Positions 1-64,000 of a stretch of 64,000 bases of DNA are shown piece by piece (the stretch's first letter is position 1; the number at the start of each line of letters is the position of its first letter). The notes under the pieces were generated by a model. The model searched no databases. It saw nothing but the letters and a program-made list of their open reading frames with translations, and was not told where the DNA came from. A program made the translations under genes and the position numbers. This DNA is from Minisyncoccota bacterium. GTDB taxonomy: Bacteria; Patescibacteriota; Minisyncoccia; Phycocordibacterales; UBA9973. Where the stretch lies: the NCBI GenBank assembly GCA_041666225.1, contig JBAYHJ010000001.1, positions 1,881 through 65,880 on the forward strand. The letters run 5' to 3'.

Positions 1-153
1 ATTAAGTCATCCATACTAAGAACATTAATGGATGAATCCCGCGCTGAGTTAATATAACTTTTAACCTCAGTTCCATTTCCTAGAAAGATAGGGTCCTGTT
101 TAACTATTTCGCTAAATTCCTTGATTTTTAAATTTGTTTTCATCTTTTTTGGT
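1..153 (-). CDS. hypothetical protein, N-terminal part (gene continues beyond window start)
   Basis: ATG at 153-151 on minus strand; translation MKTNLKIKEFSEIVKQDPIFLGNGTEVKSY... open to window edge; not recognisable as rpsN/rpsH. Confidence 0.4.
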
Positions 154-157
154 TTTA

Positions 158-210
158 TTGGTTTTCACAAAAGATAAACATTTATCTCCTCTGAAAACCA
201 ATAAAACCAA
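158..210. promoter_or_regulatory. perfect 19-bp inverted repeat (ttggttttattggttttca / tgaaaaccaataaaaccaa) with inner palindrome gataaacatttatc, in 5' leader of the minus-strand gene at 1..153
   Basis: read directly from sequence; related half-site ttggttttcaca recurs at 42344-42356 immediately upstream of another minus-strand ATG. Confidence 0.5.
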
Positions 211-275
211 ATATCAAAGGACTTAATTTCTGGTGGTATTATATCACACAAATAGCCATTTTGTCAACCCATATT

Positions 276-301
276 AAAAACCCTTATTTCTAAGGGTTTT
301 T
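276..301. terminator. intrinsic terminator hairpin aaaaaccctta-tttc-taagggttttt downstream of rplE (bidirectional)
   Basis: perfect GC-containing stem flanked by A/T runs. Confidence 0.7.
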
Positions 302-315
302 AATATTTTTAATTT

Positions 316-855
316 TTATTTCTTAAATGGTACACCGATAAGTTCAAAGAACTCTGTTGCTTCGGCTTTGGTTTTGGCTGTAGTCACAATTGTGACCGCT
401 AGACCAAAGACGTCTTTTAATTCTTCGTCACCTGTTTCGGGAAAGATTGTGTGCTCTTTAATACTCATTGTTAGATTTCCAATATTATCAACAATTTTCT
501 TATCAATACCGCGGAAATCTTTCGTTCGAGGAATAGCCACATTTATTAATTTATCTAAAAATCCATACATCCGTGCACCACGAAGTGTCACCATGACACC
601 AACTGGGTCCCCTAAACGAATCTTGAAAGAAGCAATTGATTTCTTTGCACTTTTTGTGGCAGGGCGTTGACCTGTAATCTTTGCAAGTCTTTCAAGCACA
701 AGTTTATTGTGATCTTTGTTTCTCTTTAGCCCTGAACCAGTACCACTTGCAATCACTACTTTCACCAAGCGAGGTGAAGCCATTACGTTTTTGTAGCCGT
801 ATTTACTCTTGAGTGCTGTATATGCTTTTTTTTCTTTTTGTTTAACTGTTTCCAT
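316..855 (-). CDS. rplE: 50S ribosomal protein L5
   Basis: 179 aa; L5 signature region (LERLAKITGQRP...GFLDKLINVAIPR); position after rplX. Confidence 0.9.
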   Translation of the reverse strand: METVKQKEKKAYTALKSKYGYKNVMASPRLVKVVIASGTGSGLKRNKDHNKLVLERLAKITGQRPATKSAKKSIASFKIRLGDPVGVMVTLRGARMYGFLDKLINVAIPRTKDFRGIDKKIVDNIGNLTMSIKEHTIFPETGDEELKDVFGLAVTIVTTAKTKAEATEFFELIGVPFKK

Positions 856-899
856 TGTATTTTAAATTCGTAATTCTTAATTCTTAATTCGTAATTACT

Positions 900-1118
900 T
901 TAGTCTCTTTTAGCAACATTTGATACGTGTATTGGCATTGCCATTTCTAAAATCTGACTGATATCGCCTTTCTTTTTAGCCTTGTGAGCTTTCTTTCTCA
1001 TGTTTACACCTTCAACAACCACTTTATTTTCGGCTGGCATAGCTCTTAGAACTTTACCTTTTTTGCCTTTGTTTGCTCCAGCGATAACTATTACATTGTC
1101 TCCTTTCTTAATCTTCAT
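900..1118 (-). CDS. rplX: 50S ribosomal protein L24
   Basis: 72 aa, KOW motif MKIKKGDNVIVIAG; operon position. Confidence 0.9.
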   Translation of the reverse strand: MKIKKGDNVIVIAGANKGKKGKVLRAMPAENKVVVEGVNMRKKAHKAKKKGDISQILEMAMPIHVSNVAKRD

Positions 1119-1160
1119 AGTATTTTAATTCTTAATTCGTAATTATTAATTCGTAATTAC

Positions 1161-1532
1161 TTATATAACTTCTTGGGCTAATGAAATAATTTTCTGATAC
1201 CCACGCTCTGCAAGCTCTCTTGGGATAGGACCAAATACGCGACCTCCTTTTGGATCAAGTTTATCTTTTTCGAGAATAACTACAGCATTGTCATCGAAAC
1301 GAATATAAGAACCATCTTTTCGGCGATATGACTTCACTGTTCGAACAACAACCGCTTGACAGACATCCTTTTTCTTAATTCCTTTTCTTGGTTCTGCTAC
1401 TTTAACAGATAAGATAACTTTATCACCAATACCAGCATAACGACGACGAGATGATCCAAGCACCTTGAAAATCTTTCCGATCTTTCCTCCGGCGTTGTCT
1501 GTGATATTTACAATTGTTCCATCTTGAATCAT
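1161..1532 (-). CDS. rplN: 50S ribosomal protein L14
   Basis: 123 aa MIQDGTIVNITDNAGGK... typical L14. Confidence 0.9.
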   Translation of the reverse strand: MIQDGTIVNITDNAGGKIGKIFKVLGSSRRRYAGIGDKVILSVKVAEPRKGIKKKDVCQAVVVRTVKSYRRKDGSYIRFDDNAVVILEKDKLDPKGGRVFGPIPRELAERGYQKIISLAQEVI

Positions 1533-1539
1533 ATAATTA

Positions 1540-1785
1540 TTATGCTATTACTTTAAAATGCTTATCTTTTGAAATAGGTTTTGTTTCTTCTATTTCGACA
1601 ACATCCCCTATCTTTTTAATATTCTCTTCATCATGTGCCTTGTATTTCTTTGTTTTCTTTATACGTTTACCATACTTTTTGTGTTCAACGAAGCGAGTAA
1701 CCTTAACAACAATAGTTTTATCCATTTTGTCTGAAGTAACTACTCCTTTTAAAATTTTATTTGTTTTTTTGATTTTTGTTTCCAT
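1540..1785 (-). CDS. rpsQ: 30S ribosomal protein S17
   Basis: 81 aa; S17 OB-fold pattern ([17 protein letters not shown]...YKAHDEEN). Confidence 0.85.
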
Positions 1786-1795
1786 AATGATTAGT

Positions 1796-1872
1796 TAATC
1801 AAGTTATAAAGTTTTTAAAGTTGAAAGTAATTTCTTCTTTATAACTTTATGAACTTTTTACTTTATAACTTC
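1796..1872. repeat. MITE-like ~75-bp element copy 1 with terminal inverted repeats AGTTATAAAG / CTTTATAACT; occupies the rplP-rpsQ spacer where rpmC (L29) normally lies
   Basis: near-identical copies at 3438..3511 and 10861..10949, all in same orientation. Confidence 0.7.
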
Positions 1873-1873
1873 G

Positions 1874-2290
1874 TTATCTAGCAACTACGCGAGTAGTAAC
1901 TGGTAATTTTGTTCCTGCTTTACGAAGAGCTTCTTTGGCTGTCGCTTCAGGAACACCATCAACTTCAAATATTATTCGGCCTGGGCGAACATCTAGACAG
2001 TATCCTTGTGGATCTCCTTTACCTTTTCCCATTCCTACTTCAGCTGGCTTTGCTGTAAAAGGTCGGTCAGGAAAAATTCTAATCCACATTCTACCAGTCT
2101 TTCCAAGTGTTCTTGAAGTAACCTTACGTGCTGATTCTATCTGATTTGCGCGGACACGTCCACCACTTGTGGCTTTGAGGCCATATGATCCAAAAGCCAC
2201 TGTAATACCTCGAGTATCAGGAGTAACCTTAGTCATATCAGTACGACCTGTTTGCCATTTTCTAAATTTTACTTTCTTTGGTGTTAACAT
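1874..2290 (-). CDS. rplP: 50S ribosomal protein L16
   Basis: 138 aa MLTPKKVKFRKWQTGR... canonical L16. Confidence 0.9.
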   Translation of the reverse strand: MLTPKKVKFRKWQTGRTDMTKVTPDTRGITVAFGSYGLKATSGGRVRANQIESARKVTSRTLGKTGRMWIRIFPDRPFTAKPAEVGMGKGKGDPQGYCLDVRPGRIIFEVDGVPEATAKEALRKAGTKLPVTTRVVAR

Positions 2291-2298
2291 AAAATATT

Positions 2299-2991
2299 TT
2301 AATTACTTTTATCATTTCTACTTGTTGAAGTAGCAGTAGGAGCAGAAAAGACTTCTCCACGATATATCCAAACTTTAATACCAATATCTCCATAACTCAT
2401 ATGAGCCTTTTCACGAGCAAAATCAACATCAGCGCGGAATGTTTGAAGTGGAATTGAACCACGTTTGATTTGTTCACTTCGAGCAATTTCGGCTCCACCC
2501 AAACGGCCTCCCAAGTAAATACGCGCTCCTTTTACTCCTCGAGCTGACATTACTTTTTCAATAGCTTGTTTGATAACACGACGATATGGTAGACGTTTTT
2601 CAAGACCTTCGGCAATAGAGCAAGCCACAATAGCTGCATCAGCATCTGGATTTGTAACTTCAAGAATATCAAATTTAAAATCTTCAGGAATTGCAATACC
2701 TTTTCGATTTAGGGTGTTTACCATCTCAGTCTTTAGTTTACTAACACCTTCACCTGAACGGCCAATAATCATACCTGGACGAGAAGTATAAACCATTATT
2801 CGTGTAGCTTTTACACTTCTTTCAATTTCAATACGAGAAATATAAAAACCTCGTAGTTTCTTTGTTAAAAATTCACGAATAACTACATCACTTTGTAAAA
2901 GAGTTTTGTATTTTTTATCAGCAAACCAGCGTGATTTCCAATCGCGGAGGGTTACTAGTCTATGAGCATATGGGTGAACTACTTTTGACAT
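2299..2991 (-). CDS. rpsC: 30S ribosomal protein S3
   Basis: 230 aa, KH + S3 C-terminal domain (GRLGGAEIARSE). Confidence 0.9.
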   Translation of the reverse strand: MSKVVHPYAHRLVTLRDWKSRWFADKKYKTLLQSDVVIREFLTKKLRGFYISRIEIERSVKATRIMVYTSRPGMIIGRSGEGVSKLKTEMVNTLNRKGIAIPEDFKFDILEVTNPDADAAIVACSIAEGLEKRLPYRRVIKQAIEKVMSARGVKGARIYLGGRLGGAEIARSEQIKRGSIPLQTFRADVDFAREKAHMSYGDIGIKVWIYRGEVFSAPTATSTSRNDKSN

Positions 2992-2997
2992 AAATAA

Positions 2998-3429
2998 TTA
3001 AGCTTTTGTTTCTTTAGTTTTTTCCGACTTTTTAACTTTTGATTTAATTGCTTTTTTTTCTACTTTTTCAGCCTTTTTAACAGTTTTTACTTTTTTAGCT
3101 TCAACTCCTTTTTCTATAAGAGTAAGCATGACATGACTTGTACGCTTATTTATACGAGATGCCGATCCACGAGCACGAGGCATACTACGCTTTAAAACGA
3201 TACCCTTATTTACTGTTACATTTTCAACATATAGGCCTTCCACTGCAATACCAGCTTGTTTTGCGTTTGCAATAGCTGAAGCGAGAAGTGTCTGGACTGG
3301 GCCAGAGGCTCTCTTTGGTAATGTATCAAGAATTAGAATTGCATCAGCAACCCTTTTGCTTTTGATTAGTTCCGCTACAAGGCGAACCTTGCGGGGGGAC
3401 TGTCTGTAGTTTTTAAGAAATGCTTTCAT
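2998..3429 (-). CDS. rplV: 50S ribosomal protein L22 with Lys-rich C-terminal extension
   Basis: 143 aa; L22 core MKAFLKNYRQSPRKVRLVAELIK. Confidence 0.85.
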   Translation of the reverse strand: MKAFLKNYRQSPRKVRLVAELIKSKRVADAILILDTLPKRASGPVQTLLASAIANAKQAGIAVEGLYVENVTVNKGIVLKRSMPRARGSASRINKRTSHVMLTLIEKGVEAKKVKTVKKAEKVEKKAIKSKVKKSEKTKETKA

Positions 3430-3437
3430 GATTTAGT

Positions 3438-3511
3438 TTATCAAGTTGTAAAGTTTTTAAAGTTGAAAGTAAATTCTTCTTTATAACTTTATGAACTTTC
3501 TACTTTATAAC
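3438..3511. repeat. MITE-like element copy 2 (rpsS-rplV spacer)
   Basis: tatcaagttgtaaagtttttaaagttgaaagtaaattcttctttataactttatgaactttctactttataactt, ~90% identical to 1796..1872. Confidence 0.7.
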
Positions 3512-3856
3512 TTACTTCTTCTTGGAATCAACTGCGGCCTTGGCTGATTTTGATGCGGTAATTTCGGCTTCTTTCTTCTTCATTTCTAATTCTTTCTGCA
3601 TCTTACCTCCGTGTCGGACAAATTTTCGTGTAAGTGAGAATTCTCCAAGTCTGTGTCCTACCATATCTTCACTTACTAGTACTTCTACGTGGGTCTTTCC
3701 GTTGTGAACACCAAAGACAAATCCAACCATTTCTGGGGAGATTTGACAGGCTCTTGCCCAAGTCTTAATCATCCCTGTTTCAATAGGTTTTTTACCGGCA
3801 ATCTTTTTTAATAGCCTTTCATCAACGTATGGACCTTTTTTAAGTGATCGTGTCAT
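3512..3856 (-). CDS. rpsS: 30S ribosomal protein S19 with Lys-rich C-terminal tail
   Basis: 114 aa; S19 core [15 protein letters not shown]. Confidence 0.85.
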
Positions 3857-3931
3857 ATTGTATAAATATAAATAAGCTCTTTTGAGCTCGTGGAATTCAT
3901 GTTAACAAATATAAGATAGAGAGTCAAGTGT

Positions 3932-4342
3932 TTACAAAAACACTACTATTTTCGGCAAAAAGATTATTATCCCTATAACACCAGCCACTATTACAGATAT
4001 TAGAACTGCTCCTGCAGCTACGTCTTTTGTGTCTTTTGCATAGGGGTGAAAAGTAGGAGAAGTTAAGTCAATATCAATCTCAAAAGCGGTATTTAGTGCT
4101 TCAGCAATAATGACTAGACCTATCGAGAAAATTATCATTACCCATTCAATATTTGATATTTTCAAAATAAAACCTAAATAAATAGCCAATATCGCAAAAA
4201 ATATATGAGCCCAGGAGTTGTGAGTAGACCGAATAAAAATACCCAATCCTCGCCATGCATTTCTTGTGCTTTTCAATCTAGCCACAATTGAAAATCTTTT
4301 CTTCTCTGATATTTTTTTATCCATTTTCCTATTATACATCAA
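3932..4342 (-). CDS. dgkA: diacylglycerol/undecaprenol kinase (DgkA family) membrane protein
   Basis: 136 aa, 3 TM helices, DgkA motifs RNAWRGL...HNSWAH and AEALNTAFEIDIDL. Confidence 0.7.
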   Translation of the reverse strand: MMYNRKMDKKISEKKRFSIVARLKSTRNAWRGLGIFIRSTHNSWAHIFFAILAIYLGFILKISNIEWVMIIFSIGLVIIAEALNTAFEIDIDLTSPTFHPYAKDTKDVAAGAVLISVIVAGVIGIIIFLPKIVVFL

Positions 4343-4384
4343 AAAAGCCCCAACCGTAGTCGGGGTATTGATATTTTAATGGGA

Positions 4385-5131
4385 TTAAGTTATTCTTTTT
4401 TTTCTAGCTGGTGTAAGACGATTAACTGTCCACACGATTAAACTTGCTATAATAATTCCAGCCGATCCGAAATAAAAAAAGAAAATGGAGGAAGGGATTA
4501 TTAAATAAAAGAACACAAACAACAAAGCAATAATCATTCCCCCTGATATTCGCCGGGCAATTTTCTCTATGTCGTCAAAAGAAAGAATTAAACAAGCATT
4601 TACAATTGGAATAGCAAGTATTATCCAACAAAATGTCACCAATGTTATATTTTCTTTTGGCGATCCAAAATATAACCACACTAATTCTATTACAGACAAT
4701 ACAATTAACATCGCTGCCAAAACAAGACTCCGCGTTGAATTGTTTTTAACAACAAACCCCCAATAAAGAAATATAATAAACAACACTACCCCAGCCATTG
4801 ATGAATCTCCCATTGAAGAAGAAATATCCTTAGCGAACTGAGTACTTACTGGTACATTTTTGTGAAGTTTTTCATTGTATAACAGCCCGGCGCCTTGTAC
4901 AGAATCTATCTTTAAATTGCCTTTATAATGAATAGATTCTTTGTGGAATAAAATGGTAAGCCCATTTTTGTAAGCTAGATCATTCTGTTCCGGAGTTGCG
5001 TCTTTGTAGGCAACTGAATCTGGAGTAATCGATTTATAACTCGATCCCTCCGATGAGGAAGACGTATTGTTTTTGAAGTATAAAAATACTCCCAAAGACA
5101 ATATCAGGGTAATTAAAAAAAGATTTTTCAT
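4385..5131 (-). CDS. membrane protein, signal peptide/N-terminal anchor plus C-terminal multi-TM domain
   Basis: 248 aa, hydrophobic N-terminus and 4-5 predicted TM segments. Confidence 0.55.
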   Translation of the reverse strand: MKNLFLITLILSLGVFLYFKNNTSSSSEGSSYKSITPDSVAYKDATPEQNDLAYKNGLTILFHKESIHYKGNLKIDSVQGAGLLYNEKLHKNVPVSTQFAKDISSSMGDSSMAGVVLFIIFLYWGFVVKNNSTRSLVLAAMLIVLSVIELVWLYFGSPKENITLVTFCWIILAIPIVNACLILSFDDIEKIARRISGGMIIALLFVFFYLIIPSSIFFFYFGSAGIIIASLIVWTVNRLTPARKKRIT

Positions 5132-5436
5132 GGTTTATTTTTTTAAAATGTTTGCCTTTAGATTACTCCTCATAAAACTTTTGTCAACCACATGATTTTG
5201 ATATATAATGAATTTAAATATTCTTTAAAAATTGTTTTTCTGTCAGACCGCACAAGGTTGAATCAGGTAAAAACTCTAACCAGAGCTTCGTGTCTTTGAC
5301 ACTTAAAGCTATCCTACTAACTGAATCCAAATTTTTTGGTTTCATAACACTTATCAAAGTATTGTCTTAATACTTTTGCTTAAACTAAAAACTTGTATAA
5401 GTATGAATGAAAAACTAAAAAGACAAAAAAGGGAAA

Positions 5437-5781
5437 TTGCACGGCTTCAAAAATAGAGCAGGTTGGAACGATGAACATCATATTAAAACACCTTGTTCAA
5501 GAGGTGGTGAAACAATCGATTCAAATTTACTTTTAATTGATGTCTACCGTCACGATGCGTGGCATTTACTTTTTAGTAATCAAACATTGCGCGAAATAAT
5601 TGCACACCTAAAAAACTACTGTAGCACTAAAGATTTTTTGCTTTCAGTTAACAATTACTATAAGCACCCTGCTTTTCGTTTACTATTTGGGAGTAAACCA
5701 CTAAACGAAATAATAGCATTACTACTAAGAATACAACATGCAAAAGATTCGCAACGAATTAGAATAAAACTAGCTGCATAA
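5437..5781 (+). CDS. hypothetical protein with internal duplicated motif (LLFSNQTLREIIAHL / LLFGSKPLNEIIALL); TTG start
   Basis: ORF-track entry begins at TTG; plausible -35/-10 (ttgtcaa..N17..tatataat) at ~5176-5210; hairpin terminator 5787-5816. Confidence 0.3.
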   Translation: MHGFKNRAGWNDEHHIKTPCSRGGETIDSNLLLIDVYRHDAWHLLFSNQTLREIIAHLKNYCSTKDFLLSVNNYYKHPAFRLLFGSKPLNEIIALLLRIQHAKDSQRIRIKLAA

Positions 5782-5819
5782 AATTAAAAGTCGTTCTGGA
5801 AACAGAACGACTTTTTAGT

Positions 5820-6548
5820 TTACCGAAGCCTTGCTTCGGTAGGTTCTATTTCTTCTATCTCTAACCATTCAAATATTTCTTTCTTGAAAATATTTGGGTC
5901 CTCAAAATAATCAGGGAATTTCTCTTTATTTAAAATCAAATTTTCTGGTCTTTTAGATAAAAGATAATCATTATAACTACTCCATTTGTATGAATTAAGA
6001 AAATTAATAGCTTCTGTTTTATTATTTATCCCTACTTCCTTCCAGTCAGATTGAATCAATTTAATAGGATTTAAGTGTATATATGAAAATAAATATTTTG
6101 CTTGTATTTCATCTTCAATATGAATAGATTTAAATTTACCTTCAAATAAAGACCCTGTTCTGTTATGTTTTTTATTAAAATATTTTGCATATGCGGTACA
6201 GAGTTTTCCCATAAATTCAGTTATATTATTCCTCTCTTCATCTTTCCCATTAGACCTACCGAAGCCTTGCTTCGGTAAAGCTATTAAATACAAGTGGAAA
6301 TGGTTGGGCATCAGTACCCATGCACCAATAGCTACTAACTGGTCCCCCCTTTCAAAATCCCAAGCACTTATTTTGGGTTGAATGATATCATCTTTAAAAT
6401 TAATTCCTTTGGTTGAATTACAAAGAAATAAAAGCTTGATAAAGCGATCTCTATCTTCATCATCAAGAAAGATTATTTGTTTATTGTTTCCTCTATTGTA
6501 AATATGATAATATTCACCATCCACAAGTGGAACTTTTCTTAAAGACAT
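5820..6548 (-). CDS. REP-associated tyrosine transposase (RAYT, IS200/IS605 TnpA-like HuH-Y1), copy 1
   Basis: 242 aa; N-terminal YHIYNRGNNKQIIF, HuH motif LMPNHFHLYL, C-terminal WSSY...Y motif; flanked and interrupted by REP1 palindromes. Confidence 0.8.
   Translation of the reverse strand: MSLRKVPLVDGEYYHIYNRGNNKQIIFLDDEDRDRFIKLLFLCNSTKGINFKDDIIQPKISAWDFERGDQLVAIGAWVLMPNHFHLYLIALPKQGFGRSNGKDEERNNITEFMGKLCTAYAKYFNKKHNRTGSLFEGKFKSIHIEDEIQAKYLFSYIHLNPIKLIQSDWKEVGINNKTEAINFLNSYKWSSYNDYLLSKRPENLILNKEKFPDYFEDPNIFKKEIFEWLEIEEIEPTEARLR
5821..5841. repeat. REP1 palindrome taccgaagccttgcttcggta (copy a)
   Basis: perfect 8-bp arms; copies at 6256..6276, 6573..6593, 24612..24632. Confidence 0.8.
6256..6276. 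repeat. REP1 palindrome (copy b), located in-frame inside the RAYT-1 ORF (translates LPKQGFGRS)
   Basis: sequence identity to other REP1 copies. Confidence 0.8.
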
Positions 6549-6572
6549 ATATTACATTATACTACAAAGGTT

Positions 6573-6593
6573 TACCGAAGCAAGGCTTCGGTG
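6573..6593. repeat. REP1 palindrome (copy c, loop inverted: taccgaagcaaggcttcggtg)
   Basis: sequence. Confidence 0.75.
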
Positions 6594-6641
6594 GATATCT
6601 CGTTTCCCATGATTTTTTATTAAGTTAATTTTAATACCTTA

Positions 6642-6671
6642 ATAATACCCCCCCCCGAAAAATGAAGTCAG
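6642..6671 (-). promoter_or_regulatory. putative sigma70-like promoter with 9-nt poly-G in spacer (minus strand: ctgact-N18 incl. G9-tattat) upstream of RAYT-1
   Basis: C9 tract at 6648..6656 on plus strand; same architecture at 7748..7777, 23865..23895, 25464..25494. Confidence 0.45.
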
Positions 6672-6677
6672 CACATC

Positions 6678-6703
6678 AAAAAATACCCTTGCGGGTATTT
6701 TTT
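6678..6703. terminator. hairpin terminator aaaaaataccc-ttgc-gggtatttttt (duplicate of the rplB terminator at 7825..7851)
   Basis: sequence. Confidence 0.65.
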
Positions 6704-6760
6704 GATGATAGATTTTATATTTTTTTCTAAAATTATTTTGCTTTTCCAACTTTTCGGCGG

Positions 6761-6893
6761 GAGACAATCCACATGTTTGAGTATTTCTTTGGTGTTCTTG
6801 TCTTCTGTCCTTTTCCTGTTGGTTTACCCCACATACTTTTGGCTCGGCGTAGTCCGCGTCCTTGGCGTCCTTCACCTCCGCCGTGGAAACTCG
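6761..6893 (-). pseudogene. duplicated 3' fragment of rplB (encodes ...GGGEGRQGRGLRRAKSMWGKPTGKGQKTRTPKKYSNMWIVSRRK), no start codon
   Basis: near-identical to 7984..8116 of the intact rplB; the overlapping ORF-track entry 6639..6944 is in a different frame and judged spurious. Confidence 0.75.
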
Positions 6894-7016
6894 CAATAAC
6901 GGTTCATTAGAATTCCTTAATATATTATGAGATAAAACAAGCAAAAACGGTTATTTTAGAAAGATTACAAACAAAAAGCAACCACCTTAATCACAGTTAC
7001 ACTAAGATTATATTAA

Positions 7017-7745
7017 TTAATATTTATGTTTATTTTTTTTATTGGCAAGATCACCACGTAAATTTTCTATTAAATAAGTTGATTTGCCTGATTTTTCATT
7101 ATTTTTTTCGTATTTTATTGCTAATTTATCAAACATCTCTTCATTTTCGTCATCTACTGCTTTATAAAGTGCCCTGGAAATATATTTGTCTTCTAAGTGT
7201 AAATGAGCATTTTCAAGAGACCATGTTCTTTCAATTAAATTTTTACCAACAGCTTCATCGAGAATATTTTTTACTTTCCTTTCATCAAATTTTATACCAA
7301 GTTCAATTGCCCTTTCTGCCCAGCAATATAAATTAAACGGTGTTTTATAATCATGTCCCTCCTTTTCTTTTTTATAGAGTTCAATAAAATCATTAATATA
7401 TCCCAATATTTCAATAGGATCATTTACTCTATATTCTTTTGATTCTTTTATTACTTCTAGTAAAAAAGCGTCAACGTCCTCACTTTTTAACTGACCTACT
7501 TTTTCTTGAGTTCCATCTTTAATAATCTTACTTTTTTCATTAAATTCTCTATTTTCTATCTCTGCCTCATCTCGAACATTTTCAGATTCTTGAGCAAGAT
7601 TATTAAGCTCAAAATAAGCCTCCCTTGCATCTTTCCCCCCCGCCTCAATTTTTTCTTGAGTAGCTATTGTTCTTTTATTTAAATCCTCTGCATTAGTAAA
7701 ATTTTCCATATAAATATTCAAAAATATTATTAATAATATACACAT
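7017..7745 (-). CDS. hypothetical acidic/Lys-rich protein (likely true start MENFTNAEDL at ~7711)
   Basis: 242-aa ORF; driven by poly-G promoter 7748..7777; contains an internal G7 tract at ~7626-7632. Confidence 0.55.
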   Translation of the reverse strand: MCILLIIFLNIYMENFTNAEDLNKRTIATQEKIEAGGKDAREAYFELNNLAQESENVRDEAEIENREFNEKSKIIKDGTQEKVGQLKSEDVDAFLLEVIKESKEYRVNDPIEILGYINDFIELYKKEKEGHDYKTPFNLYCWAERAIELGIKFDERKVKNILDEAVGKNLIERTWSLENAHLHLEDKYISRALYKAVDDENEEMFDKLAIKYEKNNEKSGKSTYLIENLRGDLANKKNKHKY

Positions 7746-7747
7746 CT

Positions 7748-7777
7748 ATAGTACCCCCCCCAGACATACATTGTCAA
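7748..7777 (-). promoter_or_regulatory. putative poly-G spacer promoter (minus strand ttgaca-N18 incl. G8-tactat)
   Basis: C8 tract 7754..7761 on plus strand. Confidence 0.45.
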
Positions 7778-7824
7778 TAAAGATAAAAATATAAAAAACT
7801 ATCAAACCAACTTTTTTAAAAAAC

Positions 7825-7851
7825 AAAAAATACCCTTTCGGGTATTTTTTG
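7825..7851. terminator. hairpin terminator downstream of rplB (aaaaaataccc-tttc-gggtatttttt)
   Basis: sequence. Confidence 0.65.
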
Positions 7852-7956
7852 TTGATAGAGTTTTTTATTTTTAAGGCTATTTTGCTTTTCCCTGCCCGCC
7901 CTCGTGTACTCGGGAGCAGGCGGGCAACTTTTCGTTCTATTTGATATGACTAAATA

Positions 7957-8799
7957 TTATTTAGCCTTACCTACCTTCCTTCGAGAGACAATCCACATGT
8001 TTGAGTATTTCTTTGGTGTTCTTGTCTTCTGTCCTTTTCCTGTTGGTTTACCCCACATACTTTTGGCTCGGCGTAGTCCGCGTCCTTGGCGTCCTTCACC
8101 TCCACCGTGTGGATGGTCAACTGGGTTCATGGCTGTACCACGAACTGTTGGGCGAATTCCTTTCCATCGTGAACGTCCTGCTTTTCCAAAGTTTTGAAGT
8201 TTGTATTCACTGTTTGAAACTTCACCAATACATGCCCAGGCATTTTCTGAAACTTTTCGAACTTCAGTTGATGGCATTTTGATATTTGTATACCCAAGGT
8301 CATTGGCAACAACTTGTCCAAATGTACCTGCGGAACGAGCCAATTTTGCTCCATTACCAGCTTTAATCTCTACGTTATACACAAATGTTCCAACTGGAAT
8401 TATTTTAAGAGGTAAACGATTTCCAACTGCAAGTGGAGCTGTTTCGGAAACTATAAATTTATCTCCAACTTTCATTGATTTAGGTACAACCACGTATCTT
8501 TTTTCTCCGTCAGCGTAGCAAGCTAAACTGATGAAGGCATTACGATTTGGATCATATTCTATTGAAGTTATTTTGGCAGGAATATCGTGCTTGTTGTACA
8601 TGAAATCGATTTCACGATAAAGACGCTTATGTCCACCCCCTTTATGGCGAGTAGTGATACGTCCCTGATTATTTCTTCCAACAGATCTCTTAAAACCTTT
8701 TGTTAAAGATTTTTCTGGAGTACTTGTCGTCAACACATTACGGTATGTTACCGTAGTTTGGTGACGCTTTGATGGAGTTGTAGGTCTATATGTTTTCAT
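7957..8799 (-). CDS. rplB: 50S ribosomal protein L2
   Basis: 280 aa; L2 signature (HPHGGGEGR, RNNQGRITTRHKGGGHKR). Confidence 0.92.
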   Translation of the reverse strand: MKTYRPTTPSKRHQTTVTYRNVLTTSTPEKSLTKGFKRSVGRNNQGRITTRHKGGGHKRLYREIDFMYNKHDIPAKITSIEYDPNRNAFISLACYADGEKRYVVVPKSMKVGDKFIVSETAPLAVGNRLPLKIIPVGTFVYNVEIKAGNGAKLARSAGTFGQVVANDLGYTNIKMPSTEVRKVSENAWACIGEVSNSEYKLQNFGKAGRSRWKGIRPTVRGTAMNPVDHPHGGGEGRQGRGLRRAKSMWGKPTGKGQKTRTPKKYSNMWIVSRRKVGKAK

Positions 8800-8801
8800 A
8801 A

Positions 8802-9128
8802 TTATGCGAATGTTATCTTATCTCCTTTTTTCAAATGTACGACCGCTTTTTTTCCACCTTGTTTTACACTTACAATTCCACGACGTGTAACTGTCTTTTT
8901 TGCAATTGTCGTAACTGAAATACGCTCTGGTGTTACTCCGTAAACAAATTTAATGGCTTTTTTAAGTTCATTTTTGTTTGCAGTTTGAGCAACATTAAAA
9001 GTATAAACACCGCGTTCAGCATCAATTGCAGATTTCTCAGTAATACGAGGACCTTTTATAAGTATATGTGTCTTTTCTTTACTTTCTACAACTTCTTTTG
9101 TATTCTTTTTTGTTTTTGTAGTTGCCAT
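8802..9128 (-). CDS. rplW: 50S ribosomal protein L23
   Basis: 108 aa; operon position, L23-like core. Confidence 0.8.
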   Translation of the reverse strand: MATTKTKKNTKEVVESKEKTHILIKGPRITEKSAIDAERGVYTFNVAQTANKNELKKAIKFVYGVTPERISVTTIAKKTVTRRGIVSVKQGGKKAVVHLKKGDKITFA

Positions 9129-9129
9129 A

Positions 9130-9885
9130 TTATTTCTTTTCTATTTTACCACCCAAAAAAGCAATACTTTCTTTTGGCTGTGTAATAATAATATATCTGA
9201 AGGCAAGTAAATCAACAGGATTTATATTTCTGATTTCATCAATCTCTGCTGTTTTAATATTTGCAAAACTTTTCTTTAATGAATCACTTTTTGCTGGTAC
9301 AGTTATGTATAGGTTCGTCTTCTTTCCTCCTGTAATTTTCTCAAAACCTTTTACACCACTTAAATCCTTCACAATAGCGATAGCATCTTTTGTCTTGATA
9401 TTTTTAAGAGCAAACTCTTCCACAAAAAGGATTTGACCTTTCCGCAACTTTTCAGATAGTACTGTAAAGAGTGCCTTGATTTTCATTTTCTTATTTATTT
9501 TTTGTTCGTAAGATTTTTCATTACGAGGTCCGTGAGTTACTCCTCCACCTTTCCAAATAGGAGAGCGGCTTGACCCATGACGGGCTCGTCCTGTTCCTTT
9601 TTGTTTCCAAGGTTTTCTGCCTCCTCCACGAACATCTGAGCGATCCTTAGTATGAGCAACTGGGGTACGAGCATTTGCTTGCATCGCAGTTACGACTTGG
9701 TGAACTAAGTCACCATTCCAAGGTAAACCAAATATTGTTTCTGGTAGTTCAAGTTTTCCAACAGATTTACCTTTTTGATTGTAAACTTCTGTTTCCATAA
9801 CAGCATCACTAACAACTTTAGTTTTCTTTACCGCGGTAGTTTTATTACTTTTTGTAGTTTCTTTTGTAGTCATAAAATTAGCCAA
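9130..9885 (-). CDS. rplD: 50S ribosomal protein L4 (with N-terminal extension)
   Basis: 251 aa; L4 core (GGGRKPWKQKGTGRARHGS). Confidence 0.85.
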   Translation of the reverse strand: MANFMTTKETTKSNKTTAVKKTKVVSDAVMETEVYNQKGKSVGKLELPETIFGLPWNGDLVHQVVTAMQANARTPVAHTKDRSDVRGGGRKPWKQKGTGRARHGSSRSPIWKGGGVTHGPRNEKSYEQKINKKMKIKALFTVLSEKLRKGQILFVEEFALKNIKTKDAIAIVKDLSGVKGFEKITGGKKTNLYITVPAKSDSLKKSFANIKTAEIDEIRNINPVDLLAFRYIIITQPKESIAFLGGKIEKK

Positions 9886-10498
9886 TAATTTCTACGAGCG
9901 TTCCGCGGCGTCCTGGAATCGCACCTTTAATAAGTAATTGATTGTTTTCTGTATCAACTCCGATAATTTCTAGATTTTTGATTGTGATACGATCACCTCC
10001 CATACGACCTCCCATGCGCATTCCCTTTGGAACTTTATTTCGAAGACCTCCTCCGATAGAACCTGGTTCACGTTCTGAGTGTTTTTGTCCGTGTGATCTT
10101 GGTCCTCCGTGAAATCCATGGCGTTTAACAACACCCTGGAATCCTTTACTCTTTGAAATTCCAGAAACAATAACAACGTCACCTTTTGCGAAAGCGCTGA
10201 CAGTTATTTTGTCTCCTTCTTTTATATCTTCAATATCACGAAACTCTCGTAAATGCTTAAATGCACCACCTTCCTTTTCTGTCTGAGATGCTAAAACATG
10301 TCCAAGATGTGCCTTTGTAGCACGACTTGTTTTTTGTTCTTCGAACGCTACTTGTACTGCTGTATAACCATCTACGTCTGGACTCTTAACTTGAGTCACA
10401 ACAAGAGGGCCAGCGGAAATTACCGTTGCTGGAACTGCGGTGCCATCATCTTGAAAGCACTGCATCATATGCTGTTTTTTTCCTAAAATAAATTTCAT
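9878..10498 (-). CDS. rplC: 50S ribosomal protein L3
   Basis: 206 aa; L3 motifs (FKGDVVIVSGISKSKGFQGVVKRHGFHGGP). Confidence 0.9.
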   Translation of the reverse strand: MKFILGKKQHMMQCFQDDGTAVPATVISAGPLVVTQVKSPDVDGYTAVQVAFEEQKTSRATKAHLGHVLASQTEKEGGAFKHLREFRDIEDIKEGDKITVSAFAKGDVVIVSGISKSKGFQGVVKRHGFHGGPRSHGQKHSEREPGSIGGGLRNKVPKGMRMGGRMGGDRITIKNLEIIGVDTENNQLLIKGAIPGRRGTLVEIIG

Positions 10499-10502
10499 AT
10501 AA

Positions 10503-10856
10503 TTACATCATTTTCACATCTATATCAACACCAGATGGTAGTGATAGGTTTGTGAGTGCCTCAATAGTCTTCGCATTTGGATTGAGAATATCGATGACAC
10601 GCTTATGGATTCTTATTTCAAACTGTTCTCGAGCATTTTTAAATACAAACGATGCTCTGTTGACTGTGTATTTTTTAATTTCGGTAGGAAGTGGAATTGG
10701 TCCTACAATCTTTGCATCATAACGCAGAGCAGTATCAATAATCTGCTTGACTGAAGTGTCAAGAATTTTATTCTCATAGGCTCGTACGCGGATACGAAGT
10801 TGTACAACTACATCTTCTTTTCCCTTTTTTGGTTTTAGAACTTTCTTTGTTGTCAT
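10503..10856 (-). CDS. rpsJ: 30S ribosomal protein S10
   Basis: 117 aa; S10 core (IRIRVRAYENKILD...GPIPLPT). Confidence 0.85.
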   Translation of the reverse strand: MTTKKVLKPKKGKEDVVVQLRIRVRAYENKILDTSVKQIIDTALRYDAKIVGPIPLPTEIKKYTVNRASFVFKNAREQFEIRIHKRVIDILNPNAKTIEALTNLSLPSGVDIDVKMM

Positions 10857-10860
10857 GGTA

Positions 10861-10949
10861 CTTAGTTATAAAGTTTGTAAAGTTGAAAGTTTGTAAAGCA
10901 AATGCATTTTTAATCTACTTTATAACTTTATGAACTTTATGAACTTTCT
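10861..10949. repeat. MITE-like element copy 3 (tuf-rpsJ spacer), with extra tatgaactt repeat
   Basis: ttagttataaagtttgtaaagttgaaagt...ctactttataactttatgaactttatgaactttctact. Confidence 0.65.
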
Positions 10950-10951
10950 AC

Positions 10952-12154
10952 TTACTTAATGATCTTAGTAACAACTCCTGCTCCGACAGTTTTACCTCCT
11001 TCACGGATAGCAAAGTGCATAGTTTCTTCTAGGGCTACAGGTGTTACTAGTTTAACCGAGAGTTTAACTGTATCTCCTGGCATAACCATTTCTACACCGC
11101 TCGGAAGTGTTGATTCTCCTGTTACGTCTGTTGTACGGATATAGAATTGAGGTTTGTATCCAGTAAAGAATGGAGTGTGACGTCCTCCTTCTTCTTTTTT
11201 CAAAATGTAAACTTCACATTCGAATTCAGAGTGAGGAGTAACTGTTCCTGGTTTAACAAGAACTTGACCACGAGTAACGTCTTCTTTTTTAATTCCACGA
11301 ATAAGAATACCGGCGTTGTCTCCTGCCATACCTTGTTTTAGGTTTTTATTAAACATTTCAATACCAGTAACTGTTGTCTTTGCAGTATCTTTAATACCAA
11401 CAATTTCAACATCTTCACCGACGTTGATAACTCCACGTTCGATTTTACCAGTCACAACTGTTCCACGTCCTTCGATTGAGAAAATATCTTCAATAGGCAT
11501 TAGGAATGGTTTTGTAACATCACGTTCTGGAACTGGAATATAAGTATCAAGAGCATTTACAAGATCCATGATCTTTACAGCCCAAGCATCTGTATTGTCA
11601 GCTGATTCAAGAGCTTTCAAAGCTGAACCACGAATAACTGGAGCGTTTGCACCATCAAAACCTTGTTTTGTAAGAAGTTCACGAACTTCTTCTTCGACTA
11701 GATCAAGCATGTCTGGATCATCAACCATGTCGCATTTATTTAGAAATACGATTATTTTTGGAACGTTAACTTGTTTAGCAAGGAGGATATGCTCACGAGT
11801 TTGTGGCATAACTCCGTCTGTCGCAGCGACAACGATAACTGCACCGTCCATTTGAGCGGCACCTGTAATCATGTTTTTAATATAGTCAGCGTGTCCTGGC
11901 GCATCAATGTGTGCGTAGTGACGTGCTGGTGTCCAATATTCATTGTGAGAAAGGGCAATCGTGATACCACGAGCTTTTTCTTCTGGGGCTGAGTCAATTT
12001 GATCAACTCCTTTTATTTTAGCACCATATTCACCACCTTGGCGTGCTAAAACTTGTAAAATAGCCGCAGTCAATGTAGTTTTGCCGTGATCGACGTGACC
12101 AATGGTACCTACATTAACGTGAGGCTTGTCTCTTTTAAATTCTTCTGCTGCCAT
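10952..12154 (-). CDS. tuf: elongation factor Tu
   Basis: 400 aa; [23 protein letters not shown]-motifs. Confidence 0.97.
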
Positions 12155-12436
12155 ATATTTTTATTGGTTGATAATTTCCAATTTAATTCTTAATTACTAA
12201 TTCGTAATTCTTAATTAATTAAAAGCTACCAACATAAATTATTAATAAATGTACCTCGCCTGTGGCAAGATAACGCAAAAATTGCGATTGACCTACATAG
12301 TAGCAGATTTAAAAATAAATGCAAATAAAGTTAGAACTTCTACTGACCTCCAAAAATAAACCATATAAAATATAGCCATTCTGGCTGACTCCGAACTTGA
12401 GACAATGTTCAAATGAGGATAACTGAGGTAAAAGAA

Positions 12437-12467
12437 TAGGGCCGACTAAAAATGATTAGTCGGCCCT
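12437..12467. terminator. hairpin agggccgacta-aaaatga-ttagtcggccct
   Basis: sequence. Confidence 0.6.
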
Positions 12468-12473
12468 TTATAT

Positions 12474-13277
12474 TTATAATTCAAGGACAAGTAATCCTTT
12501 CTTAATCAAAAGTTCAATAACATCTTTCCTCCAGTTATATTTATATATAAATTCGGGAATAGTCATAAGCTCTCTTTCAAGAGCATCTTCTTTGGGAATA
12601 AATTCTGCCAATTTACACTCTTTCGAAGCATAAAACAACATAATTTTTTCTTTACCCTCAAATTGAACTGTTGCAAATGGAATAGCCTCACCAATTGTAA
12701 TTCCTGCTTCTTCGTCTGCTTCTCTTCTAAGAGAATCCATTAAATTTAAATCAATAGATCCAACATGTCCACCAGGGATATCCCAACCCCGTTCATTCCT
12801 TGCTGCTACTATTTTATTATCAACAAAACCAATAAGAAATACAGCGCTTACATTTTTTATATCTGGCAATAATTCCGTATTAATAAAACGAATTTTAATA
12901 TTCTCAATTGAAAACTCATTTACTTCTTTTATCACAGCTTCATTACCATTTGAAATCATATGTACGATGATACCATTTTTAAGACCAGAAGTTAATTCTT
13001 CATTTATATGAATGACGAATTCAATTCTATCATCCTCATAAACTGAGTATTGCAAATGATCATGTGAGCGTTTATTCGGATGCGTAATGATAAGACCAAT
13101 CTTCTTATTCATTTTTAGTGACAAGGAACTTAGAAATGTAAATAATGATTCCCCCAATTCATGTTTAACAACAAAAATACGAATATACTCATTCATGTAT
13201 CCTTCTTGAAAGTCTAAAGTGTATTTTTCTTTCACATTATATTTTTCAATTTGTAAAGTCAATAGATTAGTAAGCAC
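12474..13277 (-). CDS. hypothetical protein with C-terminal Nudix-like hydrolase box
   Basis: 267 aa; ...LRREADEEAGI matches REUxEExGU of Nudix box; N-terminal domain unknown. Confidence 0.5.
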   Translation of the reverse strand: MLTNLLTLQIEKYNVKEKYTLDFQEGYMNEYIRIFVVKHELGESLFTFLSSLSLKMNKKIGLIITHPNKRSHDHLQYSVYEDDRIEFVIHINEELTSGLKNGIIVHMISNGNEAVIKEVNEFSIENIKIRFINTELLPDIKNVSAVFLIGFVDNKIVAARNERGWDIPGGHVGSIDLNLMDSLRREADEEAGITIGEAIPFATVQFEGKEKIMLFYASKECKLAEFIPKEDALERELMTIPEFIYKYNWRKDVIELLIKKGLLVLEL

Positions 13278-13348
13278 AAAATCCCCCTAACGGGGGATTT
13301 TGTGCATACTACCTACTTACTACTTACTACCTGCTACTTATTATTATT

Positions 13349-16300
13349 TTAATTCTCCTTTATAACTGGAATTATAACTTTAACCGTTGCAACACTGGAG
13401 GGCGAACTTGTCCCATTTGTACAAGTCAAAGTATAAGTCTTCGTCGAAGTTGGAGTTACTTTCACTCCTGGATTCATATTCTGTGCAGCTCCCTGGGTAT
13501 CAAAATCAGGACTAGAACACGAAGTTGCATTGTCTGCTGACCAAGTAAGAGTAGAGGATCGGCCCTTCAATACTTTATCTGGTGTTGCAATAAATGTTAT
13601 CACAATAGGTTGAATTTTAGCTTCTGAACAACTTGCATTAGTTCCTCCTCCACTTCCTTCACATGTCCAAAGATGAAAAGCTGGACTATCTGGATTATCT
13701 ACCATAGTTCCTTTACTACAGAGATTGTGAACCACTCCACAAATTCCATCTACTGCTATTGGCTCACAAGAATTACCATCCCAACTTGTTCCTATTGTAC
13801 ATGTTGCTTGTACGATAAGACCTTTTCCATTTGGAGATTCTGCTGTTGGAACAAGTGATTTAGCATTATTGTAAAGATAAAATATTTTAGCAGAAGGAGA
13901 TGTGAAAGTATAAGTCTTAGTCCCTGAATAATCATTACCAATAGTTGGGGTACTTAGATTTATAGGGCTCATATCATTAGCAGTTATCTGAGAAGGAATT
14001 GCTTCGGTATTGTCTATCGTCCAAGCTAGAGTTGTATTACAACTATTTCCTCCAGATAGAATCGTACAATTAGGGCCAGTAAGAGTTCCCCGAAGTGCAT
14101 CCGCTGCAATTACTTTCACTTGAGACCAAGAACCACTACAGTTATTACTTTCATTTGATTCAGCAATAGCTCCAGTATCTCCCGCCGAATTCTTATCTGC
14201 ACAAGCTCGTATATAATAATTTCCTACAACAGGGAATGTGATATTCACCGAAGAGATAGCTGACGCCCCAATCCCAAGAGCTGGCATTGCTCCATCTGGA
14301 TAATCTTTTAAATCTATCGGCCCAGTTTGAAGCACTGGATCCGCAAAACCTGTCGCCGTCTGAAATAGATTTTCAAACTTCAAAATAGTGGAGGCAGTTC
14401 CTTGGTTCGTAATAGTTGACTTATAAACTGTTGATACTCCCGCAACAGCACTTGCTGGACTTGGATTTGAGGCCACAAGATCAGCAGAAATAACAGCCGA
14501 GGCCACGCAAACACTCTCATCCCATTTCGATGTCGCCGTATCACAATCCGCCATTGCTACGGCCTGATCCAAGAGAGTAGAATTATATAAATAGAAATCT
14601 CTACTTCCATAATCGACAGACCATTTCTTTGTCCCATTATTGGCTGTCGCTACTACGACGTTCTTTGGAGTTGTAACTTGCGAGGTAACTCCAGCATTGG
14701 GATTTGTGGTACTCCATGTCAAATCTGTCATACAGCTACTTGCCCCGATTGGAATTACACAATTAGTTGCTGTCAATGTCCCCTTCGCTTGTTTTGCACA
14801 AGTTGTTCCATTCCAGACATCACCTGTAAATGCCGAACACATTGCTCTCGCATTCTTACTAGAAAGCACTACATTATTGTGACTTAGATCAAATTTCCTT
14901 ACTCCATAAGCCATTGAATAAGAAAATGGTAGTGAACTATTGTTACCTGTTGCTACTATAATATTTGTTGGAGTTATAATTTTTGAAGTGACTCCAGCCT
15001 TAGGATTCGAAGTACTCCAAGTCAATTTTGTAGCACAAGTACCTGCTCCTGTCGGAATTATACAATTTGTAACATTTAGTACCCCTGTAGGATTTGTTGT
15101 CGCTTCACATTTTTTACTTAAAGTATTATAAACTGTTCCAGATGTACAATCCGCCGTAGCAGTAACTGAACCAAGCGGAGCATTGGCATGATAAAGGAAA
15201 AATTCACGGGTACCAAAAGCGACAGGGTAAGGCACTCCCGTATTATTTGTATTCCCTGTTCCAACTGTTATATTCGTCGGTGTTGTAACCGCAGAAATAA
15301 ACGAGGGCTTTGGATTGTATGTCTCCCATTTTACATTTGTATTACAACTTCCTGCCCCAAGGGCAATCAAGCAATCAGGAGCTGTTATCACCCCCGTTGG
15401 AGGAATAGGAGCCGTAGTGGCTTCGCATTTATTGGTTACGATACTCCACTCAGAATCACTGGCACAAACTGTATTGATGGTTATTGTATCAAGTTCATTG
15501 GGGGCAGTTTTACGAATATTCATAGTATTTCCTTCATCGTCAACTGTATTTTCAGCTTTATATATTGCTCCGTATGAGGAATGATAAATATTTGTAATGC
15601 CAGAGCCAGTGTTGGTGGGGCTAAAAACAGCGAGACCATCCCTTGTAATTTTTGTATAAAGATTTGAAGGATAAACCGATGAATAAGGACTCGTCGTACC
15701 CCAGTTAAGCGTTACCCCAGGGCAACTACTTCCACCTATGGGGATAGTACAACTCATTGTTGTTGTGCCTGTACAATTAGTGCAAGCCAAATCCCCCGAC
15801 TGAGCACTTACGGGAACAATGACACTTTTCAACGACGGTGAAGATGAGTTCGTACAATCAAGCTGAAAATTATTTGTTGCAAGTTGTAGATTTGAAACTG
15901 TTTTATTTTGAATAAACGTACTATCGTAAAAAGTTCCATAATTATTCGTCACTGGATTTGAGTCACTAGTGTTTATTAAATCACAACTTCCAGTAATATT
16001 TTTAACATTGACTTTTAAATACGCCGTTCCAATAGGATCTGGAACTCCTTTTTTAACCACATTTTTAATTTGTGTTTGATCCAAATCAAGAGTAGCCACA
16101 GGTTCATCTGGTGGTGGAACTGCTGGTTGAATAACAATACTTACATCTTTAATAACTGAAATATTTCCAGGATCAACTCCTTCAGCGAAAATTTTAGGAA
16201 TGATATTTGAAAAGAAATTCTTTACTTTTTCAATGATAGCTACTTTAGGAATATCATTTTTAGTATTGCTATAGATAGCATCAGCAGGTGAGAAGGCCAT

Positions 16301-17335
16301 ATTCCCGCTTGCCCCTGGTCCATTACAATCACCCGAGGCAGGGTTATTAAACGCACCACCTACTCCACAAGTTATCGAATAATGTGTGGTAATATTTGAA
16401 CTCCCTGTATTAGTTAACGCTCCTGTGTAATATCGTCCCGAAGTTGGGCAACTAAGACCCCCGCTATCCGTAACACCTCCGACAGAGTCAATCTTTACGA
16501 TATTACAAGATTTCGAACCTAACGCACTATAGTTAATAAACGAACCATCGTTAGAATAAACAGGCGATAAGGTATTGGCTGTAATTGACGGGGGAACTAC
16601 ATTAACTATTACTTCTGCCGTCACAACTTGTCCACCAGCACCATTATTACATTCGTAAGAAAAGACTGTTGATTGCAATAAGCCTGTAGTAGTAATGGAA
16701 CCAGAAGTAGGGTCGGGTAGTGGTGCAGAAGCATCAAGCCACCAACAAGATATCCCTGTAGTTGGATAATTCTGCCAATGAATTACTGAAGACCCACCAT
16801 AATATACAGAACTCGGAGTGGCCCACATATTCAAAACAATAGTTGCTGGGTTATATACCGAAAAGTCATAAGTGCGATTTTCTATTTTATCACCAAAAGC
16901 TTTCGCTTCAATCTTTATACGATAATTCCCCAATAGTGGAGCTAAATTAAAAGATGTATTACCAGATACTGTGTCGTGAGTAGTAAAAACAAGATTTGAA
17001 GGACTAATTATATACTGAGAAGGTACCACGATGGTTTCGGCTCCACCAGTACCAACAGAATACAGAGTGGCTTTCATAGACACCGTAGTATTACCAAGAC
17101 TAAATATTCTATTATCAGTTTCCATCTGCCCGGCAATCATAAGAGCCCCAGTGGAAGGGTAATTCGTAATATCTGGAATAGTTTCTTTAACACTGACAAA
17201 CCTTATTGTTGTCCAGTTTTCAAAAATATCAAAAGTATTTTCGTAGGCAAAAGCTCTTTGGCTAAAACCTACAAAAGAAATGATTGTTACAATTAAAACT
17301 AAAACTCCGACAAAAGATTTTTTAAATAATTTCAT
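13349..17335 (-). CDS. giant secreted/cell-surface protein (1328 aa), Thr/Ser/Gly/Asn/Cys-rich with ~100-aa tandem domain repeats
   Basis: N-terminal signal peptide MKLFKKSFVGVLVLIVTIISFVGFSQRAFA; at least four repeats around the motif CxTxLTWSTxNPxAGVTSxxTTPTNxxVATxNN; repeat periodicity also visible as similar antisense ORFs at 14640-15580. Confidence 0.8.
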   Translation of the reverse strand: MKLFKKSFVGVLVLIVTIISFVGFSQRAFAYENTFDIFENWTTIRFVSVKETIPDITNYPSTGALMIAGQMETDNRIFSLGNTTVSMKATLYSVGTGGAETIVVPSQYIISPSNLVFTTHDTVSGNTSFNLAPLLGNYRIKIEAKAFGDKIENRTYDFSVYNPATIVLNMWATPSSVYYGGSSVIHWQNYPTTGISCWWLDASAPLPDPTSGSITTTGLLQSTVFSYECNNGAGGQVVTAEVIVNVVPPSITANTLSPVYSNDGSFINYSALGSKSCNIVKIDSVGGVTDSGGLSCPTSGRYYTGALTNTGSSNITTHYSITCGVGGAFNNPASGDCNGPGASGNMAFSPADAIYSNTKNDIPKVAIIEKVKNFFSNIIPKIFAEGVDPGNISVIKDVSIVIQPAVPPPDEPVATLDLDQTQIKNVVKKGVPDPIGTAYLKVNVKNITGSCDLINTSDSNPVTNNYGTFYDSTFIQNKTVSNLQLATNNFQLDCTNSSSPSLKSVIVPVSAQSGDLACTNCTGTTTMSCTIPIGGSSCPGVTLNWGTTSPYSSVYPSNLYTKITRDGLAVFSPTNTGSGITNIYHSSYGAIYKAENTVDDEGNTMNIRKTAPNELDTITINTVCASDSEWSIVTNKCEATTAPIPPTGVITAPDCLIALGAGSCNTNVKWETYNPKPSFISAVTTPTNITVGTGNTNNTGVPYPVAFGTREFFLYHANAPLGSVTATADCTSGTVYNTLSKKCEATTNPTGVLNVTNCIIPTGAGTCATKLTWSTSNPKAGVTSKIITPTNIIVATGNNSSLPFSYSMAYGVRKFDLSHNNVVLSSKNARAMCSAFTGDVWNGTTCAKQAKGTLTATNCVIPIGASSCMTDLTWSTTNPNAGVTSQVTTPKNVVVATANNGTKKWSVDYGSRDFYLYNSTLLDQAVAMADCDTATSKWDESVCVASAVISADLVASNPSPASAVAGVSTVYKSTITNQGTASTILKFENLFQTATGFADPVLQTGPIDLKDYPDGAMPALGIGASAISSVNITFPVVGNYYIRACADKNSAGDTGAIAESNESNNCSGSWSQVKVIAADALRGTLTGPNCTILSGGNSCNTTLAWTIDNTEAIPSQITANDMSPINLSTPTIGNDYSGTKTYTFTSPSAKIFYLYNNAKSLVPTAESPNGKGLIVQATCTIGTSWDGNSCEPIAVDGICGVVHNLCSKGTMVDNPDSPAFHLWTCEGSGGGTNASCSEAKIQPIVITFIATPDKVLKGRSSTLTWSADNATSCSSPDFDTQGAAQNMNPGVKVTPTSTKTYTLTCTNGTSSPSSVATVKVIIPVIKEN

Positions 17336-17459
17336 AATAATAAAAAGTTAATAATAATGTTTTTGATTCGTAATTCTTTAAATATTATATCACACAATAT
17401 ATATAAAAAAGATACTTTATCCCCACACTCACTTTACTATATTGTTATTACCCCTTTTT

Positions 17460-17506
17460 GAAGTAGCGAGGTATTTCTTCCGGAAGAAGTAATTCCTCGC
17501 TACAAC
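17460..17506. repeat. nested hairpin gtagcgagg-tatttcttccggaagaagtaatt-cctcgctac; related copy at 30755..30800
   Basis: sequence. Confidence 0.5.
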
Positions 17507-17536
17507 AATAATTCCCCAGAAAATTTCAACAATAAA

Positions 17537-17570
17537 AAAGACTGCTTCAAAAAGAAGCAGTCGATTTCAT
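17537..17570. terminator. hairpin gactgcttc-aaaaa-gaagcagtc downstream of lipoprotein gene
   Basis: sequence. Confidence 0.65.
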
Positions 17571-17588
17571 TTTAATCCAAATAAATGG

Positions 17589-18554
17589 TTATTTCGTTTG
17601 AAGACGTACAAAAGTTTCCCTAGTAGCATCTTGTTGACCACCTGGGTGGTAAACCCAAACCAAAGTATCTTGAGTAATGATGATGTCGAAATTATTATAC
17701 TCATCAACCGTCAATATAGATCCCCGTAAAGTCCATGGACCTTCTTGAGTTCGATCCTCAGTTCCACAACGAATTTCTCCGTTGTCATATACCACTTTTT
17801 TGGGTGAAAAATAAAATGTCCTTAAATCATCTTTCCTGCAATCACTTATAGTTCCTTCATACCAAGGTAATCCGGGTCCATCCTGAAATTCCAACTTAAC
17901 CATTTTCCATGGTCCAGCACAGAGATATGCTTCATCCTGTGTTGGTGGAATTTGTTGTGCTACCACAACAGTGATACTTTCAGTGACTTCACCTCCAGGA
18001 CCTATAACTTTGAAGTCATAAGTCTTAGTTTCGGTAACGGTAAAATTAAACGTTACCGGTGAATTTTCATATTTTATACCATTGAGCTCAAGAGCCCCAT
18101 TGGTAAAAATACAATTTATCACAACTGGTCCTCCAAAGTAAGGAAGGGTATCAATCACTTGGTCATTAAAAGTAAACGAGATGTTGATTGTGGGAGGAAG
18201 AGGATTCGCAGGCACGGTCACCGTCAAATACTTCTGGCTTTTTACACCAGAAGCGTTCTCAACGATAAAGGTAAGGAGTTTAGTCTCACCTTTTTTCATT
18301 GAAAAAATAGTATCTCCGTTTGGGGTTCTAAGATTGTCCCCATTAACAGTTCCTTTAACCACATTTTGCGTGATCCAGGATACCGTTACCGAAACGGTTA
18401 CGCTTTTTGAATCGGTCGTGCCGATAACAAAAGTCGGAGTAATTGTCGGTTTACCCACCGACACGGGTGTTTCTGGCTTATCTTTTTCACATCCTACAAG
18501 CAGCAGGGAGAGAAAAAGACCCAAAAATGCGAGCATTCTCATCATCTTTTTCAT
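17589..18554 (-). CDS. secreted lipoprotein (lipobox LLVGC)
   Basis: 321 aa; signal peptide + Cys lipobox; beta-rich Thr/Val sequence. Confidence 0.7.
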   Translation of the reverse strand: MKKMMRMLAFLGLFLSLLLVGCEKDKPETPVSVGKPTITPTFVIGTTDSKSVTVSVTVSWITQNVVKGTVNGDNLRTPNGDTIFSMKKGETKLLTFIVENASGVKSQKYLTVTVPANPLPPTINISFTFNDQVIDTLPYFGGPVVINCIFTNGALELNGIKYENSPVTFNFTVTETKTYDFKVIGPGGEVTESITVVVAQQIPPTQDEAYLCAGPWKMVKLEFQDGPGLPWYEGTISDCRKDDLRTFYFSPKKVVYDNGEIRCGTEDRTQEGPWTLRGSILTVDEYNNFDIIITQDTLVWVYHPGGQQDATRETFVRLQTK

Positions 18555-18754
18555 GATTTATTTAGTGAATATTTGGATTATTTATTTTTGATAAGATTCG
18601 TTTAAGTTTCTCCCGACAAATTCCTCATCTCTGGAAGTCCGACTTTCTTAATTTTCTATAAACCAACTTAATCAATTTAATGAAGTCTGACTTCCTTAAA
18701 TTTTGAATAAATAGGCTTTTTATCAAGAAAAACTTAAACAAATCCAAACAATTA

Positions 18755-18798
18755 TTATTTACCTAATTATCTAATTAATAAAGCTTCGTGTCAAGGAT
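18755..18798 (-). promoter_or_regulatory. candidate sigma70 promoter for the lipoprotein gene (minus strand ttgaca-N17-gataat)
   Basis: sequence; leaves a ~200-nt leader containing degenerate REP2 half-sites. Confidence 0.35.
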
Positions 18799-18872
18799 TT
18801 TCACTCCATTTATCCACTTTTTATCCCCAGTCCCAAATACCCCCAAAACCCATTAATCCCAAGCCTCCAAAT

Positions 18873-18896
18873 TGTTGGAAGTCGGACTTCCAACAT
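18873..18896. repeat. REP2 palindrome tgttggaagtcggacttccaaca
   Basis: copies at 19529..19557, 19773..19800, 58654..58680, 61013..61035; degenerate half-copies at 18632-18650 and 18683-18700. Confidence 0.8.
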
Positions 18897-18900
18897 TTTG

Positions 18901-18996
18901 TTAACTTCCAACTTAACTTCCAACTTAACTTCCAACTTAACTTCCAACTTAACTTCCAACTTAACTTCCAACTTAACTTCCAACTTAACTTCCAAC
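18901..18996. repeat. tandem repeat, 12-nt unit ttaacttccaac x8 (derived from REP2 half-site)
   Basis: perfect 8 tandem units; produces the spurious EVKL-repeat ORF 18810..18995. Confidence 0.9.
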
Positions 18997-19024
18997 CTTT
19001 AACTTTCCATTTATTTATTCTTAT

Positions 19025-19798
19025 TTATTCTAATGTAGTCCCTGATAAATTATCAATATTAAACGATTCAATCCAGTCGGAAATTTGTTTATACTGTTTA
19101 TCTTCATCTCCAAATAATTCAATCAAAAAATCTTTTTTAATTATCGAGGGAAAATTTTTCTTTCCAATATAATCAAGCAAACTACTCCACCTATAATTCA
19201 AAAGGAATTCTAAAGCTTTTTCAGGGTCAGAAATCTTGCCGTTTCGCCATTCTTTAAATTCAAAGTCGAGTGGATTTAAATGAATATATATAGGGAGGTA
19301 CATAAAGTGTGCATCATTTTCTATGTGAATTGATTTAAATTTGCCCTGGAAAAGCGCTCCGTTTCTTTTGTACTTTTGATTAAAATAATTCGTATAACCA
19401 GTTCCAAGCTTTCTCATAAAATTCGTAATTCCATTTTCTTCTTTTTGTCTAATGAGCATATGAAAATGATTGTCCATCAAACAATAAGCCAAAATCTCCA
19501 CAATCGGCTCTTTCCTCTTGTTTTTTATAATTGTTGGAAGTCCGACTTCCAACAATTTGCTTTGACTTTGGTGACGAGAGATTAAATTATTAATATTAAT
19601 TGAAGGATTTTTATCATTAAATTCATACATATCATGAATAAATCTAAAATTATCTCTTTCATTAATAAAAATATTCCTTTTATCTACCCCTCTGTTGTAA
19701 ATATGATAAATCTCATTTGTGGCAAATTTTGATTTTCTAATTGACATATAACTATTATAACAAATTAAATAAATTGTTGGAAGTCGGACTTCCAACAA
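19025..19798 (-). CDS. REP-associated tyrosine transposase (RAYT), copy 2; probable true start MSIRKSKF at ~19744
   Basis: IYHIYNRGVDKRNIF, HuH CLMDNHFHMLI, C-terminal YRWSSLLDY; REP2 palindrome in-frame at 19529..19557 (LEVGLPTI) and another at the 5' end. Confidence 0.75.
   Translation of the reverse strand: MLEVRLPTIYLICYNSYMSIRKSKFATNEIYHIYNRGVDKRNIFINERDNFRFIHDMYEFNDKNPSININNLISRHQSQSKLLEVGLPTIIKNKRKEPIVEILAYCLMDNHFHMLIRQKEENGITNFMRKLGTGYTNYFNQKYKRNGALFQGKFKSIHIENDAHFMYLPIYIHLNPLDFEFKEWRNGKISDPEKALEFLLNYRWSSLLDYIGKKNFPSIIKKDFLIELFGDEDKQYKQISDWIESFNIDNLSGTTLE
19529..19557. repeat. REP2 palindrome inside RAYT-2 coding sequence
   Basis: aattgttggaagtccgacttccaacaatt. Confidence 0.8.
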
Positions 19799-19800
19799 TT
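19773..19800. repeat. REP2 palindrome at RAYT-2 5' end
   Basis: sequence. Confidence 0.8.
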
Positions 19801-19979
19801 GACTTTTTGGGGTGATTATAATAACATTTGTGAGTAGTAAGTCCGTTCTCGAACCGGGCTTTTATTTTTAGAAAACCATGAAAATGGCTCCTGAAAAAAA
19901 TTTAATAGTTAGTAAAATTTAATAAAAACAATTTTTAATTTTAATAATTTATTTTAATTAATAATTCGTAATAATTCAT

Positions 19980-21170
19980 ATGTTGGATTTAAAAACAATG
20001 AAGTCTGCTCTAGAGCAACTCGAGCAGGAACGCAAAATACCGCGTGAAAAAATTATAGATGCTATCGAGCAAGCACTCGCAGCCGCTTATAAAAAAGACT
20101 ACGGTAAAAAAGGTCAAATTATTCGTGCAAAGATAGATATCGAATCTGGTGTAATGGAATTTCATCAAATCAAAATCGTCGTCGATGATTCGCTTGTCAG
20201 AATGACGCAAGAAGACGATGAAGATGAGGAAGAAATCGCAGAAGACGATGAGAGAGTTCGCTTCAACGAAGAACATCATATCCTAATTGAGGATGCTAAA
20301 AAAATAAAAAGTGATGTTGTGCCGGGTGAAGAATTAATCTTCCCTCTTGAGAATAAAGATGACTATGGACGCATCGCCGCACAAACAGCAAAACAAGTTA
20401 TTATTCAAAAAATCCGCGAAGCAGAACGTGGTGCTATTATCGACGAGTATGGAAGTAAAGAAGGAGAAATCATAAATGGTTTCGTTTCAAAAATGGAACG
20501 TGGAATTGTTTATATTGATTTCAATCGTGCCACTGGAATAATTTTACCCGAAGAACAAATCCCTGGAGAATTTTATCGCCGAGGAGAAAGAATTCGTGCT
20601 TATCTTTATTCTGTTGAAGAAACTCCTCGTGGAGTAAATCTAAAACTTTCCCGCACTCATCCTGAATTAATCGAAGGATTATTTGCAATGGAGGCTCCTG
20701 AAATCGCATCCGGTGTAGTTGAGATAAAATCGATCGCTCGTGAAGCCGGAAGTCGTTCAAAGATTGCCGTATTTTCAAATGACGAACATGTAGACCCTGT
20801 TGGATCATGTGTTGGTCAAAAAGGAGTTCGTGTCACTACTGTCATGAGTGAACTAAACGGTGAAAAGATCGATATTATTCCTTGGTCTCCTGATCCTGAA
20901 ACTTACATTGCAAGTGCAATCTCACCAGCCAATGTTTTAAAAATCGAAGTAAACGAGTCTGAACATAAAGCAATTCTCGAAGTTGCAAACGATCAGCTCT
21001 CTCTTGCAATCGGAAAAGGTGGACAAAATGTTCGTCTTGCTGCCAAGCTTACAGGTTGGAGAATTGATATTAAAAGTGTAGAAGCAAAGGGTGATGAACC
21101 TAGAGAAGTAATCGGTAGTGATGATATACTAGATGTAGATGATGGTATCGTTGATGACGGTACAAATTAG
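19980..21170 (+). CDS. nusA: transcription termination/antitermination factor NusA
   Basis: 396 aa; NusA N-domain, S1 and two KH domains (GSCVGQKGVRV, IGKGGQNVRLAAKLTGWRIDI). Confidence 0.9.
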   Translation: MLDLKTMKSALEQLEQERKIPREKIIDAIEQALAAAYKKDYGKKGQIIRAKIDIESGVMEFHQIKIVVDDSLVRMTQEDDEDEEEIAEDDERVRFNEEHHILIEDAKKIKSDVVPGEELIFPLENKDDYGRIAAQTAKQVIIQKIREAERGAIIDEYGSKEGEIINGFVSKMERGIVYIDFNRATGIILPEEQIPGEFYRRGERIRAYLYSVEETPRGVNLKLSRTHPELIEGLFAMEAPEIASGVVEIKSIAREAGSRSKIAVFSNDEHVDPVGSCVGQKGVRVTTVMSELNGEKIDIIPWSPDPETYIASAISPANVLKIEVNESEHKAILEVANDQLSLAIGKGGQNVRLAAKLTGWRIDIKSVEAKGDEPREVIGSDDILDVDDGIVDDGTN

Positions 21171-21281
21171 TTTATAGGTTCTAGTTGCTAGTGATTAGTA
21201 AGTAGAACAAAAAAGGTCATTTTATTAAAAATTTATTAGAAATAATTCTACTAGCCCCTAGTCACTAGGTACTAGTAACTC

Positions 21282-23300
21282 ATGCATATGAATCCATTTA
21301 TTATTTTTGCTCTTGTTTCTTCAGTTATCGCAATATTATATGGTTTACTTTTAATCAAAGTTGTTCTTAAAAAAGGTACTGGTGATGCTAAAATGCAAGC
21401 TATTGCAAAAGCAATCCAAGAAGGTGCAAGTGCATATTTAAATCGCCAATACAAAACTATTGGAATTATCGCGATCGTTCTATTCTTAATAATCGGTCTA
21501 GTGCCAATGCTCGGCTGGATGATGGCAATCAGTTTTATTTTTGGAGCTATTTTATCAGCAGTTGCAGGATACATCGGCATGAACGTTTCCGTTCGTGCAA
21601 ATGTCCGCACCACAGAAGAAGCAAAGAAAGGTTTGAAGGAAGCTCTGTCACTTGCTTTCAAAGGCGGAACAGTTACAGGACTTTTGGTTGTTGGTTTAGC
21701 CTTGCTTGGAGTTACTGTTTTCTACATGATTACCGGGGATGTGAAGTCTCTTATTGGTTTATCATTCGGAGCAAGTTTGATTTCAGTTTTCGCTCGACTA
21801 GGCGGTGGAATATTTACAAAAGCTGCGGACGTCGGTGCTGACCTTGTCGGCAAAGTTGAGGCTGGAATTCCAGAAGATGATCCTCGTAATCCTGCTGTTA
21901 TCGCTGATAATGTTGGAGACAATGTTGGAGACTGTGCTGGTATGGCCGCTGACTTATTTGAAACATATGCTGTGACTTCTGTTGCAACAATGCTTCTAGG
22001 CTCTCTCATGTTTGCTGGTTTTGGAAATGCAATTATCTACCCGCTCGCTATTGGTGGAGTTGCAATAATTTCTTCAATCATCGGTACATGGTTTGTAACA
22101 CTTGGAAAAAATAAAAATATCATGGGTGCTTTGTACAAAGGATTAATCGCTGCAGGAATTCTTTCTGCTATTAGTTTCTACCCTATTACAAAATGGCTTA
22201 TGGCTGACAATGGACTCTACTCAGTTGGAGCATTATATGTAAGTGCTTTAGTTGGTATATTTGTTACAGCTTTAATAATAGTTATAACAGAGTACTACAC
22301 TTCAACAGCTTACAATCCTGTGAAATCAATTGCGCAAGCAAGTCTCTCAGGTCACGGTACAAACGTGATTCAAGGACTTGCTGTTTCGATGAAATCTACT
22401 GCTTTCCCATTACTTACAATCGTGGCTGGTATTTTAGTCTCTTATCATTTTGCTGGTTTGTATGGAATAGCAATCGCAGCGATGTCCATGCTTTCTCTTA
22501 CCGGAATCATCGTCGCTATCGATTCATTTGGCCCTATCACTGACAATGCTGGTGGTATTGCTGAGATGGCAGGACTTCCAGATTCTGTCCGCGCAGTTAC
22601 TGACCCACTAGATGCTGTTGGAAATACAACAAAGGCGGTGACAAAAGGTTACGCTATCGGTTCAGCTGGACTTGCAGCTCTTGTACTCTTTGCTTCATAC
22701 ACACAAGAATTTGCAAACCTAGGACATTCTCTAACTTTTGATTTAAGTAATCCTAAAGTTATCGCAGGTCTACTTATAGGAGGATTACTTCCTTACTACT
22801 TCAGTGCTCTATGTATGGAAGCCGTAGGGAAAGCTGCCGGAAAAGTTGTTGAAGAAGTTCGCCGACAATTCAGAGAAATTAAAGGTATCATGGACGGAAC
22901 AGGTAAACCTGATTACGCTACTTGTGTAGATATCGTTACAACTGGTGCTCTTAAACAAATGATTCTTCCAGCTGTTATTGCCGTTCTCTCTCCAATCCTA
23001 GTTGGATTTATTTTAGGCCCTGAAGCTCTTGGTGGTTTACTTGTCGGTTCAATCATCACAGGGATATTCCTCGCAATCTCAATGACTTCCGGTGGTGGAG
23101 CATGGGACAATGCTAAGAAATATATTGAACTTGGAAACTTTGGTGGTAAAGGTAGTGACGCTCACAAGGCAGCCGTCACAGGAGATACTGTCGGAGACCC
23201 CTATAAAGACACAGCCGGCCCAGCCATCAACCCAATGATTAAAATCCTAAATATCATTGCTTTGATTCTGGTTCCAATTCTCGTTTCCTTTTGGTTTTAA
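21282..23300 (+). CDS. hppA: membrane-bound H+/Na+-translocating pyrophosphatase
   Basis: 672 aa; multi-TM; motifs [62 protein letters not shown]. Confidence 0.92.
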
Positions 23301-23329
23301 TTAATTTAAAAATTAATTAAATAGATAAT

Positions 23330-23380
23330 AAAAAATCCCCCGCCAACATCTTATGAAGTTGTGGCGGGGGATTTTTTAAT
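23330..23380. terminator. hairpin aaaaaatcccccgcc...ggcgggggatttttt after hppA
   Basis: sequence. Confidence 0.7.
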
Positions 23381-23400
23381 TTACTTTTCTATTCTAATAA

Positions 23401-23802
23401 TTAACCTTTCTTATTCATAAATTTATATACTATATCAATTTGTTCTCTTAACTTTTTACCTTCTTCTGGATTCATTATTTCAGCTGCTCTCACAAAAATT
23501 TCCATATTCTTATATTGAGATATCCACTCCCTATTATTCAAGAGATGATCCTTCACGGATCCAGGTTGTCCTGAGCCGGCTTTTCCTTCTAATATTTCTT
23601 TGGAATTATAAAACAACTTTGTTTTATAACTATTAAAATTACGTTCATAAAGTCTTGAATCTTTTTTATAAACCTCAATCATATTTAAGGTTTCTTTTTC
23701 TGCATTATCCATTATTTCTAAATACGCAGGACTAACATCATTACTCTCCTCTTTTTTACTATCACCCTCATTGTTATTTTGAACTTTATCAAATTGTCCC
23801 AT
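23401..23802 (-). CDS. hypothetical acidic protein
   Basis: 133 aa; immediately downstream of poly-G promoter 23865..23895. Confidence 0.5.
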   Translation of the reverse strand: MGQFDKVQNNNEGDSKKEESNDVSPAYLEIMDNAEKETLNMIEVYKKDSRLYERNFNSYKTKLFYNSKEILEGKAGSGQPGSVKDHLLNNREWISQYKNMEIFVRAAEIMNPEEGKKLREQIDIVYKFMNKKG

Positions 23803-23864
23803 AAATTTTATATTTTAATCCGCCTCAGCAGATAAGTTAATAATGCAAACTTTCTAATACCCTC

Positions 23865-23895
23865 ATTCTACCCCCCCCCTCATATGAGGTGTCAA
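23865..23895 (-). promoter_or_regulatory. putative poly-G spacer promoter (minus strand ttgaca-N19 incl. G9-tagaat)
   Basis: C9 at 23871..23879; ~90-nt block 23803..23895 is ~90% identical to 25402..25494. Confidence 0.5.
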
Positions 23896-23979
23896 GGAAA
23901 ATGTAATGCTTGACAATAATATAGCAATTTTGCTATATTAGTAATAAGTGGTATTTTATGTTGTGATATAATAATATTA

Positions 23980-24285
23980 ATGAATAAATTCAAGGTATTA
24001 TTTATAAATGAAGTTAGAAATTTTATTAATTCGCTTCCAGATGAAGATAAAGGTAAAATCAACTGTGATTCAAATGCTATGGAATTAGGTAATTTTGATT
24101 CCTTATACATCAAAACACTTAGTACTCCTATCAAGGAATTAATTATTAAAAAATACAGACTAATCTTTTTTATAAATAAAAATGAAATCTGGTTTATAGG
24201 AGCATTTATAAAGAAAACTTCCAAAACTCCAAAAAATGAAATAGAAAATGCTAAAAAGTTATACAAAGAAATTATTAATTTATAA
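23980..24285 (+). CDS. HigB/Gp49-like (RelE/ParE superfamily) toxin
   Basis: 101 aa; C-terminal IWFIGAFIKKTSKTPKNEIENAKKLYKEI typical of Gp49/HigB family; plus-strand promoter ttgaca-N18-tatatt at 23914-23943. Confidence 0.6.
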   Translation: MNKFKVLFINEVRNFINSLPDEDKGKINCDSNAMELGNFDSLYIKTLSTPIKELIIKKYRLIFFINKNEIWFIGAFIKKTSKTPKNEIENAKKLYKEIINL

Positions 24286-24295
24286 CAAAAAATAT

Positions 24296-24601
24296 ATGAA
24301 AACAATTAAAACAAAAAATGGTAAAACTTTAAAGTTTTATACTGCAGATGAAGTATTTAAAAAAGATTCAAAATCTAAAGTTTTTGTTGAGGCTTATAAC
24401 GAAGAACTTATTCGGTTAAATCTCGTAGGTGAAATTAAAAAGTTACGACTTGCAAAAAAATATACTCAGAAAGACCTCGCCCAAAAAGCACAAATGCCTC
24501 AATCTGTAATAGCCCGAATAGAGAGTGGAGAACATAGTTTCTCTCTTGGTACTCTTAGCCGTATCGCAAAAGTATTCAAAAAAGAAATACAATTAGTCTA
24601 A
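24296..24601 (+). CDS. XRE-family HTH antitoxin (HigA-like)
   Basis: [33 protein letters not shown]; overlaps/abuts toxin gene. Confidence 0.6.
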
Positions 24602-24611
24602 AATAAAATTC

Positions 24612-24632
24612 CACCGAAGCAAGGCTTCGGTA
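24612..24632. repeat. REP1 palindrome (copy d) abutting the hppA 3' fragment
   Basis: caccgaagcaaggcttcggta. Confidence 0.8.
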
Positions 24633-24635
24633 AAT

Positions 24636-24737
24636 TACAAAGATACCGCAGGACCCGCAATCAATCCAATGATTAAAATATTAAATATCATTGCTCTCAT
24701 TATCGTTCCGATCTTGGTTGCAATTTGGTTTAAATAA
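24636..24737 (+). pseudogene. orphan diverged copy of hppA 3' end (encodes [33 protein letters not shown])
   Basis: ~78% nt identity to 23193..23300, differences mostly synonymous; followed by hairpin terminator 24758..24796. Confidence 0.75.
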
Positions 24738-24757
24738 AATCTAATCGAATTATCAAC

Positions 24758-24796
24758 ATTAAAAAATCCCTCACTCGAGGGATTTTTTAATGTGGG
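24758..24796. terminator. hairpin aaaaaatccctcactcgagggatttttt
   Basis: sequence. Confidence 0.65.
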
Positions 24797-24798
24797 TT

Positions 24799-25401
24799 TT
24801 ATTTTTCCCCATGGGGAAGTTCTTCAATTGCCTGAGGTCCATCCCAAGCAAAATGCAGATATTTATTTTCTATTTTTTCTTTTAGGGCAAAAGATAAATA
24901 CAAGTTAAACCCTTTTTTGACTGAATCTTGTTCAATTCTTTCTTCTCTATTTTGAATAGAAGTAGAAATATTTTCTGGCCTCTGATTTTGACTCAAATTA
25001 TAAAGAACTGCCTTATCTACATCAGCAACAAAATTAATTTTTTCTAGTTCTTCTTTACTCAACTGATTAACGAATTCTTTAACTATTTTTGGATCTTTTA
25101 TAATTAGAGATTGATATCGACCTCCATTTTTTACATCATTTTCCCAACTTTTATCTTCTTTGTTTACAGGAAATTCTTCTAGAAAAAGATTTTTAAGACT
25201 TTCGACTTTTTCATCTGGAACATAAGAAACTTCTCTGTCTATAAAATCTGCATCTTCATCATTACCGTGATAATCCACAGGTAAAAACCAAGTGTATTTA
25301 TAATTTTCAATTAAATCACTAACCACTTTTCTTATTTTTTGTTTTTCGACAGTATTTTCATCTTTTTTTACTGCTTCGTTTTTATTTAATCCTTCATTCA
25401 T
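24799..25401 (-). CDS. hypothetical acidic protein
   Basis: 200 aa; preceded by poly-G promoter 25464..25494. Confidence 0.5.
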   Translation of the reverse strand: MNEGLNKNEAVKKDENTVEKQKIRKVVSDLIENYKYTWFLPVDYHGNDEDADFIDREVSYVPDEKVESLKNLFLEEFPVNKEDKSWENDVKNGGRYQSLIIKDPKIVKEFVNQLSKEELEKINFVADVDKAVLYNLSQNQRPENISTSIQNREERIEQDSVKKGFNLYLSFALKEKIENKYLHFAWDGPQAIEELPHGEK

Positions 25402-25463
25402 AAATTTTATATTTTAATCTGCCTCAACAGATAGTTAATAATGCAAACTTTTCTAATACCCTC

Positions 25464-25494
25464 ATTCTACCCCCCCCCTCATATAACCTGTCAA
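25464..25494 (-). promoter_or_regulatory. putative poly-G spacer promoter (ttgaca-N19 incl. G9-tagaat), paralog of 23865..23895
   Basis: C9 at 25470..25478. Confidence 0.5.
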
Positions 25495-25574
25495 TACAAC
25501 CCCTTAAAACCATATTTACTTTTAACCCAGCGTGCGCTATAGCGTAATATGAGTTAGGATGATATAATCTAATT

Positions 25575-26057
25575 ATGTCTATAAAGAATGAAATACTGGA
25601 AATATTAAAAACCCCTAAATTCTATTATAAAGGTATTCCTATGAATGCTTTTTTCCTCCCAGCTTTTCAAAATTATAAAAAACAATCAATTAGAAATAAA
25701 TTTTCCTCACTATATGATGATGGGTATTTGGATAAAAAGAATGGGCATTATTTTCTAAATAAAAAAGGGAAAGAATTTTTAGAAAAATCACCTAAATTAC
25801 AATTAAAAATATTCGAGCCAATAAAAAATAATGGTCCAAAAAATTTACTTTTACTTTATGACATTCCCGAGAGTATGAAAAAGGAACGTGATTGGTTTCG
25901 TAGGACATTAATCAAATTTAGTTTCATTATGATTCAAAGGAGTGTCTGGGTTGGTCCATCTCCTCTTCCTAAAGAATTCTTAGATTATGTAAAATCAATT
26001 GGTTTAAAAAATTCAATTAAAACATTCAAATTAGAAAAGGGATTGGTGAATAATTGA
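25575..26057 (+). CDS. hypothetical protein with C-terminal Cas2/PaaX_C-like segment
   Basis: 160 aa; LLLLYDIPESMKKERDWFRRTLIKFSFIMIQRSVWVG resembles Cas2 / PaaX C-domain pattern; -10 gatataat at 25552-25559; 36-nt palindrome terminator 26062..26097. Confidence 0.45.
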   Translation: MSIKNEILEILKTPKFYYKGIPMNAFFLPAFQNYKKQSIRNKFSSLYDDGYLDKKNGHYFLNKKGKEFLEKSPKLQLKIFEPIKNNGPKNLLLLYDIPESMKKERDWFRRTLIKFSFIMIQRSVWVGPSPLPKEFLDYVKSIGLKNSIKTFKLEKGLVNN

Positions 26058-26161
26058 TTTTAACTCACTATGCGCGATAGCATACAGTGAGTTAAAATCA
26101 ATTTAGTGATAATTATTTAAGGTTTGAAAATATATTAATTTTAGTATAAGATGTAAAAACT

Positions 26162-27247
26162 ATGCAAACAACAATTAAAAAATTAGATAAAAGTGAGTTA
26201 GAAATCATCGGTACTATCGAAGCCGTCGAGTTTGAAAAATATGAAGCGAAAGCTCTAGAGAAAGCTGGTGAAAGGCTTGAACTTCCTGGGTTTCGAAAAG
26301 GAAAAGCTCCTGTGGCAATGATCAAAGAAAATATCCCAGAAATGGAATTACTCGAAGAGATGGCGGAGATTGCAATGATGGATAATTACATGAAAATCTT
26401 AGAAGAAAATAAAATCGATGCAATCGGTCGCCCACAGATTGCAATTACAAAAATTGGCAAAGGTTCTGATTTGGAATTTAAAATTATCACTGCAGTTCTT
26501 CCAGAAGTAAAACTCCCTGATTATAAAAAAATATCAAAAGAACAGTGTTCAAAAGAAGATTTTAAAAAAGAAATTAACATTGAGGAATCTGAAGTTGAAA
26601 AAACAATTCTTGAACTTCGAAAAATGAGAGCCGAACAAGCCAAAGGTACAAGTCATGAGGGGCATGAACATATGACAGAGGAAGAACATACAAAAATTCA
26701 CGCGGAGGTTAAAGAAATTCCTGAGAGTGAATACCCAGCATTTGATGATGAGTTTGCAAAAAGCTTTGGTGATTTTAAAAATGCGGATGAACTTCGTGAA
26801 AAAATAAAAAATAATTTAAAAATTGAAAAACAAACTGAGTTAAAAGACAAACTTCGTTTAGCAATAGTTGAAGACCTAGTGAAACAAACTGAAGTTGAGA
26901 TTCCTGAGATTTTAACTCAAAGTGAAACTGACAAAATCATGTATCGCCTTCAAGCAGATATAACCAATGTTGGTTTTAAAATGGAAGATTATTTAAAACA
27001 AATAGGAAAAACTGAGGAAGATCTACGAAGTGAGTGGAAACCCGAAGCAGAGAAACGTGCAAAACTACAAATGATAATCCACACCATTTCAGAAAAAGAA
27101 AATCTCGCCCCAACAGAAGAAGAAATAGAAAAAGATGTTACACAAATTACAACTATGTACAAAGATGCTGACCCAAATCGCGCCCGAGCTTACGTGGAAC
27201 AAATGCTTGAAAATGAAAAAGTGTTTAAGTTTCTTGAAACACAATAA
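26162..27247 (+). CDS. tig: trigger factor (short form, apparently lacking PPIase domain)
   Basis: 361 aa; N-terminal ribosome-binding signature GFRKGKAP. Confidence 0.8.
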   Translation: MQTTIKKLDKSELEIIGTIEAVEFEKYEAKALEKAGERLELPGFRKGKAPVAMIKENIPEMELLEEMAEIAMMDNYMKILEENKIDAIGRPQIAITKIGKGSDLEFKIITAVLPEVKLPDYKKISKEQCSKEDFKKEINIEESEVEKTILELRKMRAEQAKGTSHEGHEHMTEEEHTKIHAEVKEIPESEYPAFDDEFAKSFGDFKNADELREKIKNNLKIEKQTELKDKLRLAIVEDLVKQTEVEIPEILTQSETDKIMYRLQADITNVGFKMEDYLKQIGKTEEDLRSEWKPEAEKRAKLQMIIHTISEKENLAPTEEEIEKDVTQITTMYKDADPNRARAYVEQMLENEKVFKFLETQ

Positions 27248-27264
27248 TTTGATATAATAACCTT

Positions 27265-27855
27265 ATGTTAATCCCAACAGTTATAGAAAAATCACAATTT
27301 GGCGAAAGAGCGTATGACATATACTCACGTCTTTTGAACGAAAGAATTATATTCCTTGGTGGTCCAATCGATGACCATGTGGCCAATTTGGTTATTGCCC
27401 AACTTCTTTATTTAGATCACACGGATTCCAAAAAAGATGTCTATCTTTATATAAATTCTCCTGGTGGTTCAGTCACCGCTGGCCTTGCTATCATCGATAC
27501 GATGAATTTTATTAAGAGTGACGTCTCTACCATCTGCGTCGGTATCGCTGCTTCGATGGGAGCGTTGATTCTTTCTTCTGGTAAAAAGGGTAAAAGATTT
27601 TCATTACCGAATTCAGAAGTAATGATTCATCAAGTGATGGGCGGTACTGAAGGCCAAGCATCGGACATTGCGATCAACGCAAAGCACATCCTCCGCACCA
27701 AAGATACTCTCAATAAAATTCTTGCCCAAAATACTAACAAAAAAATAGACCAAGTAGAAAAAGATTCTGACCGTGACTACTGGATGACTTCTGATGAAGC
27801 CAAGAAGTACGGTATCATAGACGACATTATTTCAAAACCAAAATCCGGAAAATAA
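27265..27855 (+). CDS. clpP: ATP-dependent Clp protease proteolytic subunit
   Basis: 196 aa; catalytic region [19 protein letters not shown]. Confidence 0.95.
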
Positions 27856-27877
27856 CATCAAAACTAGCTCTGAAAGC

Positions 27878-27912
27878 CGGTCATAAGCGTTGCTTATGAC
27901 CGGCTTTTTATT
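27878..27912. terminator. hairpin aagccggtcataagc-gttg-cttatgaccggctt + T-run
   Basis: sequence; clpX does not follow. Confidence 0.7.
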
Positions 27913-28042
27913 TAACTTTCTATTTGTTGCATTATTTGTTGCAAATTAACTTTTCAGTGCAAGGAAAATAAAAAAGGATTTTTACTAACAAAATACTAAT
28001 CTATTTGCTTTTAAAAGAGCAATTTGTTATTATCTGTATTAT

Positions 28043-29158
28043 ATGATAATATATCAACGCAAAATAGAATCCAAAATTAAATCTTTAATATTTAAAAACA
28101 AAATGATTGCTATCCTAGGGCCTAGGCAATCTGGTAAAACTACCTTATCTAAAAAATTAGTAAGTCAATATGGAAAAGATGGAGAGTATTTTGATTGTCA
28201 GATAAATGAAGTAAGAGAGTATTTTAAGGTTGGTGAACCCAAGACTCTATTGAAACTTATAAAAGATAAAAAAATTGTTGTATTTGATGAAGCTCAAACA
28301 ATTCAAGATATTGGTACAATTCTAAAAGTATTTCATGATACATATCCAGAAATACAAATAATAGCTACGGGTTCATCTTCTTTTGATTTAGCAAATAAAA
28401 TAAATGAACCTATGACAGGGAGAGTCTTTGAATTTATATTAATGCCTCTATCTATTGAAGAAATCAAATTATCAAAAAAAATAACAAGGGAAGATTTGAT
28501 GGATTATTTTCTATTAGGAACATACCCCGCTGTAGTAGCGGCAGAATCTAGAGAAGAAAAAGAAATTATTCTTAAAAATATTTCTACAAATTATTTATAC
28601 AAAGATATATTTGTATTTGAAGCAATAAGAAATCCTCAAATTTTTGAAAACTTGGTTAAATTACTTGCAATGCAAGTCGGACAAATGGTTTCTGTCCGAG
28701 AATTGTCATTAAATTTAGGTATTAGTCGTTCTGTAATACAAAAATATCTTAGATTATTAGAACAGTCCTTTATTATTAAAATAGTACATTCTTTCTCTCA
28801 GAATTCACGAAATGAATTAAAGAAAGCATTTAAAGTCTACTTTCTTGATAATGGAGTTCGCAATTCGCTTGTTGATATAAAAAGGCAAATGGAAGGGAGA
28901 ATTGATAAGGGATTTATATTTGAAAATTTCTTTATCTCTGACAGACTAAAACAGGGAACACTAGAAACATTCCCGCCTGAAATTATGTTCTGGCGGACTA
29001 GAACAGGATTAGAAATAGATGTAATTGAAAAATCAGGACTAGATATTTATGCTTATGAGTGTAAATGGACTCAAATAAATATTTCATTTAAAGAATTTCT
29101 CAAATTATATCCCGAAGCAAAAACTGAAATAATCACACCAGATTATTTCCTAAAATAA
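28043..29158 (+). CDS. AAA+ ATPase, AAA_14/DUF4143 family (COG1373-like)
   Basis: 371 aa; Walker A GPRQSGKTTL, Walker B VVFDEAQ, IIATGSSSFDL. Confidence 0.8.
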   Translation: MIIYQRKIESKIKSLIFKNKMIAILGPRQSGKTTLSKKLVSQYGKDGEYFDCQINEVREYFKVGEPKTLLKLIKDKKIVVFDEAQTIQDIGTILKVFHDTYPEIQIIATGSSSFDLANKINEPMTGRVFEFILMPLSIEEIKLSKKITREDLMDYFLLGTYPAVVAAESREEKEIILKNISTNYLYKDIFVFEAIRNPQIFENLVKLLAMQVGQMVSVRELSLNLGISRSVIQKYLRLLEQSFIIKIVHSFSQNSRNELKKAFKVYFLDNGVRNSLVDIKRQMEGRIDKGFIFENFFISDRLKQGTLETFPPEIMFWRTRTGLEIDVIEKSGLDIYAYECKWTQINISFKEFLKLYPEAKTEIITPDYFLK

Positions 29159-29174
29159 TATACAAGCTGAGCAC

Positions 29175-29209
29175 AAAAAACCGACGAGACAAGACCTAGT
29201 CGGTTTTTT
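29175..29209. terminator. hairpin aaaaaaccgacgagacaagacctagtcggtttttt
   Basis: sequence. Confidence 0.65.
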
Positions 29210-29210
29210 C

Positions 29211-29366
29211 TTACCACCATAATTCTGTCGGTTAATGATTAATTAATCGCAACTCCATCATCTTGTATAAAATTTTGGAGCGAGGAGAGAGATTCATAAA
29301 TTAATTACAGTATAATTAATTTACCGCGATGTCTTCAAATATTAGCCGACAAAATTATGGTGGTAA
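29211..29366. repeat. ~156-bp element bounded by 26-bp inverted repeats (ttaccaccataattctgtcggttaat / attagccgacaaaattatggtggtaa)
   Basis: 24/26 complementarity; AT-rich interior with attaattaat repeats; MITE-like or structured RNA. Confidence 0.55.
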
Positions 29367-29590
29367 AAAATCTACAAGGTCTTTCCTCAAGTGCTCCCGA
29401 AGTAAGTCCATGTAGATTTATAATTTATATTTCTTTTTCCTTTTCTCTCTCCTGTTTCTTCCCTATGAATCCACAAATCAAATGGCTAAAAATGTTTGTG
29501 AACTCAATAAGGATTTCAAGCTATTTATGACTTAAAAGTTATCCACATAAACGTCTTTACAATCGCGTTTTTAGGTATATAATTGATATT

Positions 29591-30715
29591 ATGATAATAA
29601 AAAGATGGCTAAAATCAAAAATAATAGAATCATTAAAGGACAATCGTATTACGATAATATATGGGGCTAGGCAGGTCGGCAAAACAACACTAGTAAAACA
29701 AATTACTGAAGAATTTAATGGTAAATATTTACTTTGTGAAGAACCCGATGTAAACGAAGCTTTAACAAAGAAAACTTCTACGGAAATGAAATTTTTCTTT
29801 GGAGATCATAAGCTAATTATTTTAGATGAAGCTCAGTCAATAGAAAATATTGGTTTATCTCTAAAAATAATTCATGACACCTACCCAGATATAAAAATAA
29901 TAGCCACAGGATCAAGTTCTTTTGATCTTATGAGTAAAATTTCTGAACCATTAACAGGTAGAAATATCCCATTTATGCTTTACCCTATCTCCTATCAAGA
30001 ATATTCCGAATCGATTGGACACATAGAGTCTAAGCGTCTTTTAAAAGAAAGAATCCTTTACGGTATGTACCCCCACATTATCAACTCAAATGATATTAAA
30101 CGAGACCTGAAAATACTTAGTTCAGACTATCTATTAAGAGATGTTCTAAGGATAGATCAAGTTCGTAAACCAATTATTTTAGAAAAATTAGTAAAGTTAC
30201 TTGCCCTACAATCAGGATCAGAAGTTTCATTCCAAGAAATTGCTCAAAAACTTGAAGTGAGCAGGGGCTTAGTGATGGATTATGTACGACTACTTGAACA
30301 AGCTTTTATTATCTTTCGCTTACCACCACTTGCAAAAAATCCTCGCGATGAAATAACTCGTTTTGAAAAAGTATTTTTCTATGATACTGGTATTCGTAAT
30401 GCATTAATAGACACATTTACAACACTTGAAAATAGGCAAGATAGTGGACAGCTATTTGAAAATTTTTTCATTAGTGAAAGAATGAAACAATATCAAAGAT
30501 TTGAAAATGAACCAAAACCTCACTTTTGGAGAACAAAAAACCAAAGCGAAATAGATCTTGTAGAAGAATATCACGACAAATTAGATGCTTTTGAATGCAA
30601 AATAAATTCTAAAAAATCTATAAAAACTCGTGCTTGGAATAATTCCTACCCAAACTATAAAGTTAAATCTGTATCGCTTGATACAATCTTTGAAATAATT
30701 ACTACTGATAAATAA
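29591..30715 (+). CDS. AAA+ ATPase, AAA_14/DUF4143 family, paralog
   Basis: 374 aa; GARQVGKTTL, ILDEAQ, IIATGSSSFDL; downstream motifs cttccctatgaa(c/t)ccacaaat and tttgtgaactcaataag repeated at 29457-29520 and 30740-30830. Confidence 0.8.
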   Translation: MIIKRWLKSKIIESLKDNRITIIYGARQVGKTTLVKQITEEFNGKYLLCEEPDVNEALTKKTSTEMKFFFGDHKLIILDEAQSIENIGLSLKIIHDTYPDIKIIATGSSSFDLMSKISEPLTGRNIPFMLYPISYQEYSESIGHIESKRLLKERILYGMYPHIINSNDIKRDLKILSSDYLLRDVLRIDQVRKPIILEKLVKLLALQSGSEVSFQEIAQKLEVSRGLVMDYVRLLEQAFIIFRLPPLAKNPRDEITRFEKVFFYDTGIRNALIDTFTTLENRQDSGQLFENFFISERMKQYQRFENEPKPHFWRTKNQSEIDLVEEYHDKLDAFECKINSKKSIKTRAWNNSYPNYKVKSVSLDTIFEIITTDK

Positions 30716-30754
30716 TTTCGACCACGCCCATTTTAATCTTCCCTATGAACCCAC

Positions 30755-30800
30755 AAATAATTTCGAGGTATTTCTTCACTCAACAGAGGGAAGTGATTCC
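30755..30800. repeat. hairpin cgagg-tatttcttcactcaacagagggaagtgatt-cctcg, related to 17460..17506
   Basis: sequence. Confidence 0.45.
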
Positions 30801-30981
30801 TCGTAAATATTTGTGAACTCAATAAGAATGCGGAATTTTCTTTCGAAAATTCCGCAAACATTTTTTGTGCTTACTTTGGGTAACCATTCCCATTTCAGCA
30901 AACCCGTTATTTTGAGACAGCTTTTCACTAAGCTTCTGTTTCTGTCTCGGTCCCCTTGTAGCTCAGGGGTTATTATATTTC

Positions 30982-31344
30982 TCAAATTTTATCCCTATAT
31001 ATTATTAATATGATAGGGATTATTATAGAAAATAAATATATAAAATAGTATATAAGTTTCAACTTTTTCTTAATAAGAAGAAACCCTGCACTATACATAA
31101 TACAAATTAAATATAATAAAAATTTAATCATACCCATTTCCCCCGATAACACAACTACTGAAAAAATGATTGTGTAAATCCATGAAAAAAATAGAGCAGC
31201 CATGACTAATGCCACAACGGGGTGATTTTCATCAGAATCAAACCCTTGGTACCATTCCCCTTTTTTTACTCCTCGGAAATTTAAAAGAGAAAATAGTATA
31301 TTCAGTAATGAATATACTATTATTATTTTTAAAATTTCTTCCAT
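30982..31344 (-). CDS. small membrane protein (3 TM)
   Basis: 120 aa, hydrophobic. Confidence 0.45.
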   Translation of the reverse strand: MEEILKIIIVYSLLNILFSLLNFRGVKKGEWYQGFDSDENHPVVALVMAALFFSWIYTIIFSVVVLSGEMGMIKFLLYLICIMYSAGFLLIKKKLKLIYYFIYLFSIIIPIILIIYRDKI

Positions 31345-31350
31345 TTAGAG

Positions 31351-32241
31351 TTATAAATTAACATCATCACCCCAATACAAACACGGAGTTAAATCCCTGT
31401 CTATATTGTATTCTATACTGGAGTCAAAACCATCCCCAGTATAGACACTCTTCCATCCTGCAAAAATGGCCTTCGCCAGGGTTACAAGATAATCATATTC
31501 TTTTCGTGGAAGAGTATTTTTAGGGCAAACGTTATGCCCATCAAACAATAACCCATTTTCCAATAAAGAAAATATTTTATTGTTTACAACTGTTTGAGAC
31601 AGAACACCTGTCCCAATCCTATCTTCCAAAAACCTAACAACAGAAAAGGGAAGATCTCTCTTCCATATCCTTTCAAATCCTGTCTCTTTTTCAAAAAACA
31701 GGGTACTTTTGTCACCACTCACAAAGAGTGGTGAACCTATCGCTCCTACACTGAATTGATATTTAGAGTAGGAGCTGTTTGGAGACTCAGGATATAATCC
31801 TGGGTCTATCTGGAATTCTCTTTTATCCATACAGAGAAAAGAAGATTCCAGTAATGGAGTATACTCTACTCCGCTCCCAAAACTTGGAGCCTCATCTGGC
31901 CCCCAAATTGAAAATTTAGGGAGTGCCCTTACCCCCTCACTTTTACACACCCTTATCAGGCATGGAAATCCCCCGCTTTGAACGAGGTAAAATTCCGTTG
32001 TTTCCCACTTTTCGCAGGAAACAACAAAAGATACCACCGAGGTAATATCTTTTAAATTTTTATTGCTTCCCCATTTTGCAATGGGGATACTTGTTTTGAA
32101 ATTTTCTGGAGTGTGTTCCACCCCAGAAAAATAAAAATTTCCCTCAACTGGAAATTTTAGATTTACCAAAATTTCAGTTGATTTGCCACAGAAATCAATG
32201 CTACCATTAATTTCTGAAAAATTTAAAAAACTTCTTTCCAT
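31351..32241 (-). CDS. hypothetical protein
   Basis: 296 aa, no recognisable motif; its start and ~110 nt upstream lie in direct repeat copy 1. Confidence 0.55.
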   Translation of the reverse strand: MERSFLNFSEINGSIDFCGKSTEILVNLKFPVEGNFYFSGVEHTPENFKTSIPIAKWGSNKNLKDITSVVSFVVSCEKWETTEFYLVQSGGFPCLIRVCKSEGVRALPKFSIWGPDEAPSFGSGVEYTPLLESSFLCMDKREFQIDPGLYPESPNSSYSKYQFSVGAIGSPLFVSGDKSTLFFEKETGFERIWKRDLPFSVVRFLEDRIGTGVLSQTVVNNKIFSLLENGLLFDGHNVCPKNTLPRKEYDYLVTLAKAIFAGWKSVYTGDGFDSSIEYNIDRDLTPCLYWGDDVNL

Positions 32242-32350
32242 CTTTCTGCCCCGTTCCCAGGGACTTTTTTTAGTTAGTTAAAATTGTATTTGAATTCCCA
32301 TCTCTAATATCTAAAGTAAATATCAAAGATGAGAATTCAAATTTAACTAA
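32226..32350. repeat. ~125-bp direct repeat copy 1 (ccccgttcccagggactttttttagtt...gaattcccatctctaatatctaaagtaaatatcaaagatgagaattcaaat...)
   Basis: copy 2 at 33822..33950, ~88% identical; contains imperfect hairpin gaattcccatc...gatgagaattc. Confidence 0.8.
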
Positions 32351-32536
32351 AAAAAACAAAAACTTCCCTATCAATCCACCAATTCTGATGAACTGAATAA
32401 GAAAGGAAACCAACAGAAGCTGGTTTCCAATTCTAATTTTAAACCCGTAACCCGAGTTAGATATTTTTTCCCTAGAGGTTACCTTTCCTCTATTTAGTCC
32501 ATTTTACGCATCAACTAGCCTTTTTGCGCCTGGTTT

Positions 32537-33553
32537 TTACGACTGTGGCTTGTCATAGGCTCCAGCGAAGCCTCGGTTGGCATCCCCATAAGGCTGATGC
32601 AAACCATTTTGGCTTGCCCACCCGTTTGGGTAGGTCGGTCGGCCCTCAACCATGAAGACCTCACCCAAGAAGTCAGCCACGACTTCCTTGGTGCCCGACA
32701 AGTTAACCTTGTCGGGGAACCGTTTATCCCCCTTTGCCATATAAGGGGTACCGGTCATTACACCGGCCTCAATCGTGAAAGGGATATTCCCCAATTCACG
32801 AATATCGGCAACCCGCTTGCCACCAAGCAGAACGGTTGCCGGAGGATTATTCAGTATATGAAGGGCTTCCTCAATGCCCTTCATAGCATCTGATTCAGAT
32901 GAAACATTTTCGCGTTTCATCAGTTCTGGCAGACGCATAACCAGAACTTCTTCGGCTGTTACACCAGGGCAAAGCCCGGCGTAAGCAGCCGAAAGGCAAT
33001 GATCGGCGGCTGCAATAACGCGGTCTTCCTGGGTTGCCTCTATCCCCAGGAAATTCAGGAGTTGTCCGAGACTCGATGCCTCGAAAAACTCACCTGCTGG
33101 CTTGCCAAAACCAGCGTCGCCAGGGTTATGGTGGTCGCATCTTGCAACCACTTTCAACCCCTGGGCAGCAGTTGGAGCGCATTCAAAAAGAATGCAGGTG
33201 GTCTTCTCATAGCGGACCTGCCCCGGATCCATTATGAACCCATCTGCTTTGTAGGCAGTCATGGGATTGCATATTACGCCACCCATGGTCGCGGTGGCGG
33301 TTTGTATTCTGTACTCGTCAGCAATCTGGCGAGCTTTTTGCTCCTCGATGTCAGGAGCACCAAAAATAATTGTGAGGTAGGATAAATCCCTACCTCCACA
33401 ATTTGGACACCGGTTACCATCCCGATGCCCATGGAATAGGTCACCCTGATGGTAACCCATTTTAATTAATTCCTCGTCAGTGACGGGAATTGACTTGGCA
33501 TAAAGCCCAGTCCAAAAACATGAAGGGCAGTACACTGCCCAATCTTTTTTCAT
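32537..33553 (-). CDS. hypothetical protein with N-terminal CxxC...CxxC zinc ribbon and DHH-like motif; GC-rich (~55%) gene
   Basis: 338 aa; CPSC...CPNCGG; ...VARCDHHNPGDAG; strong compositional contrast with flanks. Confidence 0.6.
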   Translation of the reverse strand: MKKDWAVYCPSCFWTGLYAKSIPVTDEELIKMGYHQGDLFHGHRDGNRCPNCGGRDLSYLTIIFGAPDIEEQKARQIADEYRIQTATATMGGVICNPMTAYKADGFIMDPGQVRYEKTTCILFECAPTAAQGLKVVARCDHHNPGDAGFGKPAGEFFEASSLGQLLNFLGIEATQEDRVIAAADHCLSAAYAGLCPGVTAEEVLVMRLPELMKRENVSSESDAMKGIEEALHILNNPPATVLLGGKRVADIRELGNIPFTIEAGVMTGTPYMAKGDKRFPDKVNLSGTKEVVADFLGEVFMVEGRPTYPNGWASQNGLHQPYGDANRGFAGAYDKPQS

Positions 33554-33688
33554 TTTTTAATTTTTTAAAAAATCCTTCGTTGTCTCGCCAACTCAGGTCA
33601 AGCGTCTCCTTTTTAAACGTCAGTGAGAATGACAAACTTCAATACTACCAAGTAATTTTGAAGATTTCTTTGGTAGATTTACTTGCCA

Positions 33689-33756
33689 CCAATACTATTT
33701 CGTTCGCACGAAATAGTATTTGATCTCCCAAAAACGTCTCTTCAGAAGTTTTTGGA
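33689..33756. promoter_or_regulatory. two perfect palindromes (aatactatttcg-ttcgca-cgaaatagtatt; ccaaaaacgtctcttcagaagtttttgg) in the leader upstream of the GC-rich gene; second overlaps the stop codon of a 31-codon leader ORF (33837..33742, minus)
   Basis: sequence. Confidence 0.45.
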
Positions 33757-33821
33757 GACCAACGAGTGTCCGTACCATCCAGTATAGACACCCTCAATGG
33801 AGATTATTTCCTCCACTTTAA

Positions 33822-33950
33822 ATTTTTTTTCTTCCATTTTCTTGCCCCGTTTCCAGGGACTTTTTTTAAGTTAAATTTAAGTTTGAATTCCCATCTCCAA
33901 TATCTAAAATAAATATCAAAGATGAGAATTCAAATTATTTAACTAAAAAA
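33822..33950. repeat. ~125-bp direct repeat copy 2
   Basis: see 32226..32350. Confidence 0.8.
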
Positions 33951-33959
33951 TGAAAACTA

Positions 33960-34560
33960 TCTGCCACGCAAATTTAATAATTTGCGGGGCTTGTTGTACG
34001 TTCAAAAACTGGTTCATCCGAGGAATTACTTCCTAAGGGAAGAAAGACCTCGGATTCCATTCTTAATCGCACAATATTTTATTTTCAAAGAAATTGTCTA
34101 TTACCCTAGATCTGGTCTCTCTCCTCTCTAGGCTCTCATTATTAACTCTCTCTTTAATAATGAATTCCTTCGTAAAGACATTTCAGATCACAATAGTGGG
34201 TTAAGCTATTATGGTCTGTCGATCTCTTTACGAGACGGTTGTGAATGTATGTTTGATAGTCTCGGTTTGCGGCTTCAACTATTAAACTATTCACGGTGCA
34301 AACAGATATGTCTTGAAAATTGTGATAGAACACTCTCTCTTTCTACCTAACTTACAGGCTTAGGTGCCATCCCTCGACTTTCGTCTCGGTTCAGAGGTGA
34401 ACATCAATCTTCTATATCTCCTTGAAGGTACTCTCTCCTCGTGTGGTTGAGCTATTCTTTCGAAAGGCTCCTCCAACTCTCTTGTGGATAGTATAGCACT
34501 TTATTTACATAATGTCAATGCTATGTGATAATGATAAATTAATATAAATAAATATATTGA
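33960..34560. ncRNA. candidate structured non-coding region (~600 nt, no ORF >=60 aa in any frame, CT-rich, ~42% GC, multiple long-range complementary segments e.g. cgagacg/cgtctcg)
   Basis: sequence inspection only; no match recognised to RNase P, tmRNA, SRP or group I/II intron cores. Confidence 0.25.
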
Positions 34561-34659
34561 TAAATAAGGATATTTTAAATCTATGTATTGTCATATTTGC
34601 GTGAAAATAATGACTATGCTATACTTTAAACAGCTATTAATTAACTTTAAATAAAATAT

Positions 34660-35454
34660 ATGAACCAAAATACAGATGAAAAAATATTAATAGAAGCTGG
34701 TCTGTCAGAAGAACAATCGGCTATATATAGTGCCCTATTAGATAAGGGTCCATTAAAAGCAGGGTCTATTGCTACTTGGACAGGGTTAAAAAGAGGCCTT
34801 ATTTACAAAGTCCTTGATCAATTAGAAAATATGGGGTTAGTTTCTAAGAAAGGGGGCGATGGTACTGTAGCAGTATTTGCACCAGAACACCCATCGCAAC
34901 TTGCAGTTATAATGGAACGTAAAGAAAAGTCCTTTGCTTTAGCTAAAGAAACGGTAAATTTTTCTCTTGGTGCACTTTCTTCAAAATTTAATCTTCTTTC
35001 TGGAAAACCAAATGTGCAATTCTACGAGGGGAAAGATGGGGTAGAAAAAGTTTTAGAAGACACATTAAATGCAAAAGGTGAGGTATTAACTTATGCTGAT
35101 ATAGAAATAGTTGAAAAATATTTCAAAAAGATAAATGAACAATATGTAGCAAAAAGAGAAAAATTTAATATTAAAAAAAGGGCATTAATTATCGAGAATG
35201 ATTTTTCTAAAAAATTTTTTAATGATTTATATAATAAAGATCCAGAATATTTTTCTATTACAGATGTAAAAATGGCCAAAACTTCAATCTACGAAGTAGA
35301 GGGGGCTATCCAAATATATGAAAACAAAATAGGAATTATCACTATCTCAAATGAAAATTTGATTAGTATTATAATCGAAGACGAAAGAATAAATAAATTA
35401 TTTAAAAGTATGTTTGAGGCACTTTATTTAGTTTCTCCAAGATTCATTCCATAG
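34660..35454 (+). CDS. TrmB-family winged-helix transcriptional regulator (paralog 1)
   Basis: 264 aa; N-terminal wHTH LSEEQSAIYSALLDKGPLKAGSIATWTGLKRGLIYKVLDQLENMGLV. Confidence 0.65.
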   Translation: MNQNTDEKILIEAGLSEEQSAIYSALLDKGPLKAGSIATWTGLKRGLIYKVLDQLENMGLVSKKGGDGTVAVFAPEHPSQLAVIMERKEKSFALAKETVNFSLGALSSKFNLLSGKPNVQFYEGKDGVEKVLEDTLNAKGEVLTYADIEIVEKYFKKINEQYVAKREKFNIKKRALIIENDFSKKFFNDLYNKDPEYFSITDVKMAKTSIYEVEGAIQIYENKIGIITISNENLISIIIEDERINKLFKSMFEALYLVSPRFIP

Positions 35455-38189
35455 TCTTCTTTAATTGTTTCATAGACAGCATACCATTCTCCATTATTTA
35501 TAAAACATCTAACTAAGGATTTTCCTGCTGGAATATCACTGTGTAGAGATTCAAGGTCTTTTGATTTTCTAATTTCAATATCTTCAGTATTTGTATTTCC
35601 ATACATACCTATCAATTCTTCTGTACTTTTTTGTTTAGACAAGATATCTTTATTTTTATTCTCATCCCAAATTAAATCTAACTGATTAGTATTATTAACC
35701 TTCTTAAAATTTCTTGAAATAAATCCTTTCTCAAAATATCTCATATTACTTTGATTGTTTATCAAACAAGTTGCATGTAAAATATTTTCCTTAGCTTCAC
35801 GACTAAGAGCTTCATCCATCATGGCTTCTCCTAGACCAAAGTTTTTACTAGCTTCATCTACATTTAATGCACTAGCATAGAAACTTGCATCATTTTGTTT
35901 TTCAAATCTAACAAAGGCTCTAATCTTATTATCCTTTTCAAAGGTATAAAAGAAGTTTTTCTTTTTATTATCTTCTGGAACAAAAGCAGTGGCAAAATAA
36001 TCTTTAACCTTGGTGATAAATTCTCGATCTGGGTGATCTTTATAATTACGATCGTATAATTCAAACATTTCTTCTTTTTGATCAGTTGATATAGCTCCTG
36101 CTTCTTTTTTTGAAAAAATTGAACCTTCAATACTCTCTATTGGGAGTTTCTCTCCATTTTTTATAGCTTGTTTAAATATTGCAAAAGTAGTTATAGTATC
36201 TGCATTTATACGATCTAATTGTCTCCCAATATCTTCGAAGTTTACTTCTATTTTATTATTTACATCTTCATATGCCCTAGAAAGCAATTGTTTACCTTTT
36301 GTATACAAAGTCTCTTCTATTTTTTGAATAAGCTCAGGATTTGTTTCTATTTCTTTTTTAAAATTACTTCTTGCAAATTCAGTTATTTTATTAACATTAT
36401 CAATTATTTCTCCGTATTTTGTAAAAACCTTCCTAGCTATATCTTCGGGTAATTTTTCTCCAAGTGCCAATATTTTGTCTCCGATTCCAATATCAATTCC
36501 ACTTTGCTGAATAGAAAGAAAAGTACGCATACCTGATTCTTTGTAAATTTTTACAAAATTTATAAGTTTTTCTTTCCTTAATTTTTCATTATTTTTATCT
36601 TCGTCTTTATTTATATCATTTAAGTAAAAAATAAATGATCCTTGTTCTTTAAAGGTTAAATTGTTCAAATAAACACCCGTTTCTTTAAATATTTTATCTT
36701 GTGATAATTTGTGATATTTTAAAGTAAATTCATTTAAATATTCTAGGCGTTGATTCTTTTCTTCATTTGTTTCATTTGATTTGGGTAAAAATAATGTCTC
36801 ATATACAAAATCTAGAATTTCAGCTTTTATATTTACATTTTCGTCTACAATATTTCCTAACTCAAAATATTTTATGAGTTTTTCTTCTTCGTTAAAGATA
36901 CCCATCTCTCCTTTTGGAGTCAATCTTTCAACACTATAGTTTGCATTATTATATTCACCCAAATCATACATTCTTTCTAAATATTTGACTCCTTCATTTG
37001 AAATACCTATCTTTCCAAATTCTAATCTATATAAAATAGAAGCTAAATGATTCTTGTCTTTTTTTTCTTTTCTTACAGCTTCGAGTAATTTTTTTGATGC
37101 ATAATTTGGGTCAAGTTTCGAAAGTGCCTCTGCAACATATACTCCAAAAATTGGATCACGATTTTTATTCCAGAAATCAATAAGAAAATTAATTGTTTCT
37201 TCTTTATTTTCCTTCAACTCACCCATTTTATCCAGTAAAGCATCTATGAGTTTAATAAACCCATATTCAAAAACTGGACCATCTGGACTATATGGATTTA
37301 ATGATAAGTTGTCTAAAAATTTCTTATCTTTATCTTTATAGATACTATTGGAATGTTTAGTCTTATAAACTAAAGAGTGCCCAAAATAAACATCTTGACC
37401 AAATTCATTATTTCTATCTGCTGACTTCTCATTAAGATCACCACTGTTCCAAATTTCCTGATATAACAATGAATTATGAAGATATGATAAAAATTTAATT
37501 AATAATTCTTTCTTTTTTTGTTCTCCTATTTTTTCAAAATTTTCATCAAATAAATCATCTGTATTTATATAACCATCTCCTCCTCTGATTAAATCATCAG
37601 CAATATCAAGTTTATCTAATAATTTTTTTCCAACTTTACCATACTCAAGTAAAAAACTATCACTCATATTACCATCACCCATAACTACCTCTTGTGCATG
37701 ATTCATTCTATCTGCCCTTAACCAATAATCATAACTATTACCCTCTGTCCACCCTCTTTTTTGAGGACAGTTTTTATTGTGTTTATTCCATATACCCAAT
37801 GTAGTAATTGATATTATCCCAGATTTACTTGGTGAATAACGTGGATTTTTTACAATATCTGATATTTTATCTATAACATCTTTATCAAAAGGAAATTCTG
37901 AAAGATATAAACTCGCTTTATCTGGTGAATTTAAGAGAAAATTATTAATTGCCATAGATACAATATAAATTCTCTTTTCAGTAGAAAAACTTCTCAAGAA
38001 TTCCACACTTTTTTCAGAAAAAATATCAGCCTTTATTTCTATTGGTAATTTATTATAAATATTTTTATATTTTCCACCATCCATATCTATGAAGCCATAA
38101 GCTTCGTCTAAAATTTTAGATTCTAGATCAAATTTTTCCTTATCATTATTTAGTTTATCTGTTTTTGATGGTGGTATATCAAATTTCAT
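35424..38189 (-). CDS. large hypothetical protein (921 aa), helical-repeat architecture with possible C-terminal GNAT-like motif
   Basis: long ORF; C-terminal ...KNFGLGEAMMDEAL resembles the GNAT acetyl-CoA-binding motif; otherwise unrecognised. Confidence 0.6.
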   Translation of the reverse strand: MKFDIPPSKTDKLNNDKEKFDLESKILDEAYGFIDMDGGKYKNIYNKLPIEIKADIFSEKSVEFLRSFSTEKRIYIVSMAINNFLLNSPDKASLYLSEFPFDKDVIDKISDIVKNPRYSPSKSGIISITTLGIWNKHNKNCPQKRGWTEGNSYDYWLRADRMNHAQEVVMGDGNMSDSFLLEYGKVGKKLLDKLDIADDLIRGGDGYINTDDLFDENFEKIGEQKKKELLIKFLSYLHNSLLYQEIWNSGDLNEKSADRNNEFGQDVYFGHSLVYKTKHSNSIYKDKDKKFLDNLSLNPYSPDGPVFEYGFIKLIDALLDKMGELKENKEETINFLIDFWNKNRDPIFGVYVAEALSKLDPNYASKKLLEAVRKEKKDKNHLASILYRLEFGKIGISNEGVKYLERMYDLGEYNNANYSVERLTPKGEMGIFNEEEKLIKYFELGNIVDENVNIKAEILDFVYETLFLPKSNETNEEKNQRLEYLNEFTLKYHKLSQDKIFKETGVYLNNLTFKEQGSFIFYLNDINKDEDKNNEKLRKEKLINFVKIYKESGMRTFLSIQQSGIDIGIGDKILALGEKLPEDIARKVFTKYGEIIDNVNKITEFARSNFKKEIETNPELIQKIEETLYTKGKQLLSRAYEDVNNKIEVNFEDIGRQLDRINADTITTFAIFKQAIKNGEKLPIESIEGSIFSKKEAGAISTDQKEEMFELYDRNYKDHPDREFITKVKDYFATAFVPEDNKKKNFFYTFEKDNKIRAFVRFEKQNDASFYASALNVDEASKNFGLGEAMMDEALSREAKENILHATCLINNQSNMRYFEKGFISRNFKKVNNTNQLDLIWDENKNKDILSKQKSTEELIGMYGNTNTEDIEIRKSKDLESLHSDIPAGKSLVRCFINNGEWYAVYETIKEDYGMNLGETK

Positions 38190-38429
38190 CCCTCTATTCT
38201 ACCAAATTCTCTAAATCTAGACAAAACTGCCATTTTGGAGTATTATAAATGTATCGAAATTTAAAAGTTTTATTGAAATGTTCGCTTTCGAAATGCAGTC
38301 ACGATATGAATTTTTTATGAATTTAAACAATTTTCAGTTCTGTTCTAAATCAATCATACATGTTTTGATAAATTGCCTTAAAATAAGGGTGGTTTAATCT
38401 CTGTGTTTTAAAAGCGGCAAAAAAGTCGC

Positions 38430-39956
38430 ATGAATTTAACAATAATAATGATAGGTGCTCTTGCTCTTGCATTGGGAGTTGGAGTTGGGTATTATTTGCG
38501 CCTAATTATTTCACTTGGGAAAAAGGGTTCTATGGAACTTGAAATCAAGCAAATAATGTTGGGGGCAAAAGAAGATGCTCAAAAAGTTATTGATGAAGCA
38601 AAGAAAAAAGGAGAGGCGCATCTTAATGAAGTTAGTAAAGAGACAAAACACAAAGAGGAAGAGTGGAAACAAACAGAAAACCGTCTAATAAAAAAAGACG
38701 AAATGCTCGACAATCGTCAAGCTGAAATAGATAAAGAGGTTGAGAAAATAAAGCTAAAGATTGAAGAAGTTAAAAAAGTTAAAGAAAGAGTAGACAGTAT
38801 GGAAGAAGAGAAAGAAAAAGTACTTGAAAAAGTTGCTGGTCTTTCACGTGATGATGCAAAAGAAATTTTATTTAAAGATATTGAAACAAAATATGAAGAA
38901 GATTTAGTTGTTCGTATGCAAAAAATGGAAGGGATCAATGCTGAAAAGCTTGATCGACGAGCTAAAGACATCCTCTCAGCAAGTATCAATCGCCTAGCTG
39001 CTTCTACAGCTAGTGAAATGATGACAACTTCCGTTAATATTCCAAACGATGAAATTAAAGGTAAGATTATCGGAAAAGAAGGCCGTAATATTCGTGCTTT
39101 TGAAAAAGGTTCAGGTGTTGAGTTGATTATCGACGAAACACCAGGAGCAATTGTGATATCGTCTTTTGATCCAGTGCGCCGACAAGTGGCTCGCCTTGCT
39201 CTTGAGAACTTAATCCTAGATGGCCGAATTCAACCAGCAAAAATTGAAGAAGTTGTCGCCAAAGCTCAAGAAGATATAAATAAAATAATTAAAGAAAAAG
39301 GAGACCAAGCAGTTTATGAATGTGGAATCTTTAATTTAGACCCAAGAATCAGTGCCATTGTCGGACGTCTATACTTCCGAACATCATATGGCCAAAATGT
39401 TCTACAGCACTCAATAGAGATGGCTCACATCGCAGGAATGCTTGCCGAAGAACTAGGTGCAGATGTTCAAGTCGCAAAAGCAGGTGCATTAGTACACGAT
39501 ATTGGTAAAGCCTTAGACCACGAGGTTCAAGGAACACATATAGATATTGGTATTAGAATCCTTCAAAAGTTTGGAGCAGACCCTCGTATTGTCACAGCCA
39601 TGAAGAGTCACCATGATGATACTCCTCACGAATCCATAGAAGCGGTAATCGTCCAAACAGCTGACCACATCTCAGGTGGACGCCCAGGAGCACGTAGAGA
39701 CAGTGTTGAGAACTATATTAAGCGTTTACAAGACTTGGAAGCCCTAACAAAAACGTTTGATGGAGTAGAAAAATCTTACGCCTTATCAGCCGGCCGTGAA
39801 ATAAGGATATTTGTAACCCCTGAAAAAGTTACAGACTTACAAGCAAAAGAAATGGCCCGTGATATAGCCAAAAAGATTGAACAAGAACTCACCTACCCTG
39901 GTGAAATAAGAGTCACAATGATAAGAGAAAATAGAATTATTGAATACGCAAGATAA
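38430..39956 (+). CDS. rny: ribonuclease Y
   Basis: 508 aa; N-terminal TM, coiled coil, KH (GKIIGKEGRNIRAFE), HD domain (VHDIGKA...HH). Confidence 0.9.
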   Translation: MNLTIIMIGALALALGVGVGYYLRLIISLGKKGSMELEIKQIMLGAKEDAQKVIDEAKKKGEAHLNEVSKETKHKEEEWKQTENRLIKKDEMLDNRQAEIDKEVEKIKLKIEEVKKVKERVDSMEEEKEKVLEKVAGLSRDDAKEILFKDIETKYEEDLVVRMQKMEGINAEKLDRRAKDILSASINRLAASTASEMMTTSVNIPNDEIKGKIIGKEGRNIRAFEKGSGVELIIDETPGAIVISSFDPVRRQVARLALENLILDGRIQPAKIEEVVAKAQEDINKIIKEKGDQAVYECGIFNLDPRISAIVGRLYFRTSYGQNVLQHSIEMAHIAGMLAEELGADVQVAKAGALVHDIGKALDHEVQGTHIDIGIRILQKFGADPRIVTAMKSHHDDTPHESIEAVIVQTADHISGGRPGARRDSVENYIKRLQDLEALTKTFDGVEKSYALSAGREIRIFVTPEKVTDLQAKEMARDIAKKIEQELTYPGEIRVTMIRENRIIEYAR

Positions 39957-39967
39957 ACCAAAATCAA

Positions 39968-40002
39968 AAATTCCCATAGGTCAGACCTATGGGAATTTTT
40001 TT
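39968..40002. terminator. bidirectional hairpin aaaaattcccataggtc-aga-cctatgggaattttttt
   Basis: sequence. Confidence 0.7.
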
Positions 40003-41725
40003 ATACTACTGTTTTTAAATAATGTTCTTTACAATACAAATTTGGAGTATTCTCACTGTAAGCCGTGATGATTTCTTTATCACATAGAGAGAACGTGCAC
40101 TTCCCTGTTCTAAATATTGGTCCGTTGCGAAGTTTCATACGCTCAGCATGTCTGCAATTGGGGCACTTGGAAGGAAGAGGAATATTGAATCGTTGATAAA
40201 ATCCAAATTCATCGGGAATAATTTTAAAGGCTGTTGCACAATTCTTGTTCTCATCGCCATTATTTTCACATTCTATAATTTCCCCTGTAATGTTTTCAGT
40301 TACTTCAGAAATTAAATCTGGAATATCATCTACCAAAATAGTTGGTTTATAATTTCTTTGCTCTCTTATATACCACTCATACCCCTTCTCTTTTGCAACC
40401 CTTTCATTGAGTGGGAAGAATTCTTGTGCCGTAGTTTCATTATAAGCAAAAGGAGAAAGTTCAGACGGGAAGAATTCCCCATAACCATACGACAGTCCTT
40501 GATTGTCTTTGTAAGGCATCGCTTTCATCTGTTCAATAATTTTCTCTCGCAATATTTTATATTCCTCTTCTGTGTATTCTTTATTTAAAATATAAAATCC
40601 CTTTTTCCTTAAACCAATACAGCCAAACATATCGTGAGAGGTCATAATCTGAATACAATAATCTAGGTTCATATTCTCACTTGCAGAGAACCAAGAAAAA
40701 TTTACTCTTGAACCTCCATTGCCCCCTTGTAGGACTTCATATTGCAACTCAGTATTGAAACCAAATTGAGTATAATCATAACAATCTTTAGTATTTGAAG
40801 CCACTAAATATTGACAATATTTCAGATTACGTCCTTCATGAACAATCCAACTTTCTTTAATATCTTTTGAATTATAAATATAATCTCCTGTTGCATTGTC
40901 GTTCTGCTTTTCATGCATATACTTTGTAATTCCAGTTTTCCAGAATTCAACTACTTTTCTTTTAATATTTTTAATTCCTTTTCTAGAATCCAATTTCAAT
41001 TCTTTCAGTTTTTCCATATAGGCTTCTTTACTACCCATTGGTTCATTGAAAATGCAAAAGCTTTGTTTGCGTAAATTCACACAACCGAAACAATCAGTAC
41101 ATCCATTACAATCACGGCAAAACAGAATATCCGAAGAACTTTCACAATCAATAGAATAAAATGCCCTATAACAATTCTGAATATTCACACATTCATAGCA
41201 CATTTCTCCTTTATCTGTTAGATTAGTATCAAAACAATTTTTAGATTTTTCAACTTCACAGCCATACGAACAATCTTCATTAAAATCAGAATTAAACATT
41301 AGATAACAATTACGAAGATCAAGAACCATATTATTATATGGTGAATTTACCATACGTGATTCATCCACTACAAAGTTCGTCATGAAAGGCACTTCACTCA
41401 TTAATTCTTTATACTGTTCGAAGAATGGCTTTGAGAAATCGTAATCCCTCCCATATTTTGTCGCATCGAAATCATCACCCCACCAGCATTTCTGGCAAAC
41501 TATTTTGGTTTTTCCTCCTGGATGATAAATAGAAATTACATCATTATTACACATTTCACATGTCCTTTTGTATAAAGTTCTGTCATTTCTAAAAGTTAAA
41601 CGACGAATAAGCCGACACTCGGGGCAAAAGGTTGGTGCTGGCACTCCAATTTTCTCATAGAAATCAAAATCTTCACTTTCAATTTCAAAACTTTTTTTAC
41701 ATTGTTGGCAATTTTTTGTTTCCAT
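40001..41725 (-). CDS. cysteine-rich protein with N- and C-terminal zinc-ribbon modules (paralog A)
   Basis: 574 aa; N-terminal CQQC...FYEKIGVPAPTFCPECRLIRRLTFRNDRTLYKRTCEMC repeated near C-terminus (FYQRFNIPLPSKCPNCRHAERMKLRN); central region with dense CxxC/CxC repeats; paralog at 59219..60904. Confidence 0.7.
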   Translation of the reverse strand: METKNCQQCKKSFEIESEDFDFYEKIGVPAPTFCPECRLIRRLTFRNDRTLYKRTCEMCNNDVISIYHPGGKTKIVCQKCWWGDDFDATKYGRDYDFSKPFFEQYKELMSEVPFMTNFVVDESRMVNSPYNNMVLDLRNCYLMFNSDFNEDCSYGCEVEKSKNCFDTNLTDKGEMCYECVNIQNCYRAFYSIDCESSSDILFCRDCNGCTDCFGCVNLRKQSFCIFNEPMGSKEAYMEKLKELKLDSRKGIKNIKRKVVEFWKTGITKYMHEKQNDNATGDYIYNSKDIKESWIVHEGRNLKYCQYLVASNTKDCYDYTQFGFNTELQYEVLQGGNGGSRVNFSWFSASENMNLDYCIQIMTSHDMFGCIGLRKKGFYILNKEYTEEEYKILREKIIEQMKAMPYKDNQGLSYGYGEFFPSELSPFAYNETTAQEFFPLNERVAKEKGYEWYIREQRNYKPTILVDDIPDLISEVTENITGEIIECENNGDENKNCATAFKIIPDEFGFYQRFNIPLPSKCPNCRHAERMKLRNGPIFRTGKCTFSLCDKEIITAYSENTPNLYCKEHYLKTVV

Positions 41726-41944
41726 ATAATTTTTTTATTATTTATATTATCTCACAATTAATTCACAAATAATACTATTCACGAACTAAATAATGAGGGT
41801 TAATTTTAAAAAACTAACCCAAAATTATTAATACCATTTTACTATCATCACGACAGTTTTGAGTTTCAAGGAGGCATGGTGTCCACCTAACCAGAGGTTT
41901 CGATTACTTCATTCATCGAACTTTGTTTGGATTTTTCCAAGGCT

Positions 41945-42253
41945 CTAGGATCCAAGAAGAAATATGCGGATACTAGTTAGACATTCAATGTAATCTTTTG
42001 AAAAATTATCACCAATGCTAACCAAATATTCAATATGACTCCTCAGCGTCTTACCTTCGTACACATCTTCTAGGAGATTGTTATACTGAATGTTAGAGAA
42101 AACCTCCCTAGCACTTTCAACAGCTAACAACTCATGAAGCAGACAAAGTTTGAGCTCGAGAATTGAATTGAACATTATCATTATTTTTTCCAAAAAACTT
42201 CCACAAACTCGTGGTTCCAAGCAAGAAATCCTGATAAATGAAGAATATACCAT
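41945..42253 (-). CDS. small hypothetical ORF (possibly spurious; alternative 50-codon membrane ORF MKKMKEFLRDFSQNHPFLIVLIIFVIAWYILHLSGFLAW at 42330..42178)
   Basis: weak; overlapping alternatives. Confidence 0.2.
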   Translation of the reverse strand: MVYSSFIRISCLEPRVCGSFLEKIMIMFNSILELKLCLLHELLAVESAREVFSNIQYNNLLEDVYEGKTLRSHIEYLVSIGDNFSKDYIECLTSIRIFLLGS

Positions 42254-42504
42254 GCTATAACAAATATAATTAGTACAATTAAGAATGGATGGTTTTGAGA
42301 AAAATCCCTTAAAAACTCTTTCATTTTTTTCATGGCTTTTGATTTAATTGGTTTTCACAATTACTAAATAGGAACTCTGAGAACCAATCAAATCTTTTTT
42401 AATGAACTTTATTTACTATAATTATCCCATGTATTTAGTAATATGTCATATTTGTCGTCAATATTCAAAATTATGGACAAATACGCTTATATGGTATAAA
42501 ATAT

Positions 42505-43287
42505 ATGTTGTCGGTTTGTCCGACATATATGATTAAAGTTAAAAATGATATTAAACTATTAGAAAACTTGCATGAGTTCGGATTGCAGGAAAATGAAGCA
42601 AAAGTATATCTTGCTTCCCTTTCTCTTGGTCCCACCACAATACTTAATCTTTCTAAATATGGAGAAGTAAAGAGAACTACAGTATATGAAGTTGTGGATA
42701 GTCTTGAAAAGAAAGGTTTAATGAAAAAGGAGGTTCATGGATTTAAAACTTTATATTCACCAGAACATCCTGAACGATTAGAAAATACATTGGAATCAAA
42801 AAGAGTTCTTCTTTTTCGTGTACTTCCAGAACTTGAGGGTAAATATCACTTAAAAGGAACCGAAAGTTCTATTAAATATTACGAAGGGCTTAGTGCAATA
42901 AAAAATATTTATGATGACTTATTAAAAGATCTTAAACCACATGATTTTTACTATGCCATTTCAAATATCAGAGAATGGCAAGGGCTTGATGAAGATTTTT
43001 TTATAAAAAACCATGTTGAAAAAAGAGCTAAAATGAGTATAAATACCAAGCTTATTTTTACAGACTCCCCTACTGCTCAAAATAGAAAGAAAACTGAACG
43101 CAATTTTAATGAAGAAATAAAAATAATTCCAGATAGTACAAACATACACTTGGACTTCGTAATTACTCCATATAAATTAGTTATGTTTCAGCTTCACAAT
43201 CCTCTTATCGCTCTTGTAATAGAAAATCAAAGCATGATAAATGCCCAAAAAGAAATTTTCGATCTTCTTTGGAGTAAGAGTTCGTAG
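42505..43287 (+). CDS. TrmB-family transcriptional regulator (paralog 2)
   Basis: wHTH LQENEAKVYLASLSLGPTTILNLSKYGEVKRTTVYEVVDSLEKKGLM. Confidence 0.65.
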   Translation: MLSVCPTYMIKVKNDIKLLENLHEFGLQENEAKVYLASLSLGPTTILNLSKYGEVKRTTVYEVVDSLEKKGLMKKEVHGFKTLYSPEHPERLENTLESKRVLLFRVLPELEGKYHLKGTESSIKYYEGLSAIKNIYDDLLKDLKPHDFYYAISNIREWQGLDEDFFIKNHVEKRAKMSINTKLIFTDSPTAQNRKKTERNFNEEIKIIPDSTNIHLDFVITPYKLVMFQLHNPLIALVIENQSMINAQKEIFDLLWSKSS

Positions 43288-43496
43288 TAAAAAATACTAC
43301 AAATTCTGCCATGACAAAATTTGTAGCATTTTTCATAATACAAAGACTTAATTTGTCAAACACATAAAACCCTTGTTTTAAAATTAGCTTGGTATATAAT
43401 AGGATTACACCTATTTATTAGGGATCGTTTGCAAACGGTCGAATTATTATTCAATAGCATTTTATATTTTTGAAAGAAATTATAAAAACTAAAATA

Positions 43497-43769
43497 ATGA
43501 ATAAACAAGCATTAGTAGAACTAGTTCATGAAAAGCTCGGCGGTACAAAAGTACAAGCTGAAGAAGTTGTAAATGGATTGTTTGACGCTATCGTTGCTAC
43601 TTTGAAAAAAGGAGGCGAAGTATCAATCGCAGGTATTGGAATCTTTTCTGTTAAGGCACGTGCAGCCCGCATGGCTCGCAACCCTAAGACAGGAGAGCAA
43701 GTAAAAGTAGCTGCTACAAAAGTTCCAAAATTCCGTGCAGCAAAAGCTCTTAAAGACGCTGTAAAATAA
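43497..43769 (+). CDS. hup: DNA-binding protein HU
   Basis: MNKQALVELVHEKLGGTKVQAEEVVNGLFDAI...GIGIFSV..RNPKTGE; terminator hairpin 43793-43830. Confidence 0.9.
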   Translation: MNKQALVELVHEKLGGTKVQAEEVVNGLFDAIVATLKKGGEVSIAGIGIFSVKARAARMARNPKTGEQVKVAATKVPKFRAAKALKDAVK

Positions 43770-43950
43770 TTCACCACTCGGCGAATTAAATATTAACCAC
43801 TCTATTCTATCTAGGAGTGGTTTTTATTTTTAAAAAACAAAAACAAATAGTCTTATCAAAGGGGCTTTGGAGCGCGTCGGCGCGAGAACGGAGCAAATTT
43901 CTAGCAAGAAATTTGCGTACCCTTTGAGAAGAGCTATTTGTTGAAGTTTT

Positions 43951-44700
43951 TTATTCTAATAATAGTAATGCGAGCATTGATAAAACTCCAATCAATATAA
44001 TAAAAATTTGGATTATTGAGTGTTTAACATTTTTGGTTTTATGGAGTTCAGGGATAAGATCAGCAATAGCTATATAAATAAATCCCCCTGCGGCAATTGG
44101 GATAAAAAACAATGCTGTATTTTCAATTATATTCCCAAATAGAAAAACTATGAGAAGCCCAAAGATAGAAGCAAGTGCTGAAAGAAAATTAAACCATAAT
44201 GCTCTTTTTTTACTATAACCAGAATGAATCAATACCGCAAAATCACCTATCTCTTGTGGGATCTCGTGCAAAATAACAGCAATAGTCGTCGCAATACCGA
44301 CTGGGATACTAACCAAAAAACTTGCTCCAATTATTGCTCCATCTATAAGATTATGAAAACCATCTGTAAACAAAACCAACTTCCCTACCGGATGAATATG
44401 ATCTTCATTTTTATCTTCTCCGTGGTGATGCCAATGAATAAATTTTTCTATTATAAAAAATAATAAAATCCCAACTATAATTAAAATACTAGATAAATTA
44501 ACTCCGAGTTTGCCTTCAAATGCTTCCGGAATAATATGAAGAAAAGCATCACCAAGCAATGCCCCAATTGCCAAACTTATAAAAAAATTAATATATTTTT
44601 TTAATATTTCTTCTTTTAAAGATAAAGAAAAAACGCCAACCAAAGAAACAAGGCTCACAAGTATCACACTTCCAAATGCATATAAATAATTTGTTAACAT
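43951..44700 (-). CDS. zupT: ZIP-family zinc transporter
   Basis: multi-TM; ZIP signature HEIPQEIGDFAVLIHSGYS; start trimmed to MLTNYLY to avoid overlap with tRNA-Pro. Confidence 0.8.
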   Translation of the reverse strand: MLTNYLYAFGSVILVSLVSLVGVFSLSLKEEILKKYINFFISLAIGALLGDAFLHIIPEAFEGKLGVNLSSILIIVGILLFFIIEKFIHWHHHGEDKNEDHIHPVGKLVLFTDGFHNLIDGAIIGASFLVSIPVGIATTIAVILHEIPQEIGDFAVLIHSGYSKKRALWFNFLSALASIFGLLIVFLFGNIIENTALFFIPIAAGGFIYIAIADLIPELHKTKNVKHSIIQIFIILIGVLSMLALLLLE

Positions 44701-44707
44701 AATATTG

Positions 44708-44780
44708 TCGGGGTGCCGGGATTCGAACCCGGAGTCGCCTGTTCCCAAAACAGGAATGTTAGCCGTTACACCACACCCCG
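44708..44780 (-). tRNA. tRNA-Pro (anticodon UGG)
   Basis: manual cloverleaf: C1:G72 acceptor CGGGGUG/CACCCCG, anticodon stem CCUGU/ACAGG, loop UUUGGGA, T-loop UUCGAAU. Confidence 0.85.
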
Positions 44781-44879
44781 ATGTAATTTTCTTATAGTAT
44801 CATATTTTACAATAAATACAATTTTATATAGTTTTTAGTTGAATTAATATTTCAAATAGTGTATATTATTTTAGTGTTT

Positions 44880-44950
44880 GCGGGATTAGTTTATCGGTAA
44901 AATAACAGTTTTCCAAACTGTGGTGAAGGGTTCGACTCCCTTATCCCGCA
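44880..44950 (+). tRNA. tRNA-Gly (anticodon UCC)
   Basis: acceptor GCGGGAU/AUCCCGC, anticodon stem ACAGU/ACUGU, loop UUUCCAA, T-arm AAGGG-UUCGACU-CCCUU. Confidence 0.85.
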
Positions 44951-45083
44951 CAGAAAAAAATCACCCATTGGGGTGTTTTTTGTGCGGGATAGCAAGTAAA
45001 CTTCTTTACTTGCGTAAGGGAGGCGAAAGATTTTTCTTTATTTTGATTTTAATCAAAATAGAAAAATACCCGAATAGGTTGTA

Positions 45084-45110
45084 TTCGACTCCCTTATCCC
45101 GCACTATAAA
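45084..45110 (+). repeat. direct repeat of the tRNA-Gly(UCC) 3' end (ttcgactcccttatcccgcac), 133 nt downstream of the intact gene
   Basis: 23-nt exact match to 44928..44950; intervening 44951..45083 is hairpin-rich. Confidence 0.75.
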
Positions 45111-45520
45111 ATTATATTTTCAATCTTTTTAACTCTGGCTTTTCTATTTTCGAGATCTAAATAAACAACCAATAAATCAAATTGCCAATCAGTATACCCC
45201 AATCTTTTACTTATAAGATACGTTTCCACTACCCTTCGCAATCTTTTCAATTTCCATGGATGCATATTTTCTTCTGGTCTTCCACTTGTGTTTATGTTTA
45301 ATTCATTCTGTTTAAAATAATAATCTAAATCAGAAACACTCTTGGATTTAACTTCAATAAAATATAAAATCTCATCTTTTTTAGCAATAATATCTATTTC
45401 TCCCCATTTTTTCGTATAGTTTCGTTCCAATACCGAAAAACCTAAATTGGAAAGATAATTGCAGGCAACATCTTCTCCTATCTCACCTATTTTCTGAGAA
45501 TTTGAAGTAAAATTCTTCAT
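45104..45520 (-). CDS. yraN: YraN/UPF0102-family putative endonuclease
   Basis: 138 aa; IGEIGEDVACNYL...GEIDIIA motif. Confidence 0.75.
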   Translation of the reverse strand: MKNFTSNSQKIGEIGEDVACNYLSNLGFSVLERNYTKKWGEIDIIAKKDEILYFIEVKSKSVSDLDYYFKQNELNINTSGRPEENMHPWKLKRLRRVVETYLISKRLGYTDWQFDLLVVYLDLENRKARVKKIENIIL

Positions 45521-45900
45521 ATATAATAGTTTTGTGACATGCGATTTAGCAAAATCGTGTCGCGCAGTGTCGACTAAAGCGCGACGAACCCATAATTAGT
45601 TTCATGTGTAACTTGATATTTGTCATAATATCTTGGTTTATTTACAATCAATCGTTTCACGTGAAACGATTTCAATATAATGGACATGAAATTCGATTCA
45701 TAATAATATTTCATAAAAATATTCTTATTTATCAAGGTATTTATCGCTTCATCTAAAATTTGTCTTACAAAAACTTAATCTCAATAGTTGTCTTTTATAA
45801 ACAATACACACATGGTTATCCACAAAATTCTTAATTTCCAAGGCTTTTCAATGTGGATAAGGGACGAATAAAGGTCAAAGTATTTTATGATATTATATTT

Positions 45901-45974
45901 TGGTGCGGGATAGGGGAATCGGACCCCTGTCAAATGATTGGCAACCATTTGTTCTACCACTGAACCAATCCCGC
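45901..45974 (-). tRNA. tRNA-Gly (anticodon GCC), CCA encoded
   Basis: GCGGGAUUGGUUCAGUGGUAGAAC...anticodon loop UUGCCAA...GGUCCGAUUCCCCUAUCCCGCACCA. Confidence 0.85.
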
Positions 45975-46110
45975 AAACATAAAATAACTCATAAATTATA
46001 ATCATTTTTGACAAAAAATGCAATTGTAATAATATGCTTATTTTAAAAGCTTATTTACTAAATTATCAAACTAGTGTACAATTAAATAGTAAAATTATTA
46101 AAAGTAACTC

Positions 46111-46182
46111 TGCGCCCGTAGCTCAACGGATAGAGTACCGGTCTTCGGAACCGTGGATGTGGGTTCAATTCCTGCCGGGCGC
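46111..46182 (+). tRNA. tRNA-Arg (anticodon UCG; isotype from manual fold)
   Basis: acceptor GCGCCCG/CGGGCGC, D-arm GCUC-AACGGAUA-GAGU, anticodon loop CUUCGGA, T-loop UUCAAUU. Confidence 0.7.
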
Positions 46183-46335
46183 ACAAGTGTTTATTAATCT
46201 TCACTTCTGTAGATTGATAGCTTGTGCGAAGTGGAGCCCTGTTTTGTTAGTAAACAAAACAGGCGAGCCAGGGTCGTGAAAATATATTTGTGACGACAAA
46301 TAAATTATTCCTGACCACAAGCGATATATTTAAAT

Positions 46336-47895
46336 ATGTTTCCCATGAAACAAACAACCATAAACAACAATCTAATTCCTAACTATGTTACACATGTAAC
46401 ACAAACACTCGAAAATGCTGGTTTTGAGGTCTTTTTGGTTGGTGGTTGTGTTCGTGATCTTATTATGTCGCAGATACTGGAAGTAAAAAGGGGACCAAAA
46501 GACTGGGATATTACTACAAATGCTATTCCTGAAGAAATCATTCCATTATTTGAAAAAACTATATACGAGAATAATTTTGGAACAGTTGGAGTTTGTATTC
46601 CCGTTGATGATGTTACACATGAAACAGATTCAAACGTTACACATGTAACAAATAGTATAAAATATAACATTTTGGAGGTTACACCGTATAGAACTGAAGC
46701 AAAATATAGTGATTTTAGACATCCAGACGAAGTACAATTTAGTGATAACATAGAAGATGACCTTAAGAGACGTGACTTCACAATAAATGCCCTGGCTTAT
46801 AATCCACATAAAGGACAGATTATTGACCTTTATAAAGGACAAGAAGATATAAAAGACATGGTGATTAGAGCTGTTGGAAATCCTAATGATAGATTCCAAG
46901 AAGATGCTCTTAGGATGCTACGTGCCATACGATTCGGAACTCAATTAAATTTCGCCTTATCATATGACACTATGCAGGCAATAGTGGATAATGCTCATTT
47001 ATTAAAAAATATCTCATTTGAAAGAATCCGAGATGAATTTGTAAAAATCATAATGTCTGAATCTCCAATGATTGGAATTGGTTTACTTTCAAAGCTTGAT
47101 CTCCTAAAATATATTATTCCTGAACTTGAAGAGGGAATTGGATGCGAACAAAAAGGTGAACATATATATGATGTATGGGAACACCTTCTTCATGCTCTTG
47201 ACCATGCAGGCAATAAAGGCTGGTCGCTTGAAGTACGCTTGGCTGCACTGTTTCACGATATTGGAAAACCAAAAACTAGACGCTGGGATGGAACCAAAGC
47301 TGGAGGGAAGGGGAAATATACATTTTACGGACACGAAGTAGTGGGAGCAAGAATGACAAAAATAATATTAGAAAGACTTAAATTCCCAAAGAAAACTAGC
47401 GATTTAGTTTTAAAACTTGTCCGTGGACATATGTTTTTCTCTGATACTGAAATGATCACGCTCTCGGCTGTTCGTCGAGTTGTTCAAAATGTTGGGAAAG
47501 AACACATTTGGGATCTCATGAATGTTCGTGAGTGTGACCGGGTAGGAATGAAAAAGAAAGAAGCCCCTTATCGCTTGCGAAAATACCACGCTATGATAGA
47601 CGAGGTTCTACATGATCCAATATCTGTCGGCCAGCTAGTAATTGATGGTAAATATATGATTGAGGTGTTACACATGAAACCAAGTCCGAGAATGGGCTGG
47701 ATTCTGAGTGCTTTACTTGAGGAAGTACTAGATGATCCAAATAAAAATACAGAGGAACACTTAGCTGAATTAGTAAGATCCCTAGATATGCTCGGCGATG
47801 CCGAACTTAAAACCTTGGGAGATAGGGGAAAAGAAAAACAAGAAAAGCTAGAGGAAGAAGAAATTGACAAACTTCACAAAAAGCATGGGGTATAA
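46336..47895 (+). CDS. cca: CCA-adding enzyme / poly(A) polymerase-family tRNA nucleotidyltransferase with HD domain
   Basis: 519 aa; GGCVRDLIM, RRDFTINALAY, HD motif LAALFHDIGKP; contains VTHVT-encoding palindromic gttacacatgtaac repeats at 46387, 46634. Confidence 0.85.
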   Translation: MFPMKQTTINNNLIPNYVTHVTQTLENAGFEVFLVGGCVRDLIMSQILEVKRGPKDWDITTNAIPEEIIPLFEKTIYENNFGTVGVCIPVDDVTHETDSNVTHVTNSIKYNILEVTPYRTEAKYSDFRHPDEVQFSDNIEDDLKRRDFTINALAYNPHKGQIIDLYKGQEDIKDMVIRAVGNPNDRFQEDALRMLRAIRFGTQLNFALSYDTMQAIVDNAHLLKNISFERIRDEFVKIIMSESPMIGIGLLSKLDLLKYIIPELEEGIGCEQKGEHIYDVWEHLLHALDHAGNKGWSLEVRLAALFHDIGKPKTRRWDGTKAGGKGKYTFYGHEVVGARMTKIILERLKFPKKTSDLVLKLVRGHMFFSDTEMITLSAVRRVVQNVGKEHIWDLMNVRECDRVGMKKKEAPYRLRKYHAMIDEVLHDPISVGQLVIDGKYMIEVLHMKPSPRMGWILSALLEEVLDDPNKNTEEHLAELVRSLDMLGDAELKTLGDRGKEKQEKLEEEEIDKLHKKHGV

Positions 47896-47930
47896 GAAAA
47901 ACCGACTCATTTATGAATCGGTTTATTAAA

Positions 47931-48194
47931 TTATGCTAGCAGGTATGTGATGCCTACTTTTACGGTTTCTCCTTCTATTTGATTAAAATGAAATCCCGTA
48001 AGATCTTCAAGCTTTTTGATGAAGCAAAAAGAGTTTTCTATTAAAATGTAGGTCCTGGTTGATCCTGAGCTATCGCTCTCAAATTCAAGCTTTTCCCCAT
48101 TTCGCGTAACTTGAAATGTTACGCCAATTGATACTTCCCATATTTTAAATATGTCTCCAGCTTGTAATCCTGTGTGTTTTCCGTTTAGTTTCAT
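47931..48194 (-). CDS. small hypothetical protein
   Basis: 87-aa ORF, no recognised motif. Confidence 0.3.
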   Translation of the reverse strand: MKLNGKHTGLQAGDIFKIWEVSIGVTFQVTRNGEKLEFESDSSGSTRTYILIENSFCFIKKLEDLTGFHFNQIEGETVKVGITYLLA

Positions 48195-48365
48195 CTTTTT
48201 TGTTTTAAATATTTTTATTTAATATAATAGTATCATTATTATTACTATTTGTCAATCGTTAATAACATTGGTATTGAGAATATTGTTATAAATTAAGGTA
48301 TACTGATAAATATTATTATTTGTCAGTATAGTTGACATTTAGCATATTAAGAATATACTATTGTT

Positions 48366-49115
48366 ATGACATTGGAACTTATAAAATCACTTGAAAAATT
48401 AGGATTAAGTGAAAAGGAATCAAAAATATATATTGCTGGACTTGGTTTGAGTAAATTTTCAGTTATGGCTATTTCTGAAAAGACTGGGATAAAAAGGCCG
48501 ACCTGCTATTTAATTTTGGAAGATTTAAAAAAGAAAGGCCTTATCACAACCTTTCCGAAAGCAAAAAAAATTTTATATGTAGCCGAACATCCAAACAATC
48601 TTCTAAAAAATACAGAAAATTCTTTCAAATTAGCAAAAGAATTGATGCCCGAATTACAAAATTTAATTGGTTCTACTTCTGAAAAACCAATTTTAAAAGT
48701 ATATGTTGGGCAAAGTGGAATTCATAATATTTTTGAAGATATATTAGAAGACAAAAAAGATTTTTATTATATTGCTTCGGTGACAGATTTAGTTGAAGAA
48801 CTCGGCCAAGAATATCAAGATGAGTGGATTAAAAGAAGGGTTGCTAAAGGAATGCAGTCAACAAGTATCAGAATTCGGGAAGGAGAAACAGATTATCCTC
48901 TTTATGGAAATGCTCCAGAAAATCCAAGAGTAATAAGATATGCCCCCGAAGGATTTAAAATGCCATATACTGTTTTTATTTATGGTAAAAAAGTTGCTTT
49001 TATTTCAAAGAAAAAAGAATTTTTTGGATTTATTGTTGAAAGTAATGATATGTCTATATCTATAAAAGCCCTTTTTGATGTTTTGTGGAATATCTCCTCG
49101 GAAAGTTTAAATTAG
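48366..49115 (+). CDS. TrmB-family transcriptional regulator (paralog 3)
   Basis: wHTH LSEKESKIYIAGLGLSKFSVMAISEKTGIKRPTCYLILEDLKKKGLI. Confidence 0.65.
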   Translation: MTLELIKSLEKLGLSEKESKIYIAGLGLSKFSVMAISEKTGIKRPTCYLILEDLKKKGLITTFPKAKKILYVAEHPNNLLKNTENSFKLAKELMPELQNLIGSTSEKPILKVYVGQSGIHNIFEDILEDKKDFYYIASVTDLVEELGQEYQDEWIKRRVAKGMQSTSIRIREGETDYPLYGNAPENPRVIRYAPEGFKMPYTVFIYGKKVAFISKKKEFFGFIVESNDMSISIKALFDVLWNISSESLN

Positions 49116-49224
49116 TTGGTAAAAAAATTGCCGATGAACAAAAAAAGTTTTCGAATTGGCGTGGTTAGGAGCTAAAAGTTTGAGGAAATAAATATCAAGT
49201 AAGTTTTAGTGATATAATTAATAT

Positions 49225-50190
49225 ATGAAAAAAAATGAAAACAAAATAATAATATATCAGGCTCCTTCTGGAGCCATTGAATTTCGTGGGGATATCAAAA
49301 GTGAAACAATTTGGGCAACACAGGCTCAGATTGCTGAAGTTTTTAATGTAGAAAGATCAGTTATTACAAAACATATTAGAAATATATTAAAAGATAAGGA
49401 ACTTGAAAGATCTTCAGTATGTGCAAAATTTGCACATACTGCCAGTGATGGAAAAACCTACCAAGTAGAACACTACAATTTGGATGTTGTTTTGTCTGTG
49501 GGCTATCGTACAAACTCAAAGATTGCCATAGCTTTTCGACAATGGGTGACTAAGACCTTGCGAGAGCATATTACAAAAGGTTACACCATAAACCGTAAAC
49601 AGATAGCCAAGAATTATGATTCCTTTATGCAAACTGTTGCTAGTATTCAAAATTTATTACCAGAGAATATTACTCTTGACCCAAAGGTAGTTTTGGAATT
49701 AATCAAAGAATTCGCAAGTACTTGGATATCACTCGATGCCTATGATAAAGAATTACTTCAAATAAAAGGAGTTACAAAGAAAAGTATTAAATTAACAGGG
49801 GGTGAATTACTTTCTGCTATTTCAAATTTAAAAAATGAATTAATTAAAAAAGGAGAAACCACAGATTTATTTGCGACCGAAAGACAAAAAGGAAGTGTGG
49901 AGGGTATAGTTGGTAATGTAATGCAAACATTTGGAGGTAAACCACTTTATGAAACTGCTGAAGAAAAAGCAGCGCATCTTCTGTATTTCATGGTGAAGAA
50001 TCATCCTTTCATAGATGGGAATAAACGTTCAGGTGCATTCACTTTCATTTGGTTTATAAGAAAAACAAGAATAAAAGGTTTTAAAAATATAAATCCAGCA
50101 ACATTAACCACACTCACACTTCTAATTGCCGAAAGTGATCCTAAAGATAAAGAGCAGATGGTTGCACTCGTTACCCAATTACTAAAATAA
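49225..50190 (+). CDS. RhuM-family N-domain fused to Fic/Doc domain protein
   Basis: 321 aa; RhuM-like ...ETIWATQAQIAEVFNVERSVITKHIRNI...HYNLDVVLSVGYR; Fic motif HPFIDGNKRSGA. Confidence 0.8.
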   Translation: MKKNENKIIIYQAPSGAIEFRGDIKSETIWATQAQIAEVFNVERSVITKHIRNILKDKELERSSVCAKFAHTASDGKTYQVEHYNLDVVLSVGYRTNSKIAIAFRQWVTKTLREHITKGYTINRKQIAKNYDSFMQTVASIQNLLPENITLDPKVVLELIKEFASTWISLDAYDKELLQIKGVTKKSIKLTGGELLSAISNLKNELIKKGETTDLFATERQKGSVEGIVGNVMQTFGGKPLYETAEEKAAHLLYFMVKNHPFIDGNKRSGAFTFIWFIRKTRIKGFKNINPATLTTLTLLIAESDPKDKEQMVALVTQLLK

Positions 50191-50198
50191 TATTTTTA

Positions 50199-50966
50199 TT
50201 AAAATTCAATCATTATCGGGCAATGATCTGAGCCATAGTAATCAGATATAGTTTTAAAACTTTTTATATTTTTCACAAAAGATTGATTTGTAAAAAAGTA
50301 ATCTATTCGCCAGCCGACGTTGCGGTCGCGAGCACGAGTTTTCTGATCCCAGTATGTGTAAACATCTTTTTTGTTTGGATATAAATTACGAAAAATATCT
50401 ACCCAACCATTATTTATCAACTCATCCATCCAAGCACGTTCAATAGGTAGGAATCCTGTATTTCCTTCATTTGCCTTTGGCCTTGCAAGGTCTATTTCTT
50501 CATGAGCAGTATTTATATCACCACAAAAAATAACATTTTTACCTTGTTTCTTTAATTTATTTATAAATTCTAAAAAAGCATCATAAAATTCCAACTTGTA
50601 TTTCAATCTTTCTGGACCTCCACCTCCGTTAGGGAAGTAGCAGTTGATGAGAACAAAGTTTTTATAGTAAGCAACTAGAGTTCGCCCTTCATCGTCAAAT
50701 CTTTTTTCACCGATTCCATATTCAACTTTTTCTGGTTTTTCTTTTGAATAAATCGCGACACCACTGTAACCTTTTCTTAATTTTGAGTATGAAAAATATG
50801 AATTATAACCCTTTAGATTTCTAGTATCTGCATCAAGTTGTTCTGGTTCGCATTTTGTTTCTTGAAGGCAGACAATATCGGGATTGTTAAAAGAAAACAA
50901 AGGCACAAAATGACCTTGTTTAACCGTCGCTCGCAATCCATTTGTGTTCCAAGAAATTATTTTCAT
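50199..50966 (-). CDS. xth: exodeoxyribonuclease III (AP endonuclease)
   Basis: 255 aa; MKIISWNTNGLRA...CLQETK...GDINTAHEEIDL...SDHCP. Confidence 0.9.
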   Translation of the reverse strand: MKIISWNTNGLRATVKQGHFVPLFSFNNPDIVCLQETKCEPEQLDADTRNLKGYNSYFSYSKLRKGYSGVAIYSKEKPEKVEYGIGEKRFDDEGRTLVAYYKNFVLINCYFPNGGGGPERLKYKLEFYDAFLEFINKLKKQGKNVIFCGDINTAHEEIDLARPKANEGNTGFLPIERAWMDELINNGWVDIFRNLYPNKKDVYTYWDQKTRARDRNVGWRIDYFFTNQSFVKNIKSFKTISDYYGSDHCPIMIEF

Positions 50967-51060
50967 AATAGTATTATTTTACTACAAAAAATTAAATAAT
51001 GCTTATATGTAATCATGTTGGTCTCTAAAAAAGAGGCTGGAATTATTTTCCGGCCTCTTT

Positions 51061-51990
51061 TTACTTACTATGAAACTTTTTATGAACATCTCGAAGTTGT
51101 TTATCTGTTATATGTGTATATATCTGGGTTGTAGCAATGTTGGCATGACCAAGCATCATTTGGACAGAACGAATATCCGCCCCGTTTGAAAGTAAGTCTG
51201 TCGCAAATGAGTGGCGAATGATATGTGGAGTTACTTTTTTTGATATTCCAGCCACGATTGCATAGTATTTTACAATGCGTTCTATCGAACGGGGAGTTAG
51301 CCTATTTCCTTTCGCTCCATTTTGAGAATATTGGATAAATAAAGGCTCATCCATATCTTTACGAATTTTTAAATATTCTCGAATTGCATCTTTAGCAGAA
51401 TCAGATAAAAATACTACTCGCACCTTTTCCCCCTTACCACGAATAGAAAATTCATCTTTTGATAAATCTAGATCACGATTAATAGAGCAAAGCTCAGAAA
51501 GACGAAGCCCCGTTGAAAAAAATAGCTCCAAAATAGCCTTATCTCGCAACATTTTCCCCAGCCCTAAGTCGGACTTAGGGCTGTTAAGAGGGGCATTTAA
51601 AAGTCGATTTAATTCATCTGTTGATATTAAGTCGAGAGAACGCTCTTTTATTTTAGCTAAGTCTATACGTTCAGGAGAAAGGGAAGTAATACCCCTTTTC
51701 ATCAAGTATTTAAGAAATGAACGAAGAGCAATAAGATGATAATTCTGAGTATTTTTCTTGAGAGTTCCGGCTTGTTGACCTTTTGTTTTAGCACCAGGCT
51801 GACGATTGAGATATAATCTAAACTCTCGAATTTTGTCATCTGTTATTTCTTTCGGTTCGGAAATTTTAGCAAAAGTGAAAAAACGAGTTAAATAGTGGTC
51901 GTAATTATTGACCGTTTTTAGACTGTTTCCTTTCTCAATTTCTACATGTTCAAGGAATTCTCTTTTTAATTGTTCGAATTCTGTGGTCAT
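51061..51990 (-). CDS. xerD: tyrosine site-specific recombinase (XerC/XerD-type)
   Basis: 309 aa; catalytic RHSFATDLLSNGADIRSVQMMLGHANIATTQIYTHI. Confidence 0.85.
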   Translation of the reverse strand: MTTEFEQLKREFLEHVEIEKGNSLKTVNNYDHYLTRFFTFAKISEPKEITDDKIREFRLYLNRQPGAKTKGQQAGTLKKNTQNYHLIALRSFLKYLMKRGITSLSPERIDLAKIKERSLDLISTDELNRLLNAPLNSPKSDLGLGKMLRDKAILELFFSTGLRLSELCSINRDLDLSKDEFSIRGKGEKVRVVFLSDSAKDAIREYLKIRKDMDEPLFIQYSQNGAKGNRLTPRSIERIVKYYAIVAGISKKVTPHIIRHSFATDLLSNGADIRSVQMMLGHANIATTQIYTHITDKQLRDVHKKFHSK

Positions 51991-52081
51991 AATTAATGTC
52001 GTACAATAATTGTATCATAAGATGCCTAAATTATGCATATATGGCCGACCCCTTGCATTTTTTAACAATTTATGCTAATAT

Positions 52082-52351
52082 ATGCTCACGATGTTAACAA
52101 CAAAGAAAAAGCAAAATATTATAAAAAAGAACCAACTGCACGATAAAGACACTGGAAGTGCATCAGTTCAGATCGCTATTTTGAGTAAAAGGATAGATGA
52201 GCTTGCTGGTCACCTAAAAGAACACAAAAAAGACAACAGTTCTCGTCGTGGATTGATAAAAATGGTTGCTGATCGTAGAAATCATTTAAAACATCTCGAA
52301 AAAACTGATAAGGAAAGATACGCGACAGAAACTAAAAAATTAAAAGCCTAA
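52082..52351 (+). CDS. rpsO: 30S ribosomal protein S15
   Basis: GSASVQIAILSKRIDELAGHLKEHKKDNSSRRGLIKMVADRRNHLKHL; terminator cccgacactgtcggg at 52368-52390. Confidence 0.9.
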   Translation: MLTMLTTKKKQNIIKKNQLHDKDTGSASVQIAILSKRIDELAGHLKEHKKDNSSRRGLIKMVADRRNHLKHLEKTDKERYATETKKLKA

Positions 52352-52562
52352 CAAAATTCCCGACACTGTCGGGTCTTTTGTTATATAATGGAATTGTTGT
52401 TAACATGACAATAGGTCGATAATTAATTTTTAATATAAAAAGCTTCACAAATTATATTCTAAAAAAAGTCCTCGGATGAGGGAGGACAAGGAGCCACCCA
52501 GTAGGTGATTCTCCTGAATCAGACATTTTTTCATAAAATAATTTGTTTCGCTATTAAACTAT

Positions 52563-53069
52563 ATGAGTGTAATAAAACACAAAGAACAAAGAGTAGGGGT
52601 TTTTATAGATACATCAAATCTATATCACTCTGCAAAAAATTTATATAAAAGGAAAGTAAACTTCGGGGCAGTTTTAAAAGATGCAGTAGCAGGACGCAAA
52701 CTTGTCCGTGCAATTGCTTACGTTATCACAAGTGAGGGCGGTGAAGAAAAAAACTTTTTTGATGCATTAACAAAACTTGGAATTGAAACAAAAACAAAAG
52801 ATTTACAAATTTTTTCAGGTGGAGCAAAAAAGGGGGATTGGGATGTCGGACTTGCAGTTGATGCCATGAAGATGGCTCCAAAACTCGACGCAGTTATATT
52901 GGTCGCAGGGGATGGAGATTTTGTCCCTCTAGTAGAATATTTACAAAGTACATCTGGAGTTCAAGTGGAAGTAGTATCTTTTGGAAAGAGTGCTTCAATG
53001 AAACTAAAAGAACAAGCCGATGATTTCCTAGACCTCTCAAATAATTATCGTAAGTATTTAATTTATTAA
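52563..53069 (+). CDS. NYN-domain (LabA-like) protein
   Basis: 168 aa; VFIDTSNLYHS...VAGDGDFVPLV; terminator 53073-53105. Confidence 0.75.
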   Translation: MSVIKHKEQRVGVFIDTSNLYHSAKNLYKRKVNFGAVLKDAVAGRKLVRAIAYVITSEGGEEKNFFDALTKLGIETKTKDLQIFSGGAKKGDWDVGLAVDAMKMAPKLDAVILVAGDGDFVPLVEYLQSTSGVQVEVVSFGKSASMKLKEQADDFLDLSNNYRKYLIY

Positions 53070-53118
53070 ATAAAAAAACCGCGCTGACATCAGTGCGGTT
53101 TTTTGTTTCAAAAATATA

Positions 53119-53406
53119 TTAATACTCCCCGTCGTCTATTCCTTCAACAGAGAAATTGAATGCGTGTTGACGTTGTTTAATTAGAAATAATTGTTTCCAA
53201 AAAAATAACGTCTCTGTGGATTTTATTTCCACAAGGTCGTATGCCATTTTAGTTGGACTAAAAACCATTCTTTTAAATACTTTTAATATAAAAGAGCGAG
53301 TGTTGCCTTCGTTGGCAACTTCACCAATGATGGTTTCTATCCTACCGTCTGGCATCAGTTTACAAATCTCTAGATTTTCACCTGAAGATATTTTTATTTT
53401 TTTCAT
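53119..53406 (-). CDS. small hypothetical protein
   Basis: 95-aa ORF. Confidence 0.3.
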   Translation of the reverse strand: MKKIKISSGENLEICKLMPDGRIETIIGEVANEGNTRSFILKVFKRMVFSPTKMAYDLVEIKSTETLFFWKQLFLIKQRQHAFNFSVEGIDDGEY

Positions 53407-53572
53407 GGCTGTGGTTTTTCTTTTACATTATAACAATAATCTATCATTGTCAATCAGCGTTTTTTTTGCTATTATAGTTCTATTAATAGTTATTTAATTT
53501 GTTAATCTCCGAACAATTAGCGTTGAAACAAAAAGTTTCAAAACTAGAGTTTGGAGAGTAGCACTAAAATAT

Positions 53573-55708
53573 ATGCAAAGTAAAGAATACGAAGTAGAAA
53601 TCGGTGGCAAGAAAATTGTCGCATTTTTTAGTGATTTAGCTGACCAAGCAAATGGTTCAGTAATTTTAAAAAGTGAGGGGACAGTAGTTATGGCTACAGC
53701 CGTCATCTCAAAAGATGGAAGTAAAAATTTAGGATTTTTTAATCTAACAGTCGAGTATTTAGAAAAGTTTTACGCTGCTGGAAAAATTCTTGGTGGACAA
53801 TACAATAAGAGGGAGGGCCGACCAAGTGACCAAGCTATCTTGGCTGCTCGCATGATCGATCGTACTATCCGTCCGCTTTTCGATCATCATATAAAAAATG
53901 CTGTGCAAGTAATTGTCACAGTAATTGCAGTAGGAGAAACTGATCCAAAAGTTTTAGGAATCAATGCGGCATCAGTGGCATTACAAATGTCTGACATCCC
54001 TTGGAACGGTCCAATTGGTGCAGTTCAAATAAGTAAAACAAGTGATGACAAAGAAGTAAAAGTAAATCACTATATCCCAAGTCAAGACGAATCAGTGTAC
54101 GCACTTGATCTTCTTGTTTGTGGAAAAGATAAAACAATCAACATGATCGAAGCGATGGCATATGAATTAAACGAAGAAGAAATGGGGAGTTGTTTTGATC
54201 TTGCTTCTAGTGAAATCACAAAGTGGGAAGATTTCCAAAAGAAACTTCAAGGTGAATTTGGTAAGACGAAACTTGTATTTCCAAAGCCGGTAATAGATGA
54301 AAGTGTTACCACTCTCTTTAATGAAAAAATTAAATCAACACTCGATGCAAAACTTTTCACTAAAGAAAGTAAAAAAATTTCAAGTGAAGTTGAGGCTCTT
54401 TGGAGTGAATTATTAAAAGAAAAATATCCAAATGAAGAAGATGAAGCAACACTTAGTGCGGCTGAAGATTATTTACATCATTACTTAGACAATGAGTTCC
54501 ATAGAGTTGCATTGGAAAATGGAACTCGTGCTGATGGAAGAAAAGTTGATGAGATACGAAAACTTTTTGCTAAAGCAGGTGGAGTGTCTCCTGTGTTACA
54601 CGGTTCTGGAATATTTTACAGAGGGGAAACACACGTTCTATCGGTGCTCGCACTTGGTGGGCCTGAAGATATGCTACTTGTGCAAGGAATGGAATCTGAA
54701 TTAAAAAAACGTTTCATACATCACTACAATTTCCCTCCGTACTCAGGTGGTGAGACAGGGCGTGTTGGTGGAATCAATCGTCGTGAAATGGGTCACGGAT
54801 TTTTAGCAGAAAAAGCACTCACTCCAATTATTCCAAATAAAATAAATTTTCCTTATACGATTCGTGTTGTGTCTGAATCAACAGCTTCAAACGGTTCAAC
54901 TTCCCAAGCTTCAATCTGTGCAGCAACTCTTGCTTTGATGGATGGAGGTGTCCCAATCAAAAGTCCGGTAGCTGGAATTTCTGTCGGACTAATGGCAAGT
55001 GAAAAAGATGAAAATAAATATGTTTTACTTTCTGATATTCAAGGACCGGAAGATCACTACGGAGACATGGATTTCAAAGTTGCTGGCACAAAAGATGGTA
55101 TCACGGCAATTCAACTTGATGTGAAAGTAGATGGAGTCAGAATCCCGATTTTAAAAGAAGCACTTGTCCGCGCAAAAAATGCACGTCTAGAAATTCTTGA
55201 AACTATCACAAAAGAAATCGCATCACCACGCGCAAGTATTTCTCCAAGGGCTCCGATGATATTAACTATTAAAATTAAAAAAGATCAAATCGGAATGGTT
55301 ATTGGCCCCGGTGGAAAAAACATCAATGCAATTCGAGAAGAAACAGGAACTGAAATTACAATCGAGGAAGATGGAACAGTTTTTGTCACAGGTAAAAATG
55401 GAGGGGCGGAAAAAGCAGTCAAGATAATTGAGGATATGACTCATGAATACAAGATTGGAGAGAAAGCTGATGGCGAAGTTGTAAAACTTATGGATTTTGG
55501 AGCCTTTGTTCGCATTGGACATGACACTGAGGGCTTAGTTCACATTTCAGAAATAGCCCCATTCCGTGTTGAGAAAGTTTCTGATATTCTTAAGGAGGGG
55601 GATAAAGTTCCCGTGAAAATAATCAAAGTGGATGAGAGAGGCAGATTAAACTTTTCAATCAAAGATGCAGATAGTAATTTTTTCAAGAAACCAGAATTAG
55701 ATAAATAA
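53573..55708 (+). CDS. pnp: polyribonucleotide nucleotidyltransferase (PNPase)
   Basis: 711 aa; two RNase PH domains, KH (GMVIGPGGKNI) and S1 domains. Confidence 0.95.
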   Translation: MQSKEYEVEIGGKKIVAFFSDLADQANGSVILKSEGTVVMATAVISKDGSKNLGFFNLTVEYLEKFYAAGKILGGQYNKREGRPSDQAILAARMIDRTIRPLFDHHIKNAVQVIVTVIAVGETDPKVLGINAASVALQMSDIPWNGPIGAVQISKTSDDKEVKVNHYIPSQDESVYALDLLVCGKDKTINMIEAMAYELNEEEMGSCFDLASSEITKWEDFQKKLQGEFGKTKLVFPKPVIDESVTTLFNEKIKSTLDAKLFTKESKKISSEVEALWSELLKEKYPNEEDEATLSAAEDYLHHYLDNEFHRVALENGTRADGRKVDEIRKLFAKAGGVSPVLHGSGIFYRGETHVLSVLALGGPEDMLLVQGMESELKKRFIHHYNFPPYSGGETGRVGGINRREMGHGFLAEKALTPIIPNKINFPYTIRVVSESTASNGSTSQASICAATLALMDGGVPIKSPVAGISVGLMASEKDENKYVLLSDIQGPEDHYGDMDFKVAGTKDGITAIQLDVKVDGVRIPILKEALVRAKNARLEILETITKEIASPRASISPRAPMILTIKIKKDQIGMVIGPGGKNINAIREETGTEITIEEDGTVFVTGKNGGAEKAVKIIEDMTHEYKIGEKADGEVVKLMDFGAFVRIGHDTEGLVHISEIAPFRVEKVSDILKEGDKVPVKIIKVDERGRLNFSIKDADSNFFKKPELDK

Positions 55709-55735
55709 AATAATAGTTTTGTTTATAAAAAAAAT

Positions 55736-56638
55736 ATGGATGAAAATAAACCACAACAAAATGACACCGACATAAAAGTTCTCCGAACATATACTTCTGA
55801 TATGGCCGATGCTGTTCGAATAAACGAAATGTCTGTGATCAAAATAGCTCTTGCTGAAAAAGAAAAACGTGAAAGGGAAGAGATATACAAAAAAGCCGAA
55901 GGAACAAATACTTCAAAAACTTTTCTAGTAATTGGAGGTATAATTTTAATCGCTGTTGCAATTTTTGGATCTTATTTTATTTTTCAAAAAACAAAAGAAA
56001 AGAAAATCCCACCACAGATAACGACAAATATTGAGACAATTATAACATATGATTCAAAATCAAATATAGATGTAACAAATATAACTGGTATAAGTGATTT
56101 AATTTCTGAAATAAAAAAAGGGCAAGATTCAAATCCAAGTTTGATTAAAGCACTTTTCTTTATAAAAAATAATAATGGTATAACCGAAAATATTAGTTCT
56201 AGTAATTTTCTCTCATTAATTAAAACATCAGCACCCGGAGCACTCATAAGATCATTGTCTGATAAATATTTGTTTGGAAAATATTCAAACTCAAATGCAA
56301 TAAATGAAAAAGATAAATATGCAACTTTTTTAATCTTTCAAACAAACAATTATACTCAAACCTATGCTTCAATGCTTGATTGGGAAAAAACAATGTTAAA
56401 AGATTTATTTACTATTTTTGAAATCACTATACCAGAATCAGAAAATTCATTATTTGAAAAACCATGGAAAGATCTAATTGTAAACAATAAAGATGTTCGT
56501 GTATTATATGGAGACACCGGAGAAGGCATACTGTATTATGTTTTTGTAAACAAAGATAATCTTGTTATTGCCAATAACTTGGAAACACTGAAAGAAGTTA
56601 TGTCGAGAATAATAATAAAAAATACTCAACCACTCTAA
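55736..56638 (+). CDS. hypothetical single-pass membrane protein
   Basis: 300 aa; TM FLVIGGIILIAVAIFGSYFIF. Confidence 0.5.
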   Translation: MDENKPQQNDTDIKVLRTYTSDMADAVRINEMSVIKIALAEKEKREREEIYKKAEGTNTSKTFLVIGGIILIAVAIFGSYFIFQKTKEKKIPPQITTNIETIITYDSKSNIDVTNITGISDLISEIKKGQDSNPSLIKALFFIKNNNGITENISSSNFLSLIKTSAPGALIRSLSDKYLFGKYSNSNAINEKDKYATFLIFQTNNYTQTYASMLDWEKTMLKDLFTIFEITIPESENSLFEKPWKDLIVNNKDVRVLYGDTGEGILYYVFVNKDNLVIANNLETLKEVMSRIIIKNTQPL

Positions 56639-56677
56639 ATAGTTGTCAAATACTCAATAAATGTTAATATAATAATT

Positions 56678-57040
56678 ATGAATGTTAAAATTTACAAAGA
56701 AAAATTAGAGGAGGAAAAGAAGTTATTAGTAGAAGAACTCGGAGGGCTTGGTCGTGTAGATAAGACAGGGGACTGGGAAGCTGTTCCAGAAAATGAGACA
56801 GCAAGCCAAGAAGTCCCAGATGAAGGAGATCTAGCAGAGAGAGCTGAAGATTATGAAGAACGTTCCATTAAACTCAATACCCTCGAATCAAGACTAGGGG
56901 ATATCAATAAAGCTTTAGAAAAAATCAATAGTGATAATTATGGAATCTGTGAAAATTGCAAAAAAGAAATCGAAGAAGACCGATTAGAAGTAAATCCTGC
57001 AGCTAAAACATGCAAGGATTGTATGGAAAAAGTGTTATAA
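56678..57040 (+). CDS. DksA/TraR-family C4 zinc-finger protein
   Basis: 120 aa; CENCKKEI...CKDCMEK; terminator 57044-57077. Confidence 0.7.
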   Translation: MNVKIYKEKLEEEKKLLVEELGGLGRVDKTGDWEAVPENETASQEVPDEGDLAERAEDYEERSIKLNTLESRLGDINKALEKINSDNYGICENCKKEIEEDRLEVNPAAKTCKDCMEKVL

Positions 57041-57086
57041 ATTAAAACCCCCAAAACAATTATTTTGGGGGTTTTACATTAAATAT

Positions 57087-58655
57087 ATGTCATTCTCGAG
57101 AATTTATTCAGCACAAACACATTTATTAAAAGGAAAAATTGTAACTATTGAAGTTGATATTACAAAAAAGACTCTTCACTCTTTTACTTTAGTTGGGCTG
57201 CCAGATAAAGCTGTCGACGAATCAAAAGACCGAATGAGTTCTGCTTTAAAAAACTCAGGATACAATTCTCCTAAAAATCAAAATCAAAAAATTGTTATTT
57301 CACTTTCTCCAGCTGATCTTAAAAAAGAGGGGCCATATTTTGATTTAGCAATTGCGCTTTCTTACCTTCTTTCTGCCGAAGAAATAAATTTTAATCCTGA
57401 TGGAAGAATTTTTCTGGGAGAATTGTCATTAAACGGTGAACTACGTCCCATAAAAGGGGCATTGCCATTAACTCAAGAAGCTAAAAAACTTGGTTATAAA
57501 GAAATATTCTTACCAATTGAAAATGCTGAAGAGGCTGCGCTTGTGGATGATATTAAAATATATGGAGCAAAAAATCTAAAAGAAGTAATTGATCATATTT
57601 ATATACCAAAGACAGATAAAAAGGGTAATTTAATAGAAAAAGAAAGACCCAAAATATCTATCTTCCCAAAAACTGAAATCCTACACAAAGAAAGATCTGG
57701 GAATATTGATTTTTCAGATATCAAAGGTCAAGAAGGGGCAAAAAGGGGACTTGAGATAGCAGCTAGTGGTGGACACAATATCGCTATGTCTGGCCCACCT
57801 GGTACAGGGAAAACAATGTTGGCGCGCGTTTTTTCGCACATTCTTCCCGATTTAGAAAAAGATGATTGTTTAGAAATTACAGGAATACACTCAGTTGTTG
57901 GACTACTTGAAGATGCATTAATTACCGAATCCCCCTTTCGTGCTCCGCACCATACCGCAAGTTATGTCTCAATGATTGGAGGTGGAACAAATCCAAAACC
58001 GGGAGAGGTTACACTTGCACACCGTGGAGTTTTATTTCTCGATGAATTTCCAGAATTTGAAAAAAGGGTTTTAGAAGCTCTTCGCCAGCCACTTGAAGAC
58101 AATGTCGTCTCAATTTCTCGCGCCCGTGGTTCAGCGATTTTTCCATCAAATTTTATCCTCGTTGCGGCAATGAATCCTTGTCCTTGTGGAAATAAAGGCA
58201 ACAAACAAAAAGAGTGTATTTGTAAACCAATTGATTTAGATCGGTATAAAAGAAAACTCTCAGGTCCTATAATGGATCGAATTGATATTTGGGTTACAGT
58301 TAGCAATGTAGATTATGAAAAGCTTTCAAATAACACACAGGAAGGTGAAAAAACTTTTACGATAAAAGAAAGGGTCAAAAAAGCTCGTGATATTCAAAAT
58401 AAACGGTTTAAAAATGCGGAGAGAAAAATAAACACAAATAGTGAAATAAATGTAAAAGAATTAAATATTTACGCTCCACTTGATAATGAAACAAAAAAAT
58501 TACTAAACCAAAGTGCTGAGCGCCTACAACTCTCAGCCCGAGCCTACCACCGCACCATCAAACTCGCTCGCACCATCGCCGACCTAGAAGGTAGTGAAAA
58601 TATAACTCAATCTCATATCTTGGAAGCACTCCAATACAGACCAAGAGAAAATTAA
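57087..58655 (+). CDS. comM: ComM/YifB-family Mg-chelatase-like AAA+ ATPase
   Basis: 522 aa; Walker A GPPGTGKT, Walker B VLFLDEFPEF, C-terminal ChlI-like domain. Confidence 0.85.
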   Translation: MSFSRIYSAQTHLLKGKIVTIEVDITKKTLHSFTLVGLPDKAVDESKDRMSSALKNSGYNSPKNQNQKIVISLSPADLKKEGPYFDLAIALSYLLSAEEINFNPDGRIFLGELSLNGELRPIKGALPLTQEAKKLGYKEIFLPIENAEEAALVDDIKIYGAKNLKEVIDHIYIPKTDKKGNLIEKERPKISIFPKTEILHKERSGNIDFSDIKGQEGAKRGLEIAASGGHNIAMSGPPGTGKTMLARVFSHILPDLEKDDCLEITGIHSVVGLLEDALITESPFRAPHHTASYVSMIGGGTNPKPGEVTLAHRGVLFLDEFPEFEKRVLEALRQPLEDNVVSISRARGSAIFPSNFILVAAMNPCPCGNKGNKQKECICKPIDLDRYKRKLSGPIMDRIDIWVTVSNVDYEKLSNNTQEGEKTFTIKERVKKARDIQNKRFKNAERKINTNSEINVKELNIYAPLDNETKKLLNQSAERLQLSARAYHRTIKLARTIADLEGSENITQSHILEALQYRPREN

Positions 58656-58680
58656 TGTTGGAAGTCGGACTTCCAACATT
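58654..58680. repeat. REP2 palindrome immediately after the comM stop codon
   Basis: aatgttggaagtcggacttccaacatt. Confidence 0.8.
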
Positions 58681-58799
58681 TTAAATTTCTTTATCGAGGC
58701 GCTTGGCTTCAGCCCAAGAAAGTTCGTAAATTTTTTTCATCGCATCAGCAATTTCAGCATTATTTTGTAAAGCTAATAAAAGATGTATTATTAATAGAT

Positions 58800-59210
58800 A
58801 TGGAAGAAAAAAGACACAACTCAATGCTCATTCCCTATTATTTTAAAAAAAATAATCTTTATGTTTTCTTACAAAGAAGAAATGATGACGCTCCAAGAAA
58901 CCCAAATATCTTAGGTGGATTCGGTGGAGGATTAGAAGGAGAAGAAAATAATGAGGATGCATTAATACGAGAAATGAATGAAGAATTAGAATATACTCCA
59001 AAAAATTATTCCCTTCTCGGAACTTTTGAAACTGATCATTCAATATCTAATTACTACATCGAAGAAGTCGATGAAAATTTTGAGAACAATGTTATTGTGC
59101 ATGAAGGAAAGAGAGGAGAATGGCATGAGGCAATAAAAGTTGTTGAGAGAGACGATATTAGTCCAAACACGAAAAGAGTTATTAATTCAATAATTTTAAA
59201 ATTTCGTTAA
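58800..59210 (+). CDS. Nudix-family hydrolase (divergent)
   Basis: 136 aa; GGFGGGLEGEENNEDALIREMNEEL approximates the Nudix box; 8-nt gap to the next gene. Confidence 0.55.
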   Translation: MEEKRHNSMLIPYYFKKNNLYVFLQRRNDDAPRNPNILGGFGGGLEGEENNEDALIREMNEELEYTPKNYSLLGTFETDHSISNYYIEEVDENFENNVIVHEGKRGEWHEAIKVVERDDISPNTKRVINSIILKFR

Positions 59211-59218
59211 TAAATTAT

Positions 59219-60904
59219 ATGACAAAAGAAAAATGCAAAACATGTGAGAAAGATTTTGTAATAAGAGATGAAGATCTTGTTTTTTATGAACAAATGAAAA
59301 CAGTCCCTCCAGTTGATTGCCCTGATTGTCGTATGGCAAGAAGGTTAGTTTTTCGCAATGAAAGAACCTTATATAAAAGAACTTGTGATCTTTGTAAAAA
59401 AGATATGGTCGCTTTGTATACTCAAGAATCAAAATTTAAAGTTTACTGTCATGATTGTTGGTGGAGCGATAATTGGAATCCAAAAGATTATGCACAAGAT
59501 TATGATTTCTCAAAAACATTTTTTGAACAGTTTAGAGAATTAATGATGAAAGTTCCACGGATTGGAATGCTGGCATTTAATAATGTTCGAAGTGAATACA
59601 CAAATGGCTCAGCCGAAAACAAAGATTGTTATTTAATTTTTGCAGCTGATTATAATGAGGACTGCTTATATAGCAGATTACTTCAACGTGACAAGGGTTG
59701 TGTAGATTGCGCCTTCCTCCATGAATCAGAGTTGTGTTATGAATGTATCGATACTCGAAAATGTTTTAAATGTATGTATTCGGAACAATGTCAGTCATCA
59801 AGTGATTTATTGTTTTGTTTTAATATGAGAGATTCTCAAAATTGTATTTTTTGTACAAATGGCAGGCATATGTCGAACTATATTCTAAATCAAAAGTGTA
59901 CAAAAGAAGAATATGATAAAAAGAAAAAAGAAATACTTTCAAATTATGAAAGTATTGAAAAAGCTAAAAAAGAATTTATAGAAATAAAAAAGAAGGCTAT
60001 CATGAAATTTACTTCTCAAAGTAAGTGCCACAATGTTACAGGGGACTATATTCACAACTGTTATGATGGAGTTAGGCTTTATGACACTTATGATGCAAAA
60101 AATTGTTCTTATATGAAGGACACCGAGAACCCAACTGACAGCTGGGATTGTAATAATTATTATTACAAATGTCAGTTTGGTTACAATATAATGGGCGCAT
60201 TACAAATTAGTAATTGTAAAAATTGTGCTTTTGTATTTTATTCGAATAATCTGGAATATTGTGAAAATTGTTATCATCTATCAAATGGATTTGGTTGTCT
60301 CGCAATTCGTAAGGGTCAAAATATGATTTTAAATAAAGAATATGAAAAAGAAGAATACCTAAAAATAAGAAAACAAATTGAGGATGAAATGAAAAAAGAT
60401 GGAACTTGGGGTCAATATTTCCCTGCAAGCATCGCTCCTTTCTCATACAACGAAGCGCTCTCACAAGACTTCTTTCCTTTATCAAAAGAAGAAGCAATAA
60501 AAAGAGGTTTTACTTGGCAAGAAAAAACAACTGGAACTTACGGAAAAGAAACCATCGAAAAAGGAGAAATTCCTAATTCTATAGAAAAGGTTACCGAAGC
60601 TATTTTAAAAGAAATTTTAGTTTGTGAAGATTGTAATAAAAATTATCGCCTTGTCCAAGCTGAATTGGAATTTTACAAAAGAATGAATTTACCAATCCCT
60701 CATAAAGATTTTGAGTGTCGTCATCAAGATAGAATGAAAAAAAGAAACACAAAAGAACTTTACCCTCGTTCATGTATGTGTAAAAACGAAAAACATATAA
60801 ATCACAATGGCGTTAATTGTTCAGAAAAACTTGAGACAACTTATGCTCCAGACCGACCAGAAATAATTTATTGTGAAAGTTGTTATCAACAAGAAGTAGC
60901 ATAG
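59219..60904 (+). CDS. cysteine-rich protein with terminal zinc-ribbon modules (paralog B)
   Basis: 561 aa; CKTCEKDF...FYEQMKTVPPVDCPDCRMARRLVFRNERTLYKRTC; same architecture as 40001..41725. Confidence 0.7.
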   Translation: MTKEKCKTCEKDFVIRDEDLVFYEQMKTVPPVDCPDCRMARRLVFRNERTLYKRTCDLCKKDMVALYTQESKFKVYCHDCWWSDNWNPKDYAQDYDFSKTFFEQFRELMMKVPRIGMLAFNNVRSEYTNGSAENKDCYLIFAADYNEDCLYSRLLQRDKGCVDCAFLHESELCYECIDTRKCFKCMYSEQCQSSSDLLFCFNMRDSQNCIFCTNGRHMSNYILNQKCTKEEYDKKKKEILSNYESIEKAKKEFIEIKKKAIMKFTSQSKCHNVTGDYIHNCYDGVRLYDTYDAKNCSYMKDTENPTDSWDCNNYYYKCQFGYNIMGALQISNCKNCAFVFYSNNLEYCENCYHLSNGFGCLAIRKGQNMILNKEYEKEEYLKIRKQIEDEMKKDGTWGQYFPASIAPFSYNEALSQDFFPLSKEEAIKRGFTWQEKTTGTYGKETIEKGEIPNSIEKVTEAILKEILVCEDCNKNYRLVQAELEFYKRMNLPIPHKDFECRHQDRMKKRNTKELYPRSCMCKNEKHINHNGVNCSEKLETTYAPDRPEIIYCESCYQQEVA

Positions 60905-60936
60905 ATAATTAAAAATGAAGAATTAGGAATTGAAAA

Positions 60937-60975
60937 CACGCATCTACGCTATAGCGTAGATGCGTGTTTTTGTTT
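60937..60975. terminator. 28-nt perfect palindrome acgcatctacgctatagcgtagatgcgt + T-run
   Basis: sequence. Confidence 0.7.
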
Positions 60976-61012
60976 ATCTTTTCTTGGCTGAGTATGGGGC
61001 AGTGTCAGGAGT

Positions 61013-61035
61013 GTTGGAAGTCGGACTTCCAACAT
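61013..61035. repeat. REP2 palindrome followed (61047..61080) by a ~30-nt duplicate of the 3' end of the upstream Cys-rich gene (ttattgtgaaagttgttatcaaca)
   Basis: match to 60869..60892. Confidence 0.75.
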
Positions 61036-61163
61036 TTTAGATCTCTTTATTGTGAAAGTTGTTATCAACAGGAGATATATTAGATGGGGATCAAAAAGAG
61101 CGGGTTGGCTTCGCCAACCCGCTCTTTTAATTAGTAATTAGTAATTTTTAATTAGTAATTATT

Positions 61164-62288
61164 CTAAAACGGTGGTCGCATCTTGGAACCATTAGCATTT
61201 TCTATTTCAAAGTGAAGATGTGGGCCAGTAGATAAACCAGTGTTTCCAAGTGATCCGATTTTATCCCCTTGAGCAACAGTTTCACCCATCTTAACATTTA
61301 CCTTACTCAAATGACCGTATCGAGTCATAGTTCCATTTGGATGTTCTATATCAATATAATTTCCATATCCACCACCGCAACCTCTCTTTCCTTCTTTACA
61401 ACCAGTAACAACCTTAGAAACAACACCGGAAGCGGCAGCCACAATTTGAGTTCCGCGAACATTTCCAAAGTCTATCCCCGGATGAAACCCTCTTCGTCTT
61501 GATCCATACGGAGATGTAACAATTCCAACTACTGGTCTTAGATAATAACCAGATGGGGCTTTTGTATTTGATGATTTAGTAGAAACTGGATTCTTTGTAT
61601 TTGAAGAAGGTGTAGGCTTTGCAACAACTGGTTTAATAATACCGTTTGGAACAAAGATTATATCTCCTTGCTTGAGATCTCCGTTTGAAATATCGTTGAA
61701 TATTGATATATCTTCAGATTCAGCTTCATATTTATCTGCAATCTTACTTAAAGTATCACCCTTTTTAACAACATGCTTTACTCCAGTAACAGGCAGAATA
61801 TTGAGCTTTTGGCCAACAGAAATCTTTGGGCTAGTAATATTATTTTCCCAACGAATTGTATTTACTGAAACATTAAAATATTCAGCAATTCCTGACAAAG
61901 TATCACCTTCTTTAACTGTGTAAACATTAATCTGGTCAGAAATTGAGCTTTTTTCAAAAGAAACATCCGGCCCCGGCCCAAAAATACCATCACTGTAGAT
62001 AAATGAGTCATCTTGAACTATCACAATATCTTCTTTATCATTTGTATTTTTAAGATCTGGATTAACCGAAGACTCTAAAAGAGGAATATTTTGGGAGTTA
62101 TGGATAACACTATTATCTATTTGAGGGGCAACTTCATTTGCTGTTACCTCGGTACCCAACACCATTGATGTTAAATCAGAAAAAAAGCTGGCATTTGCCA
62201 ACGTTGGAACTCCAAATATCATAGAAAGGGCTACAAAAAAAGAAGAAACCTTTATAATAGAAGGCTTGTAAGATAAGGCTATTTTCAT
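61164..62288 (-). CDS. M23-family peptidase with two LysM domains
   Basis: 374 aa; LysM (YTVKEGDTLSGIAEYF; VKKGDTLSKIADKY); M23 HPGIDFG...GHL...HLHFEI. Confidence 0.85.
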   Translation of the reverse strand: MKIALSYKPSIIKVSSFFVALSMIFGVPTLANASFFSDLTSMVLGTEVTANEVAPQIDNSVIHNSQNIPLLESSVNPDLKNTNDKEDIVIVQDDSFIYSDGIFGPGPDVSFEKSSISDQINVYTVKEGDTLSGIAEYFNVSVNTIRWENNITSPKISVGQKLNILPVTGVKHVVKKGDTLSKIADKYEAESEDISIFNDISNGDLKQGDIIFVPNGIIKPVVAKPTPSSNTKNPVSTKSSNTKAPSGYYLRPVVGIVTSPYGSRRRGFHPGIDFGNVRGTQIVAAASGVVSKVVTGCKEGKRGCGGGYGNYIDIEHPNGTMTRYGHLSKVNVKMGETVAQGDKIGSLGNTGLSTGPHLHFEIENANGSKMRPPF

Positions 62289-62801
62289 CGGATGATAACC
62301 TTCTTGCGAATAGCTATCTTCAGAATCTTTTATTTGAGGTTGAATAAGCCTAAATAAAGTAATTACACTATTTTACCCCTTGTTGAGGAATACAGTACGA
62401 CCGCATTAAGCGAGGGCTGTAATTATAAGTAAAATTGGCGTAATTGTTACAATCGTCTCAGAAATGTCTTTGTAAATAAAGCTCTTTTTGGATTTTCTGT
62501 AATATAAGACCCATACCAAAGGTCCTATACTTATAGGGTAGCCCAGATCAGTTTTATAGTCAACGAAGTAATCCACAGAGTTATATCACGACACAAATGC
62601 TGTTTTTGGCAAAAAGAACTACTTGACAGATACAACCCAGTATGCTATACTATAGGTAGAGCTTTAAGTTCTTTAATAAATTTCATTTTATTGATTTGGA
62701 AGTAATTCAATTAGTAAAAAGTCCTAAATTATTAAAAATATTTAGTAATTTGAGACTTTTTACTAATCCAAAATAATTATAAACCCAAAAAATCAAACAA
62801 A

Positions 62802-63296
62802 ATGAAAACACTTTATTGGATCATCATTATTTTTGTAGTAGTCGTAGTAGCATCTTTTGTAACGTTTACTGTGGCAAAACCACAAGTGACCAAAACGGCA
62901 CAAAAGGAATTCAACGATTCAATCACAAAAATTAACAAAATTGCCAGGGAAAGAATTGCCAAAGCCGATGCTGATCTCACAAAGGGAGTAGGAGAAGCAA
63001 TGCAAACAGCAAATGACGAAAAGGCAAAAGCAAAATTATTGTCAGATTCCCTTGATAAGGTGAATGCCGCCCTTGCTATCGCAACTGCAACCCCGGCCGC
63101 AAAAGCAAAAGCTGCCGCCGATGCTAAAGCAAAAATAGCTGCAGAAAAAGCCGCCGCAAAAGCCTATGCGAAAAAGATCAAAGGCCACCCGGCATTAGAT
63201 GATGACGAGGAGACATTTACTTGTTTAAAGTCGGATTCGGCTTCATTCTACTATTTAGCTCCAAGTGGGTATGAAATAATAATACTCCCCCAATAG
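62802..63296 (+). CDS. hypothetical N-terminally anchored Ala/Lys-rich protein
   Basis: 164 aa; TM IIIIFVVVVVASFVTFTV; terminator 63305-63345. Confidence 0.5.
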   Translation: MKTLYWIIIIFVVVVVASFVTFTVAKPQVTKTAQKEFNDSITKINKIARERIAKADADLTKGVGEAMQTANDEKAKAKLLSDSLDKVNAALAIATATPAAKAKAAADAKAKIAAEKAAAKAYAKKIKGHPALDDDEETFTCLKSDSASFYYLAPSGYEIIILPQ

Positions 63297-63391
63297 TTAG
63301 TAACAGGTAAAAAAAGAATAAGCCGGACTCATCCATGAGCCCGGCTTAATTATTTTTTATAAGAGAAATTATGTTAAAATAAAAAAGTAAT

Positions 63392-64000
63392 ATGATGAAG
63401 GTAGAAAAACCTATAAATAAAATAGAAGAAAACTCAAATTATGAATTTTTAAAGAATGAAATAGAAAAAGGTATTTCGAGCACTCCAGAAGGTAAAGATA
63501 AAAAAACGCATCTTTTGGAAATTTTAAATATGGATTATGGTATAGATTTGAGTCAAAAAATAATAGAATCCTTACCAAGTGATTATTTTGATAATATAGA
63601 AGAAACAAAAAAAGAAATTCCACCCATGGTAAGTGAAGAAAAAAATGAAACAAGACTAGAAGATACTCTAAAAAATGATTTCAAATTGCCAGCTGATAAA
63701 ATAAATGAGGTCAAAAAAGACCCACGAATAAAAAAAATATTAAAAATTGGAATATTTAGTGCACTAACTGTTGCTTCTATTGTTGGAATATTAAAAACAT
63801 CTGATTTTAAAAAGGGGGAGAAAGAAAATAATTTAGATAAAACAATAAGTTTTGACAAAAGATTTAGTGGGGAAATATATGCAACACTCCCCGAAGAAGG
63901 GAAGGATATTTATAAATACATGGCCGAAGAAAATCCAACTCCTGAAAGGTGGTACCAGGTGTTAGATAAAGACAGTGCAGTAATTTATGTTTTTAATTCA
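63392..64000 (+). CDS. hypothetical protein, partial (open to window end); C-terminal TM segment
   Basis: ATG at 63392, no stop through 64000 (MMKVEKPINKIEENSNYEF...); overlapping minus-strand ORFs 63411..63653 and 63583..63858 judged spurious. Confidence 0.45.
   Translation, partial: MMKVEKPINKIEENSNYEFLKNEIEKGISSTPEGKDKKTHLLEILNMDYGIDLSQKIIESLPSDYFDNIEETKKEIPPMVSEEKNETRLEDTLKNDFKLPADKINEVKKDPRIKKILKIGIFSALTVASIVGILKTSDFKKGEKENNLDKTISFDKRFSGEIYATLPEEGKDIYKYMAEENPTPERWYQVLDKDSAVIYVFNS

What the first reader, a model, noticed from the sequence alone, without database searches (positions are those of the whole stretch)
6642..7777. Promoters with 8-9 nt poly-G tracts in the -35/-10 spacer: candidate phase-variable switches
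On the minus strand, ctgact-N18(G9)-tattat precedes RAYT-1 (C9 at 6648..6656 on the plus strand). ttgaca-N18(G8)-tactat precedes the hypothetical gene 7017..7745 (C8 at 7754..7761). Two further copies lie at 23865..23895 and 25464..25494 (G9, spacer 19). Homopolymeric G tracts inside promoter spacers are the classic slipped-strand phase-variation mechanism in Neisseria and Haemophilus. With G9 the spacer is 18-19 nt, which is suboptimal. Loss of 1-2 G would give the optimal 17 nt. G/C runs of 8 or more are otherwise absent from this AT-rich window.
Basis: partly seen in the sequence, partly recalled or inferred. Interest (0 to 1): 0.75.

Follow-up and report, generated by a model that had tools for sequence, protein, structure and literature searches.

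The report
Poly-G spacer promoters of Patescibacteria orphan genes
The four G8-G9 runs are real and belong to a promoter type found across the ultrasmall Patescibacteria (CPR) bacteria, where a G run of variable length fills half the gap between the two promoter boxes in front of small genes of unknown function; this makes them plausible but unproven slippage-driven expression switches.

Summary
Observation confirmed. C9 6648-6656, C8 7754-7761, C9 23871-23879 and C9 25470-25478 are the only G/C runs of 8 or more in the window (about 0.3 expected). Each lies on the minus strand between a -35 box (TTGACA or CTGACT) and a -10 box (TAnnAT), giving spacers of 18, 18, 19 and 19.

This is not a local oddity. 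A genome scan found the same module in about 45 Patescibacteria genomes: -35, N9-10, G6 to G15, TAnnAT, nnnGGTATTA, an A/U-rich leader, ATGG. It sits almost only before orphan proteins.

The -35 box keeps a fixed distance from the 5' end of the run, so run length sets the spacer (13-23). Ordinary consensus promoters in the same DNA peak at 16-17.

Switching itself is not shown. Two to four independent assemblies of this strain have identical tract lengths, and no reads or TSS data were available. Against a pure switch, the run is always G on the sense strand and abuts the -10. One subfamily is G9 in 6 of 7 cases, and one jumbo-phage contig has 17 such G7-G9 promoters.

The G9 "RAYT promoter" is really a truncated cassette head. 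RAYT orthologs lack it and share their own promoter inside the REP hairpin.

Verdict: new variant of a known kind; interpretation partly supported.

The parts
7748..7777 (-). Poly-G promoter 2: TTGACA (7777-7772), 18-nt spacer ATGTATGTCT+G8 (G8 = 7754-7761), -10 box TACTAT (7753-7748)
   Evidence: The same sequence and tract length occur in three other assemblies.
7017..7709 (-). Cassette gene hyp230 (MENFTNAEDL...). It is all-helical. Its N-terminal ~55 aa are conserved in a family whose C-termini vary. An internal G7 run (7635-7641) encodes the invariant Gly-Gly.
   Evidence: No Pfam, NCBIfam or PHROG hit.
6642..6671 (-). Poly-G promoter 1: CTGACT (6671-6666), 18-nt spacer TCATTTTTC+G9 (G9 = 6648-6656), -10 box TATTAT (6647-6642). 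It is followed by taaGGTATTA (GGTATTA = 6638-6632).
   Evidence: This block is absent from the orthologous RAYT loci L078-L080.
6572..6610 (-). 12-codon ORF MGNEISTEALLR, 31 nt after the -10 box of promoter 1, with the class-typical ATGG start. It is a truncated cassette head that runs into the REP hairpin.
6546..6596 (-). REP hairpin (6570-6596) plus the conserved promoter of the RAYT-like gene: TTGCTT (6583-6578), N16, TATAAT (6561-6556), N7, ATG (6548). The mRNA is probably leaderless.
   Evidence: This block is conserved in orthologs L078, L079 and L080.
5820..6548 (-). RAYT-like Y1 transposase gene, flanked by inverted REP hairpins at 5817-5845 and 6570-6596. A third REP copy lies in frame inside the gene (6258-6276).
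   Evidence: (REP_Tyr_transpos E = 6.6e-10, below the curated cut-off)
23865..23895 (-). Poly-G promoter 3: TTGACA (23895-23890), 19-nt spacer CCTCATATGA+G9 (G9 = 23871-23879), -10 box TAGAAT (23870-23865)
   Evidence: (repeat family D6)
23401..23864 (-). 62-nt leader (starting GAGGGTATTAGAAA..., with a small hairpin) and cassette gene hyp133 (23401-23802)
25464..25494 (-). Poly-G promoter 4: TTGACA (25494-25489), 19-nt spacer GGTTATATGA+G9 (G9 = 25470-25478), -10 box TAGAAT (25469-25464)
24799..25463 (-). 62-nt leader and cassette gene hyp200 (24799-25401). The protein is an ORFan that matches only itself among 5.8 billion proteins.
6674..6885 (-). Duplicated rplB 3' end (pseudo-copy 6729-6885) and terminator (6674-6707). 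Together with the real rplB end and terminator (7824-8109), it brackets the hyp230 cassette.
   Evidence: (D2, D17)

Best explanation
The four tracts are the variable-length part of a conserved promoter-leader module of Patescibacteria. The module reads: -35 box (TTGACA or TTGCCA), 9-10 ordinary bases, a run of G on the sense strand, -10 box TAnnAT, nnnGGTATTA around the start site, a short A/U-rich leader without a Shine-Dalgarno sequence, and ATGG.

The module heads small accessory gene cassettes. These encode orphan proteins, or proteins with a conserved N-terminus and a variable C-terminus, and they are inserted at hotspots next to toxin-antitoxin and REP/RAYT elements.

The -35 box is anchored to the 5' end of the run, so each gain or loss of a G by replication slippage changes the -35/-10 spacing by 1 bp. 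The likely result is that transcription moves between strong (about 16-17 bp) and weak or off (19 bp or more, or 15 bp or less). That would be heritable, reversible, gene-by-gene tuning or phase variation of accessory genes. In this genome, G8-G9 gives spacers of 18-19, so the state is predicted to be low or off.

Shown: the architecture, its distribution, the dependence of spacer length on run length, and the normal spacer optimum in these organisms.
Inferred: that slippage occurs at a useful rate, that expression follows spacer length, and that this is the selected function.
For: - Tracts and hexamers are verified and are far above chance.
- The genome scan gave 61 hits. Forty are in named Patescibacteria classes, and five more are in unnamed or mislabelled bins with the same architecture.
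- Run length is spread across 6-11, with one of 15. The -35 box lies 9-10 nt from the 5' end of the run in 35 of 51 cases. Correlation between run length and the non-G part is only -0.24. The -35 box aligns better when sequences are anchored on the run's 5' end than on the -10 box. Spacers range 13-23 and track run length.
- Ordinary TTGAC[AT]/TA.[AT]AT promoters in the same 407 kb peak sharply at 16-17, whereas poly-G promoters peak at 19.
- In L012, paralogs of the same promoter exist with G8, G9 and G9, with a decayed run (gcatgcGGGG), and with no run at all. The run is therefore an add-on to a normal promoter.
- Near-identical paralog pairs differ by one G: L012 G8/G9 and L052 G8/G7.
- Among the runs not found through the search motif, 4 of 9 G runs of 7 or more in 381 kb of Patescibacteria DNA are again in a -35/-10 spacer.
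- 34 of 36 downstream proteins have no Pfam domain. hyp200 is an ORFan. The hyp230 family shares only its N-terminal ~55 aa.
- The cassettes are strain-specific insertions. Relatives have rplB-DAGK-rpsS with no poly-G.
- Precedent: Treponema pallidum poly-G promoters are length-variable within strains and control transcription, with tp0126 optimal at a 17-nt spacer. Their consensus still stays at G9 (PMC7864442).
Against: - No length difference was seen at any of the four tracts among 2-4 independent assemblies of this strain.
- The subfamily sharing TAGAATGAGGGTATTAGAAA is G9 in 6 of 7 members from at least five organisms, despite substitutions in the flanks. This indicates selection for, or stability of, exactly G9.
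- The run is always G on the sense strand and always abuts the -10 box. No C-run equivalent was seen. A pure length spacer would not need this.
- One 208-kb viral contig has 17 TTGACA-N7-10-G7-9-TA[AG]AAT promoters (mostly N7-8 and G8-9), which looks like a fixed promoter consensus.
- One-base differences between paralogs in other MAGs could be homopolymer errors in those assemblies.
- There are no TSS, read-level or expression data.
Confidence: 0.5

Rival explanations
1. The G run is a fixed, recognised part of the promoter core. It could be an extended -10-like or upstream-clamp element read by the housekeeping sigma factor, by an alternative sigma, or by a dedicated regulator of an 'orphan-gene regulon'. 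Its length would be held by selection, and slippage would be incidental noise rather than a switch.
For: - The run is strand-specific (always G on the sense strand), always touches the -10 box, and comes with a conserved GGTATTA start region.
- G9 is kept in 6 of 7 promoters of the TAGAATGAGGGTATTAGAAA subfamily.
- Tract lengths are identical in all assemblies of this strain.
- A jumbo-phage contig has 17 promoters with G7-G9 (15 of them G8 or G9) whatever the total spacer, 15-18.
- Saccharibacteria-type members carry an extra conserved TGTGnATAAC box 6-7 nt upstream of the -35 box in 9 of 48 cases (0.27 expected), which suggests control by a DNA-binding protein.
Against: - Run length in Patescibacteria is spread nearly evenly over 6-9 and reaches 15. 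A protein-contact element would show a sharp length mode.
- Paralogs with a decayed run or no run keep the same -35 and -10 boxes with an 18-nt spacer.
- GGGTAnnAT is not enriched in the window apart from the four sites (8 observed, 6.3 expected).
- About half of the family would have spacers outside 16-18 if no switching were intended.
Confidence: 0.3
2. The poly-G promoter block is a hitchhiking, portable piece of mobile or recombining gene cassettes. It would spread by duplication, gene conversion and homology-facilitated integration. The run would then be an inherited feature of that block with no regulatory role of its own.
For: - The block from the -35 box to the ATG is 83% identical in the gap-free comparison of the two window copies (one 1-nt indel shifts the register), while the genes behind it are unrelated.
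- The same core precedes different genes in other genomes.
- The cassettes lie in strain-specific insertions bracketed by duplicated 3' ends of rplB and of the H+-PPase gene, next to REP copies and toxin-antitoxin modules.
- A truncated copy sits in front of the REP-RAYT unit.
Against: - Mobility explains the spread but not why a pure, mutationally unstable G6-G15 run is kept in an AT-rich genome across several Patescibacteria classes.
- No target-site duplications, terminal inverted repeats or dedicated recombinase were found for the cassettes.
- The full motif had no hit in viral contigs.
Confidence: 0.12
3. The pattern is chance or a sequencing or assembly artefact.
For: Homopolymer lengths are error-prone in some sequencing chemistries.
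Against: - Four runs were seen where 0.26 are expected.
- The same context recurs each time.
- The same lengths occur in NCBI, ENA, JGI and Logan assemblies.
- The same module occurs in about 45 other genomes.
Confidence: 0.01

Closest known systems
Treponema pallidum poly-G promoters (tp0126, tprE/G/J, tprL)
   Same: - G runs of about 7-12 lie inside promoters.
- For tp0126 the run lies between the -35 and -10 boxes, and transcription is best when the spacer is 17.
- Several promoters per genome share the device.
- The consensus length is often G9 (PMC7864442, read).
   Different: - In T. pallidum, length heterogeneity within strains and its effect on reporter expression were measured. Neither is known here.
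- The Treponema targets are outer-membrane proteins. Here the targets are signal-peptide-less orphan proteins.
- Here the run is part of a longer conserved module (fixed N9-10, GGTATTA, SD-less leader, ATGG) spread over a whole superphylum.
Neisseria meningitidis porA (poly-G in the spacer) and opc (poly-C), and Bordetella fim promoters (poly-C)
   Same: A homopolymer in or next to the -35/-10 spacer changes the spacing by slippage and grades transcription. For porA and opc this is summarised in PMC7864442. The Bordetella case is from my own knowledge.
   Different: - Those are single loci in pathogens, with either strand used (G or C).
- Here there are many loci per genome, only G on the sense strand, the run always flush with the -10 box, and a non-pathogen lineage.
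Mycoplasma hyorhinis vlp genes (own knowledge, not checked here)
   Same: A multigene family in which each gene has a highly conserved 5' block: a promoter with a homopolymer (poly-A) in the spacer, plus a conserved N-terminus. The rest of the coding region is divergent.
   Different: - The vlp genes use poly-A rather than poly-G, and their products are lipoproteins with signal peptides.
- Membership cannot be claimed. This is only an analogy of layout.
Multi-copy poly-G promoters on the IMG/VR contig IMGVR_UViG_3300015214_000001 (jumbo-phage-like)
   Same: TTGACA, a short ordinary stretch, G7-G9, then TA[AG]AAT, found 17 times in the four fetched stretches of one contig.
   Different: - It has no GGTATTA, and Shine-Dalgarno sequences are present.
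- The non-G part is 7-8 nt in 14 of 17 promoters (10 nt in the other three), giving spacers of 15-18.
- Its genes are unrelated and look phage-like, with proteobacterial-type SSB relatives.
- Its promoters are undescribed as far as I could find.

Membership tests
Slipped-strand phase-variable promoter (porA / tp0126 type) | Homopolymeric tract of about 7 or more inside the -35/-10 spacer of a sigma-70-type promoter | tested here: met
   G8-G9 forms the part of the 18-19-nt spacers next to the -10 box at all four sites.
Slipped-strand phase-variable promoter (porA / tp0126 type) | Tract length is polymorphic within a clonal population or between closely related strains | tested here: inconclusive
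   Lengths are identical in 2-4 assemblies of the same strain. They differ between species (6-15) and by 1 G between paralogs in L012 and L052. Read-level data were not available.
Slipped-strand phase-variable promoter (porA / tp0126 type) | Transcription level depends on tract length | not testable with these tools
   There is only indirect support. Normal promoters in these genomes prefer spacers of 16-17, and run length sets the spacer.
Slipped-strand phase-variable promoter (porA / tp0126 type) | Mapped transcription start downstream of the -10 box | not testable with these tools
   No transcriptome data. The position is inferred from the hexamers and from the constant 26-62 nt distance to ATGG.
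Sigma-70-type promoter | -35 and -10 hexamers close to consensus, 16-19 bp apart, upstream of an ORF start | tested here: met
   TTGACA at 3 of 4 sites and CTGACT at 1 of 4. The -10 boxes are TACTAT, TAGAAT, TAGAAT and TATTAT. Promoters 3 and 4 were missed by the scan tool only because their spacer is 19.
REP/RAYT system (as the unit that promoter 1 was said to drive) | Y1 (IS200-like) transposase flanked by inverted REP hairpins, with further REP copies elsewhere | tested here: met
   REP_Tyr_transpos E = 6.6e-10, which is below the curated cut-off. The protein is 37% identical to a second RAYT in the window. REP copies lie at 5822-5840, 6258-6276, 6574-6592 and 24613-24631.
REP/RAYT system (as the unit that promoter 1 was said to drive) | The poly-G promoter is the gene's conserved promoter | tested here: not met
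   Orthologs at the same rplB-DAGK locus (L079, L080) and in L078 lack the poly-G block. They share REP-TTGCTT-N16-TATAAT-N7-ATG instead.
Known structured RNA leader (riboswitch or similar) in the conserved 5' UTRs | Match to an Rfam family at the gathering score | tested here: not met
   No Rfam match in 5000-27000. Most leaders of the class are unstructured and A/U-rich.

The most novel reading that the evidence does not exclude
Patescibacteria as a whole use a dedicated, hypermutable poly-G promoter module as contingency switches. The switches would act on a large, fast-turning-over repertoire of orphan proteins with a conserved N-terminus and a polymorphic C-terminus, possibly factors for interacting with the host cell. 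Each cell in an episymbiont population would then express a different random subset. This would be the first regulatory principle described for this superphylum. It would also be the first case of promoter phase variation organised as a portable promoter-leader cassette across a whole phylum-level lineage.
Probability: 0.3. Interest if true: 0.85.

Novelty: new variant of a known kind. Interest (0 to 1): 0.62.

Why it matters
Almost nothing is known about gene regulation in Patescibacteria. They make up a large share of bacterial diversity and live attached to other microbes.

This work yields a conserved promoter-leader module that can be found from sequence alone. It marks the strain-specific orphan genes, which are the least understood part of these genomes.

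If the G run acts as a slippage switch, these organisms diversify expression of accessory proteins cell by cell, as pathogens with small genomes do. If it is instead a fixed element, it defines a new promoter-core signal, also used by a jumbo phage.

Both readings can be tested in the cultured, genetically tractable Saccharibacteria. One hit (L034, Nanosyncoccus, G15) comes from that group.

Tried and rejected
- The Logan contig L001 starts exactly at the G9 run, which looked like a graph break caused by length heterogeneity. I rejected this. The two window copies share 35 nt (ATATGA+G9+20 nt), longer than k = 31, and they diverge at the very next base. That repeat predicts the break.
- I looked for other strains through exact-protein look-ups of flanking genes. 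The PaaX-like and Gp49-like proteins gave nothing on record. The hyp200, hyp133 and hyp230 look-ups gave only the same strain.
- The metagenome scan with the subfamily core gave only three relevant hits, all G9.
- GGGTAnnAT as a general extended -10 element of this genome is not enriched.
- A structured RNA in the leaders: no Rfam hit. A small hairpin is present only in a minority of leaders.
- Function of the cassette proteins: no Pfam, NCBIfam or PHROG family. The AlphaFold model of hyp230 is all-helical (pLDDT 72) with no significant PDB fold match.
- The cassette proteins are not one family.
- Phage origin of the Patescibacteria module: the full motif is absent from viral contigs. The looser motif found unrelated phage promoters.
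- Literature: no paper in the library links Patescibacteria with homopolymeric tracts, contingency loci or promoter motifs.
Full report
**1. The observation**

The window (34.1% G+C) has exactly four G/C runs of 8 or more: C9 6648-6656, C8 7754-7761, C9 23871-23879 and C9 25470-25478. All are C on the + strand. A first-order Markov model gives 0.26 such runs per window.

Read on the minus strand, each run is the part of a promoter-like spacer next to the -10 box:
- CTGACT-TCATTTTTC-G9-TATTAT
- TTGACA-ATGTATGTCT-G8-TACTAT
- TTGACA-CCTCATATGA-G9-TAGAAT
- TTGACA-GGTTATATGA-G9-TAGAAT

Three of the four continue with nnnGGTATTA.

The same sequences, with the same run lengths, occur in independent ENA, JGI and Logan assemblies of the same organism. 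That organism is a Candidatus Paceibacterota MAG. Its L2 protein is at most 94% identical to that of its nearest relatives, which are Nomurabacteria/Paceibacteria.

**2. What the promoters drive**

Three promoters head intact small genes on the minus strand:
- hyp230, 7017-7709. The true start is MENFT. The longer ORF from 7745 would begin upstream of the predicted transcription start, and only the 230-aa product is on record.
- hyp133, 23401-23802.
- hyp200, 24799-25401.

None has a Pfam, NCBIfam or PHROG match, and they are unrelated to each other. hyp200 matches only itself among 5.8 billion proteins.

hyp230 is all-helical with no significant fold match. An exhaustive HMMER search finds 11 relatives. 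Ten of them share only the N-terminal part (about 55-110 aa; consensus MENFTNAEDLNKRTxxAQEKIKAGG...) and have unrelated C-termini of varying length.

The fourth promoter (G9 at 6648) is followed after 31 nt by ATGG and a 12-codon ORF (MGNEISTEALLR, 6572-6610). This ORF runs into the REP hairpin in front of the RAYT-like gene.

RAYT orthologs sit at the same rplB-DAGK locus in relatives (L079, L080) and also occur in L078. They lack the poly-G block. They share REP-TTGCTT-N16-TATAAT-N7-ATG, which is a promoter embedded in the REP and probably gives a leaderless mRNA. So promoter 1 is a truncated cassette head, not the conserved RAYT promoter. It may still read through into the RAYT gene.

**3. 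Context**

The S10 ribosomal operon is interrupted between rplB and rpsS. Relatives have rplB-DAGK-rpsS and no G runs.

The window has this order instead: rplB, hyp230 cassette, a duplicated 3' end of rplB plus terminator, truncated cassette, REP-RAYT-REP, two further ORFs, DAGK, rpsS.

The two other cassettes flank a HigB/HigA-like toxin-antitoxin pair. They are bracketed by a duplicated 3' end of the H+-pyrophosphatase gene, with a REP copy at the junction. The poly-G promoters therefore belong to strain-specific accessory insertions.

**4. The module is found across Patescibacteria**

A scan of one genome per GTDB species with GGGGGGTANNATNNNGGTATTA gave 61 hits:
- 40 in bins named as Patescibacteria (Paceibacteria, Nomura-, Kaiser-, Vogel-, Uhrbacteria, Minisyncoccia, Saccharibacteria).
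- 5 more in unnamed or mislabelled bins with the same full architecture.
- 16 hits elsewhere. These mostly have G6-7, and most lack a -35 box or a gene start, so they look like chance matches.

In the Patescibacteria hits the layout is constant:
- A -35 box (TTGACA in Paceibacteria-like bins, TTGCCA in Saccharibacteria-like bins), then 9-10 ordinary bases, then the G run of 6-11 (once 15), then TAnnAT and nnnGGTATTA.
- A 26-41 nt leader that is A/U-rich, mostly unstructured, and lacks a Shine-Dalgarno sequence. It often begins TATTAnAAATAAT.
- A start codon in the context tttATGG.

34 of 36 downstream proteins have no Pfam domain. They are small, hydrophilic, and mostly unrelated to each other.

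In L012, five tandem small genes share the N-terminus MNENEPK and the same promoter type, again beside a toxin-antitoxin pair. I excluded the runs found through the search motif itself. Of the remaining G runs of 7 or more in 381 kb of Patescibacteria DNA, 4 of 9 are again in a -35/-10 spacer, and none appears as a C run before a -10 box.

**5. Does the run behave as a variable spacer?**

- The -35 box lies 9-10 nt from the 5' end of the run in 35 of 51 cases. The length of the non-G part barely compensates for run length (r = -0.24). The -35 box aligns better when sequences are anchored on the run's 5' end than on the -10 box.
- The spacer follows run length: about 15 for G6, 17 for G7, 18-19 for G9, 19 for G10 and 21 for G15. 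The overall range is 13-23.
- Ordinary consensus promoters in the same 407 kb peak sharply at 16-17 (11 and 13 cases over a background of about 3 per bin). At least two apparent 19s are really 17s, with TATACT as the -10 box. Poly-G promoters peak at 19. By the standard of these genomes, G8-G9 with N9-10 is therefore 1-2 bp too long. Relatives with N10+G7 = 17 exist (L009, L014, L021, L051, L055).
- In L012, paralogous promoters occur with G8, G9 and G9, with a decayed run (gcatgcGGGG, spacer 18), and with no run (spacer 18). The run is therefore dispensable for promoter identity.
- Near-identical paralogs differ by one G in L012 (G8/G9) and L052 (G8/G7). Homopolymer errors in those assemblies cannot be excluded.

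**6. What argues against a simple switch**

- The four window tracts have the same length in every assembly available.
- The subfamily that shares TAGAATGAGGGTATTAGAAA is G9 in 6 of 7 promoters from at least five organisms, although the flanks have diverged.
- The run is strand-specific and always touches the -10 box.
- Saccharibacteria-type members carry an extra TGTGnATAAC box 6-7 nt upstream of the -35 box (9 of 48; 0.27 expected). This hints at a protein regulator.
- A looser scan of viral contigs found a 208-kb phage-like contig with 17 promoters of the form TTGACA-N7-10-G7-9-TA[AG]AAT before unrelated phage-type genes. Three other viral contigs share aattgcTTGACA-N8-G7/8-TAGAAT. In the 208-kb contig the run stays at G8 or G9 in 15 of 17 promoters while the total spacer varies from 15 to 18. 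That looks like a promoter consensus element.

A constant consensus does not refute switching. In T. pallidum the tprL run is mostly G9, yet minority lengths of 7-11 are present within strains and affect transcription (PMC7864442).

**7. Mechanism proposed**

The best-supported reading (confidence about 0.5) has four steps:
1. The run is the hypermutable half of the spacer of a portable promoter-leader module.
2. Slippage changes the -35/-10 distance in 1-bp steps.
3. Transcription of the cassette behind the promoter is thereby tuned, or switched, gene by gene.
4. In this genome the prevailing state (18-19 bp) is predicted to be low.

The architecture, its distribution, the dependence of spacer on run length and the 16-17 optimum are shown. 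The slippage rate, the dependence of expression on length, and adaptive value are inferred from established behaviour of G runs of 8 or more and of sigma-70 spacers.

The main rival (about 0.3) is that the run is a recognised, length-constrained core element. A further rival (about 0.12) is that it is simply inherited with a mobile cassette block. Chance or artefact is excluded.

**8. Comparison with what is known, and novelty**

The device works like the poly-G promoters of T. pallidum (tp0126, tprE/G/J, tprL) and like porA of Neisseria. In layout it also resembles the vlp genes of Mycoplasma hyorhinis, which have a conserved 5' block with a homopolymer and variable coding parts; this last comparison is from my own knowledge.

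Membership in the class "slipped-strand phase-variable promoter" is met for position and tract type. It is inconclusive for polymorphism and untestable here for expression.

I found no paper that links Patescibacteria with homopolymeric tracts, contingency loci or promoter motifs. The library is incomplete, so this is absence of evidence only.

I rate the finding a new variant of a known kind, with interest 0.62. The most novel reading not excluded is a phase-variable promoter cassette system across the superphylum, controlling polymorphic orphan proteins. I give that a probability of about 0.3.

Noticed in passing
window 6729-6885 vs 7953-8109 (also 6677-6725 vs 7824-7872): The 3' end of rplB and its terminator are duplicated around the hyp230 cassette. 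About 120 nt are 100% identical. The last 10 codons encode the same peptide (VSRRKVGKAK) with different codons in the two copies. A remnant of the old end lies after the real stop codon. This looks like integration by a single crossover (Campbell-type or homology-facilitated) of DNA from a relative.
   Followed up: partly
window 23202-23304 vs 24636-24738: The 3' end of the H+-pyrophosphatase gene (21282-23300) and a terminator are duplicated at 78% identity. The copies bracket the hyp133 cassette and a HigB/HigA-like toxin-antitoxin pair (23980-24601). A REP hairpin (24610-24634) sits exactly at the junction.
   Followed up: partly
window 6546-6596; L078, L079, L080: RAYT orthologs share a promoter embedded in the REP hairpin (TTGCTT in the hairpin, N16, TATAAT, N7, ATG), so the mRNA is probably leaderless. 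The gene keeps a fixed position between rplB and the DAGK gene in several relatives, as expected for a domesticated single-copy RAYT.
   Followed up: partly
window 6258-6276: A perfect REP copy lies in frame inside the RAYT-like gene itself. It corresponds to a 13-aa insertion (ALPKQGFGRSNGK) relative to the second RAYT in the window.
   Followed up: no
window 18873-19813, 58656-58694, 61012-61050: There is a second RAYT-like gene (19025-19798) with its own REP family (TGTTGGAAGTCGGACTTCCAACA, five copies). A 12-nt tandem repeat (TTAACTTCCAAC, about 10 copies, 18877-19020) lies next to it. No poly-G promoter is present there.
   Followed up: no
window 7635-7641: A G7 run inside hyp230 encodes the Gly-Gly that is invariant in the protein family. 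It could be a second frameshift-type slippage site in the same cassette. It is also G7 in the three other assemblies.
   Followed up: partly
L015, L018, L019, L028, L031, L038, L040, L051, L055: Saccharibacteria-type poly-G promoters carry a conserved TGTGnATAAC box, which resembles a DnaA box by my own recollection. It lies 6-7 nt upstream of the -35 box in 9 of 48 promoters against 0.27 expected. It is a candidate operator or activator site.
   Followed up: partly
L083, L091, L094, L095 (IMGVR_UViG_3300015214_000001, 208 kb); L087, L089, L092: A jumbo-phage-like contig has 17 promoters of the form TTGACA-N7-10-G7-9-TA[AG]AAT (mostly N7-8 and G8-9) before small genes that have Shine-Dalgarno sequences. 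Three other viral contigs share aattgcTTGACA-N8-G7/8-TAGAATtgtcttgcaatt. Poly-G spacer promoters therefore also form a multi-copy class in phages. No close relatives were found among isolated phages.
   Followed up: partly
window 1791-1871, 3433-3513, 10864-10938: An intergenic element of about 80 nt (AGTTATAAAGTTTTTAAAGTTGAAAGT...TCTTCTTTATAACTTTATGAACTTT) occurs three times within the tuf-S10 ribosomal gene cluster. The first two copies are 95% identical over 81 nt, and the third matches two sub-blocks at 96%.
   Followed up: no
L012 2700-5700: In another Paceibacterota genome, five tandem small genes with the shared N-terminus MNENEPK/MSENEPK lie next to a toxin-antitoxin pair. Their promoters show every state from G9 to no run. 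This is a good natural series for testing what the run does.
   Followed up: partly
window 23800-23864, 25399-25463; L044, L067, L014, L021, L042: A minority of the leaders contain a small hairpin with a GNRA-like loop. Its 3' arm is G-rich and resembles a Shine-Dalgarno sequence (aGGcGa), 10-15 nt before the ATG. The stem shows t-a to c-g changes between copies. It has no Rfam match.
   Followed up: partly

What the first reader, a model, noticed from the sequence alone, without database searches (positions are those of the whole stretch)
6678..8116. Direct duplication of the rplB 3' portion plus its terminator, flanking a poly-G-promoter cassette inside the ribosomal operon
Segment 6678..6893 is a near-exact copy of 7822..8116: the terminator hairpin plus the last ~45 codons of L2, with two internal deletions including the final 8 codons and stop. 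The two copies flank the hypothetical gene 7017..7745 and its poly-G promoter. REP1 (6573..6593) and RAYT-1 lie just beyond. This is the same flank-duplication signature as at hppA, here at the 3' end of an essential ribosomal gene.
Basis: seen in the sequence. Interest (0 to 1): 0.7.

Follow-up and report, generated by a model that had tools for sequence, protein, structure and literature searches.

The report
Displaced rplB 3' end flanking cassette
In this ultra-small (Patescibacteria) bacterium, a 1.1-kb piece of DNA carrying one unknown gene went in at the end of the essential ribosomal gene rplB, bringing its own copy of the gene's last codons and pushing the old gene end downstream as a dead fragment; this is a recombination scar of a known general kind, found here in an unusual place.

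Summary
The repeat is real. A 119-nt exact match (6761-6879 = 7985-8103) sits inside about 230 nt of homology that also covers the terminator. Four assemblies share the structure.

Copy A is not deleted. It still encodes the last 50 residues of L2 plus the stop. Its last 9 codons differ from the live gene at 9 sites, all synonymous.

Copy B, the live rplB end, carries two insertions. One is 49 nt: a recoded tail, a stop and a 22-nt spacer. The other is a 34-nt GC hairpin that splits an older, dead tail. Another species (L007) has the same "state B" end without any duplication. Its 95%-identical relative L006 has the simple "state A" end.

The repeats bracket a TTGACA-N18-TACTAT promoter with G8 in its spacer and a 230-aa all-helical orphan gene.

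Among 80 relatives, the rplB-rpsS gap runs from 68 to 8556 nt. None has the cassette or the 50-codon duplicate. Several have inserts bracketed by duplicated rplB terminators.

Best reading: incoming DNA anchored by homology in the rplB 3' end displaced the native 3' end. No integrase lies between the repeats. Interest is moderate.

The parts
7957..8799 (-). rplB (ribosomal protein L2), 280 aa, intact
   Evidence: ORF. Pfam Ribosomal_L2_N and L2_C, both full length. TIGR01171 rplB_bact scores 377 bits against a cutoff of 174.
7985..8103 (-). Copy B core: a 119-nt exact repeat inside the live rplB (codons for GGGEGRQ...NMWIVS)
   Evidence: Longest exact match between the two copies; alignment.
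8104..8133 (-). Part of live rplB that matches the degenerate 5' edge of copy A
   Evidence: In the alignment, homology fades after CACCTCC and ends at GGTTCAT.
7957..7986 (-). Tail B: TCT CGA AGG AAG GTA GGT AAG GCT AAA TAA. This is the functional recoded tail SRRKVGKAK*. It differs from tail A at 9 of 30 nt, all synonymous, and resembles the natural tail of L008.
7935..7956 (-). 22-nt spacer TATTTAGTCATATCAAATAGAA after the stop codon. It is unique in the window and pairs with the end of tail B in the RNA fold. L007 has it with an indel and two substitutions.
7877..7934 (-). Older dead tail CGAAAAGTT / GGAAAAGCAAAATAG, split by a 34-nt GC-rich hairpin at 7892-7925
   Evidence: The hairpin occurs once in the window. 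L007 has the same structure with one substitution. L005 has a shorter hairpin at the same site. RNA fold.
7822..7862 (-). Terminator B: a 14-bp stem, a GAAA loop and a U-run, with the conserved 'ctctatcaac' flank
   Evidence: (D17).
7748..7777 (-). Promoter-like site TTGACA-18-TACTAT with G8 (7754-7761) in the spacer. It is the best consensus match in 5300-8300.
7017..7709 (-). Cassette gene, 230 aa (P0001), all-alpha, with no known family. The N-terminal ~60 aa and the 5'UTR are shared with proteins that have unrelated C-termini. The upstream ATG at 7745 lies under or upstream of the -10 box.
6911..7016 (-). 3' UTR of the cassette gene. It has no terminator of its own, and its end is the novel junction with copy A.
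   Evidence: No terminator-like site was found here. Sequence. The junction is reproduced in L094.
6886..6910 (-). Degenerate 5' edge of copy A. It is scrambled and frameshifted relative to rplB, with TAA and TGA stops in the L2 frame.
6733..6885 (-). Copy A: a displaced rplB 3' fragment. It has 50 codons identical in protein to L2 residues 231-280, plus TAA, and no in-frame start. The core is 6761-6879. Tail A (6733-6762) is the state-A allele.
6674..6732 (-). 3' UTR and terminator A. The stem and flank are identical to those of L008. It now also terminates the cassette transcript.
6642..6671 (-). Promoter-like site CTGACT-18-TATTAT with G9 (6648-6656), upstream of the RAYT-like gene
5817..6596 (-). 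RAYT-like gene (5820..6548) flanked by inverted REP hairpins (5817-5845 and 6570-6596). L036 has the same unit directly after its rplB terminator.
   Evidence: (I5, I25).

Best explanation
This is a recombination scar of the '3'-end displacement' type. Shown: the ancestral order in this clade is rplB - terminator - (variable genes) - dagK - rpsS, and the stretch after rplB is an insertion hotspot. Inferred: a DNA fragment from a related lineage entered the cell. It carried, in order, the last part of rplB in its 'state B' form, its terminator, a poly-G promoter and one orphan gene. It paired with the resident rplB through the highly conserved last ~150 nt, which acted as a homologous anchor. 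Its far end was joined non-homologously about 155-180 nt upstream of the resident stop codon. The alternative is that the fragment was a circle and integrated by a single crossover. Either way, the live rplB now ends in the incoming tail and terminator (copy B). The resident 3' end (copy A, 'state A', 50 codons plus its terminator) was pushed 1.2 kb downstream. There it is a start-less fragment whose terminator now ends the cassette transcript. Both tails encode the same peptide, so L2 function never changed. The 119-nt identity between the copies has two possible sources: both may derive from the resident gene, or gene conversion may maintain it. Recombination between the repeats would remove the cassette and leave an intact rplB with tail A. 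Copy B's own 'new tail + 22 nt + old tail' arrangement is an older, smaller event of the same kind, into whose dead tail a GC hairpin later inserted.
For: (1) The two copies carry different alleles of the gene end. Tail A differs from tail B at 9 of 30 nt, all synonymous, and B has 49-nt and 34-nt insertions. (2) Both alleles exist on their own in other species. State A is in L002, L003 and L006. State B, with the same hairpin (1 substitution in 58 nt), is in L007, and a shorter version is in L005. L006 and L007 are 95.3% identical over 10.8 kb yet differ by exactly this indel. (3) The cassette is absent from all 80 relatives' rplB loci. Its protein has no full-length relative in 5.8 billion or in 1.84 billion proteins. 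Its GC content is 26-29% against 37-44% for rplB. (4) The locus is a hotspot. The rplB-rpsS gap is about 126 nt in most distant relatives but 538-8556 nt in nearly all closer ones, with dagK as the only constant gene. (5) Other species show smaller versions of the same pattern. In L036 an insert (RAYT-like gene plus a peptidase-like ORF) is bracketed by 55-nt terminator repeats. L003, L047 and L077 also have inserts bracketed by duplicated rplB terminators, and L080 has an independent new-tail/old-tail pair. (6) In L036 the RAYT-like gene follows the rplB terminator directly, as it would here without the cassette. (7) rplB itself is mosaic. Nucleotides 11-100 are closest to L002/L003 (92%). 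Nucleotides 640-815 are closest to L005-L007 (98-100%, against 83-87% for the others). This shows recombination within rplB. (8) The cassette gene has no terminator of its own and relies on terminator A. (9) hppA shows the same signature, with a 78%-identical 3' fragment that still reads as an hppA C-terminus. (10) Published models exist for the general process: HFIR-based displacement in T6SS arrays and rhs (PMC5361080), merodiploids made by transformation (PMC3784515) and natural competence in Patescibacteria (PMC10633639 and PMC12455944).
Against: No conspecific genome without the cassette was found, so the 'before' state is inferred from other species. The direction of the event is not proven: copy A could be the import. 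A 119/119 identity next to a tail that is 30% divergent needs an extra assumption. That could be a crossover exactly at the tail boundary, a conspecific donor, or later gene conversion. Classical HFIR usually deletes recipient DNA rather than duplicating it, so a duplication needs a second template such as a sister chromatid. No microhomology could be assigned at the distal junction, because the edge (6886-6910) is scrambled. The enzymes involved are unknown.
Confidence: 0.6

Rival explanations
1. Copy A is the import, not the remnant. The resident locus was rplB(state B)-terminator B-promoter-orphan gene. A block consisting of an rplB 3' fragment, terminator A, REP and the RAYT-like gene then arrived from a donor in which that gene abuts rplB. 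It arrived either by one-ended or rolling-circle capture through the HUH enzyme, or by recombination anchored further downstream.
For: In L036 the RAYT-like gene sits directly after rplB, so a donor with that arrangement exists. State-A lineages such as L006 have a core that differs from the window's at only 2 of 119 positions, so an imported copy could be near-identical. At hppA a REP abuts the 5' edge of the distal copy. HUH-type transposases are known to mobilise flanking DNA (my own knowledge of the IS91/ISCR families).
Against: The orphan gene would then have lost its own terminator, because none lies between its stop codon and copy A. No REP sits at the 5' edge of copy A. The RAYT-like gene of L036 is 78% identical in DNA, which is about the divergence of the neighbouring ribosomal genes (70-93%). 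That fits orthology at this position better than recent mobility. RAYTs are generally regarded as single-copy and non-mobile (my own knowledge).
Confidence: 0.13
2. This is a small integrase-less mobilisable cassette that uses the rplB 3' end or terminator as an attachment site. A site-specific recombinase encoded elsewhere inserts and excises it, and the repeats are attL and attR.
For: Direct repeats flank the insert. The incoming side supplies a functionally equivalent gene end, as tRNA- and gene-end-targeting integrative elements do. Several species have terminator-bracketed inserts at the same hotspot.
Against: No integrase lies between the repeats or in the 4-kb hotspot; the ORFs there have no Pfam, NCBIfam, PHROG or PADLOC recombinase hit. 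The extent of the repeats differs widely between species (36, 55 and about 230 nt), with no common crossover core. The repeats contain large heterologous indels. The hairpin motif was not found in JGI metagenome contigs.
Confidence: 0.12
3. An ordinary local tandem duplication arose by slippage or unequal crossing-over within this genome, and the two copies then diverged.
For: The repeats are direct and 1.2 kb apart, with a 119-nt identical core.
Against: The cassette itself is not duplicated. The two tails are different alleles, each found intact in other species, so they cannot derive from each other after a recent duplication. Nine synonymous changes and no non-synonymous change in the tail, beside a 119-nt block with no change at all, do not fit post-duplication drift.
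Confidence: 0.05
4. An assembly artefact that joins two strain variants.
For: All sources are short-read metagenome assemblies. The repeat core (119 nt) is close to read and k-mer length.
Against: Four assemblies agree at 100% identity: the window, ENA k141_74169, JGI 3300037810 and Logan SRR6484324. L094 crosses the unique junction from the cassette 3'UTR through the scrambled edge into the copy A core. L001 (k = 141, longer than 119) spans both copies.
Confidence: 0.03

Closest known systems
C-terminal (3'-end) displacement in rhs, cdiA and T6SS effector-immunity arrays (Jackson et al. 2009, PMC2935791; Kirchberger et al. 2017, PMC5361080)
   Same: Incoming DNA carries a stretch of the conserved gene as an anchor, plus a new 3' part and new downstream genes. 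It enters at the conserved gene. The old 3' end is pushed downstream as an orphan that keeps a piece of the conserved sequence. Repeated events build arrays. The proposed mechanism is homology-facilitated illegitimate recombination.
   Different: The target here is an essential ribosomal protein gene, not a polymorphic toxin. The old and new ends encode the same peptide, so nothing is diversified in the target. The payload is a separate gene with its own promoter. There is no immunity gene logic.
Integrative elements that insert into the 3' end of tRNA, tmRNA or protein genes and restore the gene end from attP (my own knowledge)
   Same: Direct repeats flank the insert. The proximal copy is completed by element-borne sequence that is divergent in DNA but equivalent in function. 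The native end is left at the distal border.
   Different: No integrase is present. The insert is only 1.1 kb with one gene. The repeats are long (about 230 nt), with internal heterologous indels and a scrambled edge rather than a short defined core.
Campbell-type single-crossover insertion and transformation-induced merodiploidy (Johnston et al. 2013, PMC3784515)
   Same: Homology-driven events generate direct duplications. For an essential gene they keep one intact copy beside an altered one. Recombination between the repeats can reverse them.
   Different: The events described there span 100-900 kb between IS-derived repeats. The duplicated segment here is about 0.2 kb and brackets foreign DNA.
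Phase-variable promoters with a homopolymeric tract in the -35/-10 spacer (Neisseria porA/opc, Haemophilus hif, Mycoplasma vlp; my own knowledge)
   Same: A G8-G10 run fills the promoter spacer next to the -10 box and gives an 18-19-nt spacer. Every G>=8 run in 1.37 Mb of related DNA has this context.
   Different: No length polymorphism was seen: the tract is G8 in all four assemblies. Switching is therefore untested. The library search found no paper linking Patescibacteria to phase variation in substance; the one paper holding both terms is unrelated.
Integron gene cassettes
   Same: Single-gene units are inserted one after another at one site, and older units are pushed back.
   Different: No intI gene and no attC-like recombination site were seen. 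The unit has its own promoter, and the repeats are copies of the host gene end and terminator.

Membership tests
3'-end displacement scar (homology-anchored insertion of foreign DNA) | The proximal gene copy is intact, and its end comes from a different allele than the distal fragment | tested here: met
   rplB is full length. Tail B and tail A differ at 9 synonymous sites and by 49-nt and 34-nt indels.
3'-end displacement scar (homology-anchored insertion of foreign DNA) | The distal copy is a 5'-truncated, start-less fragment that keeps the native downstream context | tested here: met
   Copy A has 50 codons plus a stop, preceded by in-frame TAA and TGA, with no ATG, GTG or TTG in frame. It is followed by terminator A, REP and the RAYT-like gene, as after the intact rplB of L036.
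3'-end displacement scar (homology-anchored insertion of foreign DNA) | The DNA between the copies is foreign to the lineage | tested here: met
   It is absent from 80 relatives' loci. The protein is an orphan. GC content is lower. The donor is unknown.
3'-end displacement scar (homology-anchored insertion of foreign DNA) | An empty site exists in conspecific genomes | not testable with these tools
   Only contigs with the filled arrangement are on record for the exact L2, RAYT-like and cassette proteins. The best relative in the genome collection has 94% L2 identity.
3'-end displacement scar (homology-anchored insertion of foreign DNA) | The distal junction is illegitimate (microhomology only) | tested here: inconclusive
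   The edge 6886-6910 is scrambled and frameshifted, with a possible 7-nt ATGAACC match. No clean breakpoint can be assigned.
Site-specific integrative element (attL/attR) | A recombinase gene lies within or next to the element | tested here: not met
   The only ORF between the repeats has no family. The neighbours are a RAYT-like HUH protein, two orphans and dagK.
Site-specific integrative element (attL/attR) | A short identical core is shared by all insertions at the site | tested here: not met
   Repeat extents are 36 nt (L003), 55 nt (L036), 49-77 nt (L077, L047) and about 230 nt (window), with different left boundaries.
Simple tandem duplication | The whole unit, including the DNA between the repeat starts, is present twice, and the copies derive from each other | tested here: not met
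   The cassette is present once. The tails are distinct alleles found separately in L006 and L007.
REP/RAYT system (for the neighbouring gene only) | A Y1 HUH transposase-like gene is flanked by inverted REP hairpins, and the same REP is dispersed in the genome | tested here: inconclusive
   REP hairpins lie at 5817-5845 and 6570-6596 in inverted orientation, with further copies at 6254-6293 and 24613-24642. NCBIfam REP_Tyr_transpos gives E = 6.6e-10 but 39 bits against a cutoff of 80. Pfam Y1_Tnp scores below its cutoff. There is no evidence that this gene made the duplication.
Phase-variable promoter | A homopolymeric tract lies in the -35/-10 spacer | tested here: met
   TTGACA-N10-G8-TACTAT at 7777-7748. 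Seven independent G>=8 tracts in the window and related loci have the same layout.
Phase-variable promoter | Tract length varies within or between populations and changes expression | tested here: not met
   The tract is G8 in the window, L001, L093 and L094. These are consensus assemblies only. Read-level variation and expression cannot be tested here.
Group I/II intron or other self-splicing insert | Ribozyme structure | tested here: not met
   No Rfam match in 6600-8200 at E<=1.

The most novel reading that the evidence does not exclude
The repeats are not a passive scar but the working parts of an integrase-free mobile cassette. Small units made of a promoter and one variable gene would carry a copy of the last 100-200 nt, plus the terminator, of a highly conserved essential gene (rplB, hppA, perhaps atpG) as a built-in homology arm. 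Host recombination between the arms would loop the unit out as a circle. It would also let the unit insert by a single crossover into any related genome after DNA uptake. The essential gene would stay intact at every step, because the arm encodes a synonymous gene end. Poly-G promoters would then switch the cargo on and off. The near-identity of the rplB core across species (98-100%, against about 80% for the rest of the gene) would be a by-product of this traffic.
Probability: 0.15. Interest if true: 0.75.

Novelty: new variant of a known kind. Interest (0 to 1): 0.45.

Why it matters
This shows how a genome-reduced, uncultivated bacterium adds and shuffles accessory genes without known mobile-element enzymes. 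The ends of its most conserved genes serve as landing pads, and the gene end is re-supplied so that an essential ribosomal protein is never damaged.

It also marks the rplB-dagK-rpsS junction as a variable-gene hotspot inside the ribosomal protein cluster of Nomurabacteria-like Patescibacteria. That cluster is routinely used for phylogeny and binning, so mosaic rplB sequences and duplicated fragments there can mislead marker-gene analyses and gene callers. For example, a 101-aa 'hypothetical protein' is called across copy A.

The poly-G promoter architecture and the protein family with a conserved N-terminus and variable C-terminus point to switchable, fast-evolving functions. These are worth testing in the few cultivable relatives.

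Tried and rejected
- **Hairpin search.** An exact search for the GC hairpin (28 nt) in JGI metagenome contigs gave 0 hits. In the 81 loci the motif occurs only in L001 and, with one substitution, in L007.
- **Known RNAs.** Rfam at E<=1 over 5300-8300 found nothing between 6600 and 8200. This rejects an intron, ribozyme or riboswitch.
- **Cassette protein function.** Pfam, NCBIfam, PHROGs and PADLOC gave no hit. The AlphaFold2 model is all-alpha with pLDDT 71, and Foldseek against the PDB found nothing below E = 0.2. Function remains unknown.
- **Similar duplications elsewhere.** I searched for a 50-codon rplB fragment in 80 relatives by blastn self-comparison and by sensitive tblastn. Only the window's organism has one.
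- **A cassette-less arrangement.** Exact-protein look-ups of L2, the RAYT-like protein and the cassette protein found no such contig on record.
- **Context of N-terminal homologues.** Most contigs are 1.6 kb and uninformative. In L084 the homologue follows atpG by 14 nt, and the contig ends in a 12-nt match to the atpG tail. This is a weak hint only. L086-L090 showed no flanking duplication of a conserved gene end.
- **Rejected readings.** Simple tandem duplication, because the two ends are different alleles. Target-site duplication by a transposase, because the repeat is too long and heterologous. Assembly chimera, because four assemblies agree and one crosses the junction. Hairpin insertion into the live tail followed by a compensating duplication, because the +34-nt frameshift would wreck an essential protein first.
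Full report
**What is there.** All relevant genes are on the minus strand. The order is tuf, rpsJ, rplC, rplD, rplW, rplB (7957..8799), then about 4 kb of non-ribosomal DNA, then rpsS (3512..3856) and rplV. rplB is intact: 280 aa, both Pfam L2 domains full length, and TIGR01171 well above its cutoff.

- The repeat finder gives 6729-6885 vs 7953-8109 (157 nt, 93%) and 6677-6725 vs 7824-7872 (49 nt, 88%).
- The longest exact run is 119 nt, 6761-6879 = 7985-8103.
- The terminator motif AAAATACCCNNNNGGGTATTTT occurs only at these two places in 64 kb.

**Corrected anatomy.** The opposite holds.
- On the minus strand copy A reads ...AAC ATG TGG ATT GTC TCC CGC CGA AAA GTT GGA AAA GCA AAA TAA. Its 50 codons translate to exactly the last 50 residues of L2, followed by a stop.
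- The live gene ends ...GTC TCT CGA AGG AAG GTA GGT AAG GCT AAA TAA. This is the same peptide with 9 differences in 30 nt, all synonymous.
- After that stop, copy B continues with a 22-nt spacer (7935-7956, unique in the window).
- Next comes CGAAAAGTT, then a 34-nt GC-rich hairpin (7892-7925, unique), then GGAAAAGCAAAATAG, then the terminator.
- CGAAAAGTT plus GGAAAAGCAAAATA(A/G) is the tail of copy A. Copy B therefore holds a live recoded tail and, behind it, an older dead tail split by a hairpin.
- At its 5' edge (6886-6910) copy A is scrambled and frameshifted, with TAA and TGA in the L2 frame and no start codon.

**Between the copies.** Just downstream of terminator B lies the best sigma-70-like match in 5300-8300: TTGACA-18-TACTAT at 7777-7748, with G8 filling the spacer next to the -10 box.

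The ORF most likely starts at ATG 7709 (230 aa), for three reasons. ATG 7745 lies under or upstream of the -10 box. The public protein P0001 has 230 residues. Homologues start MENFT....

The protein has no Pfam, NCBIfam, PHROG or PADLOC family. It has no full-length relative in 5.8 billion proteins. A full HMMER scan of 1.84 billion representatives found 11 other proteins. Ten of them share only the first ~60-110 residues (31-70% identity over the matched stretch) and have unrelated C-terminal parts of very different length. The remaining one (P0011) matches only residues 128-224. The upstream UTR motif TATATTATTAATA is also conserved. The AlphaFold2 model is all-helical (pLDDT 71) with an N-terminal helical hairpin, and has no PDB neighbour.

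The gene has no terminator of its own. Its transcript would run through copy A to terminator A.

**Not an artefact.** Three other assemblies match the window.
- ENA contig L001 (MEGAHIT, k = 141) is identical to window 1..8670 and spans both copies.
- JGI contig L093 equals 6942..8621 at 100%.
- Logan contig L094 (SRR6484324) equals 6850..7851 at 100%, so it crosses the junction from the cassette into copy A.

**Comparative evidence.** A scan of one genome per species returned 80 rplB loci from Nomurabacteria/Paceibacterota-like Patescibacteria, with 70-94% L2 identity.

1. *Hotspot.* The rplB-rpsS distance is 68-221 nt in most of the more distant relatives. It is 538-8556 nt in all but one of the closer ones. 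dagK (49 loci) is the only constant gene in the gap, and 56 of the ORFs found there are singleton families. Nearly all closer relatives have the same conserved terminator, with its 'tctatcaacaaaaaa' flank, directly after rplB.
2. *Uniqueness.* None of the 80 has the cassette. None has a long rplB 3' duplicate.
3. *Both gene-end alleles exist elsewhere, singly.* State A (simple tail plus terminator) is in L002, L003 and L006. State B (recoded tail, spacer, split old tail with the same hairpin, 1 substitution in 58 nt) is in L007. L005 has a version with a shorter hairpin at the same site. L080 has an independent new-tail/old-tail pair.
4. *A discrete indel.* L006 and L007 are 95.3% identical over 10.8 kb up to the rplB tail and differ by exactly this indel. 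Comparing their printed tails by eye, L007's live tail is only about 73% identical to L006's. State B is therefore a transferable allele, not a local mutation. The window's tail B is close to the natural tail of L008. By eye, the spacer also resembles the start of a terminator flank. State B thus looks like an older, small joint of the same kind.
5. *Terminator-bracketed inserts in other species.* In L036 a RAYT-like gene plus a peptidase-like ORF lies between two 55-nt copies of the terminator, with the insertion point exactly after ...TTTTTTGTTG. L003, L047 and L077 are similar.
6. *Position of the RAYT-like gene.* The L036 gene is 78% identical in DNA to the window's and follows rplB directly, as the window's would if the cassette and copy B's extras were removed.
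7. *Mosaic rplB.* Nucleotides 11-100 are closest to L002/L003 (92%, against 77-80% for L006/L007). Nucleotides 640-815 are closest to L005-L007 (98-100%, against 83-87% for the others). Recombination therefore happens within rplB.

**Mechanism.** The two copies cannot be products of a plain local duplication, because their ends are different alleles with separate histories and the cassette is single. No recombinase lies between the repeats or in the hotspot. The repeat extents differ between species, with no shared core. This argues against a dedicated att system.

The best fit is homology-anchored insertion of foreign DNA.
- A fragment carrying rplB-3'(state B), its terminator, the promoter and the orphan gene paired with the resident rplB through its very conserved last ~150 nt.
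- Its other end joined about 155-180 nt upstream of the resident stop. Alternatively, a circular form integrated by one crossover.
- The resident end (state A plus terminator A) was displaced downstream.

Which steps are shown and which are inferred:
- Shown: the alleles, the hotspot, the foreignness of the insert, the mosaicism and the recurrence.
- Inferred: the direction of the event, the type of joint, and the reason for the 119-nt identity. That identity could come from both copies being of resident origin, from a conspecific donor, or from gene conversion limited by the flanking heterology.

The general process is described in the literature. It includes C-terminal displacement in rhs and in T6SS effector-immunity arrays, with HFIR proposed as the mechanism. 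It also includes merodiploids made by transformation. Patescibacteria are naturally competent and keep homologous recombination genes.

One consequence follows directly from the sequence. Recombination between the 119-nt cores would delete the cassette and leave a perfect rplB with tail A.

**The same signature elsewhere in the window.**
- The last ~100 nt of hppA (23202-23304) recur at 24636-24738 at 78% identity. The distal copy still reads as an hppA C-terminus in frame. Each copy is followed by a terminator and a convergent small gene driven by a TTGACA-N10-G9-TAGAAT promoter.
- A third gene (32537..33553) is bracketed by 76-nt hairpin-containing repeats.

**Verdict.** The feature is a recombination scar of a known general kind, in an unusual setting: an essential ribosomal gene, with a synonymous replacement of the gene end, in a Patescibacteria hotspot. 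The mechanism is inferred, not demonstrated.

Noticed in passing
window 3857-7956; loci L002-L081: The rplB-rpsS junction is a variable-gene hotspot in this clade. The gap runs from 68 to 8556 nt. dagK is the only constant gene (49 loci), and 56 ORFs in the gap are singleton families. The ancestral order appears to be rplB-terminator-dagK-rpsS.
   Followed up: partly
window 7754-7761, 6648-6656, 23871-23879, 25470-25478; L045 1847-1854; L048 14735-14744; L074 2672-2680: Every G>=8 run in the window plus 90 related loci (1.37 Mb) lies between a TTGACA-like -35 box and a TAnnnT -10 box, giving an 18-19-nt spacer. These are candidate phase-variable promoters in Patescibacteria. The paper library held no relevant report.
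   Followed up: partly
L003 10844-10935; L023 9730-9821; L029 5288-5379; L044 4816-4907: An ~85-nt element sits between the rplB stop and the terminator in four species. It has a conserved fold of 26 predicted pairs, 6 of them with compensatory changes, and no Rfam family. It is a candidate structured 3'UTR RNA or a small mobile element.
   Followed up: partly
window 23202-23304 vs 24636-24738; 23800-23895 vs 25399-25494: The hppA 3' end is duplicated at 78% identity, and the distal copy still reads as an hppA C-terminus. A REP abuts the distal copy. Each copy is followed by a terminator and a convergent small ORF (23401..23802; 24799..25401) with a G9 promoter.
   Followed up: partly
window 32268-32343 vs 33861-33936: 76-nt direct repeats (88%) that contain a hairpin bracket ORF 32537..33553 (-). 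This is possibly a third terminator-bracketed insert.
   Followed up: no
window 1791-1871, 3433-3513, 10864-10938: An ~81-nt intergenic repeat (95% between the first two copies) occurs within the ribosomal protein cluster: between rplP and rpsQ, between rpsS and rplV, and between tuf and rpsJ. It could be an internal promoter or an RNA-processing element. The 88-nt rplP-rpsQ gap leaves no room for rpmC (L29) at its usual place.
   Followed up: no
window 18877-19020; 18873, 19532, 19775, 58656, 61012: A tandem array of a 12-nt unit (TTAACTTCCAAC, about 9 copies) lies next to a second palindromic repeat family, TGTTGGAAGTCGGACTTCCAACA, which has five copies in the window.
   Followed up: no
window 7017-7709; P0002-P0012; L082-L090: The cassette protein belongs to a family with a conserved ~60-aa N-terminal helical hairpin (MENFTNAEDLNKRT..AGG..EAHFELNKLAEE.EN) and a conserved 5'UTR, but unrelated C-terminal parts of 185-495 aa. 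One member carries an NPPY methyltransferase-like motif. The layout resembles that of polymorphic effectors.
   Followed up: partly
L086 2877-2949, 4033-4105, 4751-4823, 6322-6394; L085 upstream of 836: Four direct copies of a 73-nt element separate single ORFs, including a member of the cassette family. The same element lies upstream of P0003 in another metagenome. This is an array-like organisation of promoter-bearing cassettes.
   Followed up: no
L084 5530-5545 and 6790-6808: A family member (P0004) starts 14 nt after atpG inside an ATP synthase operon. The contig ends with CATTAAATGTAAATG, which resembles the atpG tail CCTTAAATGTAAATTAG. This is a weak hint of the same gene-end duplication at a third conserved gene.
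   Followed up: partly
window 7957-8799 vs L002-L036: rplB is mosaic relative to related species. The 5' 100 nt are closest to L002/L003, and the 3' 175 nt are nearly identical to L005-L007. This matters for marker-gene phylogenies.
   Followed up: yes
window 6639-6944 (-): Gene callers predict a 101-aa hypothetical protein here (L001 3806-4111). It overlaps copy A in a different frame and is most likely spurious.
   Followed up: yes
L006 10871-10936; L007 10951-11012: In these two species the rplB terminator stem is interrupted by a ~40-nt insertion in its loop.
   Followed up: no

What the first reader, a model, noticed from the sequence alone, without database searches (positions are those of the whole stretch)
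18600..19810. Second, unrelated REP family (REP2) with its own RAYT, a degraded REP cluster and a REP-derived 12-nt tandem array
The palindrome tgttggaagtc(g/c)gacttccaaca occurs at 18873, 19529, 19773, 58654 and 61013, with degenerate halves at 18632 and 18683. RAYT-2 (19025..19798) has the motifs IYHIYNRG, CLMDNHFHM and YRWSS, and again carries the REP in-frame at 19529-19557 (LEVGLPTI), with another at its 5' end. Directly adjacent is an array of 8 perfect copies of ttaacttccaac (18901..18996), which is half of the REP. Two independent REP/RAYT pairs in one 64-kb window point to an active repeat-spreading system.
Basis: partly seen in the sequence, partly recalled or inferred. Interest (0 to 1): 0.8.

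Follow-up and report, generated by a model that had tools for sequence, protein, structure and literature searches.

The report
Hairpin-flanked tyrosine transposase gene cassette
A small palindromic DNA repeat and the transposase-like gene that goes with it are real, but the copy inside the gene is an old feature shared by thousands of related genes in ultra-small (Patescibacteria) bacteria, not a recent insertion.

Summary
The palindrome TGTTGGAAGTC[G/C]GACTTCCAACA occurs exactly five times (none expected by chance). There are two decayed or variant copies, a perfect 12-nt x 8 array made from one arm, and an ORF with a Y1 (HUH) transposase fold whose best structural match is E. coli TnpA-REP.

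Two corrections. The real gene is 19025..19747, so the "5' REP" lies upstream of the start codon, apparently in the promoter. The in-frame REP is not a recent insertion.

In about 170 homologous Patescibacteria loci, 85 of 149 complete genes carry a cassette-specific perfect palindrome. It sits about 20-45 nt before the ATG and just after the stop. Often a third, in-frame copy sits at one of three recurrent sites, and RAYT-1 in this window uses a different site from RAYT-2.

In orthologues the 15-nt tip is invariant, even at synonymous sites. The outer stems differ between genomes but match within a genome, which indicates concerted evolution.

The encoded peptide lies in a low-confidence, probably disordered, loop.

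One close relative without the gene has a single solo REP at the same site. Another has a different family member there.

The array is specific to this lineage. Dispersed copies are few, so "active spreading" is overstated.

In-frame REPs inside RAYT genes were already described (Quentin 2018), but for another subclass.

The parts
19772..19800 (.). Upstream REP2 copy. It is a 29-nt perfect palindrome, AATTGTTGGAAGTC(G)GACTTCCAACAATT. It lies between the putative RAYT-2 -10 box and the nusA -35 box (TTGACT at 19799).
   Evidence: ssDNA fold -12.0 kcal/mol, z -8.7. The core starts 46 nt before the ATG in WIN, L161, L162 and L081.
19754..19759 (-). Putative -10 box (TGtTATAAT) ending 6 nt before the ATG, which implies a leaderless mRNA. 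This is an inference.
   Evidence: 58 of 77 homologues with an upstream hairpin have a TATAAT match of at least 5/6 between the hairpin and the ATG. It ends 6 nt (25 genes) or 7 nt (8 genes) before the ATG.
19025..19747 (-). RAYT-2 coding sequence, 240 aa. It is a Y1 HUH transposase with HuH at N93-H96, the catalytic-Tyr motif Y154-IHLNP, and a YRWSS tail.
   Evidence: Pfam Y1_Tnp 3.4e-10. Identical to P0001. Invariant residues. AF2 pLDDT 79.7. Foldseek top hit 4er8_A, TnpA-REP with a REP hairpin.
19529..19557 (.). Internal in-frame REP2 copy. It encodes K64-I73 (KLLEVGLPTI), 16 aa before the HuH motif, at profile position 67 (site a).
   Evidence: the E, V, G and L codons are identical in 5 orthologues, against 30% for other conserved residues. 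Residues 52-76 have pLDDT below 50.
18901..18996 (.). Perfect tandem array of 8 x TTAACTTCCAAC, derived from the REP arm. It lies between the stop codon and the downstream REP.
   Evidence: It is absent from the closest relatives L163 and L168 (88% identity) and from L161, L162, L001 and L081, where the hairpin lies within about 10-50 nt of the stop.
18873..18895 (.). Downstream REP2 copy (23-nt palindrome).
   Evidence: -12.1 kcal/mol, z -5.3.
18674..18702 (.). Variant REP2. The tip GAAGTC-N-GACTTC is kept but the outer stem differs (AATTTAA..TTAAATT).
   Evidence: -7.6 kcal/mol, z -5.7.
18633..18647 (.). Decayed REP2 core (GGAAGTCCGACTTTC) that no longer folds.
   Evidence: z +0.46.
58656..58694 (+). 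Dispersed REP2 copy that starts on the base after the stop codon of a ComM/Mg-chelatase-like gene. It has a 16-nt 3' tail shared with the copy at 61012.
61012..61050 (+). Dispersed REP2 copy between convergent genes, with the same 3' tail (TTTTARATYTCTTTAT).
5820..6593 (-). RAYT-1 cassette with the same architecture and its own palindrome, TACCGAAGC(AAG/CTT)GCTTCGGTA. The copies are upstream at 6573-6593, in frame at 6257-6277 (12 aa after HuH), and at 5821-5841, where the copy encodes the C-terminus and the stop. One dispersed copy lies at 24613-24631.

Best explanation
This is a REPtron-like cassette. It consists of a Y1 (HUH) tyrosine transposase of the RAYT/TIRYT kind together with the short perfect-palindrome hairpin it is matched to.

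One hairpin copy sits in the promoter region, just upstream of an apparently leaderless gene. One sits just after the stop codon. One sits in frame inside the gene, in a loop that is modelled with low confidence and is probably disordered.

By analogy with TnpA-REP and IS608 TnpA, I infer that the dimeric enzyme binds these hairpins when the DNA is single-stranded, and that it cuts and rejoins beside them. This would occasionally seed new intergenic copies; two such copies are seen here, both at the 3' ends of genes. It would also keep the cassette's own three copies alike, possibly helped by template switching at the palindromes.

On this reading the internal copy is an old insertion that is tolerated and continually re-homogenised, not a recent hit.

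The hairpins also mark the boundaries at which the whole cassette is lost or replaced. The 12-nt array is a recent slippage product of one hairpin arm.
For: Shown:
- Y1 fold with intact HuH and Tyr motifs, and TnpA-REP as the best structural match. NCBIfam gives REP_Tyr_transpos 42 bits against IS200 15 bits.
- The palindrome is present 5 times where none is expected.
- 85 of 149 complete homologous genes carry a repeated perfect palindrome specific to their cassette, lying before the ATG and/or after the stop. In-frame copies cluster at profile positions 59-72 (n=31), 162-177 (n=8) and 96 (RAYT-1).
- An unbiased folding-energy scan puts the most stable window in bin 60-69 in 29 of 149 genes.
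- All three reading frames are used (17/16/10), and loop orientation is random (34 inverted, 33 same).
- In 5 orthologues the tip GGAAGTC-N-GACTTCC is invariant. Four of four hairpin codons are identical, against 30% for other conserved residues, and the third base of the Pro codon covaries with its pairing partner.
- Outer-stem identity is 0.75 within genomes and 0.38 between genomes.
- The hairpin-coded residues fall in the segment with pLDDT below 50.
- In a relative with 92% identical NusA the gene is missing and one solo REP2 remains. Another relative holds a different family member, 43% identical, with its own hairpins at the same site.
- Dispersed copies outside the cassettes number 18 in 567 kb.
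- The array is absent from relatives at 88% identity, while arm-derived arrays recur in L007 and L149.

Inferred: hairpin binding and cleavage, copying to new sites, homogenisation by the enzyme, and slippage as the origin of the array.
Against: - There is no biochemical evidence.
- No GT[AG]G or other conserved guide sequence lies beside the hairpins.
- The score is below the NCBIfam RAYT cut-off (42 against 80).
- Copy number is far below that of classical REPs.
- Perfect dyad symmetry and a position over the promoter fit a double-stranded operator equally well.
- 64 of 149 homologues show no repeated perfect hairpin.
- The internal outer stem has decayed in L161 and L162 and in L004 and L013, so homogenisation is not uniform.
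- The codon test rests on only 4 codons (chance about 0.008).
- The sequences are related to one another, so the counts are not independent.
Confidence: 0.55

Rival explanations
1. The upstream and internal copies are selected regulatory sites. The protein binds its own promoter hairpin or palindrome, and a copy inside its own gene or mRNA, to limit its own expression. The in-frame copy is then kept for this function and not merely tolerated.
For: - The upstream copy lies at a fixed distance from the ATG (core at -46 in 4 orthologues), over the -35/spacer region of an inferred leaderless promoter, and it abuts the nusA -35 box.
- The internal tip is conserved at synonymous sites.
- In-frame copies have been gained at three separate sites and are retained across large clades.
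Against: - Many family members have only the flanking pair (39 of 149).
- Internal outer stems decay in several lineages.
- There is no excess of G.T over A.C mismatches that would point to an mRNA structure.
- The promoter assignment is only a consensus match.
Confidence: 0.2
2. It is an autonomous insertion sequence of the IS200/IS605 type. The two outer hairpins are its left and right ends, and the whole gene moves.
For: - The arrangement is hairpin, gene, hairpin.
- A related genome shows an empty site with one hairpin.
- A different family member occupies the same site in another related genome.
Against: - There is one copy of each type in 64 kb, and the two genes present are only 38% identical.
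- Orthologues of 64-88% identity sit at the same syntenic site.
- The Tyr motif is Y-x3-NP, as in class 2, not Y-x3-Q (PMC6006769).
- The NCBIfam IS200 score is 15 bits.
- The two ends are identical perfect palindromes, not distinct imperfect left and right ends.
- There is no tnpB.
- The protein is 240 aa, not about 150.
Confidence: 0.1
3. The palindromes are only double-stranded operator sites for a dimeric DNA-binding protein that no longer transposes anything. The few dispersed copies are further regulatory sites.
For: - The sites have perfect dyad symmetry with a 1-nt centre whose orientation is free.
- One copy sits over the promoter.
- Copy number is low.
- The C-terminal domain is helical. 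Quentin et al. report HTH-like tails in subclass 2.1 (PMC6006769).
Against: - The HuH and Tyr catalytic residues are invariant across the family.
- The copies after the stop codon and inside the gene have no obvious operator role.
- The copies evolve in concert, and a solo-REP footprint exists.
- Arm-derived arrays occur beside the hairpins.
Confidence: 0.1
4. The internal palindrome is conserved because the peptide EVGLP matters to the protein, and its likeness to the intergenic repeats is secondary or coincidental.
For: E67, V68 and L70 are at least 90% conserved among homologues of 49-77% identity.
Against: - The same position holds quite different palindromes and peptides in other clades.
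- All three reading frames are used.
- Codons are identical in orthologues, and the outer stem covaries while changing the amino acids, for example L/T to S/K.
- The segment is modelled with low confidence.
- The non-coding copies are identical to it.
Confidence: 0.02

Closest known systems
E. coli REPtron: TnpA-REP (RayT/YafM) with flanking REP/BIME (Nunvar 2010, PMC2817692; Ton-Hoang 2012, PMC3333891; structure 4ER8, PMC3479197)
   Same: - Y1 HUH fold, with 4ER8 the best structural match.
- The gene is flanked by its cognate hairpins.
- Several divergent pairs can coexist in one genome, each with its own repeat.
- Dispersed copies lie at the 3' ends of genes.
   Different: - There is no GTAG head and no bulge. 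The palindromes are perfect, with a 1-3 nt centre.
- Copies number a few per 64 kb, not hundreds per genome.
- The protein is 240 aa with a long helical tail.
- There is an extra in-frame copy.
- The host is Patescibacteria.
TnpA-Y1 subclass 2.4 (Bertels group 4) with REPs inserted in frame inside tnpA-REP (Quentin et al. 2018, PMC6006769, section 12)
   Same: - REP copies lie inside the transposase gene without breaking the frame, in a peripheral variable region.
- RAYT-1's site (12 aa after HuH) matches their 'between HuH and Y' location.
   Different: - The signature motifs differ: WQ and YIxNNP, about 194 aa and GTAG 'double-foot' REPs there, against FQ and YIHLNP, about 240 aa and headless perfect palindromes here.
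- RAYT-2's site is before the HuH motif, and a third site lies after the Tyr motif.
- That paper calls the feature unique to subclass 2.4.
TnpA-Y1 subclass 2.1 / TIRYT (Di Nocera 2013, PMC3733652; Quentin 2018)
   Same: - The signature motifs match: NH[YF]H, FQ, Y[IV]HLNP, about 238 aa and an SS tail (against Table 1 of PMC6006769).
- The flanking repeats are low-copy, and some TIRs are described as self-complementary.
   Different: - Subclass 2.1 is reported to have no REP-like structures, and TIRYT TIRs mostly share GGGGWSAS.
- Here the flanks are short perfect hairpins with a shared GTY-S-RAC tip, and in-frame copies are present.
IS200 (Salmonella) and IS608
   Same: - A Y1 transposase with subterminal hairpins.
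- A hairpin upstream of the gene that can insulate or limit expression.
   Different: See the rival explanation: the copies are single and syntenic, the Tyr motif is of class 2, and the two ends are identical.
Rickettsia palindromic elements (RPE) inserted in frame in protein genes (cited in PMC3733652)
   Same: A palindromic repeat is tolerated in frame within a coding sequence.
   Different: RPEs are 100-150 bp and occur in many unrelated genes. Here the copy is 23-29 nt, lies in the repeat's own transposase gene, and evolves in concert with the flanking copies.

Membership tests
Y1 HUH transposase superfamily (Pfam Y1_Tnp) | HuH motif and catalytic Tyr on the Y1 fold | tested here: met
   Pfam 40.5 bits against a cut-off of 23. 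N93, H94, H96, Y154, H156 and N158 are invariant. The Foldseek top hits are 4er8, 2a6o and 2xqc.
RAYT / TnpA-REP (class 2 TnpA-Y1) | Tyr motif Y-x3-NP, and a gene flanked by its cognate palindromes | tested here: met
   The motif is YIHLNP. REP2 lies at 19772-19800 and 18873-18895. The same layout is seen in 85 of 149 homologues.
RAYT / TnpA-REP (class 2 TnpA-Y1) | Passes the NCBIfam equivalog model REP_Tyr_transpos | tested here: not met
   42.2 bits against a cut-off of 80. It is still the best-scoring model.
Canonical REP | A 5' GT[AG]G (or CGTC) tetranucleotide at the foot of the hairpin | tested here: not met
   No conserved flanking bases are found in 223 hairpins. The REP2 flanks are AAT, TAA and GAG.
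Canonical REP | High copy number dispersed in intergenic DNA (typically more than 100 per genome) | tested here: inconclusive
   There are 2 dispersed copies and 2 decayed copies in 64 kb, and 0.3 per 10 kb around the homologues. The whole genome was not available.
RAYT (Bertels 2017) | Single copy, with the chromosomal position inherited vertically | tested here: inconclusive
   The gene is syntenic (between nusA and a lipoprotein gene) in L161, L162, L168 and L171. It is absent in L164 and L170 and replaced by a paralogue in L169.
RAYT / TnpA-REP | Cleaves and rejoins single-stranded REP DNA | not testable with these tools
   This needs purified protein.
TnpA-Y1 subclass 2.1 / TIRYT | NH[YF]H, FQ, Y[IV]HLNP, about 238 aa and an SS tail | tested here: met
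   The protein has NHFH, LFQG, YIHLNP, 240 aa and RWSS. The comparison is with the motifs in Table 1 of PMC6006769 only, not with their sequences.
TnpA-Y1 subclass 2.1 / TIRYT | No REP-like hairpins; TIRs with GGGGWSAS | tested here: not met
   Perfect hairpins flank the gene, and no GGGGWSAS is present.
TnpA-Y1 subclass 2.4 | A REP inserted in frame between the HuH and Tyr motifs; WQ and YIxNNP motifs | tested here: not met
   An in-frame REP is present, but in RAYT-2 it lies before the HuH motif (profile position 67). The motifs are FQ and YIHLNP. RAYT-1's site does lie between HuH and Tyr.
IS200/IS605 insertion sequence | Multiple near-identical copies, Y-x3-Q, about 150 aa, and distinct left and right ends | tested here: not met
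   see also the synteny results.

The most novel reading that the evidence does not exclude
In Patescibacteria, the trio of hairpins (promoter, in-frame, after the stop) is a selected self-control circuit. The domesticated transposase recognises a copy of its own substrate inside its own gene and promoter. This would limit its expression or allow programmed loss of the cassette, and the enzyme would actively keep all copies in step. If so, the concerted evolution of the trio would be a natural record of RAYT activity in cis.
Probability: 0.2. Interest if true: 0.75.

Novelty: new variant of a known kind. Interest (0 to 1): 0.55.

Why it matters
What RAYTs do, and how REPs are copied, are still open questions. 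Here a very large, unstudied Patescibacteria branch of the family shows three things in plain sequence. More than 6,000 relatives of RAYT-2 and more than 5,000 of RAYT-1 were found in the database.

1. Hairpins are matched to each gene, although the motif class (subclass 2.1-like) is reported to lack REPs.
2. In-frame copies lie at three recurrent sites and are constrained at the DNA level.
3. There is concerted evolution, a solo-hairpin empty site, and replacement of the cassette at one locus.

These are footprints of the enzyme acting on its own neighbourhood, and they give simple in vitro and population-sequencing tests.

There is also a practical point. The insert after the HuH motif drops RAYT-1 below Pfam's Y1_Tnp threshold, and most close relatives carry no Pfam hit. 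Many of them are therefore annotated as hypothetical proteins.

Tried and rejected
- Rfam scan of 17500-20500: no hits at E up to 1.
- tRNA scan of 18500-20100: none.
- PDB sequence search with the family profile: no hits. The fold search was needed instead.
- Search for a conserved guide tetranucleotide beside 223 hairpins: none found.
- G.T versus A.C mismatch asymmetry, as a test for an mRNA-level hairpin: 5 versus 5 internal and 5 versus 6 downstream. This is uninformative.
- P0108 (150 aa) was checked as a possible natural deletion between hairpins. It is a scaffold gap of Ns.
- P0036's contig had no DNA available.
Close orthologues were therefore reached through exact-protein look-ups and through NusA orthologues.
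- Site-b hairpins are not simple length insertions. The segment median is 35 residues with the hairpin and 41 without it.
- A recent-insertion reading of the in-frame REP is rejected because of its conservation in orthologues.
Full report
**1. The observation**

The 23-nt palindrome TGTTGGAAGTC[G/C]GACTTCCAACA occurs exactly at 18873, 19532, 19775, 58656 and 61012. No matches occurred in 100 dinucleotide-preserving shuffles. At 19529-19557 and 19772-19800 it extends to 29 nt.

Weaker cores lie at 18633 and 18681. The second is a variant REP with a different outer stem that still folds. The first has decayed.

As single-stranded DNA the full copies fold at -9.3 to -12.3 kcal/mol, with z scores of -5.3 to -8.8.

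The array at 18901-18996 is 8.0 perfect copies of TTAACTTCCAAC and shares 9 nt with the REP arm.

**2. The gene**

ORF 19025..19798(-) carries the quoted motifs and passes Pfam Y1_Tnp. The database protein identical to it, P0001 (Ca. Paceibacterota MAG, 131-kb contig), is 240 aa and starts at MSIRK, as do most of the 120 listed homologues. The gene is therefore 19025..19747, and the "5' REP" is upstream of it.

An AlphaFold model (pLDDT 79.7) matches E. coli TnpA-REP bound to a REP hairpin best (4er8_A, E 3.6e-5). The IS608 and ISDra2 TnpA structures come next.

NCBIfam ranks REP_Tyr_transpos first, at 42 bits. This is below its cut-off of 80 but well above IS200 at 15 bits.

**3. The in-frame copy is old and family-wide**

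In the alignment of homologues at 49-77% identity, "EVGLP" is nearly invariant. I fetched 80 genome loci and 80 metagenome loci, and later several more by exact-protein look-up.

At the homologous position many genes carry a strong palindrome, but with a different sequence in different clades. In each such locus the same palindrome recurs just upstream of the ATG and just after the stop.

Mapping onto a profile of the family covered 149 complete genes.
- 85 genes have a repeated perfect hairpin.
- In-frame copies cluster at profile positions 59-72 (31 copies), 162-177 (8) and 96 (RAYT-1 of this window).
- A further 10 copies overlap the stop codon.

An unbiased 39-nt folding scan puts the most stable window of the gene in bin 60-69 in 29 of 149 genes, and in bin 160-169 in 16.

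All three reading frames are used (17/16/10), and loop orientation is random between copies (34 inverted, 33 same). The hairpin tips share GTY-S-RAC across the family. No conserved guide sequence flanks them.

**4. RAYT-1 has the same architecture**

RAYT-1 (5820..6548-) has its own palindrome upstream (6573-6593), in frame 12 aa after the HuH motif (6257-6277), and at the stop (5821-5841). One dispersed copy lies at 24613.

The insert is a clear 13-aa addition: 34 residues in that segment, against a median of 21 and a maximum of 31 in the 148 other genes. It is conserved in the RAYT-1 clade. It lowers the Pfam score to 17.7 bits, below the cut-off.

**5. The constraint is at the nucleic-acid level, and the copies evolve in concert**

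Five orthologues (the window, L161, L162, L001 and L081; 64-75% identical to P0001) all keep GGAAGTC-N-GACTTCC at the upstream, internal and downstream positions. Their outer stems differ between genomes (TTGTT, TTTGC, CTATA, TCTTT, ATATCT) and pair correctly.

Of 109 residues that are identical in all five and have degenerate codons, 30% use the same codon in all five. The E, V, G and L codons of the hairpin are 4 of 4 identical. The third base of the Pro codon varies (A, G, T) and covaries with its partner (T, C, A).

Outer-stem identity is 0.75 within genomes and 0.38 between them.

The hairpin-coded residues K64-I73 fall within residues 52-76, which have pLDDT below 50.

**6. Promoter context (inferred)**

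In 58 of 77 genes with an upstream hairpin, a TATAAT match of at least 5/6 lies between the hairpin and the ATG. It ends 6 nt (25 genes) or 7 nt (8 genes) before the ATG, which is the spacing expected for leaderless mRNA.

In the window this box is TGtTATAAT at 19754-19759. The REP fills the space up to the nusA -35 box, TTGACT at 19799.

**7. Locus dynamics**

L161, L162, L168 and L171 show the same gene order as the window: nusA reads away from the RAYT gene, which is followed by a lipoprotein gene of about 290-320 aa and a giant gene that carries a Pfam CARDB hit in most of these loci. L162 continues with the EF-Tu gene and the S10 operon.
- L164 (NusA 92% identical) lacks the RAYT. It has exactly one solo REP2 in the 356-bp intergenic space.
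- L169 (NusA 92%) has a different family member at that site. It is 43% identical to RAYT-2 and 45% to RAYT-1, and is flanked by its own hairpin.
- L170 has neither the RAYT nor the REP.

The hairpins therefore mark the boundaries of loss and replacement.

**8. The array**

The closest relatives, L163 and L168 (88% identical), carry the same REP2, including the same outer stem. Their downstream hairpin lies about 20 nt after the stop, and they have no array. The array is therefore recent and specific to this lineage.

Arm-derived short arrays recur beside other cassettes: L007 (x5.3) and L149 (x3). Similar short arrays occur in L135 (17 nt x 8.1), L019, L072 and L074, but a link to a hairpin arm was not shown for those.

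**9. Spread**

Dispersed copies are few. REP2 has 2 and REP1 has 1 in 64 kb. Around the homologues there are 18 in 567 kb.

The two dispersed REP2 copies lie at gene 3' ends and share a 16-nt tail.

**10. Literature**

- Quentin 2018 (PMC6006769, section 12): in-frame REP insertions inside tnpA-REP are already described, as a "unique feature of subclass 2.4".
- The same paper's Table 1 motifs place the present proteins nearest subclass 2.1 (NH[YF]H, FQ, Y[IV]HLNP, 238 aa, SS), which it reports as lacking REP-like structures.
- Di Nocera 2013 (PMC3733652): TIRYTs have flanking TIRs, some of them self-complementary.
- Bertels 2017 (PMC5581495): flanking repeats of group 1 are low-copy (about 12 occurrences of the flanking 16-mer).
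- No paper in the searchable library links these systems to Patescibacteria.

**11. Verdict**

This is a real REP-like/RAYT-like pair and a new variant of a known kind. The inference of recent, active spreading is not supported.

Noticed in passing
window 5820-6593 and 24613-24631: RAYT-1 has the same three-hairpin layout with its own palindrome. Its 13-aa in-frame insert after the HuH motif drops the Pfam Y1_Tnp score below threshold. Most close relatives carry no Pfam hit, and some are named hypothetical.
   Followed up: partly
window 60868-60897 and 61049-61078: About 30 nt of the 3' end of gene 59219..60904 (tttattgtgaaagttgttatcaaca) is repeated 181 bp downstream, just after the dispersed REP2 at 61012. 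This could be a duplication or an insertion footprint that carries a terminator hairpin and the REP.
   Followed up: no
window 58679-58694 and 61035-61050: The two dispersed REP2 copies share a 16-nt 3' tail (TTTTARATYTCTTTAT) that the cassette copies lack. The unit that spreads may therefore be longer than the palindrome.
   Followed up: partly
window 19838-19870 (+): A stem-loop followed by a U-run lies between the predicted nusA promoter (TTGACT 19799 / TAACAT 19827) and the nusA start. It is conserved in L161-L164, L170 and L173. It looks like a leader terminator, possibly for nusA autoregulation. It is not a tRNA and has no Rfam hit.
   Followed up: partly
L169:1778-2443 with flanks: In a genome whose NusA is 92% identical, the same nusA/lipoprotein intergenic site holds a different family member (43-45% identical), flanked by CTAGCAAGGACCGTCCTTGCTAG. 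This points to cassette replacement or a preferred landing site.
   Followed up: partly
L164:3325-3339: A solo REP2 (ATAGGAAGTCGGACTTCCTAT) is the only trace of the cassette in an otherwise syntenic relative.
   Followed up: yes
L135:950-1086: A 17-nt x 8.1 tandem array (AGGCCCGGCCTCGAACA) lies directly downstream of another family member. This recalls the window's array.
   Followed up: no
L004 (sites a and b): L004 has a decayed palindrome at site a (AATGATTGAAGTTCAACTTCCATCATT) and a perfect copy of its current hairpin at site b. This suggests turnover of in-frame copies between sites.
   Followed up: no
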